In this document: piece by piece, positions 1 through 64,000 of the stretch
Position numbering within the stretch: position 1 is the stretch's first letter
Layout of the letters: each line of letters opens with the position of its first letter
Origin: an uncultured delta proteobacterium
Lineage (GTDB): Bacteria > Myxococcota > Myxococcia > Myxococcales > Myxococcaceae
NCBI GenBank assembly: GCA_963771175.1
Contig: CAVYSY010000038.1
Location: 224,001 to 288,000 of the forward strand
Reading direction: 5' to 3'
Length of the DNA stretch: 64,000 bases
Notes under the pieces: generated by a model
Databases searched by the model: none
Seen by the model: only the letters and a program-made list of their open reading frames with translations
Told to the model about the DNA's origin: nothing
Made by a program: the position numbers and the translations under genes

Positions 1-2715
1 GGCACCAGCCTGCACAGGGTGGAGTAGTGCGCCTCGTCCTCGGAGGCGGCCCGCAACCAGGCGTCCGTCACCTCGGGGATGAGCTCCGGACTCGCCAGTG
101 CGCAGCACGCTCTGCACGCCCACCACCGTGTGATGGACGCGCTGCATGCGCCCGAGCTGGTGCAGCAGCGGCTCCCGAGCGGGCTCCCTGTGGGCCATGG
201 CCACCCGGCGCATGCCGTCGCCCTCCAGCATCCCCACGACGCAGAAGTCCGCCAGACGCGGCACCACGAGCCGGGCGAGGCTCAGCAGCGTGGCCTCGTA
301 CTCCAACGCGGCCACCAGCACGCGGCTGCTCTCGGAGAGGAACTGCTGGGCCTCCTCGGCGCGTTTGCGATCCGAGATGTCGCGGATGATGGTGGAGAGC
401 ATCTCCAGCGTCCCCTCCGCGTCGCGGTGCGCCAGCAGCACCTGGGAGACGGGCAGCTCGAGCCCCTCCGGGGTGAGCAGCGCCGTCTCTCCCATCCACA
501 CGCCCTCGTGCAGCGCGGTGGGCACGCCCTCGGACAACAGGCGCCGGGCGGCCCAGGTCGGCTGGGCCGAGGCGATGTTCCAGTCCTTCGCGTCCTGGTC
601 CTCGGCGAGCCCCACCATGCGTCGGCCGGCGCGGTTGAGGTAGAGGCCGCGTCCCTGCGCGTCCGTGCTGCCCACGAAGTCCGGGGTGGCCTCGATGATG
701 GAGGTGAGGCGGCGGCGAGCCTCCTCCGCCCGCTTCCGCGCCGTCACCTCGCGCAAGTAGACGGAAACACCCTCGCTGGAGGGACTCACGTGGCACTCGA
801 ACCAGGCCTTCAGGGAGTCGATGTACAGCTCGCACTCGGAGGAGCCGTGGCCGGCCAGCACCCGGCGCACCCCTTGCACCAGCACGGACGACTGGTCGCC
901 CTCGGGCAGCACCTCCTCCAGACGATGGGTCAGGAGCTCTTCCCTGGGGTGCCGCAGCACCTGCACCGCGCGACGGTTGACGAAGGTGAAGCGCTGCTCG
1001 CGGTCCAAGGCGAAGAAGGCATCGGTGATGCTCTGCAGGATGGCCTCGATGCGCGCGTGTGCCGCCTCGACCTCGGAGCGCGCCGCCTCCTCGCGGGCGA
1101 GCCGCAGCGCCGCCTCCTCGGCCCGTTTGCGCTCCGTCACCTCGCGCGACATGCCGACCCAGTGCAACAGCCGTCCCTGCTCGTCCTTCTCGGGCACCAG
1201 GGTGTTCTCCGTCCAGAAGGTGGAGCCGTCCTTGCGATAGATGAGCAGTTCCTCTCGGATGGGCTCCTGCCGCTTCATGGCCTCGCGCATGCGCGCGAGA
1301 GTGGACGGGTCCGTCTCCGGCCCCACCAAAATCAGCGACTCCGACTTCAGCAACTCCTCCTCGCTGTAGCCCGTCATCCGTGAGAAGGCCGCGTTGGAAT
1401 AGACGATGCGCCGGCTGCCGCACCCATTCCGCGGCTCGGGCTCGATGATGACCACGCCGTCGTTGGCGTTCACCACCATGGACTCGAAGAGGCGCAGCCG
1501 CTGCTCGGTGCGTTTGCGCTCGGAGATGTCCCGGAAGTAGACGGAGAGCCCCTCCGCGGAGGGATGGGCATGGAGCTCGAACCAGGCATCCAGCTCGCGG
1601 GCGTACTGCTCGAAGTGGACGGCCCGCTGCTCGGTGAAGGCGGTGCGGAACTCCTGCTCGGCGAGCGAGCCGATGAAGCCCGGGAACACCTCCTGGACGG
1701 TGCGCCCGAGCAGTTCCTCGCGCGAGCCCTGGAGCATCGTCTCGGCCCGGTGGTTGACGTAGGTGAAGCGCCAGGCGCGGTCCAGGGTGGCGAAGCACTC
1801 GGTGATGCTCTCCAGGATGCGGCGCACGCGTCGCTCCGCCTCCTGGGCCTCGGCACGCGCGACCTGCTCGCGGAGGAACTGGCGCTCGTGTTCGAGGGCG
1901 CGCACGCGCTCGGTGATGTCGCGGAAGGTGATGACCGCCCCGATGATGCGCCCCCCCTCCCAGACGGGGCTGCCGCGGTACTCCACCGGAAAGCGGGTGC
2001 CGTCGCGCCGCCAGAACACCTCGTCCGCCCCCGACTGGTGGACCCGACCATCCCGAACGGCGGCGTAGAGCTCACAGCTGGACTCGGGAATGGGCGTGCC
2101 GTCCGGGTACGAGTGGTGGATGCGCTCATGCAGCGCCCGGCCGATGAGCTCCTCGGACTTCCACCCCAGCATGCGCGCCGCGGCCGGGTTGACGAAGGTG
2201 GTGAGGCCCGTGGTGTCCAGGCCGCAGATGCCCTCGTCGGCGGAGGCGAGGATGAGCTCGCCCAGGTGATGCAGCAGCTCGAGCTCACGCTCCCGCTCCT
2301 CCATGAGCCGCAGGTTGCACGCGAAGCCCACGAGCGCACCGCGCGTATCGCGTAGCGCGGTGAGCACCTGCCTGGACCAGAAGCGGGTGCCGTCGAGCCG
2401 CAGGCGCCAGCCCTCCAGCACGCGATGCCCCTCCACCTCGGCCTCGTGCAGGTCCCTCGCCGCCCGCTCGCGCTCCTCGGGCGGGTAGAGGGAGGAGAGC
2501 GGCGCTCCGAGCAGATCGGCCCTCGCATGCCCGGTGAGCAGCTCCGCGCCGGGGCTCCAGAGGGCGATGCGGCCGTCCACGGTCAGCCCGACGAGCGCAC
2601 ACCCCTCGGCTTGCTCCAATATCCGCAGGGCGAGCGTACCGAGAGGGCCCGCCGCCTCGTCCGGGCGTTGCTCACCCCTGGGCTCCTCGGACTCGCCGGG
2701 AGCGCTGTGAAACAT
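1..2715 (-). CDS. Multi-PAS plus GAF sensor protein, probably a histidine kinase; 3' end runs off the window
   Basis: Manual translation from ATG at 2715 (MFHSAPGE...) is in frame at the points checked. It shows about six PAS/PAC repeats (FVNPAAARMLGW, RDISERKR) and a GAF start (VLRTGE..ELIPEV), with a probable frameshift near 88. Not in the ORF track because it has no stop in the window. Confidence 0.8.
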   Translation of the reverse strand, partial: MFHSAPGESEEPRGEQRPDEAAGPLGTLALRILEQAEGCALVGLTVDGRIALWSPGAELLTGHARADLLGAPLSSLYPPEERERAARDLHEAEVEGHRVLEGWRLRLDGTRFWSRQVLTALRDTRGALVGFACNLRLMEERERELELLHHLGELILASADEGICGLDTTGLTTFVNPAAARMLGWKSEELIGRALHERIHHSYPDGTPIPESSCELYAAVRDGRVHQSGADEVFWRRDGTRFPVEYRGSPVWEGGRIIGAVITFRDITERVRALEHERQFLREQVARAEAQEAERRVRRILESITECFATLDRAWRFTYVNHRAETMLQGSREELLGRTVQEVFPGFIGSLAEQEFRTAFTEQRAVHFEQYARELDAWFELHAHPSAEGLSVYFRDISERKRTEQRLRLFESMVVNANDGVVIIEPEPRNGCGSRRIVYSNAAFSRMTGYSEEELLKSESLILVGPETDPSTLARMREAMKRQEPIREELLIYRKDGSTFWTENTLVPEKDEQGRLLHWVGMSREVTERKRAEEAALRLAREEAARSEVEAAHARIEAILQSITDAFFALDREQRFTFVNRRAVQVLRHPREELLTHRLEEVLPEGDQSSVLVQGVRRVLAGHGSSECELYIDSLKAWFECHVSPSSEGVSVYLREVTARKRAEEARRRLTSIIEATPDFVGSTDAQGRGLYLNRAGRRMVGLAEDQDAKDWNIASAQPTWAARRLLSEGVPTALHEGVWMGETALLTPEGLELPVSQVLLAHRDAEGTLEMLSTIIRDISDRKRAEEAQQFLSESSRVLVAALEYEATLLSLARLVVPRLADFCVVGMLEGDGMRRVAMAHREPAREPLLHQLGRMQRVHHTVVGVQSVLRTGESGAHPRGDGRLVAGRLRGRGALLHPVQAGA

Positions 2716-3081
2716 CGAGGGCAAACCGTGGGGCCCTCCTCTCGGGAAACCCGTCTGGTCCCAGCCCGACCCCGGACGCGAGGTTCCAGGGTTTGTATCT
2801 GGATGCCTGGGCGCCCGATGCAAGGGGAGCCCCACCGGCTGGCACCCGCTCGCGCGGGGGGGCGGGGGCCTTGGGAGCGGGCGGTGGCGCGGGCCTGGGC
2901 CTGGGGGCGGCTGGAGCTGGAGCTGCGCCCCGCGACGGAGAAGTTCCAGGAGCGCTTCGGCGTGAGGAGCGCCGACTCATCGGGCGGAGACGGAGCGGAG
3001 AACCAGTCGGCAAGTGCCTCGATGAAGTCGGGGGCCGGAGAATCCACCGGCGGCGAGGAGAGGACCCGCCCAAGCGACGGT

Positions 3082-3894
3082 CTACCAGTCCAGGGCCTCC
3101 GGGGCCCTGCGGAACAGGTCTCGAAGCTCGGGGTGCTGCCGATGCTGCCTCTGCATCTCCTTCCACACCGTGGGATGTGCCGCCCGCTGGATGGACTGGG
3201 TGCGTCGAGCCAGCGCGGACGGAGCAGCCCCCTGTTCGCGCAGCGAGACGTACTCGGAGAGGCGAGCGCGATACCCCGTGAAGGCTTCGGCGCGCGCCAC
3301 CAGGAGAAGCTCGCGAGCATTGAGCCGCAGGATGTCCAGGGTGTACTCGGCCCGTGCGTGGTCCTTCGAGCCCTTCGACGCGATGGGGATGAAGAAGAAG
3401 GTCTCCCGCAGGTCGAGCATCAAGAAGGCCATCGGATCCTCGTGGCGCGGATCGATGAGAGCAGGAGTGCCCTGACGCGGCGGCTCGAGGGGCGCTCCGG
3501 GGCGCCGCCTGACCTCGATGGGCTTGCGCGCTCCGCGAGGGAAGACCGCGAAGCGGTTGTTCTTGGGCCTGTTGCAATGGCCGCAAGCATAGAGGTAGTT
3601 GTGCCAGGCGAAGACCAGCTCCGGGTAGAGGTCCTTGGGCCTGATGTGCTCGACCTCATCGGCCGCCGAGTCCTCGCAATAACCGCAACGCCGGGCACCC
3701 GCGCACATCGCCGCCAGCGTGCGGCGAACGGCTCGAAGAAGGTCTCGTTCCTGGCGGTGTTGCGCTGGAGAAAGTGTTGCTTCGCGGCCTCGACACGTTC
3801 GGCATGGCTCGGCGAGCGCGTTCACCTCCGCCTGCCAGCGCTCGAGCTGATGTGCCGCGCGTGGTGGGCAGCGGGACGTCGGCAGCCGGATCAC
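3082..3894 (-). CDS. HNH endonuclease, PtuB-like
   Basis: CGYCE...EVEHIRPK...WHNYLYACGHCNRPK HNH/zinc motif; lies directly downstream of an AAA ATPase. Confidence 0.85.
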   Translation of the reverse strand: MIRLPTSRCPPRAAHQLERWQAEVNALAEPCRTCRGREATLSPAQHRQERDLLRAVRRTLAAMCAGARRCGYCEDSAADEVEHIRPKDLYPELVFAWHNYLYACGHCNRPKNNRFAVFPRGARKPIEVRRRPGAPLEPPRQGTPALIDPRHEDPMAFLMLDLRETFFFIPIASKGSKDHARAEYTLDILRLNARELLLVARAEAFTGYRARLSEYVSLREQGAAPSALARRTQSIQRAAHPTVWKEMQRQHRQHPELRDLFRRAPEALDW

Positions 3895-3903
3895 TTCAGG
3901 CTC

Positions 3904-5231
3904 TCACGACTCCGAGTCATGGACCGTCATCGCGGCAGTGGGCAGACTCGCGCGCAGAACCTGCAGCTCCTTGCGCTCGGAGGCACTCAAGCCCCTGCGT
4001 AGCTCCTTCAGGTTCAGCTCGGCCAGGCGGCTGCAAGCCGGCGCTTCGACGTGCTCCGAGCGAGCCACGTCCTCGCCAAACAGCTCCGTGCCATAGGCTT
4101 CGAGCACGTTGCCGAAGATGAGCCGGTCGAAGCTCCACACCGGTCACCTGCCGGGCCTCCTCGTCCGAGCCGGGCCGGGGAGCCGCCACACCGTGCCCGA
4201 CTTCCGCCGCCTGACAGACCAGGGGGCTGTGGGTGGTGACGATGAATTGCAGCTTGGGGAAGTGCTCGCGGAACCAGAGGCCCACCTTGCGCTGCCAGGT
4301 CGGGTGCAGGTGCGCATCCACCTCGTCGATGAGGACCACGCCCGGCACGTCCACCTTGGTCGGCTCCTTCGGATGGAAGACGCGCTTCGGACCGTAGGTG
4401 GCCGCGAGCTGGCGGATGAGTTCGAAGGTCATGCTGAGGATGGAGCGATAGCCATCGCTGAGATCCTCCACGGGGACGCGATAGCCATTGCCATCAACGA
4501 AGAGCACCTCGCGAGAGCTGATCTTCTCCAGGCGTGCATGGTGCGGCAGGAACCCAGGCTGGTTGATGAACTCCTTCAGCGAGTCGAGCAGGTCACTCTC
4601 GGGATCTCCCTCGAGCTTCTTGAACTGAAGCTGCTGGAGCCACCGGAGGCTCTCGGTGAGCGCGACGCTCTCGTTGAACACGGAGAGGTGCCGGGCGAGC
4701 CGTCGGGTTGGTCGCGAAGAGCTCTTCGTACTCCGTCGTCGCCACCCGTGAACCGGCGGAAGGGGCCATAAGAAGCCGAGAACCAGCCCGTCGCCTCTGC
4801 TGCCAACACATACGCTGCCCGACGGAAGGATCGAGTCCTGGAGCTGGACTCAGCCCTGAGAATCGCCCCGCTCGGGCTCAATCCTCCCGAAGAGTCCAGG
4901 TACCATCAGAGGCCGCCCCAACTTCACGGGGAAGCGTCCGCGGCTCCCTTGCCTTCAGAGCTTGTCGAGCTTCGCGAATCCGGCACAAGCACCAGATGGA
5001 TCATGGCCTTGCTGCTCGTGCCACGTCGCCACCGAGCCCACTCGCGCGGCAGGGCCTCGGCGCTCATCAGGCCCCACGAAGCGCCAGCGCGAGAGAGCGC
5101 AGGACCGTGGACTTCCCAGAGCCGTTGTCCCCCAGGATGACGTGCCAGCCTGGAGCACGCTCGGCAGGAACCTCCCACTCCAGCTTCCGGATGGCTCGGA
5201 TGTTCTCGATGACGAATCGTGTCAGGTACAT
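3904..5231 (-). CDS. ABC/AAA_21-type ATPase, PtuA-like (frameshifted)
   Basis: Start MYLTRFVIENIR; Walker A GDNGSGKS, signature LSDGYRS, Walker B LIDEVDAHLHPTWQ and TTHSP, spread over several frames. Confidence 0.85.
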
Positions 5232-5289
5232 GGCTCGGGCGCCACCGTAATCCCATCCACGTGCAGGACCAACGACTCCGACCCCGGCC

Positions 5290-5440
5290 TCACTTCCCGC
5301 GCCGCGGCGCGAAGAGCCAGGTACTCACGGCCTCGTCGAGGTACACGGTGTCGAAGATGTCGTGACCCAGGCCGGACGAGCTCGGTGTAGCGCACGGTGC
5401 TGCTGGCCCGCGCGCTTCAACTCCGCCACCAGGGCTCGGG
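5290..5440 (-). pseudogene. C-terminal remnant of an alpha/beta hydrolase (esterase/peptidase)
   Basis: Broken reading LKRAG..VRYTE..GLGHDIFDTVYLDEAVSTWLF resembles the catalytic-His region; no N-terminus found. Confidence 0.45.
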
Positions 5441-5638
5441 GTGCAGCCGGGCCGCCTCCGCCAGGCTCATGGACCCCCTCGCGTTCCGCCGCACAGGTTC
5501 TGTCGCGGAGTCAGACCGAGTCCCCAGGGTACCGCTCTCCCAGAGGAGGCGGGACGCACCCATCGAGTACCAGCCGGCCAAGGGTTGCGTTTCCGTCACC
5601 CGCTGCTTGCATCTGACCGAACAGGTGGGAAACTAGGG

Positions 5639-5787
5639 CTGCGCGCGTCCTCGGGGTTCGACCTTGGAGGGGTTTTGCACCCCGAGGACGCGCGCAGTCA
5701 CCAATCAGCCCGATTCCGCGGCATTTACCTTGGAGGGGTTCCTCCGCAGGAGCCGGGCTGCATGGGTGGAACAGGTGACATCCACCC
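5639..5787. ncRNA. Candidate structured RNA: three tandem hairpins, two with the identical loop motif ACCTTGGAGGGGTT
   Basis: 19-bp perfect inverted repeat 5639-5657/5679-5697; second stem 5706-5760; third stem 5764-5787; motif at 5661-5674 and 5727-5740. Confidence 0.5.
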
Positions 5788-5971
5788 GAAATTCGTGTTC
5801 GCGCGCCTGATAGGAGAAAATCAGGCAAAACGCCAGCCCCGCACGCGCGAAGCCATCAGCGTCGTAGAGGGCTTGCCATCAGTTCGCCTGATTCTGTCTG
5901 GGTAGCGCTATCAGCCTACATCATGGAAGCCTGTGTGCCCACCAGATTGTAGGTGGGCACACCTGGGCACC

Positions 5972-6226
5972 TCAACGCCGGCTCGACATCATCCGGCCCA
6001 GGGCCAGCAGCACGATGGCGCCGACGATGGCGCCGATGAAGCCGCTGGGATTCAACAGGCGCCAGTTCCCGCCCCGGAGCACCGAGGCGAGGAAGCCGCC
6101 CATGAAGGACCCGGCGATGCCGAGCAGCGTGGTCGAGATGAGGCCCATGCCCTGACGGCCGGGCATCACGGCGCGGGCAATCAGCCCCGCTATGAAACCA
6201 GAGATGATCCACATACACAGGCCCAT
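5972..6226 (-). CDS. GlsB/YeaQ/YmgE family stress-response membrane protein
   Basis: WIISGFIAGLIARAVMPG...LGIAGSFMGG...AIVGAIVLL; GGAGGG RBS before ATG 6226. Confidence 0.9.
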   Translation of the reverse strand: MGLCMWIISGFIAGLIARAVMPGRQGMGLISTTLLGIAGSFMGGFLASVLRGGNWRLLNPSGFIGAIVGAIVLLALGRMMSSRR

Positions 6227-6421
6227 CGAGCCCTCCGTGCTACCGCTGCTGGGGTGAGCCCCCAGTGTGCATGAAGTACGTCCCTGGACGAACTCCATTG
6301 CGAGAACGGCTCGGGGGGACGAGCGCTGTGAACGCGTTCACACCTTTGGCGTGAACCGGTTCGTACTCCCAGCCTGGGAGACATGGTCGGCTCGGGTCCA
6401 GAAATTCCCGAGAACGCAGCC

Positions 6422-6781
6422 ATGTCCGAACCCCTCATTGGAGAGATCCGCATGTTCGCCGGCGCCTTCGCCCCCCGCGGGTGGGCGCCCTGCGATGGCC
6501 GGCTCCTGTCCATCTCGCAGAACTCCGCGCTCTTCTCCGTCCTGGGCACCGCCTACGGTGGCGATGGCATGACCACCTTCGCCCTACCGGATCTGCGGGG
6601 CCGCGTGCCGCTCCACCCGGGGGTGGGTCCGGGCCTGACGCTCCGAGGCTCGCCGCACACCGCCTCGGACCTGCCGGCCGCCAGCGACACCACCGATCGC
6701 CGGCCGCTCGATGACCTGCGGCCATACACGCAGGTGAACTTCATCATCGCGCTCGACGGGTCCTTCCCCGCCCGGGGCTAG
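6422..6781 (+). CDS. Phage tail collar domain protein (microcystin-dependent protein-like)
   Basis: MSEPLIGEIRMFAG.FAPRGW..CDG.LL.I.QN.ALFS.LGT.YGGDG.TTFALPDLRGR. Confidence 0.85.
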   Translation: MSEPLIGEIRMFAGAFAPRGWAPCDGRLLSISQNSALFSVLGTAYGGDGMTTFALPDLRGRVPLHPGVGPGLTLRGSPHTASDLPAASDTTDRRPLDDLRPYTQVNFIIALDGSFPARG

Positions 6782-8122
6782 GACTGGCCCGCGGCCACCT
6801 CGCGCAGGCTGGCCTCCACTCCGGCGAGCAGCTCGTCCAGCGCGGCGTCCGGGATGTTGAGCGCGGGGGCCACGTACACCGTGTCCCCCAGCGGGCGCAG
6901 GTACAGCGCCGCGCCGCCGCGCCGCCTCGTACACGCGCCAGCCGCCGTGCGCCAGGTAGCCGCCGCCTCCCAGGTCCACCGCGCCCACCATGCCGAGGGC
7001 CCGCGGCCGCGTCAGCCCCGGGATCGTCCCGGCCATGCCGCTCGAAGGCGGCCTCAGATTCGCGGGCCTTGCGCGCCACCTGTCCCAGCACGTCCTCGTC
7101 CCGGTACACCGCGAGCACCTCGCGCGCCACCGCCGCGCCCAGCGGGTTCCCGCAGTACGAGTGCCCGTAGTACAGCGCCCGCTGCCTCGCCTCCGCGGAA
7201 GCCCGAGAACACCCGCTCGGTGGCCAGCGTCGCGGCGAAGGGCAACATGCCCTCCGGACAGCGCCTTCGCCAGGCACAGCAGGTCCGGCACCACCCCCGC
7301 CAGGTCGCACGCGAAGCGCGCCCCCGTGCGCCCCATGCCCGTGAAGACCTCGTCCGCGATGAGGAAGGTGTCCACCGCCCGCGTGGCCTCGCGCACCGCG
7401 CGCACGAACTCGGGCGGGTACATCTGCATGCCCGCCGCGCCCTGGATGCACGGGCTCGAGGATGACGGCGGCGATCTCGTCCGGGTGCTGCGCGCAGCGT
7501 GGCCTCCACCTGTGCGAAGGCGCGCTCCCAGCCCCCGTCCTCCGCCGGCGAGGGCACGTGCACCACGTCGAAGAGCAGCGGCCCGAAGATGTCGCGGAAC
7601 AGCGCCACCCCGCCCACGCTGGTGGCCCCGATGGTCTCGCCGTGGAAGGCGCCCGAGAGCGTGATGAAGCGCGTGCGCCTGGGGCGGCCGTTCTGCGCCC
7701 AGTACTGCGCGGCCATCTTGATGGCCACCTCCACCGCCGTGCTCCCGTTGTCCGAGTAGAAGACGCGCGAGAGGCGCTCGCCCGGCCGGGAGGTCCGTGC
7801 GCTCGGCGCCCGGTGCCAGCGGGACGAGCTCCTGCGCGAGCCGCGCCGCCGGCTCGTGCGTCACGCCCGCGAGCGAGACGTGCGGGAAGGCGCCGGCCTG
7901 CTCGGTGAGCGCGCGCACCAGCCGCGGGTGCCGGTGCCCCAGCGTGGACACCCACCACGAGCCGTTGGCGTCCAGGTAGCGCGTGCCGTCCGCGTCGTAG
8001 AGGTACGGCCCCTCGGCGCGCACCACCACCAGCGGGTCCGTCTTCGCGATGTACTCGTCCATCGCGGTGTACGGGTGCCACACGTACCGCTTGTCCAACG
8101 CGACGATGTCCGCGCGCTCCAT
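6778..8122 (-). CDS. bioA: Adenosylmethionine-8-amino-7-oxononanoate aminotransferase (frameshifted)
   Basis: VWHPYT, DANGSWWV, EVAIKMA, FHGET, LIADEVFTGMGRTG, CLAKALSGG, GHSYCGNPL; TAG stop at 6778. Confidence 0.9.
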
Positions 8123-8273
8123 GGTCGTTGCTCCTCCCGATGCGCGGCCCTCCCTACCACGCTCTGCCCGAGCCCCAACACTCGTGCGTGGACGAGACTC
8201 TCCGGGCTGGCGTGTCCCGCCTCGGGAACGCTAGAGAGACGGCTCCTCGCGTCGAGACAGCTTCCTCTCTGAC

Positions 8274-8687
8274 ATGGGCAAGAGCTTGAACCGAAAGCAC
8301 CCCTCCCTCCCGCTGGCGCGCACCGCGCTCCTGACGATGCCCCTGGCCCTCTTCGCCTGCTCGGACAAGTCCGAGCAGAAGGAGCCTGCCTCGCCCTCCT
8401 CCGCCACCGCGCAAGGCAGCCCGCCACAGGCCAAAGCCGCGCGGCCCCCGGAGCAGCTCTACTCCGACCTCGGGTGCAAGACCTGCCATGGGCCGGGCAG
8501 CGCCTACGCCGCCTCGCTCGCCAACGCTCGCGGCAAATCGGCGGAAGTGGTCGCCATGTGGATCCTCGCTCCCCAGAAGATCCGTCCCGGGACGATGATG
8601 CCTGCCTACGCCGGCCGCATCTCCACGGCGGAAGCGCTCGCGCTCGCCAACTGGCTCAAGGCGGGCAACCCGGCTCCCTCCGAGTAG
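8274..8687 (+). CDS. Cytochrome c lipoprotein
   Basis: Lipobox LFAC, heme motif CKTCH, distal PGTMMP. Confidence 0.85.
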
Positions 8688-8712
8688 GGCTTGGGCGGCT
8701 TCGTGCGGGGCC

Positions 8713-8958
8713 GTGCTCATGCGGAGCCTCTTCCTGCACCGCTACGCCGCGCACCGCATGTACACCATGGGTCCGCGCACCGAGCGCGCCCTGCACCTGC
8801 TCACCTACCTGCTCCAGGGCTCCTCGTACCTGTCGCCGCGCGCGTACGCCATCCTCCACCGCCAGCACCACGCATACTCGGACACGGAGAAGGATCCGCA
8901 CTCGCCCCACTACTACCGGGACGAGCCCACCCACGTGGTGGAGGCCCAGACGGCCTAG
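8713..8958 (+). pseudogene. Acyl-CoA/fatty acid desaturase fragment
   Basis: His boxes HRYAAH and HRQHH, plus DTEKDPHSP; both ends missing. Confidence 0.7.
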
Positions 8959-9051
8959 CAACACCGGGGTGGGCGGCGGGATGATGAATAAGGAGGCGCC
9001 CCCTTCCGTCCGGGGGAGCCGCCTCCCGTTCTCTCCAGCGACCTCCCGCCC

Positions 9052-10659
9052 ATGCGTTTCCAGCTCCCGGTTTCTCGACTCTCCCCGCTGCTCGCACTCC
9101 TGGCGTTGAGCGGCTGCAACACCGCGTACCGGGAGGCCATGGCCCTCGCGCGAGACGCGGCGATCCGCGGTGACTTCCTGACCGCGGCCCGCGCCTATCG
9201 GGATGCCTGCACCGCCAAGCCCGAGGACGAGCTGGCCTGCACCCGCGTCCCCCTCTTCGCGGAGAAGGCCACGGCCCAGGCCATCGAGAGCGCCGCCCTT
9301 CCTGCGAGGCGGGTGACCTCGACCGGTGCATTCCTCCCCTCCTCGATGCCTGGGACCTCATCCCCAACCACCCCGAGCTCTCCGCGATGCTCGAGAAGGC
9401 CAGCCAGCTCCACATGGAGCGCTGCGCCCGATGGAGCCTGGACGGCCCGCTGAACGTGGCGGTCACCGGGCTCACGTGTCTCCAGTCGCGCGGCCGTCAG
9501 TTCCCCGTCCCGAGCTACCAGACACGCCTCGCCGAGAGCGCGAGCCGGGTCGCCTCGCGCTTCGTGGACCTCGCCCTCATCGCCCAGGGACAGAACCACG
9601 CGGGCGCCGCTACCGTGATGTGGTCCACGGCGCAGTGCCTCGCGCCCGGTGAGAACCTGGCCCCGCGCGTCGAGCGGACCCGCCAAGAGCTTCCTCGCCC
9701 AGAGCGCCATCCGCTGTCTCCATCCCGGGCCCGACGGCTCGATGTCGCCCCCGGTCGCTTCCGCGCTCTCGGGCGTGTGCGCGTACCTGGCCTCGGGACT
9801 GCCGCCCTGGGCGCGGTGCGCGAGTCCCGAATCGCTGCCCGGCGAGCCCGAGCCGCTCCAGCTCCAGGTGGACGCGGTCATCCAGATGCCCGCGAAGACC
9901 CGCACCGAGCACAAGAAAACCGTGCGCTATGTCAGCGGCAGGGAGGAGGCCGCGGAATCCCGACTACGACACCGCCGAGGAGAACTTCTCGCTCGCCGAG
10001 AGCGAGCTGCGGAGTGCCCGGGAGAAGGAGAAGGAGAAGGACGCCGAGTGCGAGAAAGGCCCAGGAAAAGCACGAGGCCACCTGCGTCACCTGCCCCACG
10101 CCCAAGTCCCCGTGCGAGGAGGCCCGGGAGGCCGCCACGGACGAGAGCGATGCCCGGAACGCGCGCGATCTGGCGAGCAAGACGCTGAACAACACCCCCG
10201 CCACGGTGCTCGTGGACGTCTACGACGACTTCACGTAGTCGGTGTGGACGCACCGTTGGACGTCGGGCTTCCGCTTCACGCTCCAGGCGAGCACGCCCTC
10301 CTCCACTCCCGACCAGAAGGTGGGCGGAGATGCGCTTCGAGGACGGGGAGCACGTGGGCTTCGGGCCCGCGGGGCTCGTGGCGGATCCACTGGTGGTGCC
10401 TCCTCCGCAGGCGTACGCGGACATCCTCCTCCAGCAACTCGCGCCCCATGTGTTCGCGGCGGTGAAGCGGGACGCCGAGGCCCGAGGGGCCGTGCGCGGA
10501 GCCCAGTGCGGCGCGCTCCCAGCGGACGGGAACGTCTCCTGGGTGCAGTGCTGGGCCGAGGCCGCGCTCTGGAAGAACGGGCAGGAGCCCCAGCCCACCG
10601 AGCTCCTCCAACTCCTCGCCACCAGCGTCGACGCGCCCGCACAACCCCTGTGCCGCTGA
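9052..10659 (+). CDS. Hypothetical Cys-rich lipoprotein (frameshifted)
   Basis: Lipobox LSGC; protein-like segments continue through ORFs starting 9052, 9387, 9649, 9929 and 10330. Confidence 0.6.
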
Positions 10660-10898
10660 GCCAGGGTGCGCGGCCCCATGAAGTCCCTGCTCATTGGCGG
10701 ATCGACGGTCGTTCCGACCCTCCTCGCTGTGCTTCCTACTGTTCCGCTCGGGGCTGCGCGCTCCCTTGGTGGCACCTCCCATATCGGGAGAAAATTCCCC
10801 AAACGTTCCGGGGGCTTGAGACGCGTCTCCGGCCCGGCCGAAGGGAGAGGAGGGGTACGCACGGCGAGCGTCCCGGGACCGCGTTAAGAAGGTCTCCC

Positions 10899-12073
10899 GT
10901 GGCCGCCGACTCTCCCCTCCGCCTCCGCCTCCTCGAGTCCATCACCGACGTCCCCGCCTCGGCCTGGGACGCGCTCGCTGGACCCGAGGCCCCTCCCTTC
11001 ATCCGCCATGCGTGGCTCGCCGCCATGGAGGAGAGTGGCAGTGCCCGGCTGGAGACCGGCTGGGAGCCCCAGCACCTCACGCTCTGGCGTGGGAAGCAGC
11101 TCGTCGCCGCCTCGCCCGCCTATCGCAAGCACCACAGCATGGGCGAGTACATCTACGACTTCGCCTGGGCCAGCGCCGCCGAGCGGCTCGGCATCGAGTA
11201 CTACCCCAAGCTGGTCGTCGGCGCCCCGCTCTCCCCCGCCACCAGCCCGCGCTTCCTCATCGCCGCCGGGGAGGACGTCGCCCGCGCTCCGCAAGGCGCT
11301 GCTCCAGGCCGCCATCGAGAGCGCGCGCGAGGAGCGGTTGCTCCTCCGTCCACGTCCTCTACCCCCGCGAGGACGAGGCGGACCTGCTGGAGGAGGACGG
11401 GCTCGCGCGCCGCATCACCCTGCAGTTCCACTGGAAGAACCCGGGCTATCGCGGCTACGACGACTACCTGGCCCGCTTCGACTCCAAGCGCCGCTCGCAG
11501 ATCAAGCGCGAGCGCGCCGCCGCGGCCTCCCAGGGCATCGTCATCCGCACCGTGCGCGGCCAGGAGCTGGGCCCCGAGCACGCCCGGCGTGCCTACGGCT
11601 TCTACGAGGCCACCTGCGAGAGCCGGGGGCCCTGGGGTCAGGTGCAGCTCAACCGGGACTTCTTCGAGCGCGCCTTCCGCGCGTTGCCGGAGACGGTGGA
11701 GCTGGTCCAGGCCGAGCGCGGCGGCAAGGTCATCGCCGGGGCCTTCAACCTCGCCACCCCCAAGCGCCTCTACGGCCGCTACTGGGGCTGCTTCGAGGAG
11801 CACCCCTTCCTGCACTTCCACGTGTGCCTGTACCACTCGGTGGACGAGTGCATCCAGACCGGGCGCAAGGTGTTCGAGCCCGGCGCGGGCGGGGAGCACA
11901 AGATCGCCCGCGGCTTCGAGCCCACCGCCGTGCACAGCGCGCACCTGCTCTTCGACAGGACGCTCGACAAGGCCGTGCGTGACTTCCTCCGCCGCGAGCA
12001 CGCCCACCTGCGCCCCGCCATCGAGCAGGCCGAGCAGCTCGCCGGCCTCAAGCCCTGGCCCCTCCCGGAATAG
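10899..12073 (+). CDS. FemAB-like GNAT family protein (DUF482-type), frameshifted
   Basis: PFIRHAWLAAMEESG, HSMGEYIYDFAWA, YYPKL, LYGRYWG, LHFHVCLY, FEPGAGGEHKIARGF. Confidence 0.88.
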
Positions 12074-12087
12074 GGCCGCGCCACCGG

Positions 12088-12627
12088 TCAGTAGCGCACG
12101 TCCAGGCTCGGCAGCAGCAGGCGGGACTCGCCCTGGGCCCGCAGCGACTGCCCCAGGTCCAGGTGCACCACCGCGTGGCCACGCTTGGCGAGGTAGGCCA
12201 CCGGAGCCTCGAAGCGCAGCGGCGCCACCCGCGTGTCGAGGACCCCGCCGCCCGAGGCTCCCTCGTAGCCGCCGAAGTCGTCGAACTCCACCGCCACCTT
12301 CACCCGCTCCACCCCGTCCGGCACCACGAAGCGGCCGATGAGGTGCGCGTGCTCGGGATTGGTCAGCTCCAGCGCCTGACGCGTCTTGAGTCGGGTGGCC
12401 AGCGGCTGGCCGTCCACCGTGGTGACGGTGATGCGGCGCACCTGCACGAGCGCCGAGCCGTAGCCGGGATTGTTCACCCCCTTGAGGCGCAGCTCGAAGC
12501 GCTGGCCCTGGAGCTCCTCGGGGAAGTCCGGGCGGGGACCGGTGACCCCGCGCGTCTGGTCACTCTCACCGCAGCCCGCGAGACAGAGGACGACCGCGCC
12601 CAGCGCGGACAACATCAGCTTCTTCAT
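12088..12627 (-). CDS. Hypothetical lipoprotein
   Basis: MKKLMLSALGAVVLCLAGC lipobox; GGAG RBS. Confidence 0.75.
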   Translation of the reverse strand: MKKLMLSALGAVVLCLAGCGESDQTRGVTGPRPDFPEELQGQRFELRLKGVNNPGYGSALVQVRRITVTTVDGQPLATRLKTRQALELTNPEHAHLIGRFVVPDGVERVKVAVEFDDFGGYEGASGGGVLDTRVAPLRFEAPVAYLAKRGHAVVHLDLGQSLRAQGESRLLLPSLDVRY

Positions 12628-12664
12628 GGTGTGTTCTCCTGGAAGTCGAGTGGGGGAGCTGGCG

Positions 12665-13636
12665 CTACCGGCGGACGGGCTCCGTCGGGTCGATGGCGAT
12701 GCTGGCGGCGTGCGCCGGCGTGGCCCGGCCCGCGTCGAAGCCCTGGGGCAGCGGCTCGCGCGTGCCCGCCTCGTTGGTGCGCCGCAGCTCCGTGGCGAGT
12801 CGCTCGGTGCCCTCGTCCCCCGAGGTGCCCAGCGTCCGCAGGGCCTCGTCGAGCGCCCGGCTCCGCTTCGCCTCGGTCCCGAAGAGGCGCTCGTTGCACG
12901 AGGCCACCAGCGCCTCACGCGCGAGCTCGAAGCGCCAGGCCTCCGTCTCGTTCCGGGCCTCGCCATTGCGGTCCAGGCCGGGGCTGGCCCACAGCAGGCC
13001 GAGCGCGTGCTCCAGCGACTCCACCTGAGCCACGCCCAGGTCGATGCGCCCCGGCGCGAGGCACTGCTGGAGTGCCCCCTCGTGCACCTTGAAGAAGCCC
13101 GCGTTGCGCGAGGCCGGGGCCAGGGCGTTCCCCGTATCCGTGCACAGGGGATCATGCTGCGGACAGGTCATGTCGCAGTCCACATAGGGCTCGCAGCAGG
13201 AGACGCGCGCGGCGCACTGCGTCTCGCCCAGGTCCCACCCCACCCGGAGCGCGCTGTCGAAGTGCCCGTCCACCTTGCCGTCCGAGGCCGCCAGCGCCTG
13301 ACAGGCATCGAGGGACGCCAGCTTCACCTCGAAGGAGCTCTCCTTCTCCTGGCCCACCCCGACCGCCAGCGGCGTCTGGAACGGGAAGCGGAAGCCGTAG
13401 GGCTCCAGCAGCGCGTCCTCCACCACGTTGGCCACCGACTCGCCCGTCGGGTGGACATTCTTCAGCGTGTAGTGGAAGCGCAGCGTGGCCGGGAACTTCG
13501 TCACCCGGGGGGCCTCGGCCGTCGGCTTCTCGCCCTGGACCCGGATGCGCTTTTCACAGGTGAACTCATGGGCACTCGCCGCCCCCGCCCCTCCCAGCAC
13601 CGCGGCCATGGCCATGGCCTTCCATCCCCTCTGCAT
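12665..13636 (-). CDS. Hypothetical secreted Cys-containing protein
   Basis: Signal peptide ending ASA-HEF; plausible codon usage. Confidence 0.7.
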   Translation of the reverse strand: MQRGWKAMAMAAVLGGAGAASAHEFTCEKRIRVQGEKPTAEAPRVTKFPATLRFHYTLKNVHPTGESVANVVEDALLEPYGFRFPFQTPLAVGVGQEKESSFEVKLASLDACQALAASDGKVDGHFDSALRVGWDLGETQCAARVSCCEPYVDCDMTCPQHDPLCTDTGNALAPASRNAGFFKVHEGALQQCLAPGRIDLGVAQVESLEHALGLLWASPGLDRNGEARNETEAWRFELAREALVASCNERLFGTEAKRSRALDEALRTLGTSGDEGTERLATELRRTNEAGTREPLPQGFDAGRATPAHAASIAIDPTEPVRR

Positions 13637-13903
13637 AGCGTTCCCCCGTGTGTGGACCCGAGCGCCCTGGCGGCTCGTGCCCCCGTTCCCCTTCACGACC
13701 CATACCGGGCGCGCCAACCACCCACTTCGTCCACCGGAAGGCGCCTCGTGGGTACAGCGTGCGACAGGGATGCTCGCCCGCCTGCCCTGGAGGAGGGAAC
13801 GGCGCCTCCCACGGTGGGAAAGCGGTTACCCACCCTGGAACCGGACACACCCCTGTGAATGGAAAGTGAATTGGGAGGAAACAACCCGTAGAGTCTGACC
13901 GCT

Positions 13904-14593
13904 ATGAAAGCGCCTGAGACAGAAGCGGACTTCCTGCAGTGGTACGAGGACTGCTGGGCGGATCGGGACGAGGTCGAGTACCCCAAGCTCTTTGGAGCCA
14001 TCAGCGAGGAGGTCTACACGCTGGACCAGAGTGGAGCTCTGGAGGCCTGGTTGGAGAGTGACCTGGCCGAGGTCAAGGAGTTGGATCCCAACTGGGGGGG
14101 GATGGGGGTGCGCGTGGCGCCCCCGAGCCCGGACTACCCCTACTGGACATACGTGACGAGTGGCCTGTCCAACCCCTTCACGGTGGCCCCGGGTCAGGAG
14201 ATTGAAGCGGGCCGGCCGAGCGGCATCGGCTACGAGATGGTCATCCACACGACCGAGGAGGCGAAGTGGCCGGTGCTCCGGCTGCTGGACATGATGGCCT
14301 ACAACCTCGTGTGCATGCGGGCCTTCGCGGTGGGACACCGCTACCCGGTGGAGGGCACGCTGGACGGCAGCCCCGAGACGAAGCTCAACGGCTTCGTCTT
14401 CGTGACGGACCCCTCGCGCCCCTCCCACTTCGAGCTGGAGTCGGGGAAGGTGCAGCTCCTGACGCTGGTGGGCGTGACGAAGAACGAGATGGCCTTCTCT
14501 CGTTCCAACGGCATGGACCGGCTGATGGCGAAGCTGGTGGCCGCGGGCACCGGCTTCATCACGAATACCCAGCGCGAGCAGGTCCCGCTGTAG
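13904..14593 (+). CDS. Suppressor-of-fused (SUFU) domain protein
   Basis: WTYVTSGLSNP, GIGYEMVI, GKVQLLTLVGVTKNE. Confidence 0.85.
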   Translation: MKAPETEADFLQWYEDCWADRDEVEYPKLFGAISEEVYTLDQSGALEAWLESDLAEVKELDPNWGGMGVRVAPPSPDYPYWTYVTSGLSNPFTVAPGQEIEAGRPSGIGYEMVIHTTEEAKWPVLRLLDMMAYNLVCMRAFAVGHRYPVEGTLDGSPETKLNGFVFVTDPSRPSHFELESGKVQLLTLVGVTKNEMAFSRSNGMDRLMAKLVAAGTGFITNTQREQVPL

Positions 14594-14709
14594 CCGTCCT
14601 CCATCCCTTCGTGACGCCAGCCCCCTCTCCCGACACCTGGGAGAGGGGCAAAACTCACGGGGTTGGCACCGGCCATGTCAGAGCCGGGTGTTAGAGACGT
14701 CACTGCACC

Positions 14710-14823
14710 ATGACCTCCAACACCCAGACCCTGCAGAGCACCTGGGCGGCCCTGAAGCTGTTGGGCTGCACCCTGGTGGGTTCGGTGGTGGGAGCACTGC
14801 TCATCACCACCCTCACCTCGTGA
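14710..14823 (+). CDS. Small 37-aa membrane peptide
   Basis: Manual translation MTSNTQTLQSTWAALKLLGCTLVGSVVGALLITTLTS; GC3-rich codons; shorter than anything in the ORF track. Confidence 0.5.
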   Translation: MTSNTQTLQSTWAALKLLGCTLVGSVVGALLITTLTS

Positions 14824-14836
14824 GACGGCTCGCCGC

Positions 14837-15763
14837 TCAGCCCATGCGGCCGTAGACGGCGCCGCTCACGTCCACACCCACACCCCACTCGCGGCCGGCG
14901 ATGTCCACCTGAGGACCGATCGGCAGCGAGTGGTTCGACCACGTCCGGCCGCCGTCCTCGCTCTGATGCAGGGCGAGGTCGGCGCTCCTGGTCGGGTCCG
15001 CGCTACGGGTCAGCAGGCGCAGCACGCCCTCGGCGGAGACGAGGCGCAGCGGCTCGCGGCCATTGGGCAGCGGCTCCAACCAGCGCACCTCGGAGCCCTG
15101 GAGCTCGCCCACCCGGGCCTGGCCCTCCACCACGGCGGCCACGAAGGCCCCGTCCACGTCCACCACGCGGCTCGCGCCCACCACGTCCTGCTGGCGCCAC
15201 GAGGCACCGCCGTCCGTGGTGAGGGAGATGCCCTTGCCCAGCAGGGCCACGCCCCCCTCGATGCGCCGCAGACGCTCGGTGTGCGGGTTGCGCTCGCCCG
15301 CCAGCTCCACCTCGGTCCACGAGGCGCCACCCTCCGTGGTGCGCCCGAGGAACCAGGCGCCCAGCACCCAGACTTCGTTGGCACTGAGGGCCAGCACCTG
15401 GGCGAGGCTCGGCGCGCCCACCGGCCCGCGCGTCTGCCACTCGAGGCCACCGTCCGTGGACACCAGCAGGTGGTAGTCCGAGCCCGAGCCCGAGGGCTTC
15501 AGCGTGGCACCGACGGCCACGCCCAGCGACCCGTTGCAGTCCAGGGCCTGAATCCAGCCCGGACCCTCCCAGGTCCTCGTCACGGACCCGGCGGACACCC
15601 GGTGGAGCTGGGCGCGACGGCCCCGCATGCGCTCCAGGAGGGCGCCCGCGGACGGCTCCGCCACGGCCCCGACGAGGCCGAAGCCCTCACGGCTCGCGGC
15701 GACCACTCCCACCTTCAAGCCCTCGGACAGCGCTCCCAGCCTCTCCCAGTCTTTCTCCGGCAC
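14837..15763 (-). CDS. BNR/Asp-box beta-propeller protein
   Basis: Asp boxes STDGGLEW, TTEGGASW, TTDGGASW, SEDGGRTW. Confidence 0.75.
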   Translation of the reverse strand: MPEKDWERLGALSEGLKVGVVAASREGFGLVGAVAEPSAGALLERMRGRRAQLHRVSAGSVTRTWEGPGWIQALDCNGSLGVAVGATLKPSGSGSDYHLLVSTDGGLEWQTRGPVGAPSLAQVLALSANEVWVLGAWFLGRTTEGGASWTEVELAGERNPHTERLRRIEGGVALLGKGISLTTDGGASWRQQDVVGASRVVDVDGAFVAAVVEGQARVGELQGSEVRWLEPLPNGREPLRLVSAEGVLRLLTRSADPTRSADLALHQSEDGGRTWSNHSLPIGPQVDIAGREWGVGVDVSGAVYGRMG

Positions 15764-15899
15764 GCGTCAACCTCGGCGAATCAGGAATGCGGGCGTGGAA
15801 GATGCCAGCCCGCCCGCAACCAGGGAAGGGATAGGTGGGGCACGAGTGTGGACCCCCCGATATGGCCCACGGGCCGCGACGTTCCCCAGGGGGGAATGC

Positions 15900-16497
15900 A
15901 CCCGGACTTCCCTCGCCGAGAACGCGGGCGCCACCTTCCACCACCTCGGGCAGGACCTGGCGCTGAGCTCGCCGTACTCGACCTGCCCTTCCTCTTCTGG
16001 GTCTCCTCCGACGCGTCCCAGTGCCCTTTCATCCCCGGCCCCCAGGCTCCGGCCTCCGAGCTGCTCGGCTTCCTCGATGGCCTACACACTGTGACCAGGC
16101 GCTCGCGGGCTCTCAAGGCTTCTACTACCAGGCGGCCACCGAGCTGGGCTGGCCCCACCTCCCCGAGGAGCACCTGAAGGACCTGCTGCGCTACCCGCGC
16201 AAGAACAACCCCCTCACGAACCTGCTGGTCCCCATGGAGCCGCGCAACGACCCCTCGCTCCTGCTTCAGGTGGAGCAGTGGAGCCGCACCGAGGCCGAGC
16301 GCCTGCTGCTCGTCTACGGTGAGAACGACCCCTGGACCACCGGCGGCTTCTCGGTCCATGCGCCCAACGACTCCTTCCGCTTCACCGTCCCCGGAGGCAA
16401 TCACCTCGCCCGGCTGGGCCAGCTCCCCGAGCCCGAGCGCATGCGGGCCCTGGAGCGACTCTCCGCGTGGACGGGCGTCGCCGTGACGCCGCCATAG
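15900..16497 (+). pseudogene. C-terminal part of an S28/S37 (PS-10-like) aminopeptidase
   Basis: FYYQAATELGWP, LLVYGENDPWT, VPGGNH; N-terminal half absent; start approximate. Confidence 0.65.
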
Positions 16498-16669
16498 CCC
16501 TCCGAGGAGGAACACCGTCCACCCGGTGTCAGGTGTGCTCCCCCGCTCGCCATGCGGCCAATCTTCCGGGACGTGGAGAAGTGTCGGCTCACGCCCCTTG
16601 AGGCCCCTCACCCTCCGCCCCAGCTTTCGGCGGCGCGGCATCTTCCGCGCGCTTCAGGAGGTAGACGGC

Positions 16670-17137
16670 ATGGCGGCGATGGACCTGAACAAGATGCTCG
16701 AGCGGCTCAATGACCTCATCGCGCTCGACTACGACGCGGTGGGGGCCTACGAGGCGGCGATCAACCGCATCGACGCGGAGTCCCTGCGCATGAGCCTGCG
16801 GACGTTCCAGCAGGACCATGAGCGCCACATCCGGGACCTGTCCCAGGTGGTGACGATGCTGGGCGGCACGCCGAGGCAGAAGCCGGACACGAAGGGCTTC
16901 ATCCTCAAGGGCTTCACCGCGGTCACCTCGATGATGGGCAACGAGGCCGCGCTCCAGGCGATGCGGGGCAACGAGATGCTCACCAACCGCACCTACCAGA
17001 ACGCCCTGAAGGAGGACTGGAGCGACGAGGCCCGCCGCGTCATCGAGCGCAACTTCTCGGACGAGCAGCGGCACCTGAAGTTCATCGAGAACGCGCTGCG
17101 CGACCGCAGCTGGGAGCAGGCGCCGGTGCAGCCGTAG
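16670..17137 (+). CDS. Ferritin-like DUF2383/PA2169 family protein
   Basis: LNDLIALDYDAVGAY...DHERH...DEQRH; AGGAGG RBS. Confidence 0.85.
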   Translation: MAAMDLNKMLERLNDLIALDYDAVGAYEAAINRIDAESLRMSLRTFQQDHERHIRDLSQVVTMLGGTPRQKPDTKGFILKGFTAVTSMMGNEAALQAMRGNEMLTNRTYQNALKEDWSDEARRVIERNFSDEQRHLKFIENALRDRSWEQAPVQP

Positions 17138-17307
17138 GCCCCGCGAGGGTGTCCGGTCGGGTCCGGAGCGGCCAGCGTGAATGAGCCTGGCCGCCCGGCG
17201 ACCCGGCCGAGGGGGAATGGGTGCGAGTGGGACGGCTGCCCGCTCCCCCACGTGTTTCCTCCCCATTGAGCGGCGGAAGGAACATCCCCGCCCCTCGGGA
17301 GGAGGAC

Positions 17308-18381
17308 ATGCGAGAGAACGAGTACCCCGCGCGCTGGTGGCATGCGCTGGAGGACGGGCGCATCCAGTGCGACCTGTGTCCGCGCGACTGCAAGCTGCAC
17401 GAGGGGCAGCGGGGCATGTGTTTCGTGCGGGAGCGGACGGGCGACCAGATGGTGCTGAGCACGTATGGGCGCTCGTCGGGGTTCTGCGTGGACCCCATCG
17501 AGAAGAAGCCCCTGGTGCACTTCCATCCGGGCAGCAGCGTGCTGTCCTTCGGGACGGCCGGGTGCAACCTGGCGTGCCGCTTCTGCCAGAACTGGGACAT
17601 CTCGAAGTCGCGCGAGATGGACAGGCTCACCGACGAGGCGACCCCCGAGGCCATCGCCCGCGCCGCCGAGGCGCGCGGCTGCCGGAGCGTGGCCTTCACC
17701 TACAACGACCCGGTCATCTTCGCCGAGTACGCCATGGACGTGGCGGACGCGTGCCATGCGCGCGGCATCCAGACGGTGGCGGTGACCGCGGGCTACATGC
17801 GCGCCGAGCCACGCCGTGAGTTCTACGCGAAGATGGACGCGGCGAACGTGGACCTGAAGGCCTTCACCGAGGACTTCTACTTCCAGCTCACCGCCGCGCA
17901 CTTGAAGCCGGTGCTGGAGACGCTCGAGTACCTCCGCCACGAGACGAAGACGTGGCTGGAGATCACCACGCTGCTGATTCCGGGGAAGAACGACTCGGAC
18001 GCGGAGGTGGGGGCGATGAGCGAGTGGCTGATGGAGCACCTGGGCCCGGACGTGCCGCTGCACTTCACGGCGTTCCACCCGGACTACAAGCTGCGAGACC
18101 TCCCACCCACCCCGCCGGCCACGCTGCGCCGGGCGAGGGACATCGCTCGCAAGGCGGGGCTGCGGTACGTGTACACGGGCAACACGCACGACCCCGCGGG
18201 CGAGACGACGCTGTGCCCGGACTGCGGCAAGGCGCTCATCGTGCGCGACTGGTTCCAGCTCCTGACGTACCGGCTCACGGCGGAGGGCAAGTGCCCGGAT
18301 TGCGGAGCGCAGGTGCCGGGGCACTTCGACACGGAGCCGGGAGACTTCGGCCGCCGCCGGCTGCCCGTGGCCGTGATGTGA
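17308..18381 (+). CDS. amrS: AmmeMemoRadiSam system radical SAM enzyme
   Basis: CDLCPRDC, VDPIEKKPL.HF.PG, GCNLACRFCQNWDISK, YVYTGN. Confidence 0.92.
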   Translation: MRENEYPARWWHALEDGRIQCDLCPRDCKLHEGQRGMCFVRERTGDQMVLSTYGRSSGFCVDPIEKKPLVHFHPGSSVLSFGTAGCNLACRFCQNWDISKSREMDRLTDEATPEAIARAAEARGCRSVAFTYNDPVIFAEYAMDVADACHARGIQTVAVTAGYMRAEPRREFYAKMDAANVDLKAFTEDFYFQLTAAHLKPVLETLEYLRHETKTWLEITTLLIPGKNDSDAEVGAMSEWLMEHLGPDVPLHFTAFHPDYKLRDLPPTPPATLRRARDIARKAGLRYVYTGNTHDPAGETTLCPDCGKALIVRDWFQLLTYRLTAEGKCPDCGAQVPGHFDTEPGDFGRRRLPVAVM

Positions 18382-18493
18382 CCTACCTCCCCGCCGGAGG
18401 AGGGCTGGGGTGAGGGTCATCCTGTGGATTCAGCGAAGCCGCCCTGCCACCATTCGTGTAGTAGAACGCGCCAACGCCTCCTTTTCCGAGCCC

Positions 18494-19665
18494 ATGATCC
18501 ACAAGCTGACCCTGCAGAACTTCAAAGGCATCGAGTCGGCTGAACTCGCCTTCGACCGATTCACGGTGCTCGTTGGACCGAATGCTTCAGGGAAAACGAG
18601 CGTGCTGCAGGCACTGGACCTGCTTTCGGCTTTTGCCGACCCGATCCATCCATCGCAGCAACGTCATCCAGCAGTACGGTGGTCTTCCGCCATCAGGCGG
18701 AGCAGCGAGTCCCTGGTTCTCATTCAGGCAGAAGGAGAATGGGAGCCAGAAGCCGGGCGTCCTTCGTATGGAGCTGAAGGCCACGAAACAGCAGTCGGCC
18801 GACAATCTGCGCCCTCTATTGGAAGTGAATGGCCGATGGGGAGAACTGGACTTCGTAGTACCAGAGGTTCCACGCACGGCAATGGACATCTCCACACGCA
18901 GAAGCCAGCCGCAAGCCTCCTCGCCTTCCTGAAGGACTGGACCGCCAGCGTCCTCCTGCGTCTGGAAGTCGCGCCGCCTCGCTGAGCCGTCCTATGCGGA
19001 ATCAGTCCAGCCCAGGATCGACACAGACGGGGCGGGCCTCGCCACCACGCTGGCTCAGATGGCCCTGAATCGGCCAGAAGACTTCGCGGAACTCCTTGGT
19101 GCACTTCGTGCCGTGATTCCCCAGGTCGTTCGGGTTCGACTCTCCCTGGCGGAGGTCACACGTCAGGAGGCGGAAACACTCCGCATCAACGATGAGCCCA
19201 TCACCCGACATGTGACACGGACCTACTCCGGTCACCGAATCCTCTTCGATACGAAGTCAGGCACGGGAATCCCGAGCGAGGCCGCGAGCGAAGGCACCCT
19301 CCTCGTCCTCGGCCTGCTCACCGTCCTGATGAGCGAACCCAGGCCCAAGCTGGTCCTGCTCGATGATCTCGGACCGTGGCCTGCATCCCAAGGCCCAGCG
19401 AGATTTGGTAGTCCAGCTCCGCAAGCTGCTGGAGCGCGACCCGGAGCTGCAGATCATCGCTACCAGCCACTCCCCCTACCTCGTGGACCACCTCGAGCCG
19501 CAGGAGGTCCGGCTGTCCACCGTACTCCCCGACGGCACCATCCGCTTCGCCGCCCTCACGGACCATCCGGATTTCGAGCGCTGGAAGGAAGCAATGCGGC
19601 CCGGTGAGTTCTGGAGCACAGTGGGCGAGCAGTGGGTGGGTGAGCGAGGAGCGGAGCAGCCCTGA
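18494..19665 (+). CDS. AAA_21-type ATPase (frameshifted)
   Basis: LQNFKGI, Walker A GPNASGKT, SEGT, LLDD..RGLHPKAQ, TSHSPY. Confidence 0.85.
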
Positions 19666-19671
19666 TGGCGG

Positions 19672-20427
19672 ATGCGAGCTCGTTCCATCGTCGTCATCTG
19701 CGAGGCCGCCGCCGATCAGCGGACAACCTGTGGCATCGTGGATCGCATCCTGAGCCAGAGCGCGGACTGGATACAGCCCGAGTTGCTCGATGCCCTGCGG
19801 CAATGGCGTGGGCTGACAAAGAGCGAGCCCTTCCTCGCATGGAAGAACCTTCACGCTCGCGCCGATGCGGCCAACATCCGCATCAACGGCCTTTTCGGAG
19901 GTGAGCCGGGAGCTCCGGATGCCTTCATCGCTCGCCGTGCTCTGGCACTCCTGACGACCCAGGGAGAGCACGACATTGATGCCGTGCTACTGATCCGGGA
20001 CAGCGACATGGACCCCCGCCGGCACAAGGGACTCGAACAGGCCCGCGCACAGACCAGCGGCCTGGGTCCCATCATCATTGCCGTTGCCCATCCCAAGCGC
20101 GAGGCCTGGGTCCTGGCTGGATTCGATGCGGCCAGTGATGACGAGCGCTCGAGGCTCGAAGAACTTCGCCGAGAGCTCGGCTTCGATCCGTGCCGCCACG
20201 CGGAGGAACTGACCGCCACCAAGCACGGGGCAAAGCGGGATGCCAAGCGAGTCCTGAGCGAGCTCACCCAGGATGACTATCAGCGGGAAGTCGTGTGCTG
20301 GACGGAAGCCCCGCTGGAGCAACTCGAAGCCCGGGGAGAGGCAACGGGCCTCGCGGACTTCATCCAGGAAGTGCGTGACCGGCTCGTGCCGCTCTGGACC
20401 GGACGTCCTACGACTCAGCAGAATTGA
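19672..20427 (+). CDS. ATPase partner protein with TOPRIM-like acidic motifs (DUF4276-like)
   Basis: VVICEAAAD, IRDSD, REAWVL; starts 7 nt after the ATPase stop. Confidence 0.6.
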   Translation: MRARSIVVICEAAADQRTTCGIVDRILSQSADWIQPELLDALRQWRGLTKSEPFLAWKNLHARADAANIRINGLFGGEPGAPDAFIARRALALLTTQGEHDIDAVLLIRDSDMDPRRHKGLEQARAQTSGLGPIIIAVAHPKREAWVLAGFDAASDDERSRLEELRRELGFDPCRHAEELTATKHGAKRDAKRVLSELTQDDYQREVVCWTEAPLEQLEARGEATGLADFIQEVRDRLVPLWTGRPTTQQN

Positions 20428-20531
20428 ACTCGTGGAGGATGTGAACTGTCCGACGCCTGATGCGGCGCGGCGAACCCGGACCCTGAGCACGGCCGAGCGC
20501 GGCGCAGGCATGCCCGTTAGGCATAGGCGCT

Positions 20532-21170
20532 GTGCTGGACTCCGACGCCTCCCCCGTCCGTCTCACCCTGGTCGCCGAGGACCCACTCGCCCGAGGAGCG
20601 CTCTCCCGCGCCCTCGCGGAGCAGGGCGACGACATCGCCGTCATCGCCTCCGGCACCCTGGCGGAGGTGGAGTCCTCGCGCCCGGAGCTCGCTCCCGATG
20701 TCGTGCTGTGGGACGTGGGCCTGCACCCAGCCGAGCCCGGTGGACGGCTCGATGCTCCCGAACTCGGCGCCCCCGTGCTCGCGCTCGTTCCCGATGAGCC
20801 CGCCGGAGAGGCAGCACTCTCCACGGGGGCCCGGGGGTTGCTCTTCCGGGACGTGGCCCCCGCTCCGCTGCTCGCCGCGCTCCGCGCCGTGGCCCGAGGC
20901 CTCACCGTGTTCGACCCGGCCCTCGCCCCTCTGCGAGCCACCCCGCGCGCCTCGAATCCCACCGTGGGGCCGGAGACGCTGACGCCTCGGGAGCGAGAGG
21001 TGCTCGCACTGCTCGCCGAGGGCCTGTCCAACAAGGCCATCGCCGATCGGCTCGACATCAGCGAGCACACCGCGAAGTTCCATGTGAACGCGGTGCTGGC
21101 CAAGCTCGGCGTACAGCGGCGCACCGAAGCCGTCGTCCGGGCCGCGCGCATGGGACTCGTAACGCTATAG
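20532..21170 (+). CDS. LuxR/NarL family response regulator
   Basis: PDVVLWD receiver-like region; LTPREREVL...SNKAIADRL.ISEHTAKFHV HTH. Confidence 0.9.
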   Translation: MLDSDASPVRLTLVAEDPLARGALSRALAEQGDDIAVIASGTLAEVESSRPELAPDVVLWDVGLHPAEPGGRLDAPELGAPVLALVPDEPAGEAALSTGARGLLFRDVAPAPLLAALRAVARGLTVFDPALAPLRATPRASNPTVGPETLTPREREVLALLAEGLSNKAIADRLDISEHTAKFHVNAVLAKLGVQRRTEAVVRAARMGLVTL

Positions 21171-21186
21171 CCCGATGGGAGAGGGC

Positions 21187-21206
21187 ACCTACCCGTTCGG
21201 GTAGGT
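21187..21206. promoter_or_regulatory. Palindromic operator candidate ACCTACCC-GTTC-GGGTAGGT
   Basis: Perfect 8-bp arms between the LuxR gene and the protease; related half-site ACCTGCCCGT follows at 21212. Confidence 0.5.
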
Positions 21207-21277
21207 CGAGCACCTGCCCGTCTCGCCGATGTGCCGCCGGGGCGTGCCGTTTAGCTTTCACAGCGAAAGGAAACGCC

Positions 21278-22174
21278 ATGTCCGTCGACCTCTCCGCCCT
21301 GTCCCAGTCCCTCGCCTCCATCGTCGAGTGCGTCGCCCCCAGTGTCGTGCGCGTCGAGGCCCGCCGTCGACACGGTGCCACCGGCATCGTCTGGAGCGCC
21401 GAGGGCCACATCGTCACCACCCACCACGCCATCGAGCACGAGGGCTCCATCACCATCGGTCTCGCCGATGGTCGCACCGTCTCCGCCGAGCTCGTCGGGA
21501 GAGATCCATCCACCGACCTCGCGCTCCTCAAGGCCGACGTCCCCGGCCTCACCCCGCTGGCGCCCACGCCGCTCGATGGCGTCAAGGTGGGCCACCTCGT
21601 GCTCGCCCTGGGCCGCCCTGGCCGCACCGCCCGCGCCACGCTCGGCATCGTCAGCGCGTTCGGCGAGAGCTGGCGCACCTTCGCGGGCGGCCGCATCGAC
21701 CGCTACCTGGAGACCGACGCGGACCTGCCTCCGGGCTTCTCCGGCGGCGCGCTCGTGGATGCACAGGGCCGATTCCTCGGCCTGCTCACCGCGGCCCTGT
21801 CCCGCACCGCGGCCGTCATCATTCCCGGAGAGACCATTGGCCGCGTCACCCAGGCGCTCCAGCAGCACGGAGGCATCCGCCGGGGATACCTCGGCGTGGG
21901 AGCGCACCCCGTCCGCCTGCCCCAGGGCCTCTGGGCCCGTGCGGGCAGCGAGGACGGCCTCATGTTCCTCACCGTCGAGCCCGAGGGCCCCGCCGACCGC
22001 GCGGGCCTGATGATCGGCGACGTGCTGGTGAGCCTCGGAGGCCAGCCGCTGCACAGCATCGAGGAGCTGCTCGGCTATCTCGGCGACGAGAAGGTGGGCA
22101 CGCAGGTGCAGGCCCGGGTGCTGCGCGCTGGAGAGGTGCGCGAGTTGCCCCTCACCATTGGCAAGCGGTCGTGA
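21278..22174 (+). CDS. S1C (HtrA-like) serine protease with PDZ domain
   Basis: IVTTHH, DPSTDLAL, PGFSGGAL, C-terminal PDZ. Confidence 0.9.
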   Translation: MSVDLSALSQSLASIVECVAPSVVRVEARRRHGATGIVWSAEGHIVTTHHAIEHEGSITIGLADGRTVSAELVGRDPSTDLALLKADVPGLTPLAPTPLDGVKVGHLVLALGRPGRTARATLGIVSAFGESWRTFAGGRIDRYLETDADLPPGFSGGALVDAQGRFLGLLTAALSRTAAVIIPGETIGRVTQALQQHGGIRRGYLGVGAHPVRLPQGLWARAGSEDGLMFLTVEPEGPADRAGLMIGDVLVSLGGQPLHSIEELLGYLGDEKVGTQVQARVLRAGEVRELPLTIGKRS

Positions 22175-22226
22175 GGTCCAACACCCCGCGCGCAAGAAAC
22201 CCTCGGGGCCTCTATTCTCCGCGTCC

Positions 22227-23183
22227 ATGCGTTTCGCCATCGTGGGCTCCGGGGCTGTCGGCGGCTTCTTCGGCGCGAAGTTGGTGCAGGCGGGCCATGA
22301 GGTCACCTTCCTGGCCCGGGGTGCGCACCTGGAGGCGCTGCGCCAGCGGGGGCTGACCATCAGGAGCCCGGCCGGCGAGGTGCGCGTGCCAGTGCGCGCG
22401 GAGTCCGACGCGGCCCGAGTGGGTCCGGTGGACGTCGTGATGCTGGCGGTGAAGACGTACGACCTCGCGGGGGCCCTGCCGGCGGTGAAGACGCTGGTGA
22501 CCGCCTCCGAGCGCCCGGCCCTTGGCGGGAGCACGGCGGTGGTGCTCACCCTGCAGAACGGCGTGGACAGTCCGGACGAGGTGGCCGCCGCGGTGGGCCG
22601 GGAGGCGGTGCTTGGCGGCTCGGCCTACATCTCCGCGGCCATCGCCGAGCCCGGCGTGCTCACGCAGACGGGGATGCACCAGCGCATCACCTTCGGCGAG
22701 TTCTTCGGGGACACCTCGCGCAGCTCGCCCCGGGTGGCCACGCTGCGCGACGTGCTCGCCGGGGCCGGTATCAACACGGACGCGGTAGCGGATGCCCGCG
22801 TCTCCCTCTGGGACAAGCTCGTCTTCCTGGCGCCCTTCGCCGGGCTGACCGGCACCACCCGGCTGCCCATCGGCGTGCTGCGGACGTGCCCACCGACACT
22901 CGACACATATAAGGAGGCGGCATCCGAGGTCATCCGGGTCGCCGCCGCCGAGGGAGTGACCGTCAACCGCAACCCGGAGACGCTCATGCGGGAGCTGCAG
23001 GGGCTGCCCCCACAGACGCGGGCGTCGCTGCTGGTGGACCTGGAGCAGGGCAAGCGCCTGGAAGTGGAGGCGTTGATGGGCTCGGTGGTGCGCCGGGGCC
23101 GGGCAGCGGGCGTGCCCACTCCAGTGATGGCCACCCTCCATGGCCTGCTCGCGCCTTATACAAATGGGCGACCTCAGGATTGA
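22227..23183 (+). CDS. panE: 2-dehydropantoate 2-reductase family
   Basis: GSGAVGGFFG, AVKTYD, LQNGV, WDKL, SLLVDLEQGKRLEVE. Confidence 0.88.
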   Translation: MRFAIVGSGAVGGFFGAKLVQAGHEVTFLARGAHLEALRQRGLTIRSPAGEVRVPVRAESDAARVGPVDVVMLAVKTYDLAGALPAVKTLVTASERPALGGSTAVVLTLQNGVDSPDEVAAAVGREAVLGGSAYISAAIAEPGVLTQTGMHQRITFGEFFGDTSRSSPRVATLRDVLAGAGINTDAVADARVSLWDKLVFLAPFAGLTGTTRLPIGVLRTCPPTLDTYKEAASEVIRVAAAEGVTVNRNPETLMRELQGLPPQTRASLLVDLEQGKRLEVEALMGSVVRRGRAAGVPTPVMATLHGLLAPYTNGRPQD

Positions 23184-23660
23184 AAGGGTGTCTGGAACCG
23201 GATTTCACCGGGAGCCGTCACGTCCCTCCAGACGGCCCGGGCCTGGAACGGCGACCCACACCCGGTGTATGCATCCGGCCCGCCCGCAGGATGGGTATCG
23301 GGATGGCTCGCGAGCAGCCGTTCCCCCAGCCCAGGCATGAAATCCCGCCCTTGTCTGTGAACGGCTTCACACCGCCTTGGTGAGTCGCTTCACAGCCTCA
23401 CGGGGACGCCCCGGGCTATCACCGTACTTGGGACCGGGGACTCACTACCCGTTGGACCCGAACACCGAGTGAGGGCCGCGCCCGGGGGGGTGTGGCCCAT
23501 GCGCTCGGGTCCAAGGGGCAGGGGCGTCGCGCTGGGGGGCGCGACCCACATCGTCTCAAGGTCCCAGGGAATGGGGGCCGCGCTGGGGGGCGCGGCCTCT
23601 GCCCGTGTTTTCCGGGAGTCGAGGTCCGCCGGGGGGCGGCCTCCTCCCACTGTTGTACCC

Positions 23661-24341
23661 TCAGTCCACGTCACGGCGCAGGCGCGCGGGGTCCACGAGG
23701 GTGATCTGCCCCCCCTCGACCGTCAGCAGCCCCTCGCGCCGGTAGAAGCTCAGCCACTTGTTGGCGCTCTCCCGGGTGACGCCGCACAGGTTGGCCAGCT
23801 CCGCCTGGGTCAGCTTGGGGATGATGACCCCGCCCTCGGCCCCGGGCTGGCCCTGCGTCCGGGCCAGATCCAACAGCACCCGCGCCAGGCGCGCGCGCGC
23901 ATCCAGGAAGGCCGCGTCATGCACGAGCTGGGTGACCCGCCGTACCATGCGGCTGAGCACCGCCAGCAGCGCCATGGCCACCTGGGGGCGCTCGACCAGG
24001 AAGCGCCGGAAGTCCTCCTGGTTGAGCTTCAGCAGCTCCGTCTCGTCGCGCGACACCGCGTCCGCCGAGCGCGGCTCCCCGTCCAGCAGCGCCAGCTCTC
24101 CGAAGGCATCGCCCCGGCCCAGCAGCGCCAGGATGACCTCCCGGCCCTCCGCGGAGCTCAGGCGAATGGCCACCTCGCCCTTGCGGACGATGAAGAGGGC
24201 CGTGCCCACGTCTCCCTCGTGGAAGATGACCTCGCCCTTGCTGTAACGCCGCAGCTGGAGCAACCCCGACAGATGCTCCTGGTCCTCGCTCGCGAGGTGC
24301 TCGAACATCGGGATTTTACGCAGCAGCGGCGCGTACGACAT
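23661..24341 (-). CDS. Crp/Fnr family transcriptional regulator
   Basis: FGELALLDGEPRSA cNMP site; LTQAELANLCGVTRESANK HTH. Confidence 0.92.
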   Translation of the reverse strand: MSYAPLLRKIPMFEHLASEDQEHLSGLLQLRRYSKGEVIFHEGDVGTALFIVRKGEVAIRLSSAEGREVILALLGRGDAFGELALLDGEPRSADAVSRDETELLKLNQEDFRRFLVERPQVAMALLAVLSRMVRRVTQLVHDAAFLDARARLARVLLDLARTQGQPGAEGGVIIPKLTQAELANLCGVTRESANKWLSFYRREGLLTVEGGQITLVDPARLRRDVD

Positions 24342-24596
24342 GCGGGCACCTCGGCGAGCCGGAACGAGATAAACAGGCGAGCACCGGAAGTCTCCACTTC
24401 CTCGGCCCGGGCGCCAACCTAATCGGATCCTCCCCCGACTCCAATGATCCGTCTCCTACACTCCCCATCCCACCCCACCCGGACCCGCCGTTGCATTGAC
24501 CCCTCCCCCCGATTGCGAAATGATGCGTCCAGGGTGTAACGCCGAGTCCGGCACGCGTGGATTCCCTGGCCGTGTTCCTCGGAGCCCATCGAGCGC

Positions 24597-25139
24597 ATGA
24601 CCGCAGAGCCTCGCCCATCACCCCCGGTGCCGACCCTCCAGTGCCCCCGCTGCAAGGCGACGCTGCCGCCCGTGTCCCTGGGCAGTCAGATCGTCCGCTG
24701 CGGGAGCTGTGGGGCCGCCATGGAGGTGAGGGTGCGCACGGCGCAGCAGGCGGCGAGCGAGGGGCCCACCACGGCCTACATCCCCCCTCCCGCCCCGCTC
24801 GAGGGGATGGCACGGCCTCGCCGCCGGCCCATGGTGGAGGTCTCCGGCCCGAGGCGCGCCGCGGTCGAGCCCGTCTCCACCCTCACGGTGGACATCCCCG
24901 TGGAGCCCGAGCCCGCTCTGGCCTCCACCCCGCCGCCCTCGCCCGCCAGCATCGACGTGCCCTGGTTCGCCGAGGACATCGAGCGACTGCCGGAGGCCGA
25001 CGTGGACCTCGGGCAGCTCGCGCTGGAGTCCTTCGAGTCCCTGCCCCCACTGGCGCTGCGGCCCGACCTGTCGTCGGCCTCCCGCGCGGCCGGAGCGGCT
25101 CCGTCGCGCCCCCCTGGTTCCCAGTTGCCGGGTAAATGA
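24597..25139 (+). CDS. Zinc-ribbon protein
   Basis: CPRC...CGSC at the N-terminus, Pro-rich tail. Confidence 0.65.
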   Translation: MTAEPRPSPPVPTLQCPRCKATLPPVSLGSQIVRCGSCGAAMEVRVRTAQQAASEGPTTAYIPPPAPLEGMARPRRRPMVEVSGPRRAAVEPVSTLTVDIPVEPEPALASTPPPSPASIDVPWFAEDIERLPEADVDLGQLALESFESLPPLALRPDLSSASRAAGAAPSRPPGSQLPGK

Positions 25140-25269
25140 CAGAATCCACCAGGCTGGTGTGTTGACGGCCAGGCCCCAACCCCCTGAAGCCCGCCACGAG
25201 AGGGTGGGGTATCATGGCGGGGACGCGCGGTTGGAGGACGGCCGGCATCGAGGAGGGAGTGGAGGAAGC

Positions 25270-26418
25270 GTGATGAGGAACGCAACCAGCATGGAGTCAG
25301 CGTCGGGCTCCTCGGCGAACCTCCAGGAGCTCCGCCAGGGTTGTATCGAGCTGGGGCGCCAGGTCGAGGGCCTCGCCGAGCTGGTGCTGCCCCTGCTGCG
25401 ACAGGCGACCCAGGAGCTCGGCCGGCTGGAGGCGCAGCGCGAGGAGCTCCGCAAGACGGGAGCCCGCGAGGCGCAGCAGACCGTCCTGCCCAAGCTGAAC
25501 GAGCGCATCGAGGAGCAGGCCCAGGGCATCAAGCGCCTGGAGCGGACCAGCCGGGGCCTCAAGGAGCTCCTCACGGGGCTCGGGGGCCTGGGCGAGCAGA
25601 TGCAGAGCGGGCTCGCGCGGCGCGACGAGGCCTGGCGCGAGCAGGAGGCCATCGTCCGCGAGGAGAAGCGGATGTGGCTCCAGGAGCTCACCGCCCTGCG
25701 TGAGCAGGTGCGGAGCCAGGGCACCCCCGCGAGCCCCTCGCCCGTCCAGCACGAGGAGCTGCCGCGGCTGCGCGCCGAGAAGGAGCGGCTCACCCAGCGC
25801 GTGGCCGAGCTCGAGAAGAGCCTCGCCGCCCGGGAGCAGACGCTCACGGCCAAGGAGCAGACCATCGAGGACCTGCGCAGGATGATCGTCCTGCTCACGG
25901 GGGACGCGGCCTCCTCGGCCGCGCCCAAGGCCGAGACGAAGCCGCTGCCGCCGCCGCCCGTCAACGTCGTCCCGCTCACCACCAAGGCCCCACCGAAGCC
26001 CAAGCCGCCCGACACGATGTTCGGCAACAGCACGATGCAGCTCGCCACCAGCATGCTGGAGACGCTCGGCGCGGACGTCCCTCCGCCTCCGCTGCCCGAG
26101 CCGCCCGTGGCGCTCGGGCCCAAGGTGCCGAGCATGGAGATCATGCTCGGCCCGCTCGACGAGCTGGAGCCACCGCCGCCGTCGCTGCCTCCCCCCGTAC
26201 CCGTCGCGCCGCCCGTCCCCATCATCCCCGCCATGCCCCCCGTGCCCTCCATGCCCCGCGCCAGCGCGAGGACCGCGGCACCGGCCAAGACACCCGCGCC
26301 CCTCCCCGGCCTCGCGCCCAAGGTGGTGGGCCGTCCCGGCACGCTCGTCGTCAGCGAGGACATGTTCAACGAGATGCTCGTCGAGGAGAGCACCCGGGGC
26401 GGCTCCGGTAGGAAATGA
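25270..26418 (+). CDS. Coiled-coil, Pro-rich hypothetical protein
   Basis: Heptad-rich N-terminal half; stop overlaps the kinase start (ATGA). Confidence 0.7.
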   Translation: MMRNATSMESASGSSANLQELRQGCIELGRQVEGLAELVLPLLRQATQELGRLEAQREELRKTGAREAQQTVLPKLNERIEEQAQGIKRLERTSRGLKELLTGLGGLGEQMQSGLARRDEAWREQEAIVREEKRMWLQELTALREQVRSQGTPASPSPVQHEELPRLRAEKERLTQRVAELEKSLAAREQTLTAKEQTIEDLRRMIVLLTGDAASSAAPKAETKPLPPPPVNVVPLTTKAPPKPKPPDTMFGNSTMQLATSMLETLGADVPPPPLPEPPVALGPKVPSMEIMLGPLDELEPPPPSLPPPVPVAPPVPIIPAMPPVPSMPRASARTAAPAKTPAPLPGLAPKVVGRPGTLVVSEDMFNEMLVEESTRGGSGRK

Positions 26419-28379
26419 GCACGACGGACGGCGACAGCTCCCTGCCGGCCCGCTTCGGCCGCTACGTGCTGCTCAGTCACCTGGGCCGCGGCGGCATGGC
26501 GGACATCTACCGGGCCCTGGCGCTCGGCGCCGGCGGCTTCGCCAAGCAGGTGGTCGTCAAGCGCGTGCTGCCGGAGGCCACCCGGCAGGAGTCGACGGTG
26601 AAGATGTTCATCGAGGAGGCGCGGCTCTCGGGCCAGCTCCAGCACATGAACATCGCGCAAATCTTCGACTTCGGAGAGCACCGGGGCGAGTACTTCATCG
26701 CCATGGAGTTCATCCATGGGCGCGACCTGCATGACCTGATGCGGCGCGTGGCGGCGAGGGGGCAGGGCATCCCCGTGCACATCGCCTGCTACATCACCCA
26801 GGAGGTGCTCAAGGGGCTGGACTACGCGCACCGGGCGCGCTCGGCGGCGGGCGAGCCGCTCCACCTCGTGCACCGCGACGTCAACCCCACCAACATCATC
26901 CTCTCCTTCGAGGGAGAGGTGAAGCTGCTGGACTTCGGCGTGGCGCTCGTGGGCGAGGGCAACAACGACATCGCCATCAACGTGCGGGGCAAGCCGGGCT
27001 ACATCCCTCCCGAGCAGCTCAACCGGAAGAAGCCGGACGCGCGCGGCGACATCTTCGCCCTGGGCATCACCCTCTACGAGCTGCTCGCCCGGCGGCCCGC
27101 CTTCAAGCCCGGCCCGGTGATGGACGTGCTCAAGCAGACGCTGACGCTCAAGGTCCGCCCGCTGCGGCTCCAGGACGCGTCCCCCTTCCTGCCCGAGCCC
27201 CTGTGCGCCATCGTCAACCGCTGCATGCTGGCCAACCCGGAGGAGCGCTTCCAGTCGGCCGCCGACGTGCTCGACGCCCTGGACGAGTTCCTCCTGTCCG
27301 CCGGCCTGCGCGTGTCCCAGCGCGACCTCGCCGCGCTGATGGCCACCTGCTACGAGCCGGAGGTGCGCACCCCGCCGGTGCTGCCCCCCATCTCCGAGGC
27401 GCTGCTGGCGCAGGAGGCGCCCCCAGCCCCGGCCCCGGTCACTCTCCCCATCTACGCGGTGCGCGAGCCGGATGGGCGCTCGCTCGCGAAGCTGGGCGAG
27501 GAGGACGTGCAGCTCCTCTTCGCCTCGGGGAAGCTGTCGCCGGAGGCGCAGGTGTCCCAGGCCGGCGGACCCTTCCTGCCGCCCTCGGCCTTCCCCCGCC
27601 TCAGCTCCGTGGCGGCCGCGGCCCGCGAGCGCCTCGAGGCCCGGCGCGCCAAGGCGCCCCCGCCGCGCTATGCCGGGGACCTCGGACAGGTGCCCGCCCT
27701 GCGGGTCATCTCGCGGCTGCTGCTGGCCAAGGCCACCGGCCGGCTCCACTTCGAGAACAACCGCGCCCACAAGGAGCTCTTCCTCAAGGCGGGTCAAATC
27801 ATCGCGGTGCGCTCCAACGTGGCCGCGGACCGCTTCGGCCCCTTCCTGCTGAGCACCGGCAAGCTGGCGCCGGAGCTGTGGTTCCGCGCGGTGGAGCGCA
27901 CCCGCCCCTTCTCCGGCCGGCTGCTGGATGCGCTGCTGGCCTCGCGGGCCCTCTCCCCGGCGGAGCTGGCCGAGTGGTCCCGCGACCACCGGCGCACGGT
28001 GGCGCTCGGCCTGCTCGGCTGGACGCGGGGCCGTTATGCCTTCTTCGAGCGCGAGCAGCCCGTCATCGACAGCACCGAGGAGAAGCTCGGCGGCCTGGCG
28101 CTGCTCAACGAGGGCCTGCGCGCGCACTACCCGCTGGAGCGGCTGGTGCGTGAGCAGGAGCCGCTGCGCAACAAGCCCCTCTACCGCAACCTGGACGCCC
28201 CCGTGGCCGCCAGCGACCTGGCACTCTCGGCGTCCGAGCTGCGCGCCGCCTCTCTCCTCGGCAAGCCGGGAAATACCCTGTCCGGCGCCCTTGCGGAACT
28301 CAAGCGGCCGGAGGATGAAGTAGCGTTGCGCCGGGTGGCGCTGCTCTTCACGGAGATAGGGCTCCTGGCGGCGGCCTGA
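26415..28379 (+). CDS. Ser/Thr protein kinase with C-terminal DUF4388-like domain
   Basis: LGRGGMA, VVVKR, HRDVNPTN, DFGVA, GKPGYIPPEQ; TGRLHF...KELFLKAGQII. Confidence 0.9.
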   Translation: MSTTDGDSSLPARFGRYVLLSHLGRGGMADIYRALALGAGGFAKQVVVKRVLPEATRQESTVKMFIEEARLSGQLQHMNIAQIFDFGEHRGEYFIAMEFIHGRDLHDLMRRVAARGQGIPVHIACYITQEVLKGLDYAHRARSAAGEPLHLVHRDVNPTNIILSFEGEVKLLDFGVALVGEGNNDIAINVRGKPGYIPPEQLNRKKPDARGDIFALGITLYELLARRPAFKPGPVMDVLKQTLTLKVRPLRLQDASPFLPEPLCAIVNRCMLANPEERFQSAADVLDALDEFLLSAGLRVSQRDLAALMATCYEPEVRTPPVLPPISEALLAQEAPPAPAPVTLPIYAVREPDGRSLAKLGEEDVQLLFASGKLSPEAQVSQAGGPFLPPSAFPRLSSVAAAARERLEARRAKAPPPRYAGDLGQVPALRVISRLLLAKATGRLHFENNRAHKELFLKAGQIIAVRSNVAADRFGPFLLSTGKLAPELWFRAVERTRPFSGRLLDALLASRALSPAELAEWSRDHRRTVALGLLGWTRGRYAFFEREQPVIDSTEEKLGGLALLNEGLRAHYPLERLVREQEPLRNKPLYRNLDAPVAASDLALSASELRAASLLGKPGNTLSGALAELKRPEDEVALRRVALLFTEIGLLAAA

Positions 28380-28405
28380 GCGGCACGCCAGGAGGGACGG
28401 GGTGT

Positions 28406-29938
28406 ATGGGAATCGTTCTCGGAATCGACCTGGGCACGACCAATAGCTGCATGGCCGTGGTCGACCCGGCCACCGGACAGGCCCGCGTGTTGCCCAACCG
28501 CGAGGGCGAGCGCACCACTCCGTCCGTCGTCGGCTTCGACCCCTCGGGCAAGGTGACGGTGGGCAGCCCCGCGCGCCGCCAGGGCGCCCTCCACCCCCGC
28601 AGCACCCTCTTCGGGGTGAAGCGCCTCATCGGCCGGCGCTTCTCGGACCCGGCGGTGCGCAAGCTGATGAGGCTGCTGCCCTACGAGGTGGTGGCGGACC
28701 CCGCCGGCAACGCCGCGGTGCGCGTCCACGGCCAGGTGCTGAGCCCGGCCGACGTGGCCAGCCACGTGCTGCGCTACCTCAAGGAGAGCGCCGAGGCCCG
28801 CCTGGGAGAGCCGGTGGACGGCGCCGTCATCACCGTGCCCGCCTACTTCGACGAGGTGCAGCGCCAGGAGACGAAGAACGCCGGCCTGCGCGCCGGGCTG
28901 ACGGTGCACCGGCTCCTCAACGAGCCCACCGCCGCCATGCTCGCCTGCCGCTTCGACGAGTCGCAGCCGGAGAACATCGCCGTCTTCGACCTGGGCGGCG
29001 GCACCTTCGACATCTCCCTGCTGCACGTGGAGGAGGAAGTGGTGCAGGTGCTGGCCACCTGCGGTGACAACTTCCTGGGCGGCGACAACTTCGACGAGCT
29101 CGTGGTGGATGCGCTGCACCGCATCTTCCTCAAGCAGACCGGGGTGGACCTGGCCGGAGACCCCGCGGCCCTCTGGCGCTTGAAGGAAGCGGCGGAGAAC
29201 ACCAAGCGCGCCCTCTCCGAGGTGGAGCTGACGGCGGTGGACCTGCCCTTCGTCGCCACCGGCCCCGAGGGCCCGCTGCACCTGTCCATCCCCTCCTTCC
29301 CGCGCACGCTCTTCGAGAACCTCGTGGCCCGGGAGCTGGAGCGGCTGCGCACCCCCTGCGAGCAGGCCCTCCAGGACGCGGACCTCCAGCACCGGGACAT
29401 CCACCGCGTCCTCCTCGTGGGCGGCATGTCGCGCATGCCCGCGGTGCGCGCGCGCGCCGAGCAGTACCTCGGCCGGCCCGGGGAGCGCTCCGTCAACCCC
29501 GACGAGGCCGTGGCCCTCGGCGCCGCCCTCGAGGCGGACATCATCGCCGGCACCTCGCCGGAGCTGCCGCGGGTGCTGCTGCTGGACGTGCTCTCGCGCA
29601 GCCTGGGCGTGCGCACCGAGGGCGGCCGCTTCAGCGTCCTCATCCCCCGCAACACCACCATCCCCGCGCGCGAGACGAAGGTGTTCGCCACCACCTTCGA
29701 CCACCAGACCCACGTGGACATCGAGGTGTACCAGGGCGAGGCTTCCACCGTGGACGGCAACCGCTACCTCGGGGAGCTGCGACTGGCGGGGCTCCCCGCC
29801 GCGCCGGGTGGCAGGGTGCGCGTGGAGGTGGACTTCACCATCGACGCGGATGGCATCCTCCAGGTCACCGCGCGCGAGCCCGCCACCGGGCGCAAGGCCG
29901 AGGCCCGGATGCACCCGCCCACCGCCAGCTCGCCCTGA
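28406..29938 (+). CDS. Hsp70 (DnaK-like) paralog without C-terminal lid
   Basis: GIDLGTTNS, ITVPAYF, NEPTAA, DLGGGTFD, linker VLLLDV; ends at 510 aa after the beta substrate-binding domain. Confidence 0.92.
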   Translation: MGIVLGIDLGTTNSCMAVVDPATGQARVLPNREGERTTPSVVGFDPSGKVTVGSPARRQGALHPRSTLFGVKRLIGRRFSDPAVRKLMRLLPYEVVADPAGNAAVRVHGQVLSPADVASHVLRYLKESAEARLGEPVDGAVITVPAYFDEVQRQETKNAGLRAGLTVHRLLNEPTAAMLACRFDESQPENIAVFDLGGGTFDISLLHVEEEVVQVLATCGDNFLGGDNFDELVVDALHRIFLKQTGVDLAGDPAALWRLKEAAENTKRALSEVELTAVDLPFVATGPEGPLHLSIPSFPRTLFENLVARELERLRTPCEQALQDADLQHRDIHRVLLVGGMSRMPAVRARAEQYLGRPGERSVNPDEAVALGAALEADIIAGTSPELPRVLLLDVLSRSLGVRTEGGRFSVLIPRNTTIPARETKVFATTFDHQTHVDIEVYQGEASTVDGNRYLGELRLAGLPAAPGGRVRVEVDFTIDADGILQVTAREPATGRKAEARMHPPTASSP

Positions 29939-29950
29939 GAGGGAGACCCC

Positions 29951-30568
29951 ATGTCCCTGGACTCGCCCTTCCACGGCAAGAACCCCTTCGAGGTGCTCGG
30001 ACTCCAGGGCACCGAGGACGTGCCCGCCATCCGCAAGGCCTTCCTGCGCATCGCCGCGCAGTCCCACCCGGACCGGCTCCGGATGAAGTCCGAGGAGGAG
30101 AAGGCCCAGGCGCTGGAGACCTTCCTGCTCGCCAAGAAGGCCTTCGAGGTGCTCTCCCTGCCGGACAAGCGGCGCGAGTGGAGCGAGCGGCTGGTGATGC
30201 CGCCCCGCACGCCCCCCGCTCCGGTGCAGCCCCCTCCCGAGGCGAAGGCCCCGCCCCCCCCGCGCAGTGGCCCCCTGCCCGCCGCCGCCGCGCTCCAGCT
30301 CTACAAGCTGGGCATGCTGGCCATGGAGTCCTCGGACTACGCGAAGGCGCTCGACCTGTTCTCCAAGGCCGCGAAGCTGGCTCCCACGCCTCGCCACCAG
30401 GCCATGGAGCTGGTGGGCCGCGGGCACCAGTACCTCAGCACCCGCTTCCTCGACCGCGCGCGCGAGAGCTTCGAGCGCGCCCTCCAGCTCCAGCCGGACT
30501 GCCGCGAGGCCCGCGCGGGCCTCGACGTGCTCGACAAACAGGCGGGCCGATTGTTCAAGGGGCGCTAG
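29951..30568 (+). CDS. J-domain plus TPR protein
   Basis: NPFEVLGL...HPD motif; TPR-like C-terminus. Confidence 0.88.
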   Translation: MSLDSPFHGKNPFEVLGLQGTEDVPAIRKAFLRIAAQSHPDRLRMKSEEEKAQALETFLLAKKAFEVLSLPDKRREWSERLVMPPRTPPAPVQPPPEAKAPPPPRSGPLPAAAALQLYKLGMLAMESSDYAKALDLFSKAAKLAPTPRHQAMELVGRGHQYLSTRFLDRARESFERALQLQPDCREARAGLDVLDKQAGRLFKGR

Positions 30569-30963
30569 CGCCCCGCCCCCTCCTCGGGTGCGACTCCTTG
30601 AAGACCTCGGACAGCCGCGGCGGCACCTGACGCACCGCGTCACGCATGACGAGGGCGGCAGGTCACCCCTACCGGCCGGGTCACTTATGTGAACTCAAGG
30701 TGAAAATGGGGCCCCCAGTTGGAAAGGACCCTCAAATGTTGATAAACGGCCGCTCCGGCAGTGACCGCCGTTCGCCTGGCAACGTCCGTCGCGTCGCGAG
30801 CCAACCCCCTACTCTCCCCAGGGAGGCCCTCGTGAATGCAGACGAAGCAGAAGTGGGTCCCCCCAGGGAGCTGCAGTCCGCACACGACGGCTCCGCTTCG
30901 AATCCGCCGGTCCGCATCACCGCCAACGGGTTCCTGCTCACCCTCCAGGTCTTGCGAGGTTCC

Positions 30964-33900
30964 ATGAAATCCCTTCGTCCATCCCACCACTTAAGGCTGA
31001 TAGTCCTCTTCATTACGACCGTGCTCGCGGCCGAGGCGCTGGCGCAAGGAGTCACGGGTTCGGCGGTGACCGGAACCATCATCAACCAGGAGAGCAAACC
31101 GCTCCCCGGCGTGGTGGTGCAGATGCGCAATTCAGCCACCGGGTTGACCTTCACCGCGGTGACCGGGTCGTCGGGAAACTACCTCCTCGACAACCTCCCC
31201 CCGGGAGGACCGTACCTCCTCACGGCCTCCATTGATGGCTACTACGGGCACACCCGCACCGGCATGCAGCTCGTGCTGGGTCAGCGGCTCACCCTCGACC
31301 TGCAGTTGCAGCCCTTCGAGGCGTTCGAGGAGGAGATGGTGGTCGTGGCCCAGGAGGCCGATGCGCTCCAGGACCAGGGCCGCACCGGGCCCTCGGCGAC
31401 CATGGACGCCAAGGAGATGGGCAAGCTGCCCCTCCAGGGCCGCAATTTCACCGACCTCATCGCGACCACGCCGCAGGTGAGCGGCAACGCGATGGCCGGC
31501 CAGAACAACCGCTTCAACAACATCCAGGTCGACGGCGCGGCCTACAATGACCTCTTCGGCCTGTCTTCGTCGGGCACGCCGGGCGGCAACGCCAACGCCA
31601 AGCCCATCTCCATGGAGGCCATCCAGACCTTCGTGGTGCAGGTGTCGCCGTTCGACGTCCGCTACGGCAACTTCGCGGGCGGCATGGTGAACGCCGTCAC
31701 CAAGAGCGGCACCAACGAGTTCCACGGCTCGCTCTTCGGGTACGGGCAGGACAAGGCCCTCGCCGGCAAGCAGGACGACCCGACGTTCCTCGGCTACAGC
31801 ATCTGGCAGTTCGGCGGCAGCCTCGGCGGCCCCATCGTGAAGGACAAGGCGCACTTCTTCATCGCGACCGACATCCAGGAGCGCAACTCGGCGTTCGGCA
31901 ATCAGTACCAGATCGGTGGCGTGAACCCGGAGGACGACGCGGCCCGGGCGGGCTTCACCACGGCGGAAGCCGAGCGGTTCACCAGCATCCTCGCCGACAA
32001 GTACGGCGTCACCAACGCGGGCACCGCCCTGGCCCCGCAGCTGCGCAACCCGGACCGCAACATCTTCGCGAAGATCAGCACCAGCGTCATCCCGAACAGC
32101 TACCTGGAGCTGTCGTACAACTTCGTGGGCGCCCTGCAGGACTCGCTGCTCCGCTCGCCGACCGCTCCGTCCGCGGCGACCTCTCCGACCTCGCCCGGCC
32201 GCATGCGCGACGGCTACCAGCTGACCAACGCCGGCTACGCCCAGACGACCTCCACCCATACCGCCCGGGCGAAGCTCACCTCAAGCTGGCTCGACGGCAA
32301 GCTCTCCAACGAGTTCCTGACGGGCTTCTCCATCATCCGCGACGCCCGGGATCCTTCCTCGGATCTCCCGCTGATCCTCGTCAAGGCCGGCAAGCTCGGC
32401 AATGCCGACGCGTGGCTGGCGGCGGGCTCCGAGCGCTTCTCCCAGCTCAACCAGCTGGACCAGGACATCTACCAGATCCAGGACAGCCTCACCCTGGCGC
32501 TGGGTGACCACCAGCTCACCGCCGGGACGAGCACCGAGTTCTTCAAGCTCCGCAACGCCTTCCTGCAGGCGGCGACCGGCGTCTGGACCTTCAACAGCAT
32601 GGACGACTTCGAGGCCGGACGGGCGAGTGCCTTCCAGCGTCGCTTCGGGCCCAAGGAGTATCAGGGCCTGCAGGAGCCGGGAACGGCCGCGTTCAGCGTG
32701 GCGCAGCCGAGCCTCTACCTCCAGGACAACTGGACGCCGTTCAAGGGCCTGACGCTCACGCCCGGTATCCGCGTGGACGTGCCGTTCCTGTCCAAGGCCA
32801 ACACCAATCCCGTGCTCGTGGACAACGCCGCGCTCGCCATCGACACGAGCCAGGTGCCCAGCGGCAACCCCCTCTGGTCGCCCCGCCTGGGCTTCAACTG
32901 GGACGTGGAAGGCAATGCCAACACCATCGTCCGCGGTGGCGTCGGCGTCTTCTCGGGCCGGCCGCCCTACGTGTGGGTGGCCAATGCGTACAGCATCAAC
33001 GGCCTCTCCCAGGTGGAGCTGACCTGCGCCAGGGGTCCACGGGCGACGGGCCGGTGCCGGAGTTCACCGTCGACCCCTCCAAGCAGCCCTACGACTGCCT
33101 CGGCGGGACCGAGGCGCCCTCGGCGCCCAAGAACCAGGGTGAGATCGACTACTTCGACCCGAAGACCCGGTACCCGCAGAACTTCCGCATGGCGCTCGGC
33201 GCGGACCGGCGCCTGCCCTTTGGCATCATCGCCACCGGCGACGTGCTCTACACGCGGGACATCAACGGTTGGTACACCACCGACGAGAACCTGAGCTACC
33301 AGGGCCAGAGCGGCGAGGGCCGGGCGCTGTACGGCAATCTCTCGACGAGCGGGACGGCGGCCAACACCAGCCTCCGGTCCACGCCCAGCCGCCTCGATGC
33401 GACCAACCTCGTCCAGGCCGTCAAGGTGTTCAACAAGAACGGCGGACAGGTCTTCAACGCGACCCTCCAGCTGCAGAAGGAGATCCGCGACCTCCTGGAT
33501 GTCAGCGTGGCCTACAGCTTCACCAACGCTCGGGACCTCATCTCGCTCACGAGCTCCCAGGCCCTGTCGAACTTCCAGTTCTCGCCCGTGGACGGAGACC
33601 TCGCCAACCGCAACCTCCGGCCGTCGGCGTTCGACCGCACCCACCGCGTCACCGTCACCGCCAGCGGGTCGCTGCCCTACGGCTTCAACGCGGGCGTCAT
33701 CTACACGGGCCAGTCGGGTCTGCCCTACACCTGGACCGTCAACGGTGACGTCAACGCGGACGGCATCAGCGGCAACGACGTGCCGTTCATCCCGGCGGAT
33801 GCCAGCCAGATCTCCATGCGGGACCCCACGCAGTACGAGGCCCTGAACAAGTTCATCGACAGCCAGTCCTGCCTGCGGGATGCCAAGGGCCGGTTGATGC

Positions 33901-34226
33901 AGCGCGGCGAGTGCCGCAACCCGTGGCAGAACTTCCTCAACCTGCGCCTCGGCTGGACTTCGCCTGAGTTCGTCAAGGGCCAGCGGCTGGAGCTGCAGGC
34001 GGACATCTTCAACGTCCTGAACCTGCTCAACCCCGAGTGGGGCCTCTTCCAGCAGGACGCGCAGTTCGAGACCCACGGCTCGCAGTTCCTGCGCGCGGTG
34101 GGCTACGACACGGACAACAACCGCCCGATCTACACCTTCTCCGAGCCCAAGGCGGTGACGAACACGGTGTACAGCCCCACCCTCTCCCGGTGGCGGATGC
34201 AGCTCGGCGCGCGGTACGTCTTCTAA
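30964..34226 (+). CDS. TonB-dependent receptor, Oar-like (frameshift near 33030)
   Basis: Signal peptide, carboxypeptidase-regulatory-like N domain, NAVTKSGTNEFHGS, C-terminal QLGARYVF. Confidence 0.9.
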
Positions 34227-34256
34227 GTGCGCCAGAGCCAGACACGGTTGAGCCCG

Positions 34257-34295
34257 GGGCCCTCCGCGAGCAATCGCGGGGGGCCCTTGGTTTTT
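34257..34295 (+). terminator. Intrinsic terminator
   Basis: GGGCCCTCCGCGA-GCAA-TCGCGGGGGGCCC followed by TTGGTTTTT after the receptor stop. Confidence 0.75.
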
Positions 34296-34308
34296 ATACG
34301 GTGCTCCC

Positions 34309-35538
34309 ATGTTCCTCCCGCGCTCACGCCTCCTGCTCGTCCCCCTCCTCCTGTCCCTCGCCTGCGCCGCGCCGGCCACGGCGGTGCGCGCCCCCGCCGG
34401 GCCGCCCGACCTGGAGCTGGTGGAGAGCAGCCCGGTGGAGACGACGCTGGACCACCCGGAGATTCCCGACGCCCGGGACGTGTGGCCCGAGATGGTGAAC
34501 GGGGCCACGCGGACGCTGGACGTGGCGCAGTTCTACGTGAGCAACGCGCCGGGCAGCCGGCTGGAGCCGGTGATTCAAGCCATCGAGGCGGCGGCGGACC
34601 GGGGCGTGAAGGTGCGGCTGCTCGCCGAGGAGAAGTTCTACAAGACGTACCCGGAGACGCTGGAGCGGCTGGCGCAGCGGCCCGACATCGAGGTGCGCCG
34701 GCTGGACACGGCGAGGTCCATGGGTGGCGTGCTGCACGCCAAGTACTTCGTGGTGGACGGGCGAGAGGCGTTCCTGGGGAGCCAGAACTTCGACTGGCGC
34801 TCGCTGGAGCACATCCAGGAGCTCGGGCTGCGCATCCGCGTGCCCGAGGTGGTGCGCTCGCTCGCGGACGTCTTCGAGCGGGACTGGGCCCTGGCGGTGG
34901 GCGGTACGGCGCCGGCCACCGCGGCGGTGGGCGACCCGTTCCCGGCGCGCTTCGCGGGAGGCACGGTGCGGGTGACGCCGGCGCACAGCCCCGAGGGCTA
35001 CCTGCCGGACCCGGGCACGTGGGACCTGCCCAAGCTGGTGAAGCTCATCGACGGGGCGAAGCGCTCGGTGCGGGTGCAGCTCCTCACGTACAAGGCGAAG
35101 GCGCGAGACGGGAGCCCCTTCCCCGAGCTGGACGAGGCGCTGAAGCGGGCCGCGGCGCGCGGGGTGAAGGTGGAGCTGCTGCTGGCGGACTGGAGCAAGC
35201 GCAAGGGCACCATCGAGGGACTGCAGGCGATGCACGCGCCGCCGGGGCTGACGGTGAAGCTCGTCACCATTCCCCAGGGCTCGGCCGGGTTCATCCCGTT
35301 CGCGCGCGTGGTGCACGCGAAGTACATGGTGGTGGACGGCGAGCGAGCGTGGCTCGGCACGAGCAACTGGGAGCGCGACTACTTCACGCAGAGCCGCAAC
35401 GTGGGCGTCATCGTGGAGGGAGAGGCCTTCGCCAGCCAGCTCGAGCGCTTCTTCGCCGATGGCTGGTCGAGCCCCTACGCCGTCGAGGTGGACCCGAAGG
35501 CCACCTACACGGCCCCGAACATCAGCGGCACGCCGTAG
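34309..35538 (+). CDS. Phospholipase D family lipoprotein
   Basis: Two HKD motifs (HAKYFVVD, HAKYMVVD); lipobox LAC. Confidence 0.9.
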   Translation: MFLPRSRLLLVPLLLSLACAAPATAVRAPAGPPDLELVESSPVETTLDHPEIPDARDVWPEMVNGATRTLDVAQFYVSNAPGSRLEPVIQAIEAAADRGVKVRLLAEEKFYKTYPETLERLAQRPDIEVRRLDTARSMGGVLHAKYFVVDGREAFLGSQNFDWRSLEHIQELGLRIRVPEVVRSLADVFERDWALAVGGTAPATAAVGDPFPARFAGGTVRVTPAHSPEGYLPDPGTWDLPKLVKLIDGAKRSVRVQLLTYKAKARDGSPFPELDEALKRAAARGVKVELLLADWSKRKGTIEGLQAMHAPPGLTVKLVTIPQGSAGFIPFARVVHAKYMVVDGERAWLGTSNWERDYFTQSRNVGVIVEGEAFASQLERFFADGWSSPYAVEVDPKATYTAPNISGTP

Positions 35539-35547
35539 GCCAGCGGC

Positions 35548-36204
35548 TCAAATCCGCGAAGCGCCGACGGGCAGGTTCCGCAGGCGCTCCAGCTCCTCGC
35601 GGGTGAGGGGGTCCTCCCCGCGCAGGAATCGCTCCAGGTGGCCCAGGGAGTCGACGCCGAAGAAGAGCTCCCCGTCGGCCACCACGGTGGGCACGCCGAA
35701 GCCCTGCAGCGCGAGCAGCTCCTCCGTGTTTCGGCGCACCTGGTCCTTCACGGCTGGCGTCCCCGCCGCCGCGAGCAGCGCCCGCGCATCGAGTCCCACC
35801 GCCTCCACCACCGCACCCACGCGCTCGGGCTCCATCAGCCCTCCACCCCCGGCCCACGCCGCCGCGTAGAGCGCGGAGACGAGCCGGCGCCGGGCCTCCG
35901 CATCCTGCACGGCGGCCGTTACCCGGAGCGCGAGCAGCGGGTTGAAGGGGTGCGCCGCGGGCATGACGAAGGGCACGCCGAGCTCGTGGGCGAGCCGCGT
36001 CGTGTGCTTGTAGATGTAGAAGCGTTTGCTCGGGACCTCCGCGGGCCCCATCGTGCCGAGCGCGTTGAGCACGCCCGCGAAGAGGACCGGCACGAGCTCC
36101 ACCGCTCGGCCGTGACGCTCGGCCAGCGCCGGGAGCTGCGTCCACGCGAGATACGAATACGGCGAGACGTAGTCGAAAAAGAAGCGGAGAGGAGCGCGGT
36201 TCAT
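35548..36204 (-). CDS. 2-hydroxychromene-2-carboxylate isomerase / DsbA family
   Basis: FFFDYVSPYSYLAW, HPFNPL, GFGVPT, FFGVD. Confidence 0.88.
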   Translation of the reverse strand: MNRAPLRFFFDYVSPYSYLAWTQLPALAERHGRAVELVPVLFAGVLNALGTMGPAEVPSKRFYIYKHTTRLAHELGVPFVMPAAHPFNPLLALRVTAAVQDAEARRRLVSALYAAAWAGGGGLMEPERVGAVVEAVGLDARALLAAAGTPAVKDQVRRNTEELLALQGFGVPTVVADGELFFGVDSLGHLERFLRGEDPLTREELERLRNLPVGASRI

Positions 36205-36305
36205 GACACGGACTCTACGTCCCTCCGGCCTCCAGGGAGCCCAGCTGTGTGACCGCCAACGCAGGGTCCGCGCCATCGTGGCCAACTCGCCCGTGAACCG
36301 ACAAG

Positions 36306-37727
36306 GTGGCGCGCATGCTCCAGGCCACGGACACCGTCGACTACGCGAGTGCTCGGGGTCGCGGCGTGCTGCTCGCGAGCGTGCTCGGCAGCAGCATGGC
36401 ATTCATCGACACCACCGCCGTCAACGTGGCCCTCCATGTGCTCGGCGAGGAGCTCGGCACCGGGCTGTCCGGCCTGCAATGGACCGTGGATGCCTACCTC
36501 CTGACCCTGGGTGCCCTCGTCCTCACCGGCGGAGCACTCGGGGATGCCTTCGGCCAGCGGCGCATCTTCCTCGTCGGGCTCGGTGCCTTCGCGGTGACGT
36601 CCGTGCTCTGTGGCCTCGCGACCAGCGTGGGACTCCTCGCCGCCGCACGCGCCGCCCAGGGCCTCGGCGCAGCGCTCCTCGTCCCCACCAGCCTCGCCCT
36701 GCTGCGCACCTGCTTCTCCGAGCAGGACCGGGGCCGCGCCGTCGCCGCCTGGGCCGGCCTCTCCGGTGTCAGCACCGCCGTGGGCCCGCTCCTGGGGGGA
36801 TGGCTCATCGACGTCTGGTCCTGGCGCGCCGTCTTCTTCCTCAACCTCCCCATCGCCGTGTTCGCCGCCTGGGCTGGCCGCCGCTTCGTCCCCGCCATCG
36901 CCCCCGCTCGTTCCGCACGAGAGCTCGATTACGGAGGCGCTCTCAGTGCCACGCTCGGGCTCGGTGGCCTCGTCTTCGCGCTCATCGAGGGCCCCTCGCA
37001 TGGGTGGTCCGCCGCGGCCCTCCTCGCGGGCATCGGTGGGCTCGTCTCGCTCGGGCTCTTCGTCCTGCTCCAGGCTCGGGGCAGGCACCCCATGCTGCCC
37101 CTCGACATCTTCCGCTCCCGCTCCTTCGTCGGCGCCAACGTCACCACCCTCGCCGTCTACTTCGCGCTCGGCGGGGCCACCTTCTTCATCGTGCTCGCGC
37201 TCCAGCAGGAGGTGGGCTACTCGCCCCTGGCCGCCGGCGCCTCGCTGCTCCCCATCACGGTGTTGCTGCTCGTGCTCTCCCCCTCCGTGGGCGGGGTCAC
37301 CCAGCGGATTGGCGCGCGCATCCCCATGGTCGTCGGCCCGCTCGTCTGCGCCGCCGGGCTCGCCCTGTTCACCCTCATCGAGCGCGGTGGCTCCTATGCG
37401 GGCTCGGTGCTCCCCGGCGCGGTGGCACTCGGGCTCGGGCTTGCCGTCACCGTGGGGCCGCTCACCGCCACCGTGCTCGACAGCGTCGCGGGCCAGTACG
37501 CGGGCATCGCCTCGGGGTTCAACAACGCCGTGGCTCGCATCGCCGGGTTGCTCGCCGTGGCCCTGCTGCCCGCGCTGAGTGGCCTCGTGGGTCGCTCCGG
37601 CACGGACTTCCTCGCGGGCGTCCACCGCGCCTTGTGGATCTCCGCTGGGCTGTGTGTCGTGGGTGCCGTCTGTTCCTGGGTGTTCATCCCAGGTGGGAAG
37701 AAAGCGGGCGGGGCCAAGGCGGGGTGA
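36306..37727 (+). CDS. MFS drug:H+ antiporter (DHA2)
   Basis: FIDTTAVNVAL, GGALGDAFGQRR, VGPLLGGWL, WRAVFFLNLPI. Confidence 0.9.
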   Translation: MARMLQATDTVDYASARGRGVLLASVLGSSMAFIDTTAVNVALHVLGEELGTGLSGLQWTVDAYLLTLGALVLTGGALGDAFGQRRIFLVGLGAFAVTSVLCGLATSVGLLAAARAAQGLGAALLVPTSLALLRTCFSEQDRGRAVAAWAGLSGVSTAVGPLLGGWLIDVWSWRAVFFLNLPIAVFAAWAGRRFVPAIAPARSARELDYGGALSATLGLGGLVFALIEGPSHGWSAAALLAGIGGLVSLGLFVLLQARGRHPMLPLDIFRSRSFVGANVTTLAVYFALGGATFFIVLALQQEVGYSPLAAGASLLPITVLLLVLSPSVGGVTQRIGARIPMVVGPLVCAAGLALFTLIERGGSYAGSVLPGAVALGLGLAVTVGPLTATVLDSVAGQYAGIASGFNNAVARIAGLLAVALLPALSGLVGRSGTDFLAGVHRALWISAGLCVVGAVCSWVFIPGGKKAGGAKAG

Positions 37728-37744
37728 GCAAGGTCAGGACAAGC

Positions 37745-38245
37745 TCAGGAGCCACGGCCGTCAAGCAGCCGCTTCACATGAGGCCAGAGTTCACCATGCT
37801 TGCTCGGAGACCACTTCGCGAAGTCTTCGAGCAAGAACCAGGCGGTTCCCGGGGAATCGCTGGAGCGTGCAGGCGCGAGGTAGGCCATTTCGATTGCTGC
37901 ATCATCGTGGGCGTTGATGGACCTCACCCGTTGGAGCAGGAAGTCGTAGCGTTCCTTGTGGCGCGAGGTGCTCCTGATCTTCTCGATGTCTTCGAGGAGT
38001 TCCTTCATCTTGCGGCCACTTGCCCGCCTGTAGATCTCCTCCTGCTCCTTTCGGAACGACTCTTTCGCTGTCTTCAGTTCGAGAAGAATCCAGGCCGGCT
38101 TCGGCCCCTCGCGATAGAGCAGGTAATCCGCATTGGTGCTCAGGTTGCTGTCCTCCTTCTTCAGGGGGAACTCGGGCGCCACTGCTCGTTGTGCACCAGC
38201 CAGTTCCGGCACCACTACCGCTGTTGCTCCAGGCTCGTGCAACAT
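37745..38245 (-). CDS. Hypothetical protein, possible PD-(D/E)XK fold
   Basis: ADYLL...ILLELKT motif; start uncertain. Confidence 0.5.
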   Translation of the reverse strand: MLHEPGATAVVVPELAGAQRAVAPEFPLKKEDSNLSTNADYLLYREGPKPAWILLELKTAKESFRKEQEEIYRRASGRKMKELLEDIEKIRSTSRHKERYDFLLQRVRSINAHDDAAIEMAYLAPARSSDSPGTAWFLLEDFAKWSPSKHGELWPHVKRLLDGRGS

Positions 38246-38303
38246 TCCAGGGTGCCCAACTCCCGGAGTAAGTTACTCAGCTCATCTTGAGGGAGAGGCA
38301 GTC

Positions 38304-39071
38304 ATGGGCGACACACCTTCATGGAGCGGCGGCAGGCTGGGGCCGTACCGCCTGGGCAGGCGTTACTGGGACCTCGGCGCGGACCTGGGGCGGCTCCACG
38401 AGGCGCACAACCTCGAGACGGGGGCCTTCGCCGTGGTGCTGGCTCCGGGGGAAGAGACGTGGCGCCCGCGCACGGCCTGGACGGTGCGCGTCACGAGTGG
38501 GGTGTCGCCCCCGCTCGTCACCGTGGAGCTGGAGCACGCGCCGGATGCGGAGGCTCCCGCCTTCCACGAGCTGCCGCTGATGTTCGACCTGCTCACGGGC
38601 ACGATGGGGAACCTCCGCACCCAGGACCGGGCGGACGTGCTTGCCCACCTCACCCGGCAGCCCCGGGGCGCGTGGCCGGGGCGACTGCTCGCACGTTGGC
38701 CCTGGCTGCTCGCGGGAGCCGGAGCCGCCGTGGCCGCGGGGCTCGCGCTGACACTGTGGTCACGTCCGCCCGAGCCCGCGGAGGTGAAGCAGTCCCTGGA
38801 GGTGACCGAGGCCGCGCGCGACGAGCCCATCGTCTTCTCCGACGGGCAGGACAGCACGCCGCAGATCATCGGCTACCCCATGCCGGATGCACCCTTCAAG
38901 CAACAGCGGAGGCCGCCGTGCCTCAAGGGAACCGAGGTGGAGATTCGCGGTGGCTGCTGGGTCCCCCTCGAATACCGCCCCCCCTGTCCCAGGAGCACGG
39001 CCGAGTACGAGGGCAAGTGCTACATCCCCGTCGGGAAGAAGGACCCACCGCCAACCTCACTCCAGCCCTGA
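38304..39071 (+). CDS. Membrane protein with myxobacterial kinase-like Cys-rich C-terminus
   Basis: LGPYRLG start, one TM segment, QRRPPC...EIRGGCW...CP....EYEGKCY. Confidence 0.65.
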   Translation: MGDTPSWSGGRLGPYRLGRRYWDLGADLGRLHEAHNLETGAFAVVLAPGEETWRPRTAWTVRVTSGVSPPLVTVELEHAPDAEAPAFHELPLMFDLLTGTMGNLRTQDRADVLAHLTRQPRGAWPGRLLARWPWLLAGAGAAVAAGLALTLWSRPPEPAEVKQSLEVTEAARDEPIVFSDGQDSTPQIIGYPMPDAPFKQQRRPPCLKGTEVEIRGGCWVPLEYRPPCPRSTAEYEGKCYIPVGKKDPPPTSLQP

Positions 39072-39086
39072 GCCCAAGGACACCTC

Positions 39087-40028
39087 GTGCGCCCGACCCG
39101 ATTGTTGCTCGCCCTGCTCGCGCTTCTCGGCACCGCTTGTGCCACCACCGCGAAGCAGGTTCCCGCCTCCGCTCCACAGTCCGCCGCCGTGGCGGAGCAG
39201 CGCGCCTTCCTCTGGGAGGTGACGCGCCCTGGCACTCCGGACAAGGTGCTCTACCTCACCGGCTCGATCCACATGGGCCAGCCCGGCCAGTTCGCCTTCC
39301 CTCCTTCCATGGAAGCCGCGTTCGCCCGCTCTCAGGCGCTGGTGGTGGAGTTGGATCCGAGCACGGTGGCCCCGCAGAAGGCACAGCAACTGGTGATGCT
39401 CATGGGCCTCTACACCCCGCCCGATGGCCTGAGCGCGCACCTGAGCCCCGAGACACGGGCGCTCCTGCCCGAGGCGCTCCAGCGTGTGGGACTCCCCCCG
39501 GAGGCCGTCGAGCGCATGCAGCCCTGGCTGGTGTACATGACGCTCTCCGTGCTGGAGCTGCAGCGGATCGGATACTCGGAGGCGGGCGGCGTCGACCGGC
39601 TGCTGTTGACCCGGGCGCGAGGCAGCAACAAGGCCATCGTGGAGTTGGAGACGATCGAAGGCCAGATGCGGATGCTCGCCAGCTTCTCCGACGAGGTGCA
39701 GGAGCTCATGCTGAGGGATCAGCTCCAGGCCTCCGCCCTGATGGCGGTCCACATGGCGCGCATGACCACCGCATGGGAGAGCGGAAACCCCGAGGCGCTG
39801 AGCCAGCTCCTCTTCGAGAAGAAGGATGATCCCGCCTACCGCCCCTTCTACGAGGGCCTCTTCTTCACCCGCAACCGGCAGATGGCGGACAAGCTCGTCG
39901 CGCTGTTCGACAAGCCGGAGACCCACTTCGTCGTAGTGGGCGCCGGCCACGTCGTGGGCGAGCAGGGCCTCCTCGACCTCCTGGCCCGCAAAGGCTTCCA
40001 GGTGCGCCAGCTCCCCCGCGAGCCCTGA
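39087..40028 (+). CDS. TraB/GumN family lipoprotein
   Basis: YLTGSIH, LETIEGQ, RNRQM, VVVGAGHVVG. Confidence 0.9.
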   Translation: MRPTRLLLALLALLGTACATTAKQVPASAPQSAAVAEQRAFLWEVTRPGTPDKVLYLTGSIHMGQPGQFAFPPSMEAAFARSQALVVELDPSTVAPQKAQQLVMLMGLYTPPDGLSAHLSPETRALLPEALQRVGLPPEAVERMQPWLVYMTLSVLELQRIGYSEAGGVDRLLLTRARGSNKAIVELETIEGQMRMLASFSDEVQELMLRDQLQASALMAVHMARMTTAWESGNPEALSQLLFEKKDDPAYRPFYEGLFFTRNRQMADKLVALFDKPETHFVVVGAGHVVGEQGLLDLLARKGFQVRQLPREP

Positions 40029-40040
40029 GACGGCGGGGGC

Positions 40041-41396
<1,356 letters not shown>

Positions 41397-41596
41397 GCCT
41401 TCACCTCGCTCGCGTCCGGCCCGGCCCGGGCGCCTCATGGGCGCCTCGACGCTCCTCCAGTCATACCCTCGGAGCAAACACGAGACCCGGCCGTGCCCGT
41501 GCCCGGCCACGCGTCGTCCCCACCAGCGCGCAGGACGGCTTCGGTGCTCGTCCGCCCGGCGAAGTAGCCGGCGCACTTCACGGCCGAGCAGTCCCG

Positions 41597-41633
41597 AGGC
41601 CGGTCCCATTCACGGGGCCGGCCTTTTCGTTTT
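41597..41633 (+). terminator. Intrinsic terminator with no obvious upstream plus-strand CDS
   Basis: AGGCCGGTCCC-ATTCAC-GGGGCCGGCCT followed by TTTCGTTTT. Confidence 0.65.
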
Positions 41634-41802
41634 CCAGAAGCACGGGCATTTGACGGAGGCACCGCATGTTCCGGAAGACGCGTGGTGACAATCCAACGCT
41701 CAGGCGCGTTTCCCCTTTCATGACGCGGAGCGGCACCTGCCTATCGTCGGCGCCCTCTCCCCTGCCGTTGTCAATCAACCCAAATCCACCGTCGAGGTCC
41801 GA

Positions 41803-43331
<1,529 letters not shown>

Positions 43332-43353
43332 GCCAGGAGTCGAGGGTCCTGAA

Positions 43354-43746
43354 ATGGCCATCGAGCGCGTTGCCGTCACCCCCGCCGCCGAGGCCCTGCT
43401 GCGCAAGCTGCAGGGCCTCCACGGCCCCCTGATGTTCCATCAATCGGGAGGGTGCTGCGACGGCAGCGCGCCCATGTGCTTTCCGAGGGGCGAGTTCAAG
43501 GTGGGCCAGGAGGACGTGTTCCTCGGCACCATCGTGGACACGCCCTTCTACATCAGCGGTCCTCAGTTCGAGTACTGGCAGCACACGCACCTGACGGTGG
43601 ACGTGGTGAAGGGGCGCGGCAGCGGCTTCTCGGCCGAGGCCCCCGAGGGCGTGCGCTTCCTCATCCGCTCGCGCGTCTTCACCGACGACGAGTACCACGC
43701 CCTCCAGAAGGAAGGCCCACCTCCACGAGGGCCCCAGCACGGCTGA
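43354..43746 (+). CDS. DUF779 family protein
   Basis: HGPLMFHQSGGCCDGSAPMC; usual neighbour of AldB. Confidence 0.9.
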   Translation: MAIERVAVTPAAEALLRKLQGLHGPLMFHQSGGCCDGSAPMCFPRGEFKVGQEDVFLGTIVDTPFYISGPQFEYWQHTHLTVDVVKGRGSGFSAEAPEGVRFLIRSRVFTDDEYHALQKEGPPPRGPQHG

Positions 43747-43754
43747 GAGGAGGG

Positions 43755-43925
43755 GGTCATGCGGTCCACGAGCGCGGGGAGAAGGGGCGATATGGAGACC
43801 TCATCGCCGTCTCCGGAGACCCGCTGGCCGATGTGACCGAGCTCCAGCGGGTGCGCTTCGTCATGAAGGGCGGAGCCGTCGTGCGCAACGACCTCCCCGC
43901 CCCGCCGCGCGCTCAGAGCTTGTAG
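43755..43925 (+). pseudogene. Amidohydrolase C-terminal remnant
   Basis: GRYGDLIAVSGDPLADVTELQRVRFVMKGG. Confidence 0.6.
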
Positions 43926-45340
43926 AGGCCGAGTCCCACCCACGGCAGCGGGAAGGGGAATCCCCCACGTCCGTCCTGGGTCTCCGGCAGGTACACCCAG
44001 AGCGCCGCCAGGTCGAGGCGCACGCGCAGCCGGTCCAACGCCACCGGCCCGCGAGGCGTGTCGGAGCCCAGCAGCCAGCGCACGCCCGTGGTGCCGAACG
44101 AGTCGGCGAAGGGCTTGCGCGGGAAGAACTCCGCCGCGAGCTCGCTGTGGGGCCCGAGCACGTACTGCGCTCCCACGAAGGCCTGGAACTGGGTGGGAAT
44201 GCGCGGGAGGGTGGTGCTCGTGGCGCCCCCCGTCCCCGTCGGGTCGTCGCCCCCCGTCATCGTGCCGCCCACCACGATGGCGGCCTTCTGCGGAACGAGG
44301 TGGTGGTTGTCGAGCACATAGGCACCCGCGGTGAGCTGGAAGTCACCGAAGTGCTTGGCCGCCACGGCGGTGAAGAGGTTGAACTGGAGGTTGGCTCCAC
44401 CGGCCCCGGCCACCCCACCGGCGGCCACGCCATTGCCGAGCAGCACGATGCCCGCGCCTCCCACCGCTCCCGCGAAGAGGTTGAGGAAGTCATAGGAGGC
44501 GGACACGCCCGGCAGGTAGCGCGACTCGTCGAGCAGCTTCACCTTGAGGCCCAGGTCGAAGGTGCCGAGCACCCCGAGCGCCGCTCCGCCCGCGCCTCCC
44601 ACCACGTGGATGAGGGGAAGAGGCACGCCGCCCGCGACCGGAATGGGGAGAGCGCCGCCCCACATGTCGAGCTGCACGCGCCGCCCCAGCCCCACGCCCG
44701 CGCGGAAGAGCAGGAGCTCGTCATTGCTCACCACCAGCTCGCCGGGTTCCAGCGTGAGGGCCGTGGGCGTGAGGAACAGCCGCTCGTCCGCGGCACGCCG
44801 GGTGACGAAGTCCTCGCGCCGGTAGTCCATCTCCCGGCCGAGCGCATCGCCCGCCTCGTAGCCCGCGCGCGAGGCCAGCGACGACGGCTCACCCGCCGCC
44901 TCCCACCGCACGAGGCCGAGCTTCCGCTCTCCCTGGGGCGCCAGCAGCGTGCCCTCGATGGCCAGCCGCCCGCCCGCCTTCTCGAACTCGGTGAGCCCGA
45001 ACACCGTCCGCGCCTGCTCGGCGACGTGCTCGGAGGTCGAGGACACACTCTTGCGGGGCGAGAGGGACTCCACGACGCGGAGCTCCAGCTTCAGGGGCTC
45101 ACCGCTCACGTCCGAGGGCCCGCGGGTCCGGCTGTCCACCGCTCGCTGGAAGGACTCCCGCAGCGCCTTCTTCAGCTCCTCGGGCACGTCGTCGCCCTTC
45201 ACCTCGACCGCCACGCCGCGCGCCTCGTCATAGTGGCCGAGCGCGTCCACCTTCACCTGCCGCACGCTGCCCAGCACACAGCCGGTGAGCGGCAAGGCGA
45301 GACACACCGCCAGCCAGCGCCAATCCATCATCCGCATCAT
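43913..45340 (-). CDS. Hypothetical lipoprotein with probable beta-barrel C-terminus
   Basis: Lipobox LTGC; amphipathic strands; ends WVGLGLYKL. Confidence 0.7.
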   Translation of the reverse strand: MMRMMDWRWLAVCLALPLTGCVLGSVRQVKVDALGHYDEARGVAVEVKGDDVPEELKKALRESFQRAVDSRTRGPSDVSGEPLKLELRVVESLSPRKSVSSTSEHVAEQARTVFGLTEFEKAGGRLAIEGTLLAPQGERKLGLVRWEAAGEPSSLASRAGYEAGDALGREMDYRREDFVTRRAADERLFLTPTALTLEPGELVVSNDELLLFRAGVGLGRRVQLDMWGGALPIPVAGGVPLPLIHVVGGAGGAALGVLGTFDLGLKVKLLDESRYLPGVSASYDFLNLFAGAVGGAGIVLLGNGVAAGGVAGAGGANLQFNLFTAVAAKHFGDFQLTAGAYVLDNHHLVPQKAAIVVGGTMTGGDDPTGTGGATSTTLPRIPTQFQAFVGAQYVLGPHSELAAEFFPRKPFADSFGTTGVRWLLGSDTPRGPVALDRLRVRLDLAALWVYLPETQDGRGGFPFPLPWVGLGLYKL

Positions 45341-45476
45341 CACGTCCCCTCCCGCTCCACGCGGAGAAATGGCGGCCATCCTGCTCCGGCGGCGCGCGCG
45401 GAGTCACCTCCCCACATCCTCCGCGAGACCCCCTCCGCGCGCTCGCGGGCAGCACCCCGGGGCACACTTTCCCCCA

Positions 45477-45596
45477 ACTGGTCCGATGGTCGGACCAGTA
45501 CGTGAAAAGCGCGCCCGGAAGGCCCGCGAGGCACGGAGAAGAGGGGGACCCTCCTGGCTCGTTCGCGAGAAACCTGTCCGACTGTCGGACAGGTTT
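45477..45596. promoter_or_regulatory. Two dyads sharing GTCCGA-N3-TCGGAC
   Basis: 10-bp arms at 45477-45499 and 12-bp arms at 45570-45596. Confidence 0.55.
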
Positions 45597-45643
45597 TTGA
45601 AAAGCGCGCCCGGGAGGCCGACGGATTGGACGGTCGAAAAGGG

Positions 45644-46903
45644 CTACCTCGCCGCGGGCAACCGCACCTCGAAGGTGCTGCCCTTGCGCTGCTCGGGCAC
45701 CAGCGCCACCGTGCCGCCGTGCCGCTCCACCAGCCGCCGGCACAGCGCCAGGCCCAGCCCCGTCCCGTTCGCCTTCCCCGTCACGAAGAGGTCGAAGAGC
45801 CGCTCGCGCACCTCCGGCGCCACTCCCGGCCCGTCGTCCTCCACGCGCACCCGCACCGCGTTCCCGTCCGACTCGGCCGCCAACCGCACCTCGCCCGCCC
45901 CCTGCGCCTGCGCCGCGTTCTGCAGGAGGTTGGCGAACACCTGTCTCAGCCGTCCCGCGTCCCCCTCCACCAGCGGCAGCTCCGGGAAGCTCCGCCGCAC
46001 CTTCACCGCCGGGAACGCCACCTCCGTGGCCCTCGCCGCCTCCTCCAGCACCTCGGACAAGGAAATCCGCTGCGCGGCCAGGGGTCGGTCCGCGCTCAGG
46101 TCCAGCAGGTCCTCCGTCAGCCGGCGCAGCCGCTCCACCTCGCCCAGCACGTCCTCCAGCGCCTCCTTGTCCCGCTCGGAGAGCTTCATCCCGCTGCGCT
46201 CGCGCATCAGTTCCACCGTGCCCCGGATGACGCCCAGCGGGTTGCGGATTTCGTGCGCGGCCATGGCCGCCATCTTCGTCAGTGCCTCGCCCCGGGCCGC
46301 TCGTGCCGCGGCCTCGCGCCGGGCCCGCTCGTCCCGCAGCCACCGCGCCGCCACCAGCGCGAGCGCCAGTGCACCCACCGCCGACAGCGCCACTCCGCCC
46401 CACAGCGCGCGCCGCAGCGCATCGCGAGCGCTGGAGAAGGCCCGCCCCGCCTCCATCACCAACACCGAGTCCACCCGCCCCTCGGCCCCGCGCACCGGAA
46501 AGTAACCCACCGACACCTGGAGCTCGCCCAGCGAGTAGCCCGGCCCCACTCGCGTCTCTCCCGCGAGCGCGGACTCCACTCCCGCCGGGTCCGTGCGCAG
46601 CAGGTCCACCCGACGTCTCGCCGGCCCGGTGGCGTCCGCGGGCACCGCCAGTTTCCGGTCCACCACGTACACCCCATCCAGCGCGTTGGCCCGCATCAGC
46701 GCCTCCAGCCGCTCGGACGTGGCCGGCGTGTCCCTCAACAGCAGCGCCGCGGATTCACCCGCGCCCCGCAGCCGCGCGTCCAGCGACTGCTCCAGCGCCG
46801 CGCTCCCCGCGCGATAGAGGGCCAGCGTGGCCGCGAGCGCCCCCACCAGTCCGAGGGTCGCCAGGCCCAGCGGGCCCACTGCGCGCGAGCCGGGCCGCGA
46901 CAT
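45644..46903 (-). CDS. Membrane sensor histidine kinase
   Basis: Two TM segments, AHEIRNPL, NLLQNA, DDGPG, GTGLGL. Confidence 0.92.
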   Translation of the reverse strand: MSRPGSRAVGPLGLATLGLVGALAATLALYRAGSAALEQSLDARLRGAGESAALLLRDTPATSERLEALMRANALDGVYVVDRKLAVPADATGPARRRVDLLRTDPAGVESALAGETRVGPGYSLGELQVSVGYFPVRGAEGRVDSVLVMEAGRAFSSARDALRRALWGGVALSAVGALALALVAARWLRDERARREAAARAARGEALTKMAAMAAHEIRNPLGVIRGTVELMRERSGMKLSERDKEALEDVLGEVERLRRLTEDLLDLSADRPLAAQRISLSEVLEEAARATEVAFPAVKVRRSFPELPLVEGDAGRLRQVFANLLQNAAQAQGAGEVRLAAESDGNAVRVRVEDDGPGVAPEVRERLFDLFVTGKANGTGLGLALCRRLVERHGGTVALVPEQRKGSTFEVRLPAAR

Positions 46904-48279
46904 CAGTACAGCCCCCGGGACCACACCAGTCCCAGCCCTCCGACGAAGCGACCGTAGGAGAGCTCGGCGATGTTGGAGGTCGCCCCCCGCCAGCCCACCG
47001 AGGCCAGGAGGCTCCAGTTCCTCGACACGTCCCACTCCAACGCCGCGCCGGCATCGAGGTAGTCGTCCTCGCGGCGCGCCCCCAGAGGGTTGTCGAAGTT
47101 CTCGTAGTCGCGCAGGGTGTAGCTCACATCACCCACGAAGCGCAGCCCGGGACGCAGGCGCACGCGCAGCCCGGCGCGCGGTCCGTGCTCGAGGTAGCCG
47201 AGCGCCAGGTCGTACGCCCGGAGGTGGCCGCCGGACCAGCCCGCCGAGAGCGTGAGGAGCTCGGCGGGGCTCCATTCCGCATCCAGCCGGGCCGTGTTCC
47301 TCCAACCGTCATAGCCGGTGTACGCGCTGGCCAGGAAGTCCTCGCGGCGCACGTCCCACGAGCCGTCCAGCACCACCGGGCCCACGGGCGCGCGCGCGGC
47401 CACCTGCAGCCGGAGGGCTCGCAGGTAGGGCGCCCCTCCGAGCGACAGGTAGTCGAAGCCGTACTCCGCGGTGAGCTGCGCCGCCGAGCCCAGGTGCGCC
47501 CAGCCCAGCGTGCCCCCGGCCCCGGCCAGGTCGAAGTCGTGGAAGCTCAGGTGGCCCCGGTACTGCCCGGAGACGCGCGCATAGGGGCCGCGCTGACCCC
47601 AGGGGCGCAGGCGCAGCTCGGCGAGTCCCAGGCCCACTCCATCCGCGTTCCCCGACTGCAGCCGCGTGCCGTCCGGCGCGAGGTCCACGTTGGAGTCGTA
47701 CTCGCTCCCCAGCCGCACCGAGAGCGTCACCCGCCCCTCCCGCCCGGCTCGCAGGCGCAGCTCCTCGGCGCGCCTCGCCAGCCCCGCGTCCGACGAGGCC
47801 GCCGCCGTGGTGAAGAACGCGCTGGCCTCGCTCGCGCGCCCCTCGCGCAGTGCCATCAGCCCAAGGAAGAAGGAGGCGGTGTCCGCCAGCTCCGGCTCGG
47901 CGAGGACCTGACGGAAGGAGGCCGCCGCGGCCTCGTCCTCGCCCCGCTCGAAGAGGGAGAGCCCGGAGAGCAGCGCCGCCGCCGCGTCGTCCTCGCGGGG
48001 CGCCGTGTTCTCTCGCGGAGTGGCCGGGGACTTGGAAGCAACGGGCTTCTCGCGGCAGAGCGCCTTCAGGGCCGCTCGCGCCCGGGCGTTGCCCGGTTCC
48101 CTCCGCAGTACCTCGCGCCAGGCGACGAGGGCCGTCTCCCTGTCTCCAGCGGCCTGCTCGGCCTCGGCTACCTCCACGTAGGGAGCGGCGGCGGCCGGGT
48201 CCGGCGTGGCGTCCGGCGTCACGGGACCGCAGAGGCCAGACTCGGCGAGCAGCGCGGCCACGAGCAGGCCCGCACTCAC
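46903..48279 (-). CDS. TPR plus outer-membrane beta-barrel protein
   Basis: GTG start overlapping the upstream stop; TPR helices; GSEYDSNV barrel start. Confidence 0.7.
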   Translation of the reverse strand: MSAGLLVAALLAESGLCGPVTPDATPDPAAAAPYVEVAEAEQAAGDRETALVAWREVLRREPGNARARAALKALCREKPVASKSPATPRENTAPREDDAAAALLSGLSLFERGEDEAAAASFRQVLAEPELADTASFFLGLMALREGRASEASAFFTTAAASSDAGLARRAEELRLRAGREGRVTLSVRLGSEYDSNVDLAPDGTRLQSGNADGVGLGLAELRLRPWGQRGPYARVSGQYRGHLSFHDFDLAGAGGTLGWAHLGSAAQLTAEYGFDYLSLGGAPYLRALRLQVAARAPVGPVVLDGSWDVRREDFLASAYTGYDGWRNTARLDAEWSPAELLTLSAGWSGGHLRAYDLALGYLEHGPRAGLRVRLRPGLRFVGDVSYTLRDYENFDNPLGARREDDYLDAGAALEWDVSRNWSLLASVGWRGATSNIAELSYGRFVGGLGLVWSRGLY

Positions 48280-48908
48280 GGAGTCCCTCCGCCGACGAGG
48301 GGCGCGGGCAGCTCGGACAGCGCGCTCAACCCGGCGCGGGCCTCGGCGAGCCGGTAGCGGTCCTCGCGCTTCTGGGCCAGCCGCACCGCTTCCTCCAGGT
48401 AGCGCGCGGCGAGCAGCGGGCGCCTGGCCGAGCGGGCCTGGGTGGCGCGCCCGTGGTACCAGTCGATGGAGGACGGCACCGGCGCCGAGCGGAAGAGGGC
48501 GCTGATGTCCTCGCGCAGCTTGCGCACCTGCTCGCCAATGCGCGGCCCCGAGGCATCCCCCACCGCGTCGAGAAGCGTGTCCGCGCACAGGTACAGCTTC
48601 GCCTCGTAGCAGGCGAGCGCGTGGTAGTAGTCGAGCAGTGCGTCGCGCGCGTCCGGGGCGCTCTTCTGGGCGGCGGCGAAGGCCTCCAGCGCCTCCTCGG
48701 AGCGGCCGAGCTTCACCAGCGACGCGGCGATGTACCAGTCCGCCTCCCCCCCCGAGCCCAGACGCTGGGCCACCTTGAATTCCACCAGGGCGTTGGCGAA
48801 ATGGCCCTCGCGGAAGTGGCGAGCGCCCTGGAGCAGGTGGGGCGTGGAATCCGGCGGAGTGGCCGCCGTGAGTCCAAGCAGGGCGAGGCACAACGCGAGG
48901 CGCTTCAC
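48276..48908 (-). CDS. Secreted TPR-like protein
   Basis: VKRLALCLALLG signal peptide; helical repeats. Confidence 0.7.
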   Translation of the reverse strand: MKRLALCLALLGLTAATPPDSTPHLLQGARHFREGHFANALVEFKVAQRLGSGGEADWYIAASLVKLGRSEEALEAFAAAQKSAPDARDALLDYYHALACYEAKLYLCADTLLDAVGDASGPRIGEQVRKLREDISALFRSAPVPSSIDWYHGRATQARSARRPLLAARYLEEAVRLAQKREDRYRLAEARAGLSALSELPAPLVGGGTP

Positions 48909-48921
48909 GCGAGGCCTTCTA

Positions 48922-49399
48922 TCACGGGTGGCGGAAGGGTGCCGGCTCCGACGCTCGCCCGTTCCCCGGCTTGTCGGGCTTGGGCTCCTTGCTCTTCCGC
49001 ACCGTCTCGGCTCGAGAGCGGCCCGCTGCGTCCTGCGCATCCGAGCCCACTCCCGCCGCTCCCAACGCCGCCGAGCGAGCGGCCTTGATGCTCGCCCCAG
49101 ACGAGGCCCGCTCGCTCGCGTTCGCGGCGCGCTCCGAGGCCTCACGACGGGACTTCTCGGCGGCCTCACCGCGGGTACGGGTCGCGTCGCGACGAGCACC
49201 ACCCGCGGCGGTCTCCCGGGCCGACTCGGCCACCGGGGACTCCGCCTCGGGCAGGCGGGGGCGCTGCTCCGGGAGCGTGGCCTGCACCTCGAGCGCCTGG
49301 AGGATGGCGGCCCGAGGCTCCTCACGGCGCGGCGACTCCTCGGCGGCGGCCCCGAGGGCCCACAGCGAGAATGGCGAGGAGGATGAGGGAACCGCGCAT
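48922..49399 (-). CDS. Secreted low-complexity protein (frameshifted)
   Basis: MRGSLILLAILAVG signal after GGAGG RBS; continues in ORF 48922-49287. Confidence 0.5.
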
Positions 49400-49445
49400 G
49401 ACTGCCTCCACGACGCGCCCGGGGGAGGGCTCCAACGAGGAGCCT

Positions 49446-49545
49446 AGCATTCCTCGTGCCTGACGCTGGTTCCTCGGGAGCGGGGGTGTCGGGTAGCGGC
49501 GCATGCCCCAACCGGGACACCCGGGTGTACCGGCTGGTACACCCG
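49446..49545 (-). promoter_or_regulatory. Sigma54 promoter with upstream activator dyad
   Basis: Minus strand CAGGCACGAGGAATGCT (GG-N10-GC) at 49462-49446; dyad CGGGTGTACC-GGCT-GGTACACCCG at 49522-49545. Confidence 0.6.
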
Positions 49546-49577
49546 TAGGGGCAAGGCCGTCGGGCACCGCGACAGGA

Positions 49578-50195
49578 CTAGGAGCTTCGCTTCGCGATGG
49601 GTTCGGCGGCCTTCAGCCGCTCCACGGTCGCCGCGTACACGGGGCCCAGCGAGTCGAAGTAGTCGCTCCAGCTCGATGTCTTGCTTTTCGACAGGTAGAG
49701 GTCCAGCGTGGGCAGCGCCGCTTCACGGTCATGGAGCACTTGCCGTAGCAGCTCGAGCTGCACATGGGGCGTGAGCGCGAAGGCATTGACCTCGTGCCCG
49801 ACCGTGATGAAGGTGCGCTCGACGGCCTCGTACTCCGCCTGCGAGCGCGAGAGGACGCCGACATGGCGCTCGCTCGAGGGTGGACCGCCCTCGCCGTAGC
49901 GATGCCCCTCGCAGCTCGTATAGGTGATGAGGCCGTGGTGCCGGGCGACGACGACGACGAGGTCGCGCACGCCCTCCTCGACGAATTGCTCGAACTGGGG
50001 GTGGAGGGGAGGCAGGATGCTCGCCGGCAGCTCACCGGCCCCACCGGCGTTGTTGATGTTGCCGTAGTCCGATTTGCGCAAGGAATACTCGACCCGGTTG
50101 GCCATGGCCCGGGGATCGTCCCACTGCTCCATGAGGTCGCGGGCCCCGTCCAAACGGTTGACGAGCCGCCTCCCTCCTCTATCGAGCTCTTTCAT
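49578..50195 (-). CDS. Unknown protein with TYTSCEGH motif
   Basis: Intact ORF with GGAGA RBS; no family recognised. Confidence 0.7.
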   Translation of the reverse strand: MKELDRGGRRLVNRLDGARDLMEQWDDPRAMANRVEYSLRKSDYGNINNAGGAGELPASILPPLHPQFEQFVEEGVRDLVVVVARHHGLITYTSCEGHRYGEGGPPSSERHVGVLSRSQAEYEAVERTFITVGHEVNAFALTPHVQLELLRQVLHDREAALPTLDLYLSKSKTSSWSDYFDSLGPVYAATVERLKAAEPIAKRSS

Positions 50196-50351
50196 CGTTG
50201 TCTCCGCCAAGGCTCACGAACCGGCGCATACCAGTCGAGTGCTCACCTTACCGTGGCACAATCTCGATTGTATAATCACTCTCAACAGCAGAAGCAATAC
50301 AGCCGGTGCGGTGTCGAGCGAAGACATCCGTGAGGAAGGACGCCTCCGAAT

Positions 50352-51009
50352 TCAGGGCCGTCGAGCCAATTCCTCGAGCGCTTCGGCAACCACACCTTCC
50401 TCGATGGCCTCCATGCTCCCGGCACCGGTGATGTGGCGATGGTGCTTCGTCACCCGGAAGCCCCAACGCTGCTCGGAGGTGGGCCCGAACAACCCGACCG
50501 ACGGCAGCCGAAAGAAGTCCGCGGCGTGCAGCATGCAGGAGTCCACTCCGAGGAATGCGTCACAAATCCCCACCAGCGCCATGGCCGGCGGAATCGCAAT
50601 CCCCGAGGCGGCCAGAACCTGCTTCCCCCGGGGGATGGACTCCAGTCCGCGATCCGCCAGGTCCAGGACGAGCACGAGCCACTCAGGGTGGCGTGTGAGA
50701 AAGGCATTCAGCACACGCTTGAAGCTTTCCAACGGCCATTGCTTCGAGGGAGCCGTCTCGGTATGCACCGCGAGCACCCTGCTCCACGACGACGTGTGTT
50801 TGCTTCATCTCCGCGCGCACCGCGCGGACCTCCCGCAGCGGCAGGCCCGAGTAGAAGAGCTGCTCATCTCCCGGGGCGCCCACGACCCTCAGGCGGCCAG
50901 AGTACAGCTCGGAGAGGGCACGCACGGCCGGCAACGCCAGGAGGCGATCTCCGGTGCCGTTGACGTGGAAGACCACGGGCGCACGGGCGTTTCGAAGTGG
51001 GCCGTCCAT
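50352..51009 (-). CDS. Glycosyltransferase family 9-like protein (frameshifted, apparently internally shortened)
   Basis: GTGDRLLALPAVRAL, SKQWP, FLGVDSCMLHAA, VGLFGPT...WG; only ~220 codons. Confidence 0.75.
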
Positions 51010-51020
51010 GATGCAATGGC

Positions 51021-53460
51021 TCACTCGCTCCTGATGGCGATGATGGGGTCCACGCGCGAGGCCCGGCGCGCGGGCATCCACGTGGCCAGCAGGGCGATGA
51101 TGCCCAGCAGCAGCGCGAGCGAGCCGAAGGTGAGCGGATCCCTCGTGCTCACCCCATAGAGGAGGCTCTCCATGAAGCGCGACAGGCCGAAAGCCCCGGC
51201 GAGCCCGGCGCCCACGCCCAGGGCGGCCAGCAGCGCCCCCTGGCGCATCACCAGCTTCACGACGTCCGAGGGCTGCGCGCCCAGGGCCATCCGGATGCCG
51301 AGCTCTCGCGTGCGCTGGGAGACGGTGTAGGAGATGACGCCGTAGAGGCCCGCGGTGGCGAGCACCAGGGCGATGACGGCGAAGGCTCCCAGCAGCACCA
51401 GGTTCATCCGGCGCGCCACCATGGAGCGCGAGATGATCTCCTCCATGGTGAACACCTCGGCGATGGCCAGCTCCGAGTCCACGGACTTCACCGCCGCCCG
51501 CAGCGCGGAGGCGCCGGCCGTCGAATCCACCGTCGTCCTCACCACCAGGAACACGTCCTGGAGACCAAAGGGGTTGGCCCCGGCCTGGTTGTAGGGCAGG
51601 TCGATCTCCGGGACAGGCTTCCGGTCCAACCCACCCTGGCGCACGTCGCCCACCACGCCGATGACGGTGGCGGACTGCCTCATGAACGTCAGCCGCCGGC
51701 CCACCGCTTCGCCCTGGCCGAAGTGCCGCTGGGCCAACGCCTGGTTGATGATGACCACGAGCTCCCCCTGGCCATCCTGCTCGGTGAATTCGCGCCCGGC
51801 CAGCAAGGGAATCCCCATGGCCTTGATGAGGCCCGGACTCAGGGCGCGGAACTCCGCCATTGGATCCTTCCCCGGTTCGGGCTCCGGCTCCCCCTCGACG
51901 GTGTAGCTGGTGGTGAGGGACCCTGGATGGATGGGGAGCAGCGAGGTGAGCCCCACGGACTGCACGCCGGGCTGAGAGCGCAACTGCTCCAGGACGGGCT
52001 GGAAGACGCGCTGGGGGGCCTCCGCGAGCGGGTACTTGTAGGTGGGCACCGACATGCGGGCGGTGAGCACACCGCGCGCGTCGAAGCCCGGCGCCTCGTT
52101 GAGCAGGGTGATGAAGCCACGCATCATCAGCCCGGCGCCCACCAGGAGGATGAGCGACAGGGCCAGCTCACCCACCACGAGCCCACCACGGAAGCGGTGT
52201 TGCGCCCGCGACGACGAGGCCTTCGTCCCGGACCCGCCGAGGCTGGCGCGCAGGTCGGTGCGAGTGACCTGCAGCGCCGGGAAGAGCCCGAAGAGCACCG
52301 AGCTGCCCGCGGCCACCAGCAGCAGCAGGCCGAAGACGTTGCCCCGCAGCGAGATGTCGCCGAGCAGCGGCAACGAGCGCGACACCAGGCCCTCCAGCGC
52401 ACTCACGCCCCAGGCCGCCAGGAGCGCTCCGAGCACCGCGCCCGCCAGCGACAGCACCAGGCTCTCCACGAGCATCTGCCGGATGAGGCGGGACCGGCTC
52501 GCGCCAAGCGCAGCCGGACGGCCATCTCCTTGCGGCGCGCGGCCCCCTGGGCGAGCAGGAGGTTGGCCACGTTGGCACAGGCGATGAGCAGCACGAGCAG
52601 CACCGTGCCCTGGAGGATGAGCAGCACGGGCCGCACCTTCCCCATCACCGTCTCCGTGAGCGGCACGGCCGTGGCGCTGCGCCCGGCCAGGTCGTTCGGG
52701 TAGGCCTCCTGCAGACGGGTGACGAGCTGGCGCAGCTCGGTGTTGGTGGCCTCGAGGCTCACCCCGGACTTGAGCCGGCCGATGACGTTCAGGAAGCGCG
52801 AGCCCCGGGCCTCGGCGTTCGGGCCCGTGACGGAGAGGGGGATGAACAGGTCCATCTGCGTCTGCGTGCCCGCGGGGAACTGGACCGCGGTCGGCAGCAC
52901 GCCGATGACCGTGTAGGGCAGCCCATCCAGCGTCAGGCTCTGGCCGAGCAGCGCGGGGTTCTCGCCGAAGCGCCGCTTCCAAAGCCCCTCGCTCACCACC
53001 ACCACGGGCGCGCTGCCGGGGGCATCCTCTCCCGGGGAGAAGCCACGGCCGAGCCGCGGCTCCACGCCGAGCACCTGGAAGAGATTGGCGGAGACCTCGG
53101 CGACGCGCAGCCGCTCGGTGCCCTCGCTCCGCCCAGGTTACGGCTCTTGAGGGTGTAGGTGGCGAGGCCTTCGAGGCTCTGGAGCTGCTGCGCCCAGTCC
53201 CGGACGTTGGGCCAGGAGGCGGACTCGCGCAGGTTGGGATCTCTCTGGGGCACCGTCTCGAAGAGGCGCACGAGCCGCTCCGGCTCCGCGTACGGCAGCG
53301 GGCGCAGGAGCGTGGCGTCCACCACGCTGAAGATGGCCGCGTTGGCGCCGATTCCCAGGGCCAGGCACAGCACCGCCACCGTGGTGAAGCCCGGGCTCTT
53401 GCCCAGCCTGCGCAACGCGAAGCGGACATCCCGGCTCAGGTCATCCATCCAGCTCGTCAT
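51021..53460 (-). CDS. Duplicated MacB/FtsX-type ABC permease (frameshifted)
   Basis: [54 protein letters not shown]. Confidence 0.9.
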
Positions 53461-53550
53461 TCCACGCACCCCTTGGGCAGGACCCACCATGGCCTCGGTC
53501 CTCTCCGGACATGCCGGGCAGCTCGATGGAGCAAGGCCTTCAGCAGCCTA

Positions 53551-53895
53551 CTACGTGTTGCGCTCCAGCTCCGCGCAGGTCTCGGCCGTGCCGGCGCACG
53601 GCACGGTGTCGAGCTGCCTGAGGCGCTCCAGCTCCGCGCAGGCCTCGGGCGTGCCGGCGCACGGCTCGGTGGTGCCGAGCTGCTTGTTGCGCTCCAGCTC
53701 CGCGCAGGCCTCGGGCGTGCCAGCGCACGGCTCGGTGGTGCCGAGCTGCTTGTTGCGCTCCAGCTCCGCGCAGGCCTCGGGCGTGCCGGCGCACGGCTCG
53801 GTGGTGGACTCCGACGTCACGAGCTCCTCCGGACCACAGCCCGTGGCGAGGACCGTCAATCCCAGGGTGGCAAGCAGCAGGCACGGCTTGAGCAT
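53551..53895 (-). CDS. Lipoprotein with four 22-aa Cys-pair repeats
   Basis: MLKPCLLLATLGLTVLATGC lipobox; GGAGAG RBS; repeat unit TTEPCAGTPEACAELERNKQLG. Confidence 0.8.
   Translation of the reverse strand: MLKPCLLLATLGLTVLATGCGPEELVTSESTTEPCAGTPEACAELERNKQLGTTEPCAGTPEACAELERNKQLGTTEPCAGTPEACAELERLRQLDTVPCAGTAETCAELERNT
53554..53806. repeat. 66-bp coding tandem repeat, about four copies
   Basis: GGCCTCGGGCGTGCC recurs at 53641, 53707 and 53773; a diverged fourth copy lies near 53575. Confidence 0.95.
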
Positions 53896-53978
53896 GTGCA
53901 TCTCTCCGGTGAGGGTACGAAGGGTCTGAAGCACTATCATCCAGCAATTCAGGGAAAATTGGAATGAAAGGGGGAGTC

Positions 53979-56106
<2,128 letters not shown>

Positions 56107-56127
56107 GGTGAGCACGTGCGGCGAAGT

Positions 56128-56658
56128 CTACTCGCGGAGGAGATGGACGAGGTACTTCCGGGGGGGCGTCCACACCTGCACCTTGAGCGGCAACGGCGCG
56201 GAAGGGGCCGGGAGGGCGGGGTCGGGGGCGAGCAACACCTGGAGGCAGGACGCCTGCTCCGGGGGCGAGGAGGCCTGCAAGAAGGCCCGGGACTCGCGGC
56301 TGCACGGGCCGGTGGAGAGCTTGGAGATCACCCCCCGCGAGCGCTCCGCCGAGCCCGCGAAGCGGAACTCGAGCGTATCGCCGGGACGCAGGTGCTCGGC
56401 GGCCGTCGGCTCCAGGGAGAGCTCGAGCCCCTGACCCCGCGCGGGGGCGTCTTCCACCAGGGCGACGAACATCGGCTGGAAGTCGAGCCGTGACAGCGCG
56501 AAGCCAAGGAGCGCCATGAGGAGCAGGGGGACCAAGGTCACCAGCCGCAGCGACAGCGGACGCAGCAGGCTGATCTCCCCGAGGTGACGCACTCGGCGGT
56601 GGTTGAGCGCCTCGTACCTGAAGAGAGGCCGGCCTTGAACGGGGGGCTCGGGTTTCAT
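56128..56658 (-). CDS. Short HlyD/CvaA-like accessory protein
   Basis: LFRYEAL...GEISLLRP plus TM segment as in CvaA-type N-termini; no coiled-coil hairpin. Confidence 0.65.
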   Translation of the reverse strand: MKPEPPVQGRPLFRYEALNHRRVRHLGEISLLRPLSLRLVTLVPLLLMALLGFALSRLDFQPMFVALVEDAPARGQGLELSLEPTAAEHLRPGDTLEFRFAGSAERSRGVISKLSTGPCSRESRAFLQASSPPEQASCLQVLLAPDPALPAPSAPLPLKVQVWTPPRKYLVHLLRE

Positions 56659-56700
56659 GATCGTCACCAATCCGTGGGCAAGCGCCGGCCCCCCGACGGC

Positions 56701-57855
56701 TCAGGCACCCTGTGCCGTCAGCCGGGCACGCAGAGGACGGGAGAGGGCAAGGCCCAGCTCGCTCAGCCCCACCTCGCTCTCGATGGGGACGCGCAGTTGT
56801 TCCATGTACGCGACAATCGTGCTCTGGCGGCTGGAGATCTCCTTCTGAAGCCCCATGGCGCGGAACTTCTCGAAGGCGATGAGCGCGTTGCCGAAGGCAT
56901 GATAGCCGATGAGGATCCGGTCGAGGGGGCGCTCGCACTTCTTGAGGGGCGAGTAATGCGGCCTGGCCTCGGGCGTCACGAACGAACCGACCCAGCTCGC
57001 CATGTGGAAGTACTGGTGCGAGCACTCGTGAATCATCATCTCCGCCGTCTCCGTGGGCGTGGCCGGCACGCACAGGTCGATGCCGCCGAAGCGGCGCGGC
57101 GAGGAGCCGCTGGCGATCATGTTCCAGTCCGGACGGCGGATGGGAGTGATCTCCTTGAGCAGACAGAGGACCCAGGCGCGATACTCCGGCATGGCCCGGC
57201 CCATCAGCTCCAGGGCCTCCTCGAACTGGGCGACCGCTCCCTGATTCACGACCGCCGCGGGCTGGCTGAGCTCATCCAGAAAGGTCGTGTGCCACTCGGC
57301 ACCCACCACGCGGATGGTGGGCTGACCGTCGACCCGGACGAACGAGGACTCCGTGCCGGCTTCAGCCCACACGGGGCTGCCGTTGCGCTGGGCGATGACC
57401 GAGAACGACCGGGGGGCGGTAGCGCCCTCGGCCTGGATCGTCATCCGGTCGGCTCCACCCCGGATGGAGAGACGCGCGGCGGGGACGAGCTGGCCGGCCA
57501 CGAAGAGAGGCGCGTTCGTCTCGACGTCGAGCTCGAGCTCGGAGGTCACTCCCGTCACGTGCGCGCTGAGGGAAATCTGGGCCCGGAGCCAGTTCCAGTC
57601 GCCCTCCGTGAAGGCCTGCTTCGACAGGCCGTTGAAGATGATCGCCACCTCCGGCGTCCAGTAGGCCGTGTTCGCCCCCCGCTGGGCGAGCCGCTGGGCG
57701 ATGTCGGCGAGCCGGGCGTCCTGGCTGTAGCCGTGCTGCTCGGCGAGGCGAATCGCCCGGCGACAGAAGACCCGGAACTGGTTGGTGGCAAGCTCGGCCG
57801 TCAGGGCGGCGTAATCGCCCTCGAAAGGATTGGACAGTCGGTTGAAGATTTCCAT
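56701..57855 (-). CDS. aKG-HExxH family peptide-modifying enzyme
   Basis: SGSS...FGGI, EMMIHECSHQ, YSPLKKCERPL..ILIGYHAF. Confidence 0.85.
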   Translation of the reverse strand: MEIFNRLSNPFEGDYAALTAELATNQFRVFCRRAIRLAEQHGYSQDARLADIAQRLAQRGANTAYWTPEVAIIFNGLSKQAFTEGDWNWLRAQISLSAHVTGVTSELELDVETNAPLFVAGQLVPAARLSIRGGADRMTIQAEGATAPRSFSVIAQRNGSPVWAEAGTESSFVRVDGQPTIRVVGAEWHTTFLDELSQPAAVVNQGAVAQFEEALELMGRAMPEYRAWVLCLLKEITPIRRPDWNMIASGSSPRRFGGIDLCVPATPTETAEMMIHECSHQYFHMASWVGSFVTPEARPHYSPLKKCERPLDRILIGYHAFGNALIAFEKFRAMGLQKEISSRQSTIVAYMEQLRVPIESEVGLSELGLALSRPLRARLTAQGA

Positions 57856-57859
57856 GGGC

Positions 57860-59170
57860 TCACTCGATGACGGGCAGTTCCATTGAATTGGCTTCGGGAA
57901 TCTGAATCTCGGCGGGAGCCGCGCCCAGGGTCACGGGCCGCAGGAAGTCCCGGGCCCAGAACTCGGGCTTGCGCGAGAGCACCTGCGACAGGCGCTCGAC
58001 GCCGTTCTCCCGCCTGGCCACGATGGCGGCGATCGCGGTGTGGATGGTGTCCAGCGTCTCGCAGAAGACCGAGGGTTGGTCGAAGCCGGACCCCTTCTGA
58101 TAGCGATTGAAGAGCTCTCCGGAGCGGCAGGTCCGGAACCAGTCGCAGCTCGCACACTTCTCGGGGGCCTTGTCGACGGCCCGCACGAGCTGCTGCCACA
58201 TGGGGCTGCCGAGGAACTGCGCGAGGGTGGTGTTGCGGACGTTGGTGTCCGCGTTGAAGAGCGCCTTGTCGAGCGCCATGATGTTGTCATCCATCCCGAG
58301 CTTGCCATCGCCGGAGATGGTGATGATGTGGTGGCGGGTGGAGCGCCTGAAGTCCATCCGCTGGGCGCCGGCGTCCGAGATCATCGCCGACATGATGTCG
58401 GAGAGGAGCTGGATGGTGACCAGCCGGCCGATCTTCTTGGGCGTCGTCTGCCAGTACTTGATGATCTCGGTGAAGTAGGCGACCCACTTGCTCTGGGGCT
58501 TCCAGACATCGCTGTCGTAGCCTTCTCGCGGCAGCAGGATGTTGAAGTTGTCGATGCCGAGATCCTCGACGAAGTGCCGGACGACCTCTTCTCCGCTGTG
58601 ATTGGGATTGGCCACGCAGAGGATGCCCGTGGCGCGGTTGCGCCCGGCACGCACCCCCTCCTGGAGCAAGCGCAGGCCCCTCACCGTGGCCTCGTAGCTC
58701 CCCTTCCCCTTATGATCGGGGCGGGCCGCGTCGTGGATGTGGGGCGGGCCATCCAGGCTCACTCCCGCGGCCACCTGGTGCTCGGCGAAGAGCGAGACCC
58801 ATTCCTGGTCGACTCGCGTCCCGTTCGTCTGGAGCCCGAGGTGGACGTTCGTCACATCCGAGAGCTCTTCGCGGAGGATGCGGCAGATGGCATCGAAGCG
58901 CTTCTTCGGCATCAGCAGGGGCTCGCCACCGTGCAGGCCGATGTAGAGGTGCTGGATGTCCATCTCCTGCACACCGCGGCGTAGGAACGCGGCGACGTCT
59001 CGGATCGTGGCCTCGGAGATCAGGGCGGGACTGCTCTTGTAGAGATCGTTTTCCTGAAAAAAGTAATAACAGTACGGGCACGCCAGGTTGCACCGCTCCG
59101 CTATCTTGAGGACCACGTCCAGACAATTGGCCCACTCTCGAGGTTCTCTGCGCATCCTCGCCTCACTCAT
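57860..59170 (-). CDS. Radical SAM/SPASM peptide maturase, triceptide (cyclophane-forming) type
   Basis: KIAERCNLACPYCYYF, HGGEPL, QTNG, SLDGP, DGKLGMDD, C-x2-C-x5-C-x21-C. Confidence 0.88.
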   Translation of the reverse strand: MSEARMRREPREWANCLDVVLKIAERCNLACPYCYYFFQENDLYKSSPALISEATIRDVAAFLRRGVQEMDIQHLYIGLHGGEPLLMPKKRFDAICRILREELSDVTNVHLGLQTNGTRVDQEWVSLFAEHQVAAGVSLDGPPHIHDAARPDHKGKGSYEATVRGLRLLQEGVRAGRNRATGILCVANPNHSGEEVVRHFVEDLGIDNFNILLPREGYDSDVWKPQSKWVAYFTEIIKYWQTTPKKIGRLVTIQLLSDIMSAMISDAGAQRMDFRRSTRHHIITISGDGKLGMDDNIMALDKALFNADTNVRNTTLAQFLGSPMWQQLVRAVDKAPEKCASCDWFRTCRSGELFNRYQKGSGFDQPSVFCETLDTIHTAIAAIVARRENGVERLSQVLSRKPEFWARDFLRPVTLGAAPAEIQIPEANSMELPVIE

Positions 59171-59185
59171 CCTGGGTTGCGGTGC

Positions 59186-59232
59186 AAAAAGCGGCCAGCC
59201 GCCGCGGGGTTGAGTCCACTGCGTCTGGCCGC
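59186..59232 (-). terminator. Hairpin plus U-tract between precursor and maturase
   Basis: GCGGCCAG (59191-59198) pairs with CTGGCCGC (59225-59232); AAAAA at 59186-59190 reads as U5 on the minus strand. Confidence 0.65.
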
Positions 59233-59248
59233 CTACAGCGAACGACTA

Positions 59249-59464
59249 CTACTCCATCTGCTCCAGCTCCTTACCGAGCGAGCCGTGCGCGGAGCCGTGG
59301 CCGGAGAGGTGGCCCGAGGCGTGCGCGGCGGCGGCGCTCACCGCATCCAGGTGCACGTCCATGAGCTCCACCAGCTCCTGGTCCGCGACGACCAGGTTCT
59401 TCTCCGAGGCGCCATCGAGCTTCGCCTTCAGACGGTCCGCCAGGGTCGAGAGGTTGTTATCCAT
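59249..59464 (-). CDS. RiPP precursor peptide with four HxS motifs
   Basis: AAGGAGG RBS; leader ...ELMDVHLDAVSAA; core AAHASGHLSGHGSAHGSLGKELEQME; directly upstream of the rSAM gene. Confidence 0.85.
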   Translation of the reverse strand: MDNNLSTLADRLKAKLDGASEKNLVVADQELVELMDVHLDAVSAAAAHASGHLSGHGSAHGSLGKELEQME

Positions 59465-59999
59465 ATCGCTTCCTCCTTGGTGTGGCTGTGTGTGGGGGGT
59501 GCGGCGACAACATCACCGTCTCCAAGGTCATCAACGCGATTTCCCTGAAGAAGATGACTAACATTAAACTTTGCAAGTCATTCAGCCTGCTTGTCAAGTG
59601 CCTAAGAAAAAATAACACACACCTGGAATGTCGACTATTCGGCAGTTCCGGCTTGACAAGTCGCACGGAATGAGGGCTAAGGCTCCGCGCGGCCCACCGC
59701 GTGGCTCCAGGCTTCGGACCCGCCGCCGCCGGTGGATGCGCGGTACGCGAGCAAAGGCAGACACGGCAGCCCAGGGCCGCTTCCCCAGTCTACGTGCGCG
59801 CACTGCGACAGGGAAGGTGCCCCGGCTGGTGCGAGCCTTTGGCGAGGGCCGCTACTCCTGGCTCAGTCCCCAATCTGGACGAAAGTGAGCGCAGCCGCCG
59901 TCGCCGGGCGACACCCCGTCCCAGCAGGCCGACCGCTCCGCTTGCCTCCGGTGGCACCGTGACGCGCCGCGCTCCGGGCGCGCGGGAATCGGGGCAGGC

Positions 60000-60356
60000 T
60001 CAGTCTCGGGGGGGGGCGTCCGAGCCGGGCATCGGAATCTCCTCGCCCCGAAGGCGTCCTCGGAACACCGCGGCCCGCATCAGGAACAGGGTGGTGACCG
60101 GCGCGGTGAGCGCGATGAACACCGCGATGAGCAGCGCATGAAGGTAGAGCTGGCCGCGTTCGTAGGAGACCTGCACCGCCGTCGCGAGCGCGAAGCCCCA
60201 GGTGCCCAGCGTCGCGCCCAGGGTGGGCGCGTGGACGCGCTGGAAGAAGCTCCTCAGGCGCAGCACCCCGAACGAGCCGATCAGCGCCGCCAGCGCCCCC
60301 CCCACCACGAGCACCGCGGTCAGCGCATCCACCCACGGAGGAGTCCACCCGTTCAT
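60000..60356 (-). CDS. phaG: Mrp/Pha antiporter subunit G
   Basis: GSFGVLRLRSFFQRVHAPT, LTAPV. Confidence 0.9.
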   Translation of the reverse strand: MNGWTPPWVDALTAVLVVGGALAALIGSFGVLRLRSFFQRVHAPTLGATLGTWGFALATAVQVSYERGQLYLHALLIAVFIALTAPVTTLFLMRAAVFRGRLRGEEIPMPGSDAPPRD

Positions 60357-60631
60357 TCGATGACCTCCCCGCGCAGGAGGAACTTGGCCATCGCCGTGGA
60401 GCCCACGAACCCGAAGAGGGCGATCAAGAGCGCCGCCTCGAAGTAGGAGCTGCTGCGATAGACGAGCCCCAGCGCGAGGATGACCAGCATCGCGTTCAGG
60501 TACAGGCAGTCGAACGCCAACACGCGGTCCTCCGCCCTGGGCCCGACAATCATCCGTGCCAGCGCCAGCACCATCGCGAGGGCAAGACAGCCAAGGGCGA
60601 ATGCCAGCGACCAGGAGAGCAGAGGGCTCAT
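60353..60631 (-). CDS. phaF: Mrp/Pha antiporter subunit F
   Basis: GPRAEDRVLAFD, FGFVGSTAMAKFLLRGEVIE. Confidence 0.9.
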   Translation of the reverse strand: MSPLLSWSLAFALGCLALAMVLALARMIVGPRAEDRVLAFDCLYLNAMLVILALGLVYRSSSYFEAALLIALFGFVGSTAMAKFLLRGEVIE

Positions 60632-61115
60632 TCGAAGATCTCCCTGAGCGGACGCTCGTAGTGATGCTTGATGAAGGTCACCAGGTTCGTCTCGCTCTGA
60701 ATGGCGAGCACGTGCAGCAGCAGGACGCGGTTGTCCGCCGACAACTGCGCCCAGGCGGTGCCCGGCGTGAACGTGACGATCATCGCCAGCACGGCCAATC
60801 CGTTCGGATCCTTCAGCTCGAGCGGAATGAGCACGAAGCCGGAGCGGATGTCGCGCGAGCGCTGGGTGAGAATCGCCCACGCCACCTCGGCGTTCGACCG
60901 CAGCATCTCGAGCACCACCCGGCAGAACAGGCGAGCCAGGAGGAGGGGCCTGCGCAACCGCACGGGGGTGGGCCGAGCCCGACGGTCACCGCGGGCCAGA
61001 ACAGCGCCAGGGCGGCGCCCAGCACCAGCGTCCCCGCGTCCAACGACTGCATGAGGAGAATCCAGAGCAGGAGCAGCGCCACCGAGAGCGCGGGAGAAGG
61101 AAGGAGCCGCCTCAT
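60628..61115 (-). CDS. phaE: Mrp/Pha antiporter subunit E (frameshifted)
   Basis: IVTFTPGT, LLLHVL, YERPLREIFE. Confidence 0.88.
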
Positions 61116-62755
61116 CGCCCCGCCTCCGGCGCCGTGGCGGGCGGCCGCACCTCTGCTCCGAGGACCGCGTCGATGTACCCGCGGCGGTCATAGAGGGACT
61201 GGGCCGTTGCGCGCGCGAGCTCCATCGCGGGTCCCGCCGCGAGCGTCAGCACTCCGCACGCGGTGAGGAGCACCACCAGGGACAAGCCCTCCGGCGCCCG
61301 GACCCGAGGGGGCTCGCGCTGCATCTCGGACCAGAAGGTCCGGATTCCCGTCCGCGTGAGCGCGATGAGGGTGAGCAGGCCGCAGCCCAGGAGCACCGCC
61401 GGTGAACAGCCATGCACGGGCGGAGACTGGCCCGCTCCTCCCGGGCGACCCGAGCGCCGCCGACAACATGCCGAGCTTGCCGATGAAGGTGGACAGCGGA
61501 GGCAGGCCGGAGATGAGCAGTGCGCACGCGATGAAGGCCAGGCCCAACAGCGCGGTGGAGGCGGGGAACGGCAGGGCGACGAGCGGCTCCTCCTCGTCGT
61601 CGAGGTTGACCTCCTGCGTCTCGAGCGTCGCGCTCAAGAAGGGCGCCTCGTCCACCACGGTCGCACCCGCACGCCACCGCTCGACGAGGTCGACGAGCAG
61701 GAAGAAGGCGCTGGAGGCCAGCGTGGAGCTCACCAGGTAGAACACCGCGCGGCCGAGGACGGCTTCCTCGCCCAGGCCCAGCGCCGCCAGGAGCGTCCCG
61801 GCGGAGACCATCACCCCCGCCGCCGCCTGGACCGCGAGCCTCTGCGAGGCGATCATCCCCAGGGCCGCGAACACCGCGGAGACCACTCCGAACGCGAGCA
61901 GCCCGTCCGAGCCGAACCCCGCCAGCGGCCCCCCGGCGAACATCAGCGTCCAGAGCCGCACCAGGGCGTAGACGCCGACCTTCGTGAGCACCGCGAACAT
62001 CGCCGCCACCGGCGGAGTCGCCGACGCATAGGCGGGGACGAGCCAGAAGTTGAGCGGCCAGGCCGCCGCCTTGGCCAGGAACGCCACCGCGAGGATGGCC
62101 GCTCCCGCGTCGATGAGGTGCCGGTTGGCCACATTCTCCTGGGACAGGCGCGCGGAGAGCTCCGCCATGTTGAGCGTCCCGGTGACGCCGTAGATCATCG
62201 ACACGCCGATGAGGAAGAGCGACGAGGCGGCGAGGTTCACCGCCACGTAGTGCAGGCCCGCGCGGACCCGCGACTTTCCGGAGCCATGCAGCAACAGGCC
62301 GTACGAGGCGGCGAGGAGAATCTCGAAGAAGACGAAGAGGTTGAAGACGTCCGCCGTCAGGAACGCGCCGGAGAGCCCCATGAGCTGCAGCTGGAAGATG
62401 GGGTGGAAGTGAACGCCCGCGCGGTGCCAGCGCGTGAAGGCGAAGGAGAGCGCGCAGGTGCCCAGGATCCAGGTCAGCACCAACATCCCCGCCGACAGCC
62501 GGTCCACCGCGAGGGCGATCCCGAACGGCGCGGGCCAGTTGCCGGGCAGGTAGGCCACGACGCCGTATTCGTTCACCCACGCCGAGCAGCACCACCGAGA
62601 CGGCGAGTCCCAGGAGCGCGGAGATCATCCCCATCAGCAGCTTCGCCGGGCGGCGCCCCTCGCCCAGGAGGAGCATCACCGCCGCGGTCAGCATCGGCAG
62701 GAGGATGGGCGCCACCATCAGGTGGGGCATCAGGGCCTTGGATGAGCGCGCTCAT
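61112..62755 (-). CDS. phaD: Mrp/Pha antiporter subunit D (frameshifted)
   Basis: GNWPAPFGI, DVFNLFVFFEILL, TKVGVY, GLPPLS. Confidence 0.9.
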
Positions 62756-63094
62756 GGCTCGGTGCCGTCCACGTGATCCGTCCCGGTCATCCCGCGCGAG
62801 GCCAGGATGATGACCAGGAGGAGCGCCGTCATCGCGAAGCTGATGACGATGGCCGTCAGCACGAGCGCCTGCGGCACCGGGTCCGTGTAGTGCGCGAGAT
62901 CCGGCGGGACGCCGTCCACGAGGATGGGCTCCTTGTCGATGGCCAGGCCGCCAATGCTGAAGATGAAGAGGTTGACCGCGTAGGAGAGCAGCGACAGGCC
63001 GACGACCAGCTGGAACGTGCGCGGGCCGCAGCAGCAGCCAGACGCCAGAGCCGGTCAGGATGCCGATAGCGATCGCGAGCACCACCTCCATCAA
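62752..63094 (-). CDS. phaC: Mrp/Pha antiporter subunit C (frameshifted)
   Basis: GVWLLLRP; shifted frame DPVPQALVLTAIVISF...DHVDG. Confidence 0.88.
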
Positions 63095-64000
63095 TCACCT
63101 CCCGAGGCCCGGTGCGCGCGGATGCGACTGGTGCGCGAGCGCCACGAGGATGAGCAGCGTGGCGCCCAGCACCAGGCAGAACACGCCCAGGTCGAAGAAC
63201 ACCGCGCTCCCAAGGTGGAGCTCGCCCAGCACCGGCACGTTCAGATGGAAGGTGTGCGAGGTGAGCAGCGGGTACCCGACCACGAACGACTCCCGACGGC
63301 CGTGCCGAGCACGAACAGGAGGCCGACCGCCATCATCGCGCGCGGCGCGAGGTCGCAGCCGCTCCTCGACCCACTCGGTCCCGGACACGAGGTACTGCAG
63401 CAGGAAGCCCACCGACATCACCAGCCCCGCGACGAACCCACCGCCCGGCGCGTTGTGCCCACGCAGGAAGAAGAACACCGCCACCACTCCCGACACGGGC
63501 AGGAGCAGCCGGATCAGCACCGCGGGGACCTCAGGTACCCCACCGCGGTGTCTCTGCGCCTGGCGCGGGTTCACCAGGTCCGTCTGCAGGTCCGCCGGCA
63601 GCGCGCTGCTGCTGCGGCGGAAGCGCCATCACCTCGGTCGCCGGCCGGAAGCGGCGCAGGAGCGCGTAGACGGTGAGCGCGACGAGCACCAGCACCACGC
63701 CCTCGCCGAAGGTGTCGAACCCGCGGAAGTCCACCAGCATCACGTTCACCACGTTCCGCCCGCCTCCGCCGCTCAGCGCGTGCTCGAGGAAGAAGGAGGT
63801 CCGCTCGGGGAGCTCGCGCGTCATCACCGCGTAGGCCAGCACCGCCATCCCGCAACCGGCGCCCAGCGCGATGAGGAAGTCGCGGGCTCGCCGGCCCCGG
63901 GCGATCCGCAGGGTGTGCGCGTCGTAGACGCCGCGCGCCGGCTCTCGCGGCGGCAGCCACCGGAGCCCGAGCAGGATGAGCAGCGTCGTCACCACCTCGA
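63095..64000 (-). CDS. phaA: Mrp/Pha antiporter subunit A/B, 3' part (frameshifted; 5' end outside the window)
   Basis: GGRNVVNVMLVDFRGFDTFGE, RGHNAPGGGFVAGL, FFDLGVF. Confidence 0.9.

Follow-up and report, generated by a model that had tools for sequence, protein, structure and literature searches.

The nine genes described here most likely constitute a triceptide (three-residue cyclophane) RiPP pathway, judging from the families to which their predicted products belong. Taking the three parts together, we consider it quite probable that a radical SAM (rSAM) enzyme closes His-Ser rings on a small precursor, that an HExxH enzyme carries out some oxidation of the peptide and that a C39 exporter cleaves and secretes it. 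The core of the cluster, to which the HExxH enzyme and the C39 exporter belong, is a new branch of the triceptides rather than new chemistry, since His-x-Ser cyclophanes have already been described in minviopeptin (PMC12912966). The sequence-only reading had proposed a candidate new RiPP system; for the core this has to give way to that precedent, and it stands for the unnamed family of the 'SCEGH' protein, which that reading had left unexplained and which is the newest part of the cluster. About 3,900 putative triceptide pathways have been catalogued (PMC11499958), so the clade to which the rSAM belongs may already be listed. Among the papers listed in searches of open-licence PMC and bioRxiv literature, none dealt with this clade, a RiPP enzyme of TYW3 fold or a RiPP involving GT9 or heptose.

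Gene order and the precursor peptide

Within the window (the whole stretch of 64,000 nucleotides that was analysed), the cluster comprises nine minus-strand genes, all running in the same direction from 59464 to 49578. Their order is as first proposed: precursor, rSAM, HExxH enzyme, HlyD-like adaptor, C39 exporter, Cys-repeat lipoprotein, permease, GT9 and SCEGH protein. PhaG/F/D form the right flank, in agreement with the pha operon expected there. A sensor kinase forms the left flank, and the 'sigma54 operon' assigned to this side is only loosely right because an opposite-strand aldehyde dehydrogenase separates the sigma54 regulator (40041–41609) from the kinase. When the flanks were compared by tblastx with a homologous intact cluster (L010), the matches were short, scattered pieces only, so no shared synteny was taken from them; the same comparison with L009 gave no matches. 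Relative to L010, three single-nucleotide frameshifts that the sequence-only reading had not noted were observed, a +1 in the C39 exporter (near 54217) and two −1 in the permease (near 53125 and 52511), all of which look like assembly errors. The base responsible in the exporter is missing from all four sequencing runs, and the bases missing from the permease are each present in all three runs covering the site. One RNA run contained 7% of the sequence words and yielded no evidence of expression. An 854-residue open reading frame (53551–56115) was rejected as a single protein, as the frameshift fuses the exporter reading into the lipoprotein.

The precursor (59249–59464, minus strand) is a peptide of 71 residues encoded by an open reading frame with an AGGAGG ribosome-binding site. 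Its leader ends in ...LDAVSAA, where a cleavage site of the double-Gly type is predicted, and is followed by the core AA-HAS-G-HLS-G-HGS-A-HGS and a variable tail. The four His-x-Ser triplets are spaced by four residues (positions 48, 52, 56 and 60; codons at 59323–59279). At least four such triplets arose in only 11 of 200,000 shuffles of the core, and the pattern (HxSx)2HxS occurs once in the six-frame translation of the 9.8-Mb genome. Comparison of codons 1–66 with L010 revealed 15 synonymous and seven non-synonymous changes. Moreover, all nine relatives of the rSAM in its clade are preceded by a precursor that shares this leader and carries two or more His-x-Ser triplets, contrary to the possibility that homologous loci lack the peptide. 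No NCBIfam model, including that for XyeA, matched this precursor or any of the eight precursors scanned. No sigma70 promoter was found. A weak terminator-like hairpin with a T-run (59185–59205, minus strand) is noted for its position between the precursor and the rSAM only, the region containing four such sites compared with 3.7 expected by chance.

Proposed ring formation, oxidation and export

The rSAM/SPASM protein (57860–59170, minus strand; 436 residues, intact) appears to be an XyeB-related cyclophane synthase on the basis of profile scores, phylogeny and cysteine motifs. It matches PF04055 with 55.5 bits and contains the CxxxCxxC cysteines C27/C31/C34 together with AuxII cysteines C339/C342/C348/C370. 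Scores against the cyclophane models, with curated cut-offs in brackets, were 292.7 bits for XyeB (TIGR04496; 450), 217.2 for YhhB (445), 199 for FxsB (370), 119 for AmcB (425) and 112 for GrrM/OscB (310). Neither these cut-offs nor those for HxsB and anSME are reached, and the exact chemistry is therefore an extrapolation. In a 36-row tree the protein grouped with XyeB (98/95), inside a 10-row clade (100/99). That the enzyme is instead a sulfatase maturase, with the small open reading frame being incidental, is highly improbable. It does match the maturase model TIGR03942 (134.1 bits, cut-off 349.45), and an anSME structure was recovered in the PDB sequence search (E = 2e-22), but cyclophane models score up to twofold higher, the AuxI cysteines of anSME are missing from it, and an AU test rejects grouping with AslB/YdeM (p-AU = 1.1e-4). 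In addition, the precursor is kept in all nine relatives, and Pfam and NCBIfam profile searches identified no sulfatase among the nine cluster genes. These results support a triceptide-type enzyme that groups with the XyeB-type cyclophane synthases and not with sulfatase maturases, as the initial assignment had anticipated.

The xye system (XyeA/XyeB) is thus the nearest named relative in both tree and profile search, and shares a double-Gly-type leader and an HlyD protein with a peptidase ABC exporter. It differs in that the rSAM here is 34.5% identical to an annotated XyeB, the core carries His-x-Ser instead of Trp/Phe motifs, HExxH, SCEGH, GT9 and permease genes are added, and the adaptor is under half the usual length. 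The best PDB sequence match of the rSAM is the rSAM domain of ChlB (E = 1.3e-29), which is fused to its HExxH domain, whereas the two are separate proteins here, and which lies on another rSAM branch, as indicated by the YhhB model score.

In the first step of the proposed pathway, the rSAM would very probably join C2 of His to Cβ of Ser in as many as four of the triplets, with a loss of 2 Da each. Such His-C2 to Cβ links in His-x-x motifs have been reported for HaaB, HtkB, YhhB and ScaB (PMC11499958, PMC11002830), although the third residue in these cases is Ala, Lys or Arg, and the HaaA and HtkA leaders are, by eye, unlike the leader found here. In minviopeptin, a His-C2/Ser-Cβ ring forms on His-Ala-Ser, a transferase modifies the imidazole nitrogen of the ring and an α-ketoglutarate (aKG) oxygenase acts after ring formation; that peptide has a single His ring among Tyr/Phe rings, an ADP-ribosyltransferase and a DSBH oxygenase, in contrast to the four tandem His rings and the HExxH, GT9 and TYW3-fold genes of this cluster (PMC12912966). 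Its rSAM, MicB, is PasB-like and was set beside the present enzyme by description. It is improbable that the rSAM acts on the triplets to form some other product, such as a C-O or C-N link, an oxidized Ser or a mass shift of +8 Da as in the HXS antiphage system (HxsABCD), in which an rSAM likewise acts on His-x-Ser repeats (PMC13128918). The failure to reach any family cut-off would allow for this, as would the Arg that the clade carries at the apparent counterpart (matched by eye) of the HaaB H204/HtkB D214 specificity site, a position at which His, Asp, Leu or other residues are found outside the clade. HaaB and HtkB have no model among the best 25 profile matches, and their published sequences were compared by eye. 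However, HXS employs two rSAMs (HxsB and HxsC) with HxsD on a protein effector that has a peptidoglycan-binding domain (PMC13128918), and has neither exporter nor HExxH enzyme. The single rSAM of this cluster, with no HxsC-type partner, scores only 71.4 bits against the HxsB model (cut-off 370), and HxsB-like rows are distant in the tree, on an unrelated branch. The His-C2/Cβ link, known from MicB as well as the enzymes above, thus remains our preferred assignment, and the formation of four His-Ser rings in tandem on a single short peptide could be tested directly in this clade.

The aKG-HExxH enzyme (56701–57855, minus strand; 384 residues, intact) was correctly recognized from the outset, since it exceeds the cut-off of TIGR04267 (65.7 versus 40 bits). 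Its motif H276-E-x-x-H280 and distal H319 are kept in 10 of 10 aligned homologues, and the gene lies downstream in all nine clade relatives. In the second step, we would expect this enzyme, with moderate confidence, to oxidize the ring-bearing peptide, most likely by His β-hydroxylation. The tail of the precursor is variable and every triplet except the last is directly followed by Gly or Ala, a setting in which the enzyme might, instead of or besides hydroxylation, cut the backbone oxidatively after the ring, leaving either an amidated C terminus or several short, ring-bearing peptides. HEXXH enzymes PflC and PosC cleave at Ala/Gly (PMC12636437) and MicC cleaves at the Gly following the His-Ala-Ser ring (PMC12912966). 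We regard this outcome as unlikely: MicC has a different (DSBH) fold, the matched NCBIfam model is named a β-hydroxylase, and the rSAM-linked ChlH is summarized as hydroxylating His, and also Asp, on ring peptides (PMC12636437). The hydroxylated product is thus preferred over the cleaved one.

Export was assigned, as before, to an HlyD-like protein and a C39 ABC exporter. The short adaptor (56128–56658, minus strand; 176 residues) gave no Pfam or NCBIfam match and is recognized by ESM Atlas features only (0.97 for 'HlyD family secretion protein'; the LcnD_C/AprE barrel is the closest Pfam entry). The peptidase C39 exporter (53979–56106, minus strand) is present and co-oriented in seven of the nine relatives. 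In the final step, this exporter would very probably cut the leader after ...DAVSAA and secrete the core together with the adaptor.

The SCEGH protein

The SCEGH protein (49578–50195, minus strand; 205 residues, intact) belongs to a family of 431 sequence clusters that has no entry in Pfam or NCBIfam. An rSAM lies near the gene in 19 of 20 loci of at least 5 kb, compared with three of 793 background tiles, and the family, which tracks rSAM peptide maturases, is mostly found with His-x-Ser precursors. Members are fused to an rSAM in three cases (P0057, P0143 and L054) and to an HExxH protein in a fourth (P0168). Among the clade relatives, five of nine have the gene and four lack it. E73, G97 and H98 occur in 135 of 135 sequences, C95 in 134 and S94 in 132; the motif here is TYTSCEGH and the family pattern is Glu ... 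[TS]Y[TS]SC[EQ]GH ... His (the last in 65%).

Structure searches with the predicted model placed TYW3/Taw3 proteins at ranks 1–4 (Z 5.8–7.5, rmsd 3.6–4.0, below the caution line of Z 8; the alignments cover 129 residues, or 114 at rank 4), and the best match (Z 7.5, rmsd 3.9, 12% identity) is in a range that the tool calls a possibly common arrangement. Rank 5 had Z 4.7. The TYW3 signature, Asp ... (S/T)xSSCxGR ... His (PMC5311493), appears to share with SCEGH an acidic residue, an S/T-x-S/T-S-C-x-G motif and a later His in the same order, the match being made by order and spacing of residues; the His corresponding to TYW3 H73 is kept in 88 of 135 sequences. SCEGH differs in its low identity (7–12%), in being bacterial and located in peptide clusters, and in the replacement of the essential Arg by His. 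Foldseek found nothing in the PDB at E ≤ 0.001, the family profile gave chance-level matches only to PDB sequences, and PF02676 (TYW3) matched none of 52 members and nothing in the genome itself, while the positive control matched in two archaea. Since the TYW3-like fold is common to the MTHFR regulatory domain and uncharacterized jumbo-phage proteins, it does not fix the function.

From these model-based comparisons, SCEGH looks like an undescribed family resembling a tRNA methyltransferase repurposed for peptides. It could well be a SAM-dependent tailoring methyltransferase, though we stop a little short of calling this probable; in the third step, it would then bind SAM and methylate the ring peptide, most plausibly at an imidazole nitrogen. 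A serious competing prospect, itself somewhat below an expectation, is a dedicated pathway partner of another kind, either a Cys/His/His/Glu metal enzyme (one that removes the C-terminal tail, for example) or a module that senses SAM/SAH or acts as a scaffold for the rSAM, in the manner of the regulatory domain of MTHFR. C95, H98, E73 and often H111 could bind metal, the TYW3 Arg is replaced, and the MTHFR domain appears both in the fold search (Z 4.4) and among the ESM features (0.88, with TYW3 at 0.86). Furthermore, three of the fusions are to an rSAM, and some gene clusters with SCEGH (L024 and L042) already hold a class I methyltransferase. Against this, TYW3 stands 3 Z units above MTHFR and the order of the motif residues fits TYW3. 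At L060 and L018, SCEGH occurs with a precursor and an HExxH gene but without an adjacent rSAM, an arrangement that suits an enzyme working on the peptide more than a subunit of the rSAM. TYW3, histidine, imidazole and triceptide all go unmentioned in a 2024 review devoted to the methyltransferases of RiPP pathways (PMC11285071). Methylation of peptides by SCEGH, if it occurs, would make the family, with its roughly 430 sequence clusters, a class of tailoring enzyme new to RiPPs, give the TYW3 fold its first role outside tRNA and provide a genome-mining handle for many unstudied gene clusters. To our knowledge, the TYW3 (class IX) methyltransferase fold has so far been described for tRNA alone.

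GT9, permease and lipoprotein genes and the predicted product

The GT9-family gene (50352–51024, minus strand; PF01075, 42.3 bits, cut-off 22) has lost 302 nt internally, near 50782, in comparison with L010. The gene is thereby disrupted in this genome, and glycosylation of the product, initially thought possible, is therefore unlikely here. The intact L010 copy matched a GT9 (E = 2.7e-16) and WaaC (E = 3.5e-14) in Foldseek. In strains with an intact gene, a fourth step may add a sugar to a hydroxyl or to an imidazole nitrogen. From its neighbours, we take this GT9 subfamily to be RiPP-linked, in one case with heptose genes, which makes it a second genome-mining handle. Heptosylation as a general reading was dropped, as GmhA and GmhD were found above cut-off in none of five myxobacterial genomes, including this one (82% complete); all five contain an HldE-like domain, below cut-off.

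The GT9, lipoprotein and ADOP/MacB-like duplicated permease (51021–53460, minus strand) might be mere passengers that contribute nothing to the peptide. Indeed, GT9 and the lipoprotein are each present in just one of the nine relatives, GT9 is damaged both here and, by another deletion, of 124 nt, in run X1, and unrelated DNA follows the permease in run X3. We think this unlikely, though a little less so than the oxidative cleavage considered above, because the wider regions around GT9 relatives contain a candidate precursor in six of seven cases and an rSAM in five of seven, L041 has an rSAM, two HExxH, SCEGH, GT9, GmhD-like and GmhA-like genes in line, and the permease is kept in five of nine clade relatives.

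Overall, the triceptide rSAM, precursor, HExxH enzyme and exporter partly support the secreted, possibly hydroxylated poly-His-cyclophane first envisaged, apart from its glycosylation in this genome. By analogy with xye clusters, the product may tentatively be viewed as a secreted antagonist; a metal binder ranks second and is rather unlikely. The most far-reaching proposal, in which the SCEGH family represents a bacterial offshoot of the TYW3 (class IX) fold, recruited for general tailoring, that N-methylates the His-x-Ser cyclophane imidazole across several unrelated rSAM lineages, with RiPP-dedicated GT9 glycosylation where GT9 is intact (heptose at least in L041), is doubtful. Were it true, the product would be stapled fourfold, hydroxylated, methylated and glycosylated, and two enzyme classes would be new to RiPP biosynthesis.

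The orphan Cys-repeat lipoprotein (53551–53895, minus strand; 114 residues) has a lipoprotein-type signal and four (E/V)PCAGTxExCAELER repeats, and nothing was seen that speaks against passenger status for it. Strong matches occur in two of 201 family genomes, this one included, with weak matches (E = 5e-4 to 1e-3, four genomes) left out of the count.

The gene block and the state of its genes

The nine genes described in the sequence-only reading are all present in the window, in the order given there and on the minus strand: the precursor (59464-59249), the rSAM (59170-57860), the HExxH oxygenase (57855-56701), an adaptor (56658-56128), the C39 exporter (56106-53979), a lipoprotein (53895-53551), an ADOP permease (53460-51021), GT9 (51024-50352) and SCEGH (50195-49578), named after a motif in its product. 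The G+C content of the block is 67%, compared with 74% and 70% in the flanks and 69% in the whole genome. An AGGAGG site lies 7 nt ahead of the precursor start, and the C-terminal end of the leader, LMDVHLDAVSAA, resembles the double-Gly site of XyeA. In the core, HAS, HLS, HGS and HGS are spaced four residues apart; an AspN/LysC fragment spanning these triplets has a calculated monoisotopic mass of 2352.13 Da in unmodified form. This His-x-Ser (HxS) pattern is far above chance, since it was obtained in 11 of 200,000 shuffles of the core and is single in the entire genome.

The precursor and rSAM genes are intact, the former differing by 15 synonymous and 7 non-synonymous changes from its counterpart in L010, a complete homologous cluster. 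Compared with L010, the exporter carries a +1 shift, the permease two −1 shifts and GT9 a 302-nt deletion. When the frameshift sites were compared with contigs of four public sequencing runs (~90-99% identity), the extra exporter base was absent from all four, and each missing permease base was present in the three contigs covering the site. The aldehyde dehydrogenase gene (41803-43400) and the pha antiporter genes including PhaD (60350-64000) are also frame-broken, pointing to an indel-prone assembly. On the strength of the public-run bases and these broken housekeeping genes nearby, we read the three 1-nt shifts as assembly errors, the alternative being strain-specific decay. At the GT9 junction, run X1 has ~301 more bases but lacks a different 124 nt towards the end of GT9, and run X3 continues into unrelated DNA after the permease. 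This lineage seems able to do without GT9, and the copy in this genome is probably dead. The lipoprotein, an orphan, contains CAGTxExC repeats, four here but variable in number, and run X2 skips 195 nt within the gene.

The rSAM enzyme and the conserved core

Among NCBIfam models the rSAM scored best against XyeB (292.7 bits), followed by YhhB (217.2), FxsB (199) and then sulfatase maturase (134.1), none of these reaching its cut-off. Its best match among solved structures is the ChlB rSAM domain. It carries the SAM cluster motif and, towards the C terminus, four cysteines but, on sequence comparison, lacks the first-auxiliary-site cysteines of AslB and YdeM. In a 36-row tree it falls inside a 10-row clade (support 100/99) that groups with one annotated XyeB (98/95). 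Constraining the clade to group with AslB, YdeM and the locus L016, as a sulfatase-maturase-type placement would demand, was rejected (p-AU 1.1e-4). The order of HMM scores, the tree and this test uphold the proposal that the enzyme is of the cyclophane type and not a sulfatase maturase. Clade members from named records belong to Myxococcota, Acidobacteriota, Pseudomonadota and Cyanobacteriota; the distribution is patchy, since only 5 of 201 family genomes, this one included, carry the clade (at least 41% identity).

An Arg follows the LLP/NFP motif in all ten clade members (LLP-R in the window, 58526-58537, rSAM residues 212-215). Matched by eye, it falls at the position of HaaB H204 and HtkB D214, which according to PMC11499958 determine the choice of third residue. 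Arg at this apparent X3-specificity position might mark out enzymes that accept Ser.

The nine clade relatives (L009-L015, L020 and L061) all retain a precursor that shares its leader with that of the window and carries two or more HxS triplets, so that the proposed peptide is kept in homologous loci; HExxH is likewise found in all nine and a co-oriented C39 exporter in seven. From these counts, the core comprises precursor, rSAM, HExxH and exporter. SCEGH is the commonest add-on, occurring in five relatives (6/7 rows of a tight subclade, window counted); the ADOP permease is also found in five, and GT9 and the lipoprotein in one each. A genome-wide profile search without positive control found SCEGH in none of five genomes (G034, G118, G080, G048 and G437), the same profile having matched known loci in another search. 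Individual loci carry further genes: L061 has three HExxH genes, L014 a 2OG-Fe(II) oxygenase separating precursor from rSAM, L011 an adenylation-carrier protein downstream of SCEGH, and L009 a GT4-GT2 fusion downstream of the permease. The second locus of genome G015, L060 (6948-9247), represents with L018 a satellite type that combines SCEGH, a four-HxS precursor and HExxH without rSAM or exporter; its genome carries a full cluster at another site.

The cluster works like a triceptide pathway and shows every testable feature of that class. It equals none of the XyeB, YhhB, FxsB, GrrM and AmcB systems, nor the HXS antiphage system (PMC13128918). Its predicted His rings have precedent in HtkB and MicB, and His rings were already reported for HaaB, YhhB and ScaB (PMC11002830). 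The core cluster is real and a variation on an already known class of chemistry. Its novelty is lower than was suggested from sequence; the SCEGH family, together with this branch of GT9, offers genuine leads toward new enzyme chemistry. In the open-access literature searched we found neither this clade nor a RiPP enzyme with a TYW3 fold, nor any GT9 RiPP; subscription literature may catalogue the clade. Two further XyeB-related clusters are unannotated, L099:5800-8095 with a Gly/Tyr/Gln-rich precursor and L100:4474-8218 with a Phe/His precursor and a C39 exporter.

The SCEGH family

SCEGH matches no Pfam or NCBIfam family. A profile search returned 431 clusters at 50% identity, yet within this phylum just 2 of 401 genomes encode the protein. 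An rSAM was found in 25/40 metagenome loci and in 19/20 of those of at least 5 kb (background in this genome, 3/793 12-kb tiles), in a set that includes near-copies (L021/22, L027/L011, L039/40, L047-49, L053/54 and L055/56) and with a profile built in part from rSAMs of 12 of these loci. In independent NCBIfam scans, all 12 neighbours tested fell into families of SPASM maturases, with one above the FxsB cut-off and one above that of GrrM. Gene fusions join SCEGH to an rSAM in P0057, P0143 and L054, and to HExxH in P0168; both plasmid matches fall within a gene that is annotated 'radical SAM protein' and has HExxH close by. In the 21 locus groups where a candidate precursor could be chosen, it contains His in all and HxS in 19, counts biased by selection by eye, partly for His content. 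Since L028 has no clear peptide-maturase neighbour and L035 only a weak and distant rSAM match, the family may also work outside RiPP clusters. Unannotated XyeB-related clusters bearing SCEGH, with one or two rSAMs, occur at L019 and L039. A distinct rSAM clade with SCEGH (L024, L042, L043, L047-L051, plasmid L089 and L090, fused in the last two) has HHS/HTS/HSS precursors and adds nucleotide-type enzymes (NUDIX, nucleotidyltransferase, dTMP kinase, class I methyltransferase and TPR), possibly a peptide-nucleotide hybrid pathway.

The AlphaFold2 model of SCEGH is of high confidence (pLDDT 93). In a fold search of 48,161 chains the best four matches were all TYW3/Taw3 (Z 7.5, 7.4, 6.9 and 5.8; next 4.7), each below Z 8 and at 7-12% identity; ESM features, at lead level, independently name TYW3, DUF6919 and the MTHFR SAM-binding domain (0.86-0.89). 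Three features define TYW3: an Asp, a (S/T)xSSCxGR motif and a His, of which the Asp and His are required for SAM binding (PMC5311493). The SCEGH family has an invariant E73, then [TS]Y[TS]SC[EQ]GH at 91-98 and H111 in 88/135, with an acid-to-Ser spacing of 21 as against 22 in TYW3. However, the motif Arg of TYW3 is replaced by His, and this change, the low Z scores and identities and a Foldseek search of the PDB that found nothing all count against a TYW3-like reading, as does the fold shared with uncharacterised jumbo-phage proteins of 140-180 aa (viral library; best E 7.6e-4, TM ~0.5). Passages of PMC2938197 on TYW3 mention it in archaea and eukaryotes only. TYW3 methylates a ring nitrogen, a point of comparison for SCEGH, and the tailoring site in minviopeptin is an imidazole N, that of the His-Ser ring (PMC12912966). 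SCEGH is a candidate SAM-dependent imidazole N-methyltransferase. That it is a methyltransferase, whatever the site, seems to us slightly short of an even chance; the wider proposal, a TYW3-fold imidazole N-methylating RiPP tailoring enzyme across rSAM lineages together with RiPP-dedicated GT9 glycosylation, is tentative and rather doubtful.

Proposed pathway and the GT9 branch

In the pathway that we propose, the rSAM would form up to four His-C2/Ser-Cβ rings and HExxH would then oxidise the ring peptide, either by His β-hydroxylation, as ChlH does, or by cleavage at Gly/Ala, as do PflC/PosC (PMC12636437). SCEGH may methylate the ring peptide, GT9 would glycosylate it only where the gene is intact, and the C39 transporter would strip the leader and export the product. 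Because export is xye-like and xye products are antibiotics, we favour a secreted antagonist as the product, with a metal binder ranked second. The permease and lipoprotein may provide self-protection. Minviopeptin itself had no activity across its assay panel (PMC12912966).

The GT9 of L010 is intact and its predicted fold resembles GT9/WaaC. Relatives occur in 15/401 phylum genomes, and seven wider regions around them contain a candidate precursor in six cases and an rSAM in five, the most distant (L085) having neither. HxsB-like GT9 clusters (L081-L084 and L086), mostly from one genus and hence few independent events, have cores such as HTSHTSDGWF and HSSHSDGDGFI, and L080 is a YhhB/FxsB-like GT9 cluster with HExxH and a precursor without His. 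The suggested glycosylation of the product is unlikely in this genome, where GT9 is probably dead, and would be confined to strains with an intact gene.

As neither GmhA nor GmhD was found above cut-off in five myxobacterial genomes, we do not assign heptose as the donor of this lineage's GT9. At L041 (147-7956) the order is precursor (HGSH), HExxH, FxsB-like rSAM, HExxH, SCEGH, ORF, GT9, GmhD-like (191 bits, under cut-off) and GmhA-like, the last ending at the contig edge. The two genes following GT9 point to heptose there, making L041 the best candidate for a heptosylated RiPP. A separate RiPP family (L064-L070, L081 and L086, all of genus g48, and L082-L084) shares the same GT9 branch; it has one to three precursors ending in HTSHTSDGWF or HSSHSDGDGFI, an HxsB-like rSAM just under cut-off (312-322 of 370 bits), an ADOP permease and an ABC exporter, and L082 also has HExxH plus another rSAM.

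Follow-up and report, generated by a model that had tools for sequence, protein, structure and literature searches.

Nine genes, all on the minus strand, occupy positions 49578-59464 of the 64,000-nucleotide stretch of DNA analysed here (the window), flanked by genes for Mrp/Pha subunits on one side and for a histidine kinase and a sigma54 activator on the other (Table 1). Their order and common orientation, as well as the identity of the flanking genes, are as described in the initial annotation, and gene identities and order follow directly from the output of the tools listed in Table 1. The frames of all nine genes agree with the GC3 frame plot. Three of the nine are not single open reading frames, with four frame changes in total, a feature absent from the initial annotation.

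Table 1. Features of the nine-gene cluster and its flanks
Feature	Position	Strand	Length and basis
Precursor peptide	59249-59464	-	71 aa; ORF and translation
Terminator-like GC hairpin then TTTTT	59191-59205	-	between precursor and rSAM gene
Radical SAM peptide maturase	57860-59170	-	436 aa; NCBIfam, PDB
aKG-HExxH-type enzyme	56701-57855	-	384 aa; TIGR04267
Mini membrane-fusion (HlyD/LcnD-like) protein	56128-56670	-	180 aa; fold and own family
C39 peptidase-ABC exporter (PCAT type)	53979-56115	-	Pfam, NCBIfam; one frameshift
Cys-repeat lipoprotein	53551-53901	-	116 aa; translation, tandem repeat
ADOP-family duplicated FtsX/MacB-like permease	51021-53490	-	TIGR03434; three reading frames
GT9-like glycosyltransferase	50352-51081	-	PF01075; two frames
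TYTSCEGH accessory protein, family unknown	49578-50210	-	210 aa; 25-member family
PhaG/MnhG, MNHE, other Mrp/Pha subunits	60003-63998		flank
Histidine kinase	45647-47128		flank
Sigma54 activator	40044-41609		flank

The precursor gene has an AGGAGG ribosome-binding site 7 nt upstream of its ATG, and the encoded core consists of four H-x-S-x units (HASG, HLSG, HGSA and HGSL) followed by the tail GKELEQME. In a six-frame translation of the window the precursor was the sole match to a pattern of at least three H-x-S-x units followed by H-x-S, a pattern found in none of the 79 loci examined. The peptide had no Pfam or NCBIfam match but is conserved as a family of 14 protein clusters, namely this one and 13 further clusters with conserved H-x-S units. 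Homologous loci were expected to carry the peptide and do so, as seen from these 13 clusters and from a Verrucomicrobia locus (L002) in which an H-x-D/H-x-S/H-x-S peptide lies just upstream of the radical SAM gene. In an alignment of 15 sequences three units (positions 52/54, 56/58 and 60/62) keep their His and Ser either without exception or with at least 90% conservation. Some members lack the first unit (48/50), and positions +1 and +3 of the units are variable. Every His has a Ser at +2 while the first His often lacks a Ser at -2, indicating that the register is H-x-S. The X2 residue may be G, A, L, V or S, leaving no obvious conserved hydroxylation target besides His or Ser. The leader carries a conserved ...ELVELMDVHLDxVS[AG]A sequence and ends in A-A or G-A, not G-G. 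The hairpin downstream of the precursor gene may be an attenuator, its placement alone being suggestive; the region has four such sites including this one, where shuffled sequence gives an expectation of 3.7, so that the hairpin scan alone is not significant.

The adjacent radical SAM enzyme (rSAM) had been annotated as a cyclophane-type maturase, with a profile search proposed to distinguish it from the sulfatase maturases. When searched against NCBIfam, the XyeB (292.7 bits), YhhB (217.2 bits) and FxsB (199.0 bits) models all outscored anSME (134.1 bits) and HxsB (71.4 bits), and the nearest solved structure was the rSAM domain of ChlB (9gm3, E=1.3e-29), ahead of anSME (E=2.2e-22). These results support placing the enzyme among the cyclophane maturases of peptides rather than among the sulfatase maturases. 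The enzyme reaches no curated NCBIfam cut-off (450 bits for XyeB, 445 for YhhB and 370 for HxsB), so substrate and regiochemistry are not confidently transferable to it; all 23 relatives tested also fell under every NCBIfam cut-off, with 212-343 bits on the XyeB model. C27, C31 and C34 (CX3CX2C) together with C339, C342, C348 and C370 are invariant in 24/24 sequences, which have just one set of four conserved auxiliary-cluster Cys, and the Pfam SPASM model gave no match. On the basis of these sequence comparisons we predict that the rSAM represents an unnamed XyeB-like clade and acts as a three-residue cyclophane synthase on H-x-S. The enzyme might instead carry out non-cyclophane chemistry on H-x-S, either an HxsA-like +8 Da change or a Ser oxidation of the sulfatase-maturase type, since a different rSAM system, HxsB/HxsC, acts on HxS repeats to give a +8 Da product (PMC13128918), and since the rSAM still scores 134 bits on anSME and lies under all cyclophane-family cut-offs. 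This is very unlikely, as the cyclophane families far outscore both HxsB and anSME, the closest structure is that of a cyclophane synthase domain, the cluster contains no HxsC (second rSAM), HxsD or HxsA-like protein, and an enzyme of a related class converts an HAS motif to a cyclophane (PMC12912966). Cyclophane formation is therefore retained as the preferred reading of the rSAM.

Assignment of the next gene product to the aKG-HExxH enzymes was upheld by TIGR04267 (65.7 bits, cut-off 40). Its motif is HECSHQ, PDB chain 22nu_A matches the HExxH region (E=1e-4), and residues H276, E277, S279, H280, Q281, K305, R309, H319 and N323 are invariant in 5/5 homologues. Once the cyclophane has formed, members of this family hydroxylate Asp and His; further members perform Gln hydroxylation and backbone cleavage (PMC12636437). 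The gene that follows had been called HlyD-like; its product does have HlyD/LcnD-like character but is a 180-aa mini-form in a family of its own, with FRxEA as its N-terminal motif, a single TM helix, a single beta-barrel domain, no Pfam or NCBIfam match, and 19 family representatives of which 17 are 157-205 aa. An AF2 model of this protein (pLDDT 88.8) matched no PDB fold at or below 1e-3, the best being MacA (5.3e-3), EmrA and HlyD, and in the Atlas short LcnD_C/HlyD clusters match it at 0.94 and 0.92. The C39 exporter has three Pfam domains (Peptidase_C39, 113.5 bits; ABC_membrane, 126.9 bits; ABC_tran, 72.6 bits), its N-terminal piece scoring 363.1 bits on NHLM_micro_ABC1 and its tail piece corresponding to profile positions 627-690.

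The four remaining genes encode putative accessory proteins. The Cys-repeat lipoprotein was found as annotated: its signal peptide has the C-terminal sequence ...LATGC, and a 22-aa unit containing two Cys (C-x6-C) is repeated 3.8 times, encoded by a 66-bp tandem repeat (3.8 copies, 93% match). It has no Pfam or NCBIfam match. The gene product annotated as a MacB-like permease is indeed FtsX/MacB-like but belongs to the ADOP family and lacks an ATPase domain, its pieces matching TIGR03434 at positions 1-106, 121-310 and 329-803 (116.7, 214.2 and 517.1 bits, respectively). For the GT9-like gene the family assignment stands, with PF01075 above its cut-off on the C-terminal piece only (42.3 bits, cut-off 22), but the gene is frameshifted and the protein short, at approximately 245 aa if read through the frame break and approximately 120 residues short of the Luteibacter homologue. 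Its C-terminal piece shares 41% identity with the GT9-like protein linked to the cluster at locus L001 (8e-28), and its N-terminal piece aligns to L001 residues 27-88 (2e-4). The TYTSCEGH protein has invariant TYTSCEGH, GNIN and E..GVR motifs; none of the 25 members of its family has a Pfam domain, and no fold in the PDB matches its AF2 model (pLDDT 89.5) at E<=0.001.

Gene content was compared across 79 loci, among the matches listed, with the loci of the closest relatives lying outside this sample. The cluster recurs in other phyla: the five core genes, for the precursor, rSAM, HExxH enzyme, mini membrane-fusion protein and C39-ABC exporter, are found again at related loci of Verrucomicrobia, Luteibacter and Massilia, as are GT9-like and MacB/ADOP-like genes. 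The HExxH gene is present in 4/79 loci, exactly those with an rSAM identity of 35% or more (L001-L004). Among these four, C39-ABC adjoins the rSAM gene in three, cognate peptides were found in three, and ADOP or FtsX permeases occur in two, as does the GT9-like gene (L001 and L003). It may be that the first five genes alone form the system and that the lipoprotein, ADOP, GT9-like and TYTSCEGH genes are unrelated co-oriented neighbours: the lipoprotein and TYTSCEGH protein had tblastn matches in 0/79 loci, including L001-L004, the ADOP gene has a GC content of approximately 0.70-0.72 (GC3 approximately 0.96) compared with approximately 0.64-0.65 for the rSAM, ABC and TYTSCEGH genes, and no function ties these four genes to the peptide. 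We regard this as unlikely, because a GT9-like homologue lies within the cluster in both Luteibacter and Massilia, the ADOP homologue of L002 adjoins its C39-ABC gene, and TYTSCEGH homologues are found on contigs of sizes 9916 and 7564, the same as those of contigs with rSAM homologues (56% and 60% identity). Also against it is a 118857-bp contig from Archangium sp. encoding precursor WP_309896468, rSAM WP_309896467 and TYTSCEGH protein WP_309896460; the last accession is 8 below that of the precursor, so the span is exactly nine consecutive accessions, corresponding to nine genes, and from this numbering Archangium sp. appears to keep the whole nine-gene set. All nine genes are accordingly treated as one cluster.

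The frame changes lie in the exporter, permease and glycosyltransferase genes. The ABC gene changes frame near 54232-54269, after the LSGGQKQRILL signature, at CTCCGCGCGCGCGCTG; the ADOP gene is broken near 53000-53074 and 52403-52451, and the GT9-like gene near 50683-50777. Four frame changes in three of nine genes, and a GT9-like gene shorter than its homologues, would fit a decaying remnant in which these three are pseudogenes and no mature product is made, and if the frameshifts were real, export and tailoring would be lost in this strain. Such decay is improbable, given that each piece matches its profile end to end without stop-rich stretches, that GC3 is 0.86-1.00 either side of each break, and that the ABC break lies in a CG-repeat context. 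Moreover, an aldehyde dehydrogenase gene (41689-43328, three frames) and an outer-membrane barrel gene (30631-34223, two frames) elsewhere in the window are likewise frameshifted, indicating indel errors in the assembly, and the four frameshifts most likely stem from errors in the sequence and not from decay.

Taken together, these data make it probable that the cluster directs biosynthesis and export of a ribosomally made, modified peptide of the triceptide (three-residue cyclophane) class, with ring chemistry, HExxH reaction, cleavage site and export all proposed by analogy. The rSAM would bind the leader of the precursor and link C2 of every His imidazole to Cbeta of the Ser at +2, giving four small rings (H-A-S, H-L-S, H-G-S and H-G-S) at -2 Da each. 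The aKG-HExxH enzyme would then oxidise the ring-constrained peptide, most likely by beta-hydroxylation or alternatively by oxidative trimming of the conserved xG[KRQ]xxE tail. The C39 domain would cleave directly behind the conserved V-S-[AG]-A of the leader, a putative double-glycine-type site whose hydrophobic positions are -4, -7, -12 and -15, and the ABC exporter and mini membrane-fusion protein would move the core out of the cell. The GT9-like transferase and TYTSCEGH protein may perform further tailoring of unknown kind, and the ADOP permease and Cys-repeat lipoprotein may serve envelope export or self-protection. We infer from this gene content that the product would be hydroxylated, glycosylated and secreted.

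Triceptide clusters of the xye type combine a three-residue cyclophane-forming rSAM enzyme and a short precursor bearing aromatic-x-x motifs with a peptidase-ABC exporter and a protein of the HlyD type. The present cluster resembles XyeB/XncB systems in its best-scoring rSAM family, its adjacent short precursor and its C39-ABC exporter with a fusion-type partner, but differs in having a core of tandem H-x-S units in place of Trp/Phe motifs, a mini-form fusion partner, an rSAM far below the XyeB cut-off, and extra HExxH, GT9-like, ADOP, lipoprotein and TYTSCEGH genes. With ChlB-type systems it shares the pairing of a cyclophane synthase with an aKG-HExxH oxidase, although ChlB is a fused rSAM/aKG-HExxH enzyme whereas two separate proteins are present here; Asp/His hydroxylation in that system depends on a pre-installed ring (PMC12636437). 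The HaaB, YhhB, HtkB and ScaB enzymes form three-residue rings with His-C2 to Cbeta links on HAA, HNR and HTK motifs (PMC11499958; PMC11002830), the links of HaaB, YhhB and HtkB being reported in PMC11499958. Such rings are as proposed here, but their X3 is Ala, Arg or Lys and not Ser; the rSAM also lies below the cut-off of the YhhB model, and HaaB, HtkB and ScaB were compared by motif. Tandem His-Xaa-Ser repeats and an rSAM are also common to the HXS antiphage system, in which radical SAM enzymes process the substrate before it exits the cytoplasm, the SHRSS motif of the effector HxsA undergoes a +8 Da change of unknown structure by HxsB/HxsC, and 99.7% of systems are in Pseudomonadota (PMC13128918). 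In contrast, the precursor described here has no HxsA match or peptidoglycan-binding domain, its predicted export is by a C39-ABC exporter, and the rSAM is remote from HxsB.

The tandem HxS core, the rSAM clade and the TYTSCEGH protein are uncharacterised in the literature and databases searched, and no paper naming the Haliangium or Archangium accessions was found in that literature. The novelty tentatively suggested in the initial annotation therefore holds insofar as no close characterised match was found, but does not extend to the ring chemistry, a class already known from minviopeptin (mic) of Mucilaginibacter inviolabilis, where a His-C2 to Ser-Cbeta link on HAS was demonstrated by NMR (PMC12912966, also the source of the following statements on mic). 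The mic cluster likewise encodes a peptidase-ABC transporter, and the HAS motif is common to both. In minviopeptin ring formation is followed by ADP-ribosylation of the ring His at N-tau, and the C-terminus is trimmed at a Gly by an iron enzyme that depends on aKG; MicC is KdoO-like, unlike the HExxH protein here, and MicD is an ADP-ribosyltransferase, of which none was recognised in the present cluster. MicB, which was found in a search with PasB, a daropeptide synthase, modifies three different motifs (YSK, HAS and FTK), whereas the present core consists of four repeated H-x-S units.

All nine genes of the cyclophane-type peptide cluster proposed in the initial annotation were confirmed in the order proposed, on the minus strand between positions 49578 and 59464. 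GC3 was 0.8–1.0 in the called frames throughout the cluster (GC3 frame plot), as expected of real genes in a genome of approximately 70% GC. The right flank is formed by an Mrp/Pha antiporter operon and the left by genes for a histidine kinase and a sigma54 activator. Overall GC within the cluster (49500–60000) is 0.64–0.70, lower than the 0.72–0.76 of the flanking DNA, with the ADOP gene nearer the flank value; this composition would be consistent with acquisition of the cluster as an island, perhaps through several separate segments. Directly downstream and on the same strand, 48276–49004 (minus strand) encodes a TPR-like protein whose N-terminus is of the lipoprotein type and whose Pfam TPR matches are weak and under the gathering score.

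Genes of the cluster, with positions in the window
Gene	Position	Strand	Description
Precursor peptide	59249–59464	-	71 aa, without family match
Radical SAM enzyme	57860–59170	-	436 aa, profile scans
aKG-HExxH protein	56701–57855	-	384 aa, TIGR04267 65.7 bits (cut-off 40)
Mini fusion protein	56128–56670	-	180 aa, without family match
C39 peptidase-ABC exporter	53979–56115	-	Profile scans
Lipoprotein, four Cys-x6-Cys repeats	53551–53901	-	116 aa
ADOP-family duplicated FtsX/MacB-like permease	51021–53490	-	Profile scans
GT9-like gene	50352–51081	-	Profile scans
TYTSCEGH protein	49578–50210	-	210 aa, without family match

The radical SAM enzyme contains a PF04055 domain (55.5 bits), and all 24 homologues in the alignment share two invariant sets of cysteines, namely the CX3CX2C triad C27/C31/C34 and a C-terminal CX2CX5C with a distal Cys (C339, C342, C348 and C370). 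A single auxiliary-cluster Cys set is evident, with no second conserved set among the 24 sequences, and the enzyme gave no match to the Pfam SPASM model at E≤0.01. When scored against NCBIfam it fell below every curated cut-off: XyeB (TIGR04496) 292.7 bits against 450, YhhB (NF041707) 217.2 against 445, FxsB (TIGR04269) 199.0 against 370 and GrrM/OscB (TIGR04261) 111.8 against 310, with anSME at 134.1 and HxsB at 71.4 bits. In the PDB comparison the closest solved structure is the ChlB radical SAM domain (9gm3, E=1.3e-29), with anSME behind it (2.2e-22). The earlier placement of this enzyme nearer the cyclophane maturases than the sulfatase maturases is borne out both by this ranking and by the XyeB and anSME scores. 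A protein search gave 1643 relatives at E≤0.001 among 7999 candidates scored, the nearest of these being clusters at 80–81% identity, the best of which includes proteins of Archangium sp. and Myxococcaceae MAGs; named relatives occur in Haliangium ochraceum (64%), Acanthopleuribacter pedis (51%) and Shewanella piezotolerans (48%). Since 23 relatives (35–81% identity) likewise all score best on XyeB (212–343 bits), yet none of the 23 reaches 450, the enzyme is, judged by sequence, a member of a large unnamed clade within the cyclophane-synthase superfamily, outside any curated family.

The precursor gene, which encodes four H-x-S units, lies 78 nt upstream of the radical SAM start and is preceded by a strong ribosome-binding site. 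A GC hairpin with a T-run lies after the precursor gene; the terminator scan overall did not exceed shuffled sequence (4 sites against 3.7 expected). An AT-rich stretch at 59540–59640 (minus strand), upstream of the gene, carries TTGACA-like and GGCAC...GCA-like elements; a sigma-70 promoter scan of 49300–60000 returned 0 sites. A search of 5.8 billion proteins added 13 clusters of this peptide (56–90% identity), which include annotated proteins of Archangium sp. and of Corallococcus sp. H22C18031201/Citreicoccus inhibens. Alignment of the peptide clusters with a Verrucomicrobia peptide (15 sequences) revealed a conserved leader, including ...ELVELMDVHLDxVS[AG]A, a core of three to five H-x-S-x units and a tail, xG[KRQ]xxE, after the last unit. 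Three units have a His and a +2 Ser that are either invariant or conserved in at least 90% of the 15 sequences, with variation at positions +1 and +3. No His lacks a Ser at +2, whereas the first His often has none at -2, so the conserved register is His1-X2-Ser3, which matches the aromatic-X-X register found in triceptides. Relative to the conserved V-S-[AG]-A, hydrophobic residues lie at -4, -7, -12 and -15, as in double-glycine leaders processed by C39 domains, and we infer that V-S-[AG]-A is a double-glycine-type C39 cleavage site.

The aKG-HExxH protein scores above the TIGR04267 cut-off, and its H276-E277-C-S-H280 motif is invariant in five of five homologues, along with K305, R309 and H319. 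In the exporter the C39 peptidase, six-helix ABC membrane domain and ATPase are all present and collinear, the ATPase being split by one frameshift just past the LSGGQKQRILL signature in a CG-repeat context. The 180-aa protein encoded beside the exporter had been described as HlyD-like. Its barrel does resemble those of MacA, EmrA and HlyD, but membership of the HlyD family by sequence did not hold, with no Pfam or NCBIfam match at E≤1. It belongs to a family of its own with 19 representatives, 17 of which are 157–205 aa long, and no full-length HlyD was among the matches. The structural model is confident (pLDDT 88.8) and shows a helix at the N-terminus, a single transmembrane helix and a single beta-barrel; the best PDB folds were barrel domains of MacA (E=5.3e-3), EmrA, Spr0693 and HlyD, with E values of 5e-3 to 5e-2 for MacA, EmrA and HlyD and none passing 1e-3. 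An Atlas feature search gave short LcnD_C/HlyD clusters (0.94 and 0.92) as a lead only. We read this protein as a putative mini membrane-fusion partner of the exporter.

The remaining four genes are putative accessory genes. In the lipoprotein gene, a 66-bp tandem repeat (3.8 copies, 93% match, 53556–53806) codes for the Cys-x6-Cys units, and its high DNA identity suggests recent expansion. The C-terminal piece of the GT9-like protein matches PF01075 (42.3 bits against a gathering score of 22) and is 41% identical to a Luteibacter cluster protein (8e-28). Its N-terminal piece, without family match, aligns only to residues 27–88 of this homologue, relative to which approximately 120 residues of the N-terminal half are missing. 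In the TYTSCEGH family, which has 25 members, the TYTSCEGH, GNIN and E..GVR motifs are invariant; Pfam searches with 24 members returned nothing relevant. The TYTSCEGH protein of the window gave a confident model (pLDDT 89.5) with no Foldseek neighbour in the PDB at E≤0.001, and a PDB profile search returned chance-level matches only (E about 1). Weak Atlas leads (0.85–0.88) pointed to DUF6919, MTHFR_C and TYW3. The likeness that we assume between TYTSCEGH and the TYW3 methyltransferase motif is a lead only, which no sequence search backs; 2dvk, presumably a TYW3 homologue, was placed at rank 28 (E=0.15). Assignment as a small ADP-ribosyltransferase like MicD was rejected, no evidence for it being found.

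Three of the nine genes, encoding the C39-ABC exporter, the ADOP permease and the GT9-like protein, are not single ORFs in this sequence. The frame changes lie at about 54232–54269, 53000–53074, 52403–52451 and 50683–50777. The GT9-like gene is split over two frames and the ADOP gene, with two frameshifts, over three; the ADOP pieces cover TIGR03434 profile positions 1–106, 121–310 and 329–803, and with scores of 116.7, 214.2 and 517.1 bits none alone reaches the cut-off of 622.3. Such breaks might indicate pseudogenes specific to the cluster. Outside it, however, an aldehyde dehydrogenase gene (41689–43328, plus strand) occupies three frames, with profile positions 7–140, 135–307 and 305–460, and a gene for an outer-membrane beta-barrel protein (OMP_b-brl_4; 30631–34223, plus strand) occupies two. 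In total there are at least seven frame changes in the examined parts of the 64 kb, and the coding signal runs on across each break. These observations point to assembly indel errors rather than cluster-specific pseudogenes. Of the genes for a fatty-acid desaturase and an S37 peptidase, the window contains only fragments (8599–8955 and 15967–16494, both plus strand). The broken genes outside the cluster suggest an assembly carrying many single-base indel errors.

A genome contig scan for relatives of the radical SAM gene yielded at least 79 loci, mostly distant actinobacterial and other radical SAM loci (22–36% identity); these do not include Archangium sp., the Myxococcaceae MAGs, Citreicoccus/Corallococcus sp. 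H22C18031201, Haliangium ochraceum Hoch_3007, Acanthopleuribacter or Shewanella piezotolerans. Among the 79 loci listed only four, L001–L004, were informative, with radical SAM enzymes at least 35% identical. The Verrucomicrobia locus L002 (radical SAM 45%) encodes a 62-aa peptide ending in ...HLEMIAAA-HLDI-HNSA-HQSV..., followed by the radical SAM enzyme, HExxH protein, a 188-aa mini fusion protein, a carbamoyltransferase and an Asp/Asn beta-hydroxylase-like protein, with C39-ABC and ADOP permease genes immediately upstream. In the Luteibacter locus L001 (radical SAM 36%) a GG-leader peptide with core GYSQWSASHNKD... is accompanied by radical SAM, HExxH, 133-aa mini fusion, C39-ABC, GT9-like and DUF6895 proteins, with two FtsX permeases upstream. 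Of the two Massilia loci, L003 contains two radical SAM genes, two GG-leader peptides, HExxH, GT9-like, mini fusion protein and C39-ABC genes, and L004 a radical SAM gene with two HExxH genes. By tblastn, HExxH homologues were detected in exactly these four of the 79 loci listed, GT9-like homologues in two, ADOP in one and an FtsX permease in another; the lipoprotein, TYTSCEGH protein, mini fusion protein and precursor were found in none of the 79 at E≤1e-4. From the gene content of L001–L004 and these counts, the core is, at sequence level, conserved across phyla, genes of the GT9-like and MacB types turn up again, and different clades have different types of peptide.

Several further features of these loci were observed. 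A DUF6895 protein, absent from the window's cluster, is encoded beside related clusters in L001 (16043–17293, 104.5 bits) and L004 (8617–9888) and is another recurrent accessory gene. The carbamoyltransferase and Asp/Asn beta-hydroxylase-like cupin genes of L002 (12938–14950 and 15068–15775) stand in place of the GT9-like and TYTSCEGH genes, a replacement suggesting clade-specific tailoring of the same core. Three GG-leader peptides (L003 11558–11725 and 11904–12062; L001 9601–9771) share the core GYSQ[WY]..[AW]H[NC]KD and represent a second type of precursor for clusters of this kind. As regards the TYTSCEGH family, two members lie on contigs of 9916 and 7564, the same sizes as contigs of radical SAM homologues (56% and 60% identity). 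In Archangium sp. the precursor (WP_309896468), radical SAM enzyme (WP_309896467) and TYTSCEGH protein (WP_309896460) are encoded on one 118857-bp contig, and the nine consecutive accession numbers available for nine genes suggest that Archangium sp. retains the entire arrangement in intact form.

The earlier interpretation of the locus as a cyclophane RiPP pathway is supported overall, with its chemistry predicted by analogy. In the best-supported reading, the radical SAM enzyme would make four three-residue rings, each joining His-C2 to Ser-Cbeta, and the HExxH enzyme would then oxidise the ring-constrained peptide. The exporter would remove the leader and secrete the core together with the mini fusion protein, and the other four genes would tailor, export or protect. 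The cluster is predicted to work like a triceptide pathway. A direct chemical precedent is the minviopeptin pathway, in which MicB joins His-C2 to Ser-Cbeta in an HAS motif, as determined by NMR; ADP-ribose is subsequently attached to the ring His, and the tail is shortened at Gly by an aKG enzyme (PMC12912966). Rings from His-C2 to Cbeta are likewise formed on HAA, HNR and HTK by HaaB, YhhB and HtkB (PMC11499958), and aKG-HExxH enzymes carry out either Asp and His hydroxylation after ring formation or Gln hydroxylation and backbone cleavage (PMC12636437).

A second known system is HXS, whose effector HxsA carries five HxS repeats; after maturation by HxsB/HxsC it prevents phage DNA from entering the cell (PMC13128918). 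Identity of the cluster with this His-Xaa-Ser system (HxsABCD) was rejected, as the single radical SAM gene scores 71.4 bits on HxsB against a cut-off of 370. None of the 13 cluster pieces scanned matched HxsA, HxsC or HxsD, and a PADLOC scan of eight cluster proteins gave only generic radical SAM similarity to pVip and one chance-level match to DpdH. Despite the absent Hxs proteins, the His-x-Ser repeat common to HxsA and the window's precursor is notable. It is conceivable, if rather improbable, that the product would be a new chemotype, an exported four-fold tandem His-Ser cyclophane array, its imidazoles or new hydroxyls decorated by the GT9-like enzyme and acted on by TYTSCEGH proteins as an unrecognised enzyme family. 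The GT9 family normally uses an ADP-activated sugar, and decoration of ring imidazoles would echo the ADP-ribosylated ring His of minviopeptin. If so, the rigid imidazole array could act as a metal-binding agent or, alternatively, as a small secreted counterpart of the antiphage effector HxsA; His-x-Ser repeats would then be a point of convergence between two unrelated radical SAM lineages.

No paper on the radical SAM clade was found in the Haliangium cyclophane radical SAM literature or under relatives' accession terms (Hoch_3007, WP_012828114, ACY15514, WP_309896467, D0LR06), and similarity networks of wider surveys may already list it; nor, judged by title and abstract, was a paper on a myxobacterial triceptide found among those listed on triceptides and myxobacteria. 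Approximately 3900 putative pathways are reportedly listed in the triceptide landscape or ChlB study (PMC11499958), and the clade may already figure in such studies as an uncharacterised network cluster. Triceptides as a class and the His-Ser link have been described before; the tandem H-x-S core, the unnamed radical SAM clade and two accessory genes for which no precedent was found appear to be new. Triceptides are a young, fast-growing class of strained macrocyclic peptides and, to our knowledge, every new triceptide enzyme clade so far has yielded new ring chemistry useful for peptide engineering. The cluster is a well-defined, testable target, with product and chemistry as predicted here: four H-x-S units in identical register provide a clean repetitive substrate for iterative His-to-Ser ring formation, and a stand-alone aKG-HExxH partner is available for study. 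The GT9-like transferase and the confidently folded TYTSCEGH family, the latter with no detectable relatives of known function, are tailoring candidates without precedent found in characterised ribosomal peptide pathways. Finally, the cluster places His-x-Ser repeats in a second radical SAM setting, one that has no relation to the antiphage effector of HXS, and so bears on why this motif has been repeatedly chosen.

Follow-up and report, generated by a model that had tools for sequence, protein, structure and literature searches.

Radical SAM (rSAM) enzymes that close three-residue cyclophanes on histidine have been described before. HaaB, HtkB and YhhB form rings from His-C2 to C-beta on the motifs HAA, HTK and HNR, and rSAM cyclophane synthases make C-C, C-N and C-O links, as described in PMC11499958, according to which the 2022 triceptide landscape catalogued about 3,900 pathways. 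A ring on a His-x-Ser motif has been reported for minviopeptin (MicA/MicB), in which NMR placed a bond between His5-C2 and Ser7-Cbeta of an HAS motif that stands in a YSK-I-HAS spacing and is followed by Gly (PMC12912966). MicB, the maker of this one published His-x-Ser ring, was found with a PasB (daropeptide) query, according to the same paper, and it is therefore not obviously of the same clade as the rSAM described below. The aKG-HExxH enzymes treated in PMC12636437 hydroxylate His and Asp only once the cyclophane has been installed, and PflC and PosC also cut the backbone oxidatively, leaving an amide. The His-cross-linked RiPP noursin binds copper only when cross-linked, as stated in PMC10206099.

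The locus described here lies in a window of 64,000 nucleotides, which is the whole stretch of DNA that was analysed. On the minus strand it encodes, in this order, a precursor peptide, an rSAM, an aKG-HExxH oxygenase, a short HlyD-like protein and a C39-peptidase ABC exporter. These five genes form a tight operon, the successive gaps measuring 78, 4, 30 and 12 bp. Similarly to minviopeptin, the precursor has the His-Ser motif HAS followed by Gly, with predicted rings one residue apart, and the removal of the C-terminal part of the minviopeptin peptide after ring formation is counted as a further likeness; the ring chemistry is known in minviopeptin. However, in the published description MicA has one His motif among YSK/HAS/FTK, whereas this precursor has four uniform HxS motifs, and the two enzymes are likened by description. 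The accessory genes also differ, an ADP-ribosyltransferase and a DSBH-fold aKG enzyme being described for MicA/MicB and an HExxH-fold oxygenase and a C39 exporter being present here; the described minviopeptin host belongs to Bacteroidota, while the relatives of this locus are myxobacterial. With the triceptide maturases XyeB, YhhB, FxsB/ChlB, HaaB and HtkB the locus has in common a homologous rSAM and aromatic-x-x motifs after the leader, with His accepted in the aromatic position. Ring position 3 is occupied by Ala, Arg or Lys in HAA, HNR and HTK and by Ser at this locus, where the core is a pure HxS array; the comparison with the HaaA/HtkA enzymes is one by description only.

The locus pairs an rSAM homologous to 3-CyFE with an adjacent precursor that carries C-terminal His-X-X motifs, the combination by which triceptides are recognised in silico, and as a prediction it is assigned to them. 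The precursor most likely represents an uncharacterised family within this known class, for which the ring chemistry and both enzyme families have already been described. The literature searches turned up no publication that deals with a tandem-HxS triceptide or with the operon, and J Am Chem Soc 2022, 144, 11580 may list the family.

The precursor peptide and its relatives

The precursor gene (59249..59464, minus strand, ATG start) encodes 71 aa, as read from the ORF and its homologues. It comprises a leader of residues 1-45 (59330-59464), a core of residues 46-62 with four HxS motifs (59279-59329) and the tail LGKELEQME with the stop codon (59249-59278), all on the minus strand. The ORF translation ends in ...LDAVSAAAAHASGHLSGHGSAHGSLGKELEQME, an end also given as ...ELMDVHLDAVSAAAAHASGHLSGHGSAHGSLGKELEQME. 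The motifs occupy residues 48-50, 52-54, 56-58 and 60-62, at a spacing of exactly 4, in the order HASG-HLSG-HGSA-HGSL before the acidic tail, and the whole peptide contains 5 His and 7 Ser but lacks Trp, Tyr and Phe. An earlier note on this DNA, made from the letters alone, had claimed four His-x-Ser motifs at exact 4-residue spacing with an acidic tail, as well as the lack of Trp, Tyr and Phe; the translation and the composition count bear out both claims.

Shuffling the whole precursor 200,000 times, and its last 28 residues alone another 200,000 times, never produced four HxS motifs in register; three in register came up 2 and 9 times, respectively. A second H.S.H.S was sought in the six-frame translation of the window (127,996 residues), and none was found besides the precursor. 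Chance is excluded as the origin of the pattern. The ORF also looks like a real gene, because its GC by codon position (0.74/0.36/0.93) has the high third-position value of its operon neighbors (0.88-0.94), because a Shine-Dalgarno-like AAGGAGG read from the sequence lies 7 nt before the ATG (59472..59478, minus strand), and because it has 13 homologues. The opposite-strand ORF that overlaps it has codon-position GC values of 0.77/0.51/0.68. No domain model of Pfam or NCBIfam matched the precursor.

The 13 homologues, 65-97 aa long and additional to the window's own precursor, were obtained by a word search, with Archangium and Corallococcus as the named sources. When 1.84 billion representative proteins were searched with a profile, 27 matched at E <= 1e-3, and the 25 short ones among them were taken. 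P0159, a repetitive protein of 326 aa with six weak matches, was dropped from all precursor counts as unrelated. H52, S54, H56, S58, H60 and S62 are invariant in the 14 sequences made up of the word-search homologues and the window's precursor. An alignment of 36 sequences shows conservation of at least 90% at L34, L39, H48, S50, H52 and S54. Gly64 is near-invariant. Two or more HxS motifs occur in 38 of the 39 short family members; when the 4-residue register is required, 37 have at least two and 24 at least three. The earlier note had proposed conservation of HxS among homologues as a check, and the motif is kept in the register counts just given.

The cores of the family consist purely of HxS units, 2-6 in tandem, and contain no further aromatic residues. 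The acidic tail, of the form G-[KRQ]-[EQ]-..., is restricted to the closest, myxobacterial relatives, and many other relatives end 2-4 residues past the last HxS. Seven members (P0013, P0136, P0138, P0140, P0142, P0146 and P0160) carry Cys at the spacer position, as in HGSCHGSC... and HISCH..., or in the tail, which hints at extra cross-links or disulfides in these peptides.

A core with four imidazoles, an acidic tail and no other aromatic residue would also suit a His-rich stretch that chiefly binds metal, either as the unmodified peptide or as a ringed product that acts as a metallophore and not as an antibiotic, and noursin, as described in PMC10206099, offers a precedent for copper binding that depends on His cross-links. 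This explanation is considered improbable. Ser is as strictly conserved as His, for which metal binding alone gives no explanation, an unmodified metal binder would have no use for a conserved leader together with an rSAM, an oxygenase and a peptidase-exporter, and no metal-uptake gene was seen among the neighbors checked, namely a MacB-like permease and Mrp antiporter subunits. Metal binding is possible as the role of the mature ringed product, and in that form it is compatible with the triceptide reading.

Tandem His-x-Ser repeats and dependence on an rSAM are also common to this locus and the HXS antiphage system, whose effector HxsA is matured by an rSAM and has five HxS repeats (PMC13128918). 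Kinship with that system is nevertheless regarded as extremely improbable. The HxsB model gives the rSAM 71.4 bits against a cut-off of 370, and the operon has one rSAM in place of an HxsB/HxsC pair, has no HxsD, and has a C39 exporter and an HExxH enzyme instead of the HXS partners. The precursor has 71 aa and no peptidoglycan-binding domain, whereas residues of HxsA are mapped up to 214, and 99.7% of HXS systems are placed in Pseudomonadota (both as given in PMC13128918). PADLOC returned only generic rSAM-core matches to pVip. The published system also differs in its product, a periplasmic effector with +8 Da on SHRSS as described in PMC13128918, while leader cleavage and ABC export are predicted here.

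The radical SAM enzyme and the HExxH oxygenase

The second gene (57860..59170, minus strand) encodes a radical SAM / SPASM-type peptide maturase of 436 aa, identified by NCBIfam models, a PDB sequence match and Cys motifs. Its best NCBIfam scores are to XyeB (292.7 bits, E 3e-87; curated cut-off 450), YhhB (217.2 bits; cut-off 445) and FxsB (199 bits; cut-off 370), all three of them cyclophane-forming maturases, and the GrrM model gives 111.8 bits (cut-off 310). Because the protein falls below the cut-offs of all characterized subfamilies, its specificity is extrapolated, and membership in the named subfamilies XyeB, YhhB, FxsB or GrrM was rejected, every curated NCBIfam cut-off being missed. 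Assignment as an anaerobic sulfatase maturase was likewise rejected, the TIGR03942 score being 134.1 bits against a cut-off of 349.45. The best PDB sequence match is the rSAM domain of ChlB (9gm3, E 1.3e-29), with anSME (4k37, E 2.2e-22) behind it. The CX3CX2C motif lies at C27/C31/C34 and C-terminal Cys residues at 339/342/348/370, all of them invariant in 20 homologues; outside CX3CX2C the protein has six Cys only, fewer than a full two-cluster SPASM domain. Together, the scores and motifs support a three-residue-cyclophane (triceptide) type of enzyme as the predicted identity.

A residue that sets specificity at ring position 3 has been given as D214 in HtkB and H204 in HaaB and equated with D196 of anSME in a supplement legend of PMC11499958. 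When it was mapped through the anSME alignment, without the HtkB and HaaB sequences, the position fell in an invariant LLPREG stretch of this rSAM.

The same homologies leave room for a substrate peptide on which the rSAM performs another HxS chemistry, such as conversion of Ser to formylglycine, a C-N or C-O link, or attachment at another carbon. The enzyme is also homologous to the anaerobic sulfatase maturase (134 bits with TIGR03942; PDB 4k37, E 2.2e-22), which abstracts H from the C-beta of Ser or Cys; it misses all triceptide equivalog cut-offs, and synthases of all three link types are reported in PMC11499958. Since formylglycine formation is also a change of -2 Da and isobaric with ring closure, mass alone cannot separate it from a cyclophane. 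These other chemistries are nonetheless judged unlikely, for the cyclophane models outscore the anSME model (292.7 vs 134 bits), the strict pairing and register of His and Ser in 37 of 39 relatives is what a two-residue cross-link predicts and a Ser-only modification does not, and a C2-Cbeta ring on HAS is documented in PMC12912966. The cyclophane-forming role is therefore preferred for this rSAM as a prediction.

The third gene (56701..57855, minus strand) encodes a stand-alone aKG-HExxH-type oxygenase of 384 aa with HECSH at residue 276, identified through TIGR04267 and Foldseek. It scores 65.7 bits with TIGR04267, above the cut-off of 40, and H276, E277 and H280 are invariant in 31 sequences. 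Its AlphaFold model (pLDDT 91.8) matches SjiH (22ob) over the whole length in Foldseek, with E 6.7e-13 and TM 0.62/0.59, and also the HExxH domain of ChlBH (8s5f) over the whole length, with E 1.4e-9. By score, HExxH motif and modeled fold, the protein is predicted to belong to the aKG-HExxH peptide oxygenase family (TIGR04267 / IPR026337). It resembles ChlH (ChlBH) and SjiH in TIGR04267 membership, HExxH motif, fold and the position of its gene next to a cyclophane rSAM; however, in ChlBH the HExxH part is fused to the rSAM, and here it is a separate gene. PflC and PosC, in contrast, cleave at an ARMD motif, and ARMD is absent from this precursor. The oxygenase had been missed by the earlier note, and its presence in the operon predicts modifications additional to the rings.

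Predicted leader cleavage and export, and operon context

The exporter gene (53979..56115, minus strand) encodes a C39-peptidase / ABC exporter (PCAT), identified by Pfam, NCBIfam and alignment. Its C39 domain matches PF03412 with E 1.3e-32, and the catalytic Cys, His and Asp align with those of LahT150 and PCAT1 (6mpz, 4ry2). The earlier note had read the end of the leader as a double-glycine pattern with Ala-Ala in place of Gly-Gly. With the cut placed after A45, V42 falls at -4, L39 at -7 and L34 at -12, as that note had it, and L31 additionally falls at -15. A hydrophobic spacing of -4/-7/-12/-15 fits the double-glycine leader consensus. In the leader column of 39 sequences, L-D-x-V-S is followed by AA in 17, GA in 12, GG in 6, AG in 1 and AS in 1, and 2 are unmatched by the pattern. 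The GG and GA variants in the AA column, together with the hydrophobic residues at -4, -7, -12 and -15, support cleavage of the double-glycine type, and with the C39 triad aligned AA is a plausible replacement for GG. The run AAAA at this site makes the exact cut ambiguous between the first and the second Ala pair, after A45 or after A47. The aligned C39 residues and the leader hydrophobics at -4/-7/-12/-15 are common to this locus and to export of the LahT, PCAT1 and ComA type, from which the locus differs in having Ala-Ala at -2/-1 and a frame-broken transporter gene.

The exporter gene is not intact as read, since no single frame runs across the ATPase domain. It does not stay open past about residue 640 but breaks within a CG run near 54205-54220, immediately downstream of the LSGGQ signature (54150-54290, minus strand), and the remaining ATPase part (Walker B/H-loop) lies in another frame, in the ORF 53979..54269. 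As judged from the reading frames, the break would reflect either a pseudogene or an assembly indel. If the former, the cluster would be decaying in this genome, with the exporter a pseudogene and no mature product made. This is held to be rather unlikely, the other operon genes being intact and GC3 staying at 0.88-0.94 with both exporter halves included, while one indel inside a CG run would also be a typical assembly error. Decay of the cluster is not exclusive of the triceptide identity of the peptide.

Between the exporter and oxygenase genes, a single-pass membrane protein of 180 aa is encoded (56128..56670, minus strand). It gave no match to Pfam or NCBIfam, and its language-model feature score of 0.96 to 'HlyD family secretion protein' clusters (Atlas) is taken as a lead only, on which it may be a short HlyD-like export accessory. 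Directly after the exporter lies an ORF of 116 aa (53551-53901, minus strand) with a lipoprotein-like signal (…LATGC), a third-position GC of 0.96 and 3.8 tandem copies of a 66-bp unit that encodes a Cys-pair repeat (…TEPCAGTPEACAELER…), without a Pfam family; it may serve the cluster in immunity or as an accessory protein. The flanks at 51021-53429 and 60000-64000 (minus strand) encode a MacB/FtsX-type permease and Mrp/Mnh Na+/H+ antiporter subunits, which appear unrelated to the peptide operon.

A terminator-like site, a GC-rich hairpin followed by UUUUU (59186..59234, minus strand), lies in the gap that separates the precursor stop from the start of the rSAM gene. Its centroid energy of -34.1 kcal/mol (z -1.48) is ordinary for such GC content, and 3 terminator-like sites were found in the region against 2.9 expected. 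The hairpin may be a partial or leaky terminator or an attenuator, which would raise the ratio of precursor to enzymes. A consensus promoter scan around the precursor called no complete sigma-70-type promoter, and a search upstream of the precursor gene for inverted repeats of 8 nt or longer found none. A perfect TTGACA is present at 59592-59597, in an AT-richer stretch (59540-59620, minus strand) upstream of the precursor. Rfam matched no family over 53000-60500.

Linkage in other genomes and the proposed pathway

Genome contigs were scanned with the rSAM alignment, which yielded at least 80 loci, all at no more than 45% identity, the scan favoring generic rSAM motifs. At one of them (L001), in a Verrucomicrobia MAG (5591-11775), the rSAM is 45% identical to that of the window. 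The ORF upstream of it encodes 62 aa ending in ...IAAAHLDIHNSAHQSVPSPN (also given as ...EMIAAAHLDIHNSAHQSVPSPN), with the core HLD-I-HNS-A-HQS, and downstream of this precursor ORF lie the rSAM, an HExxH protein (60.4 bits with TIGR04267) and a membrane protein of 188 aa, which is weakly similar to the window's 180-aa membrane protein (E 0.012) and occupies the equivalent gene position. After this module come a NodU-like carbamoyltransferase and an LpxO-like hydroxylase in place of the C39 exporter. The module of precursor, rSAM, HExxH protein and small membrane protein thus recurs in another phylum, the Verrucomicrobia. Among the loci listed, L001 is the only one in which an HxS-type small ORF adjoins the rSAM.

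Separate HExxH ORFs lie downstream of the rSAM at L001, L002, L003, L006 and L008. Precursors at more distant loci carry true GG leaders, which end in ...VVGGG at L002, ...VSGG at L004 and ...ISGGG at L007, and these three precursors carry mixed Tyr/Trp/His/Phe motifs. At the distantly related loci L003 (3329-9766) and L006 (3766-8312), two or three separate HExxH-motif ORFs were seen around the rSAM. For closer relatives, with rSAM homologues 48-81% identical, for example in Haliangium ochraceum, Archangium and Corallococcus, linkage was assessed indirectly, through longest contigs of identical size. On this indirect measure, an rSAM partner was obtained for 15 of the 52 other HExxH homologues, one of these pairs being a whole chromosome that says nothing on proximity. 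Of 23 precursors, 6 were matched in this way, four to an rSAM homologue (6235, 9916, 4647 and 52968) and two to an HExxH homologue (1074519 and 4233).

The gene is probably that of a precursor of a triceptide-type RiPP, whose proposed maturation consists of ring formation by the rSAM, a step by the oxygenase, and cleavage and export by the C39 exporter. The earlier note had proposed His-to-Ser three-residue rings with C39 cleavage, and as a predicted reading this gains support from the HxS conservation, the cyclophane-type family of the rSAM, the published HAS ring and the GG/GA variants in the leader column. The rSAM would bind a helical leader and abstract H from the C-beta of Ser at position 3 of each H-x-S, and the Ser carbon radical would add to C2 of the His two residues upstream. 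Up to four consecutive imidazole cyclophanes could be formed in this way, each at -2 Da and in total -8 Da, with one small residue between them. Since aKG-HExxH enzymes act on pre-formed cyclophanes, beta-hydroxylation of ring His is expected next, and the stand-alone oxygenase would then oxidize the ring-bearing peptide, with His beta-hydroxylation, as by ChlH, the likeliest reaction; a less likely outcome would be oxidative loss of the acidic tail at Gly64, a conserved residue. The exporter's C39 domain would cut the leader after V-S-A-A, and the short HlyD-like protein would assist in exporting the product.

A further and speculative extension of this pathway, thought quite unlikely, would make the exported product a ribosomal metallophore of a new structural type, a 'ladder' of four His-Ser cyclophanes in which C2-alkylated imidazoles and hydroxyls added by the HExxH enzyme build a pre-organised metal site. 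The tail would then be a follower peptide that this enzyme cuts oxidatively at Gly64 to leave a C-terminal amide, and the repeats of the HXS effector would be matured by related His-Ser radical chemistry.

Since neither the class nor the ring chemistry nor either enzyme family is new, the gain for the field is incremental, and the triceptide reading, if true, would come as no surprise to a specialist, while the locus would be useful for genome mining, peptide engineering and work on enzyme specificity. It provides a clean test case for the acceptance of Ala-Ala in place of Gly-Gly by a C39 peptidase and for the choice of Ser at ring position 3 by the enzyme. If the reading is true, the stand-alone aKG-HExxH enzyme would act on a very simple core from which its substrate residue is legible, and the core itself would be a natural scaffold of up to four contiguous imidazole cyclophanes, or up to six in relatives. 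The triceptides would thereby gain a defined, conserved family of at least 39 short precursors with HxS-only cores in Myxococcota and Verrucomicrobiota.
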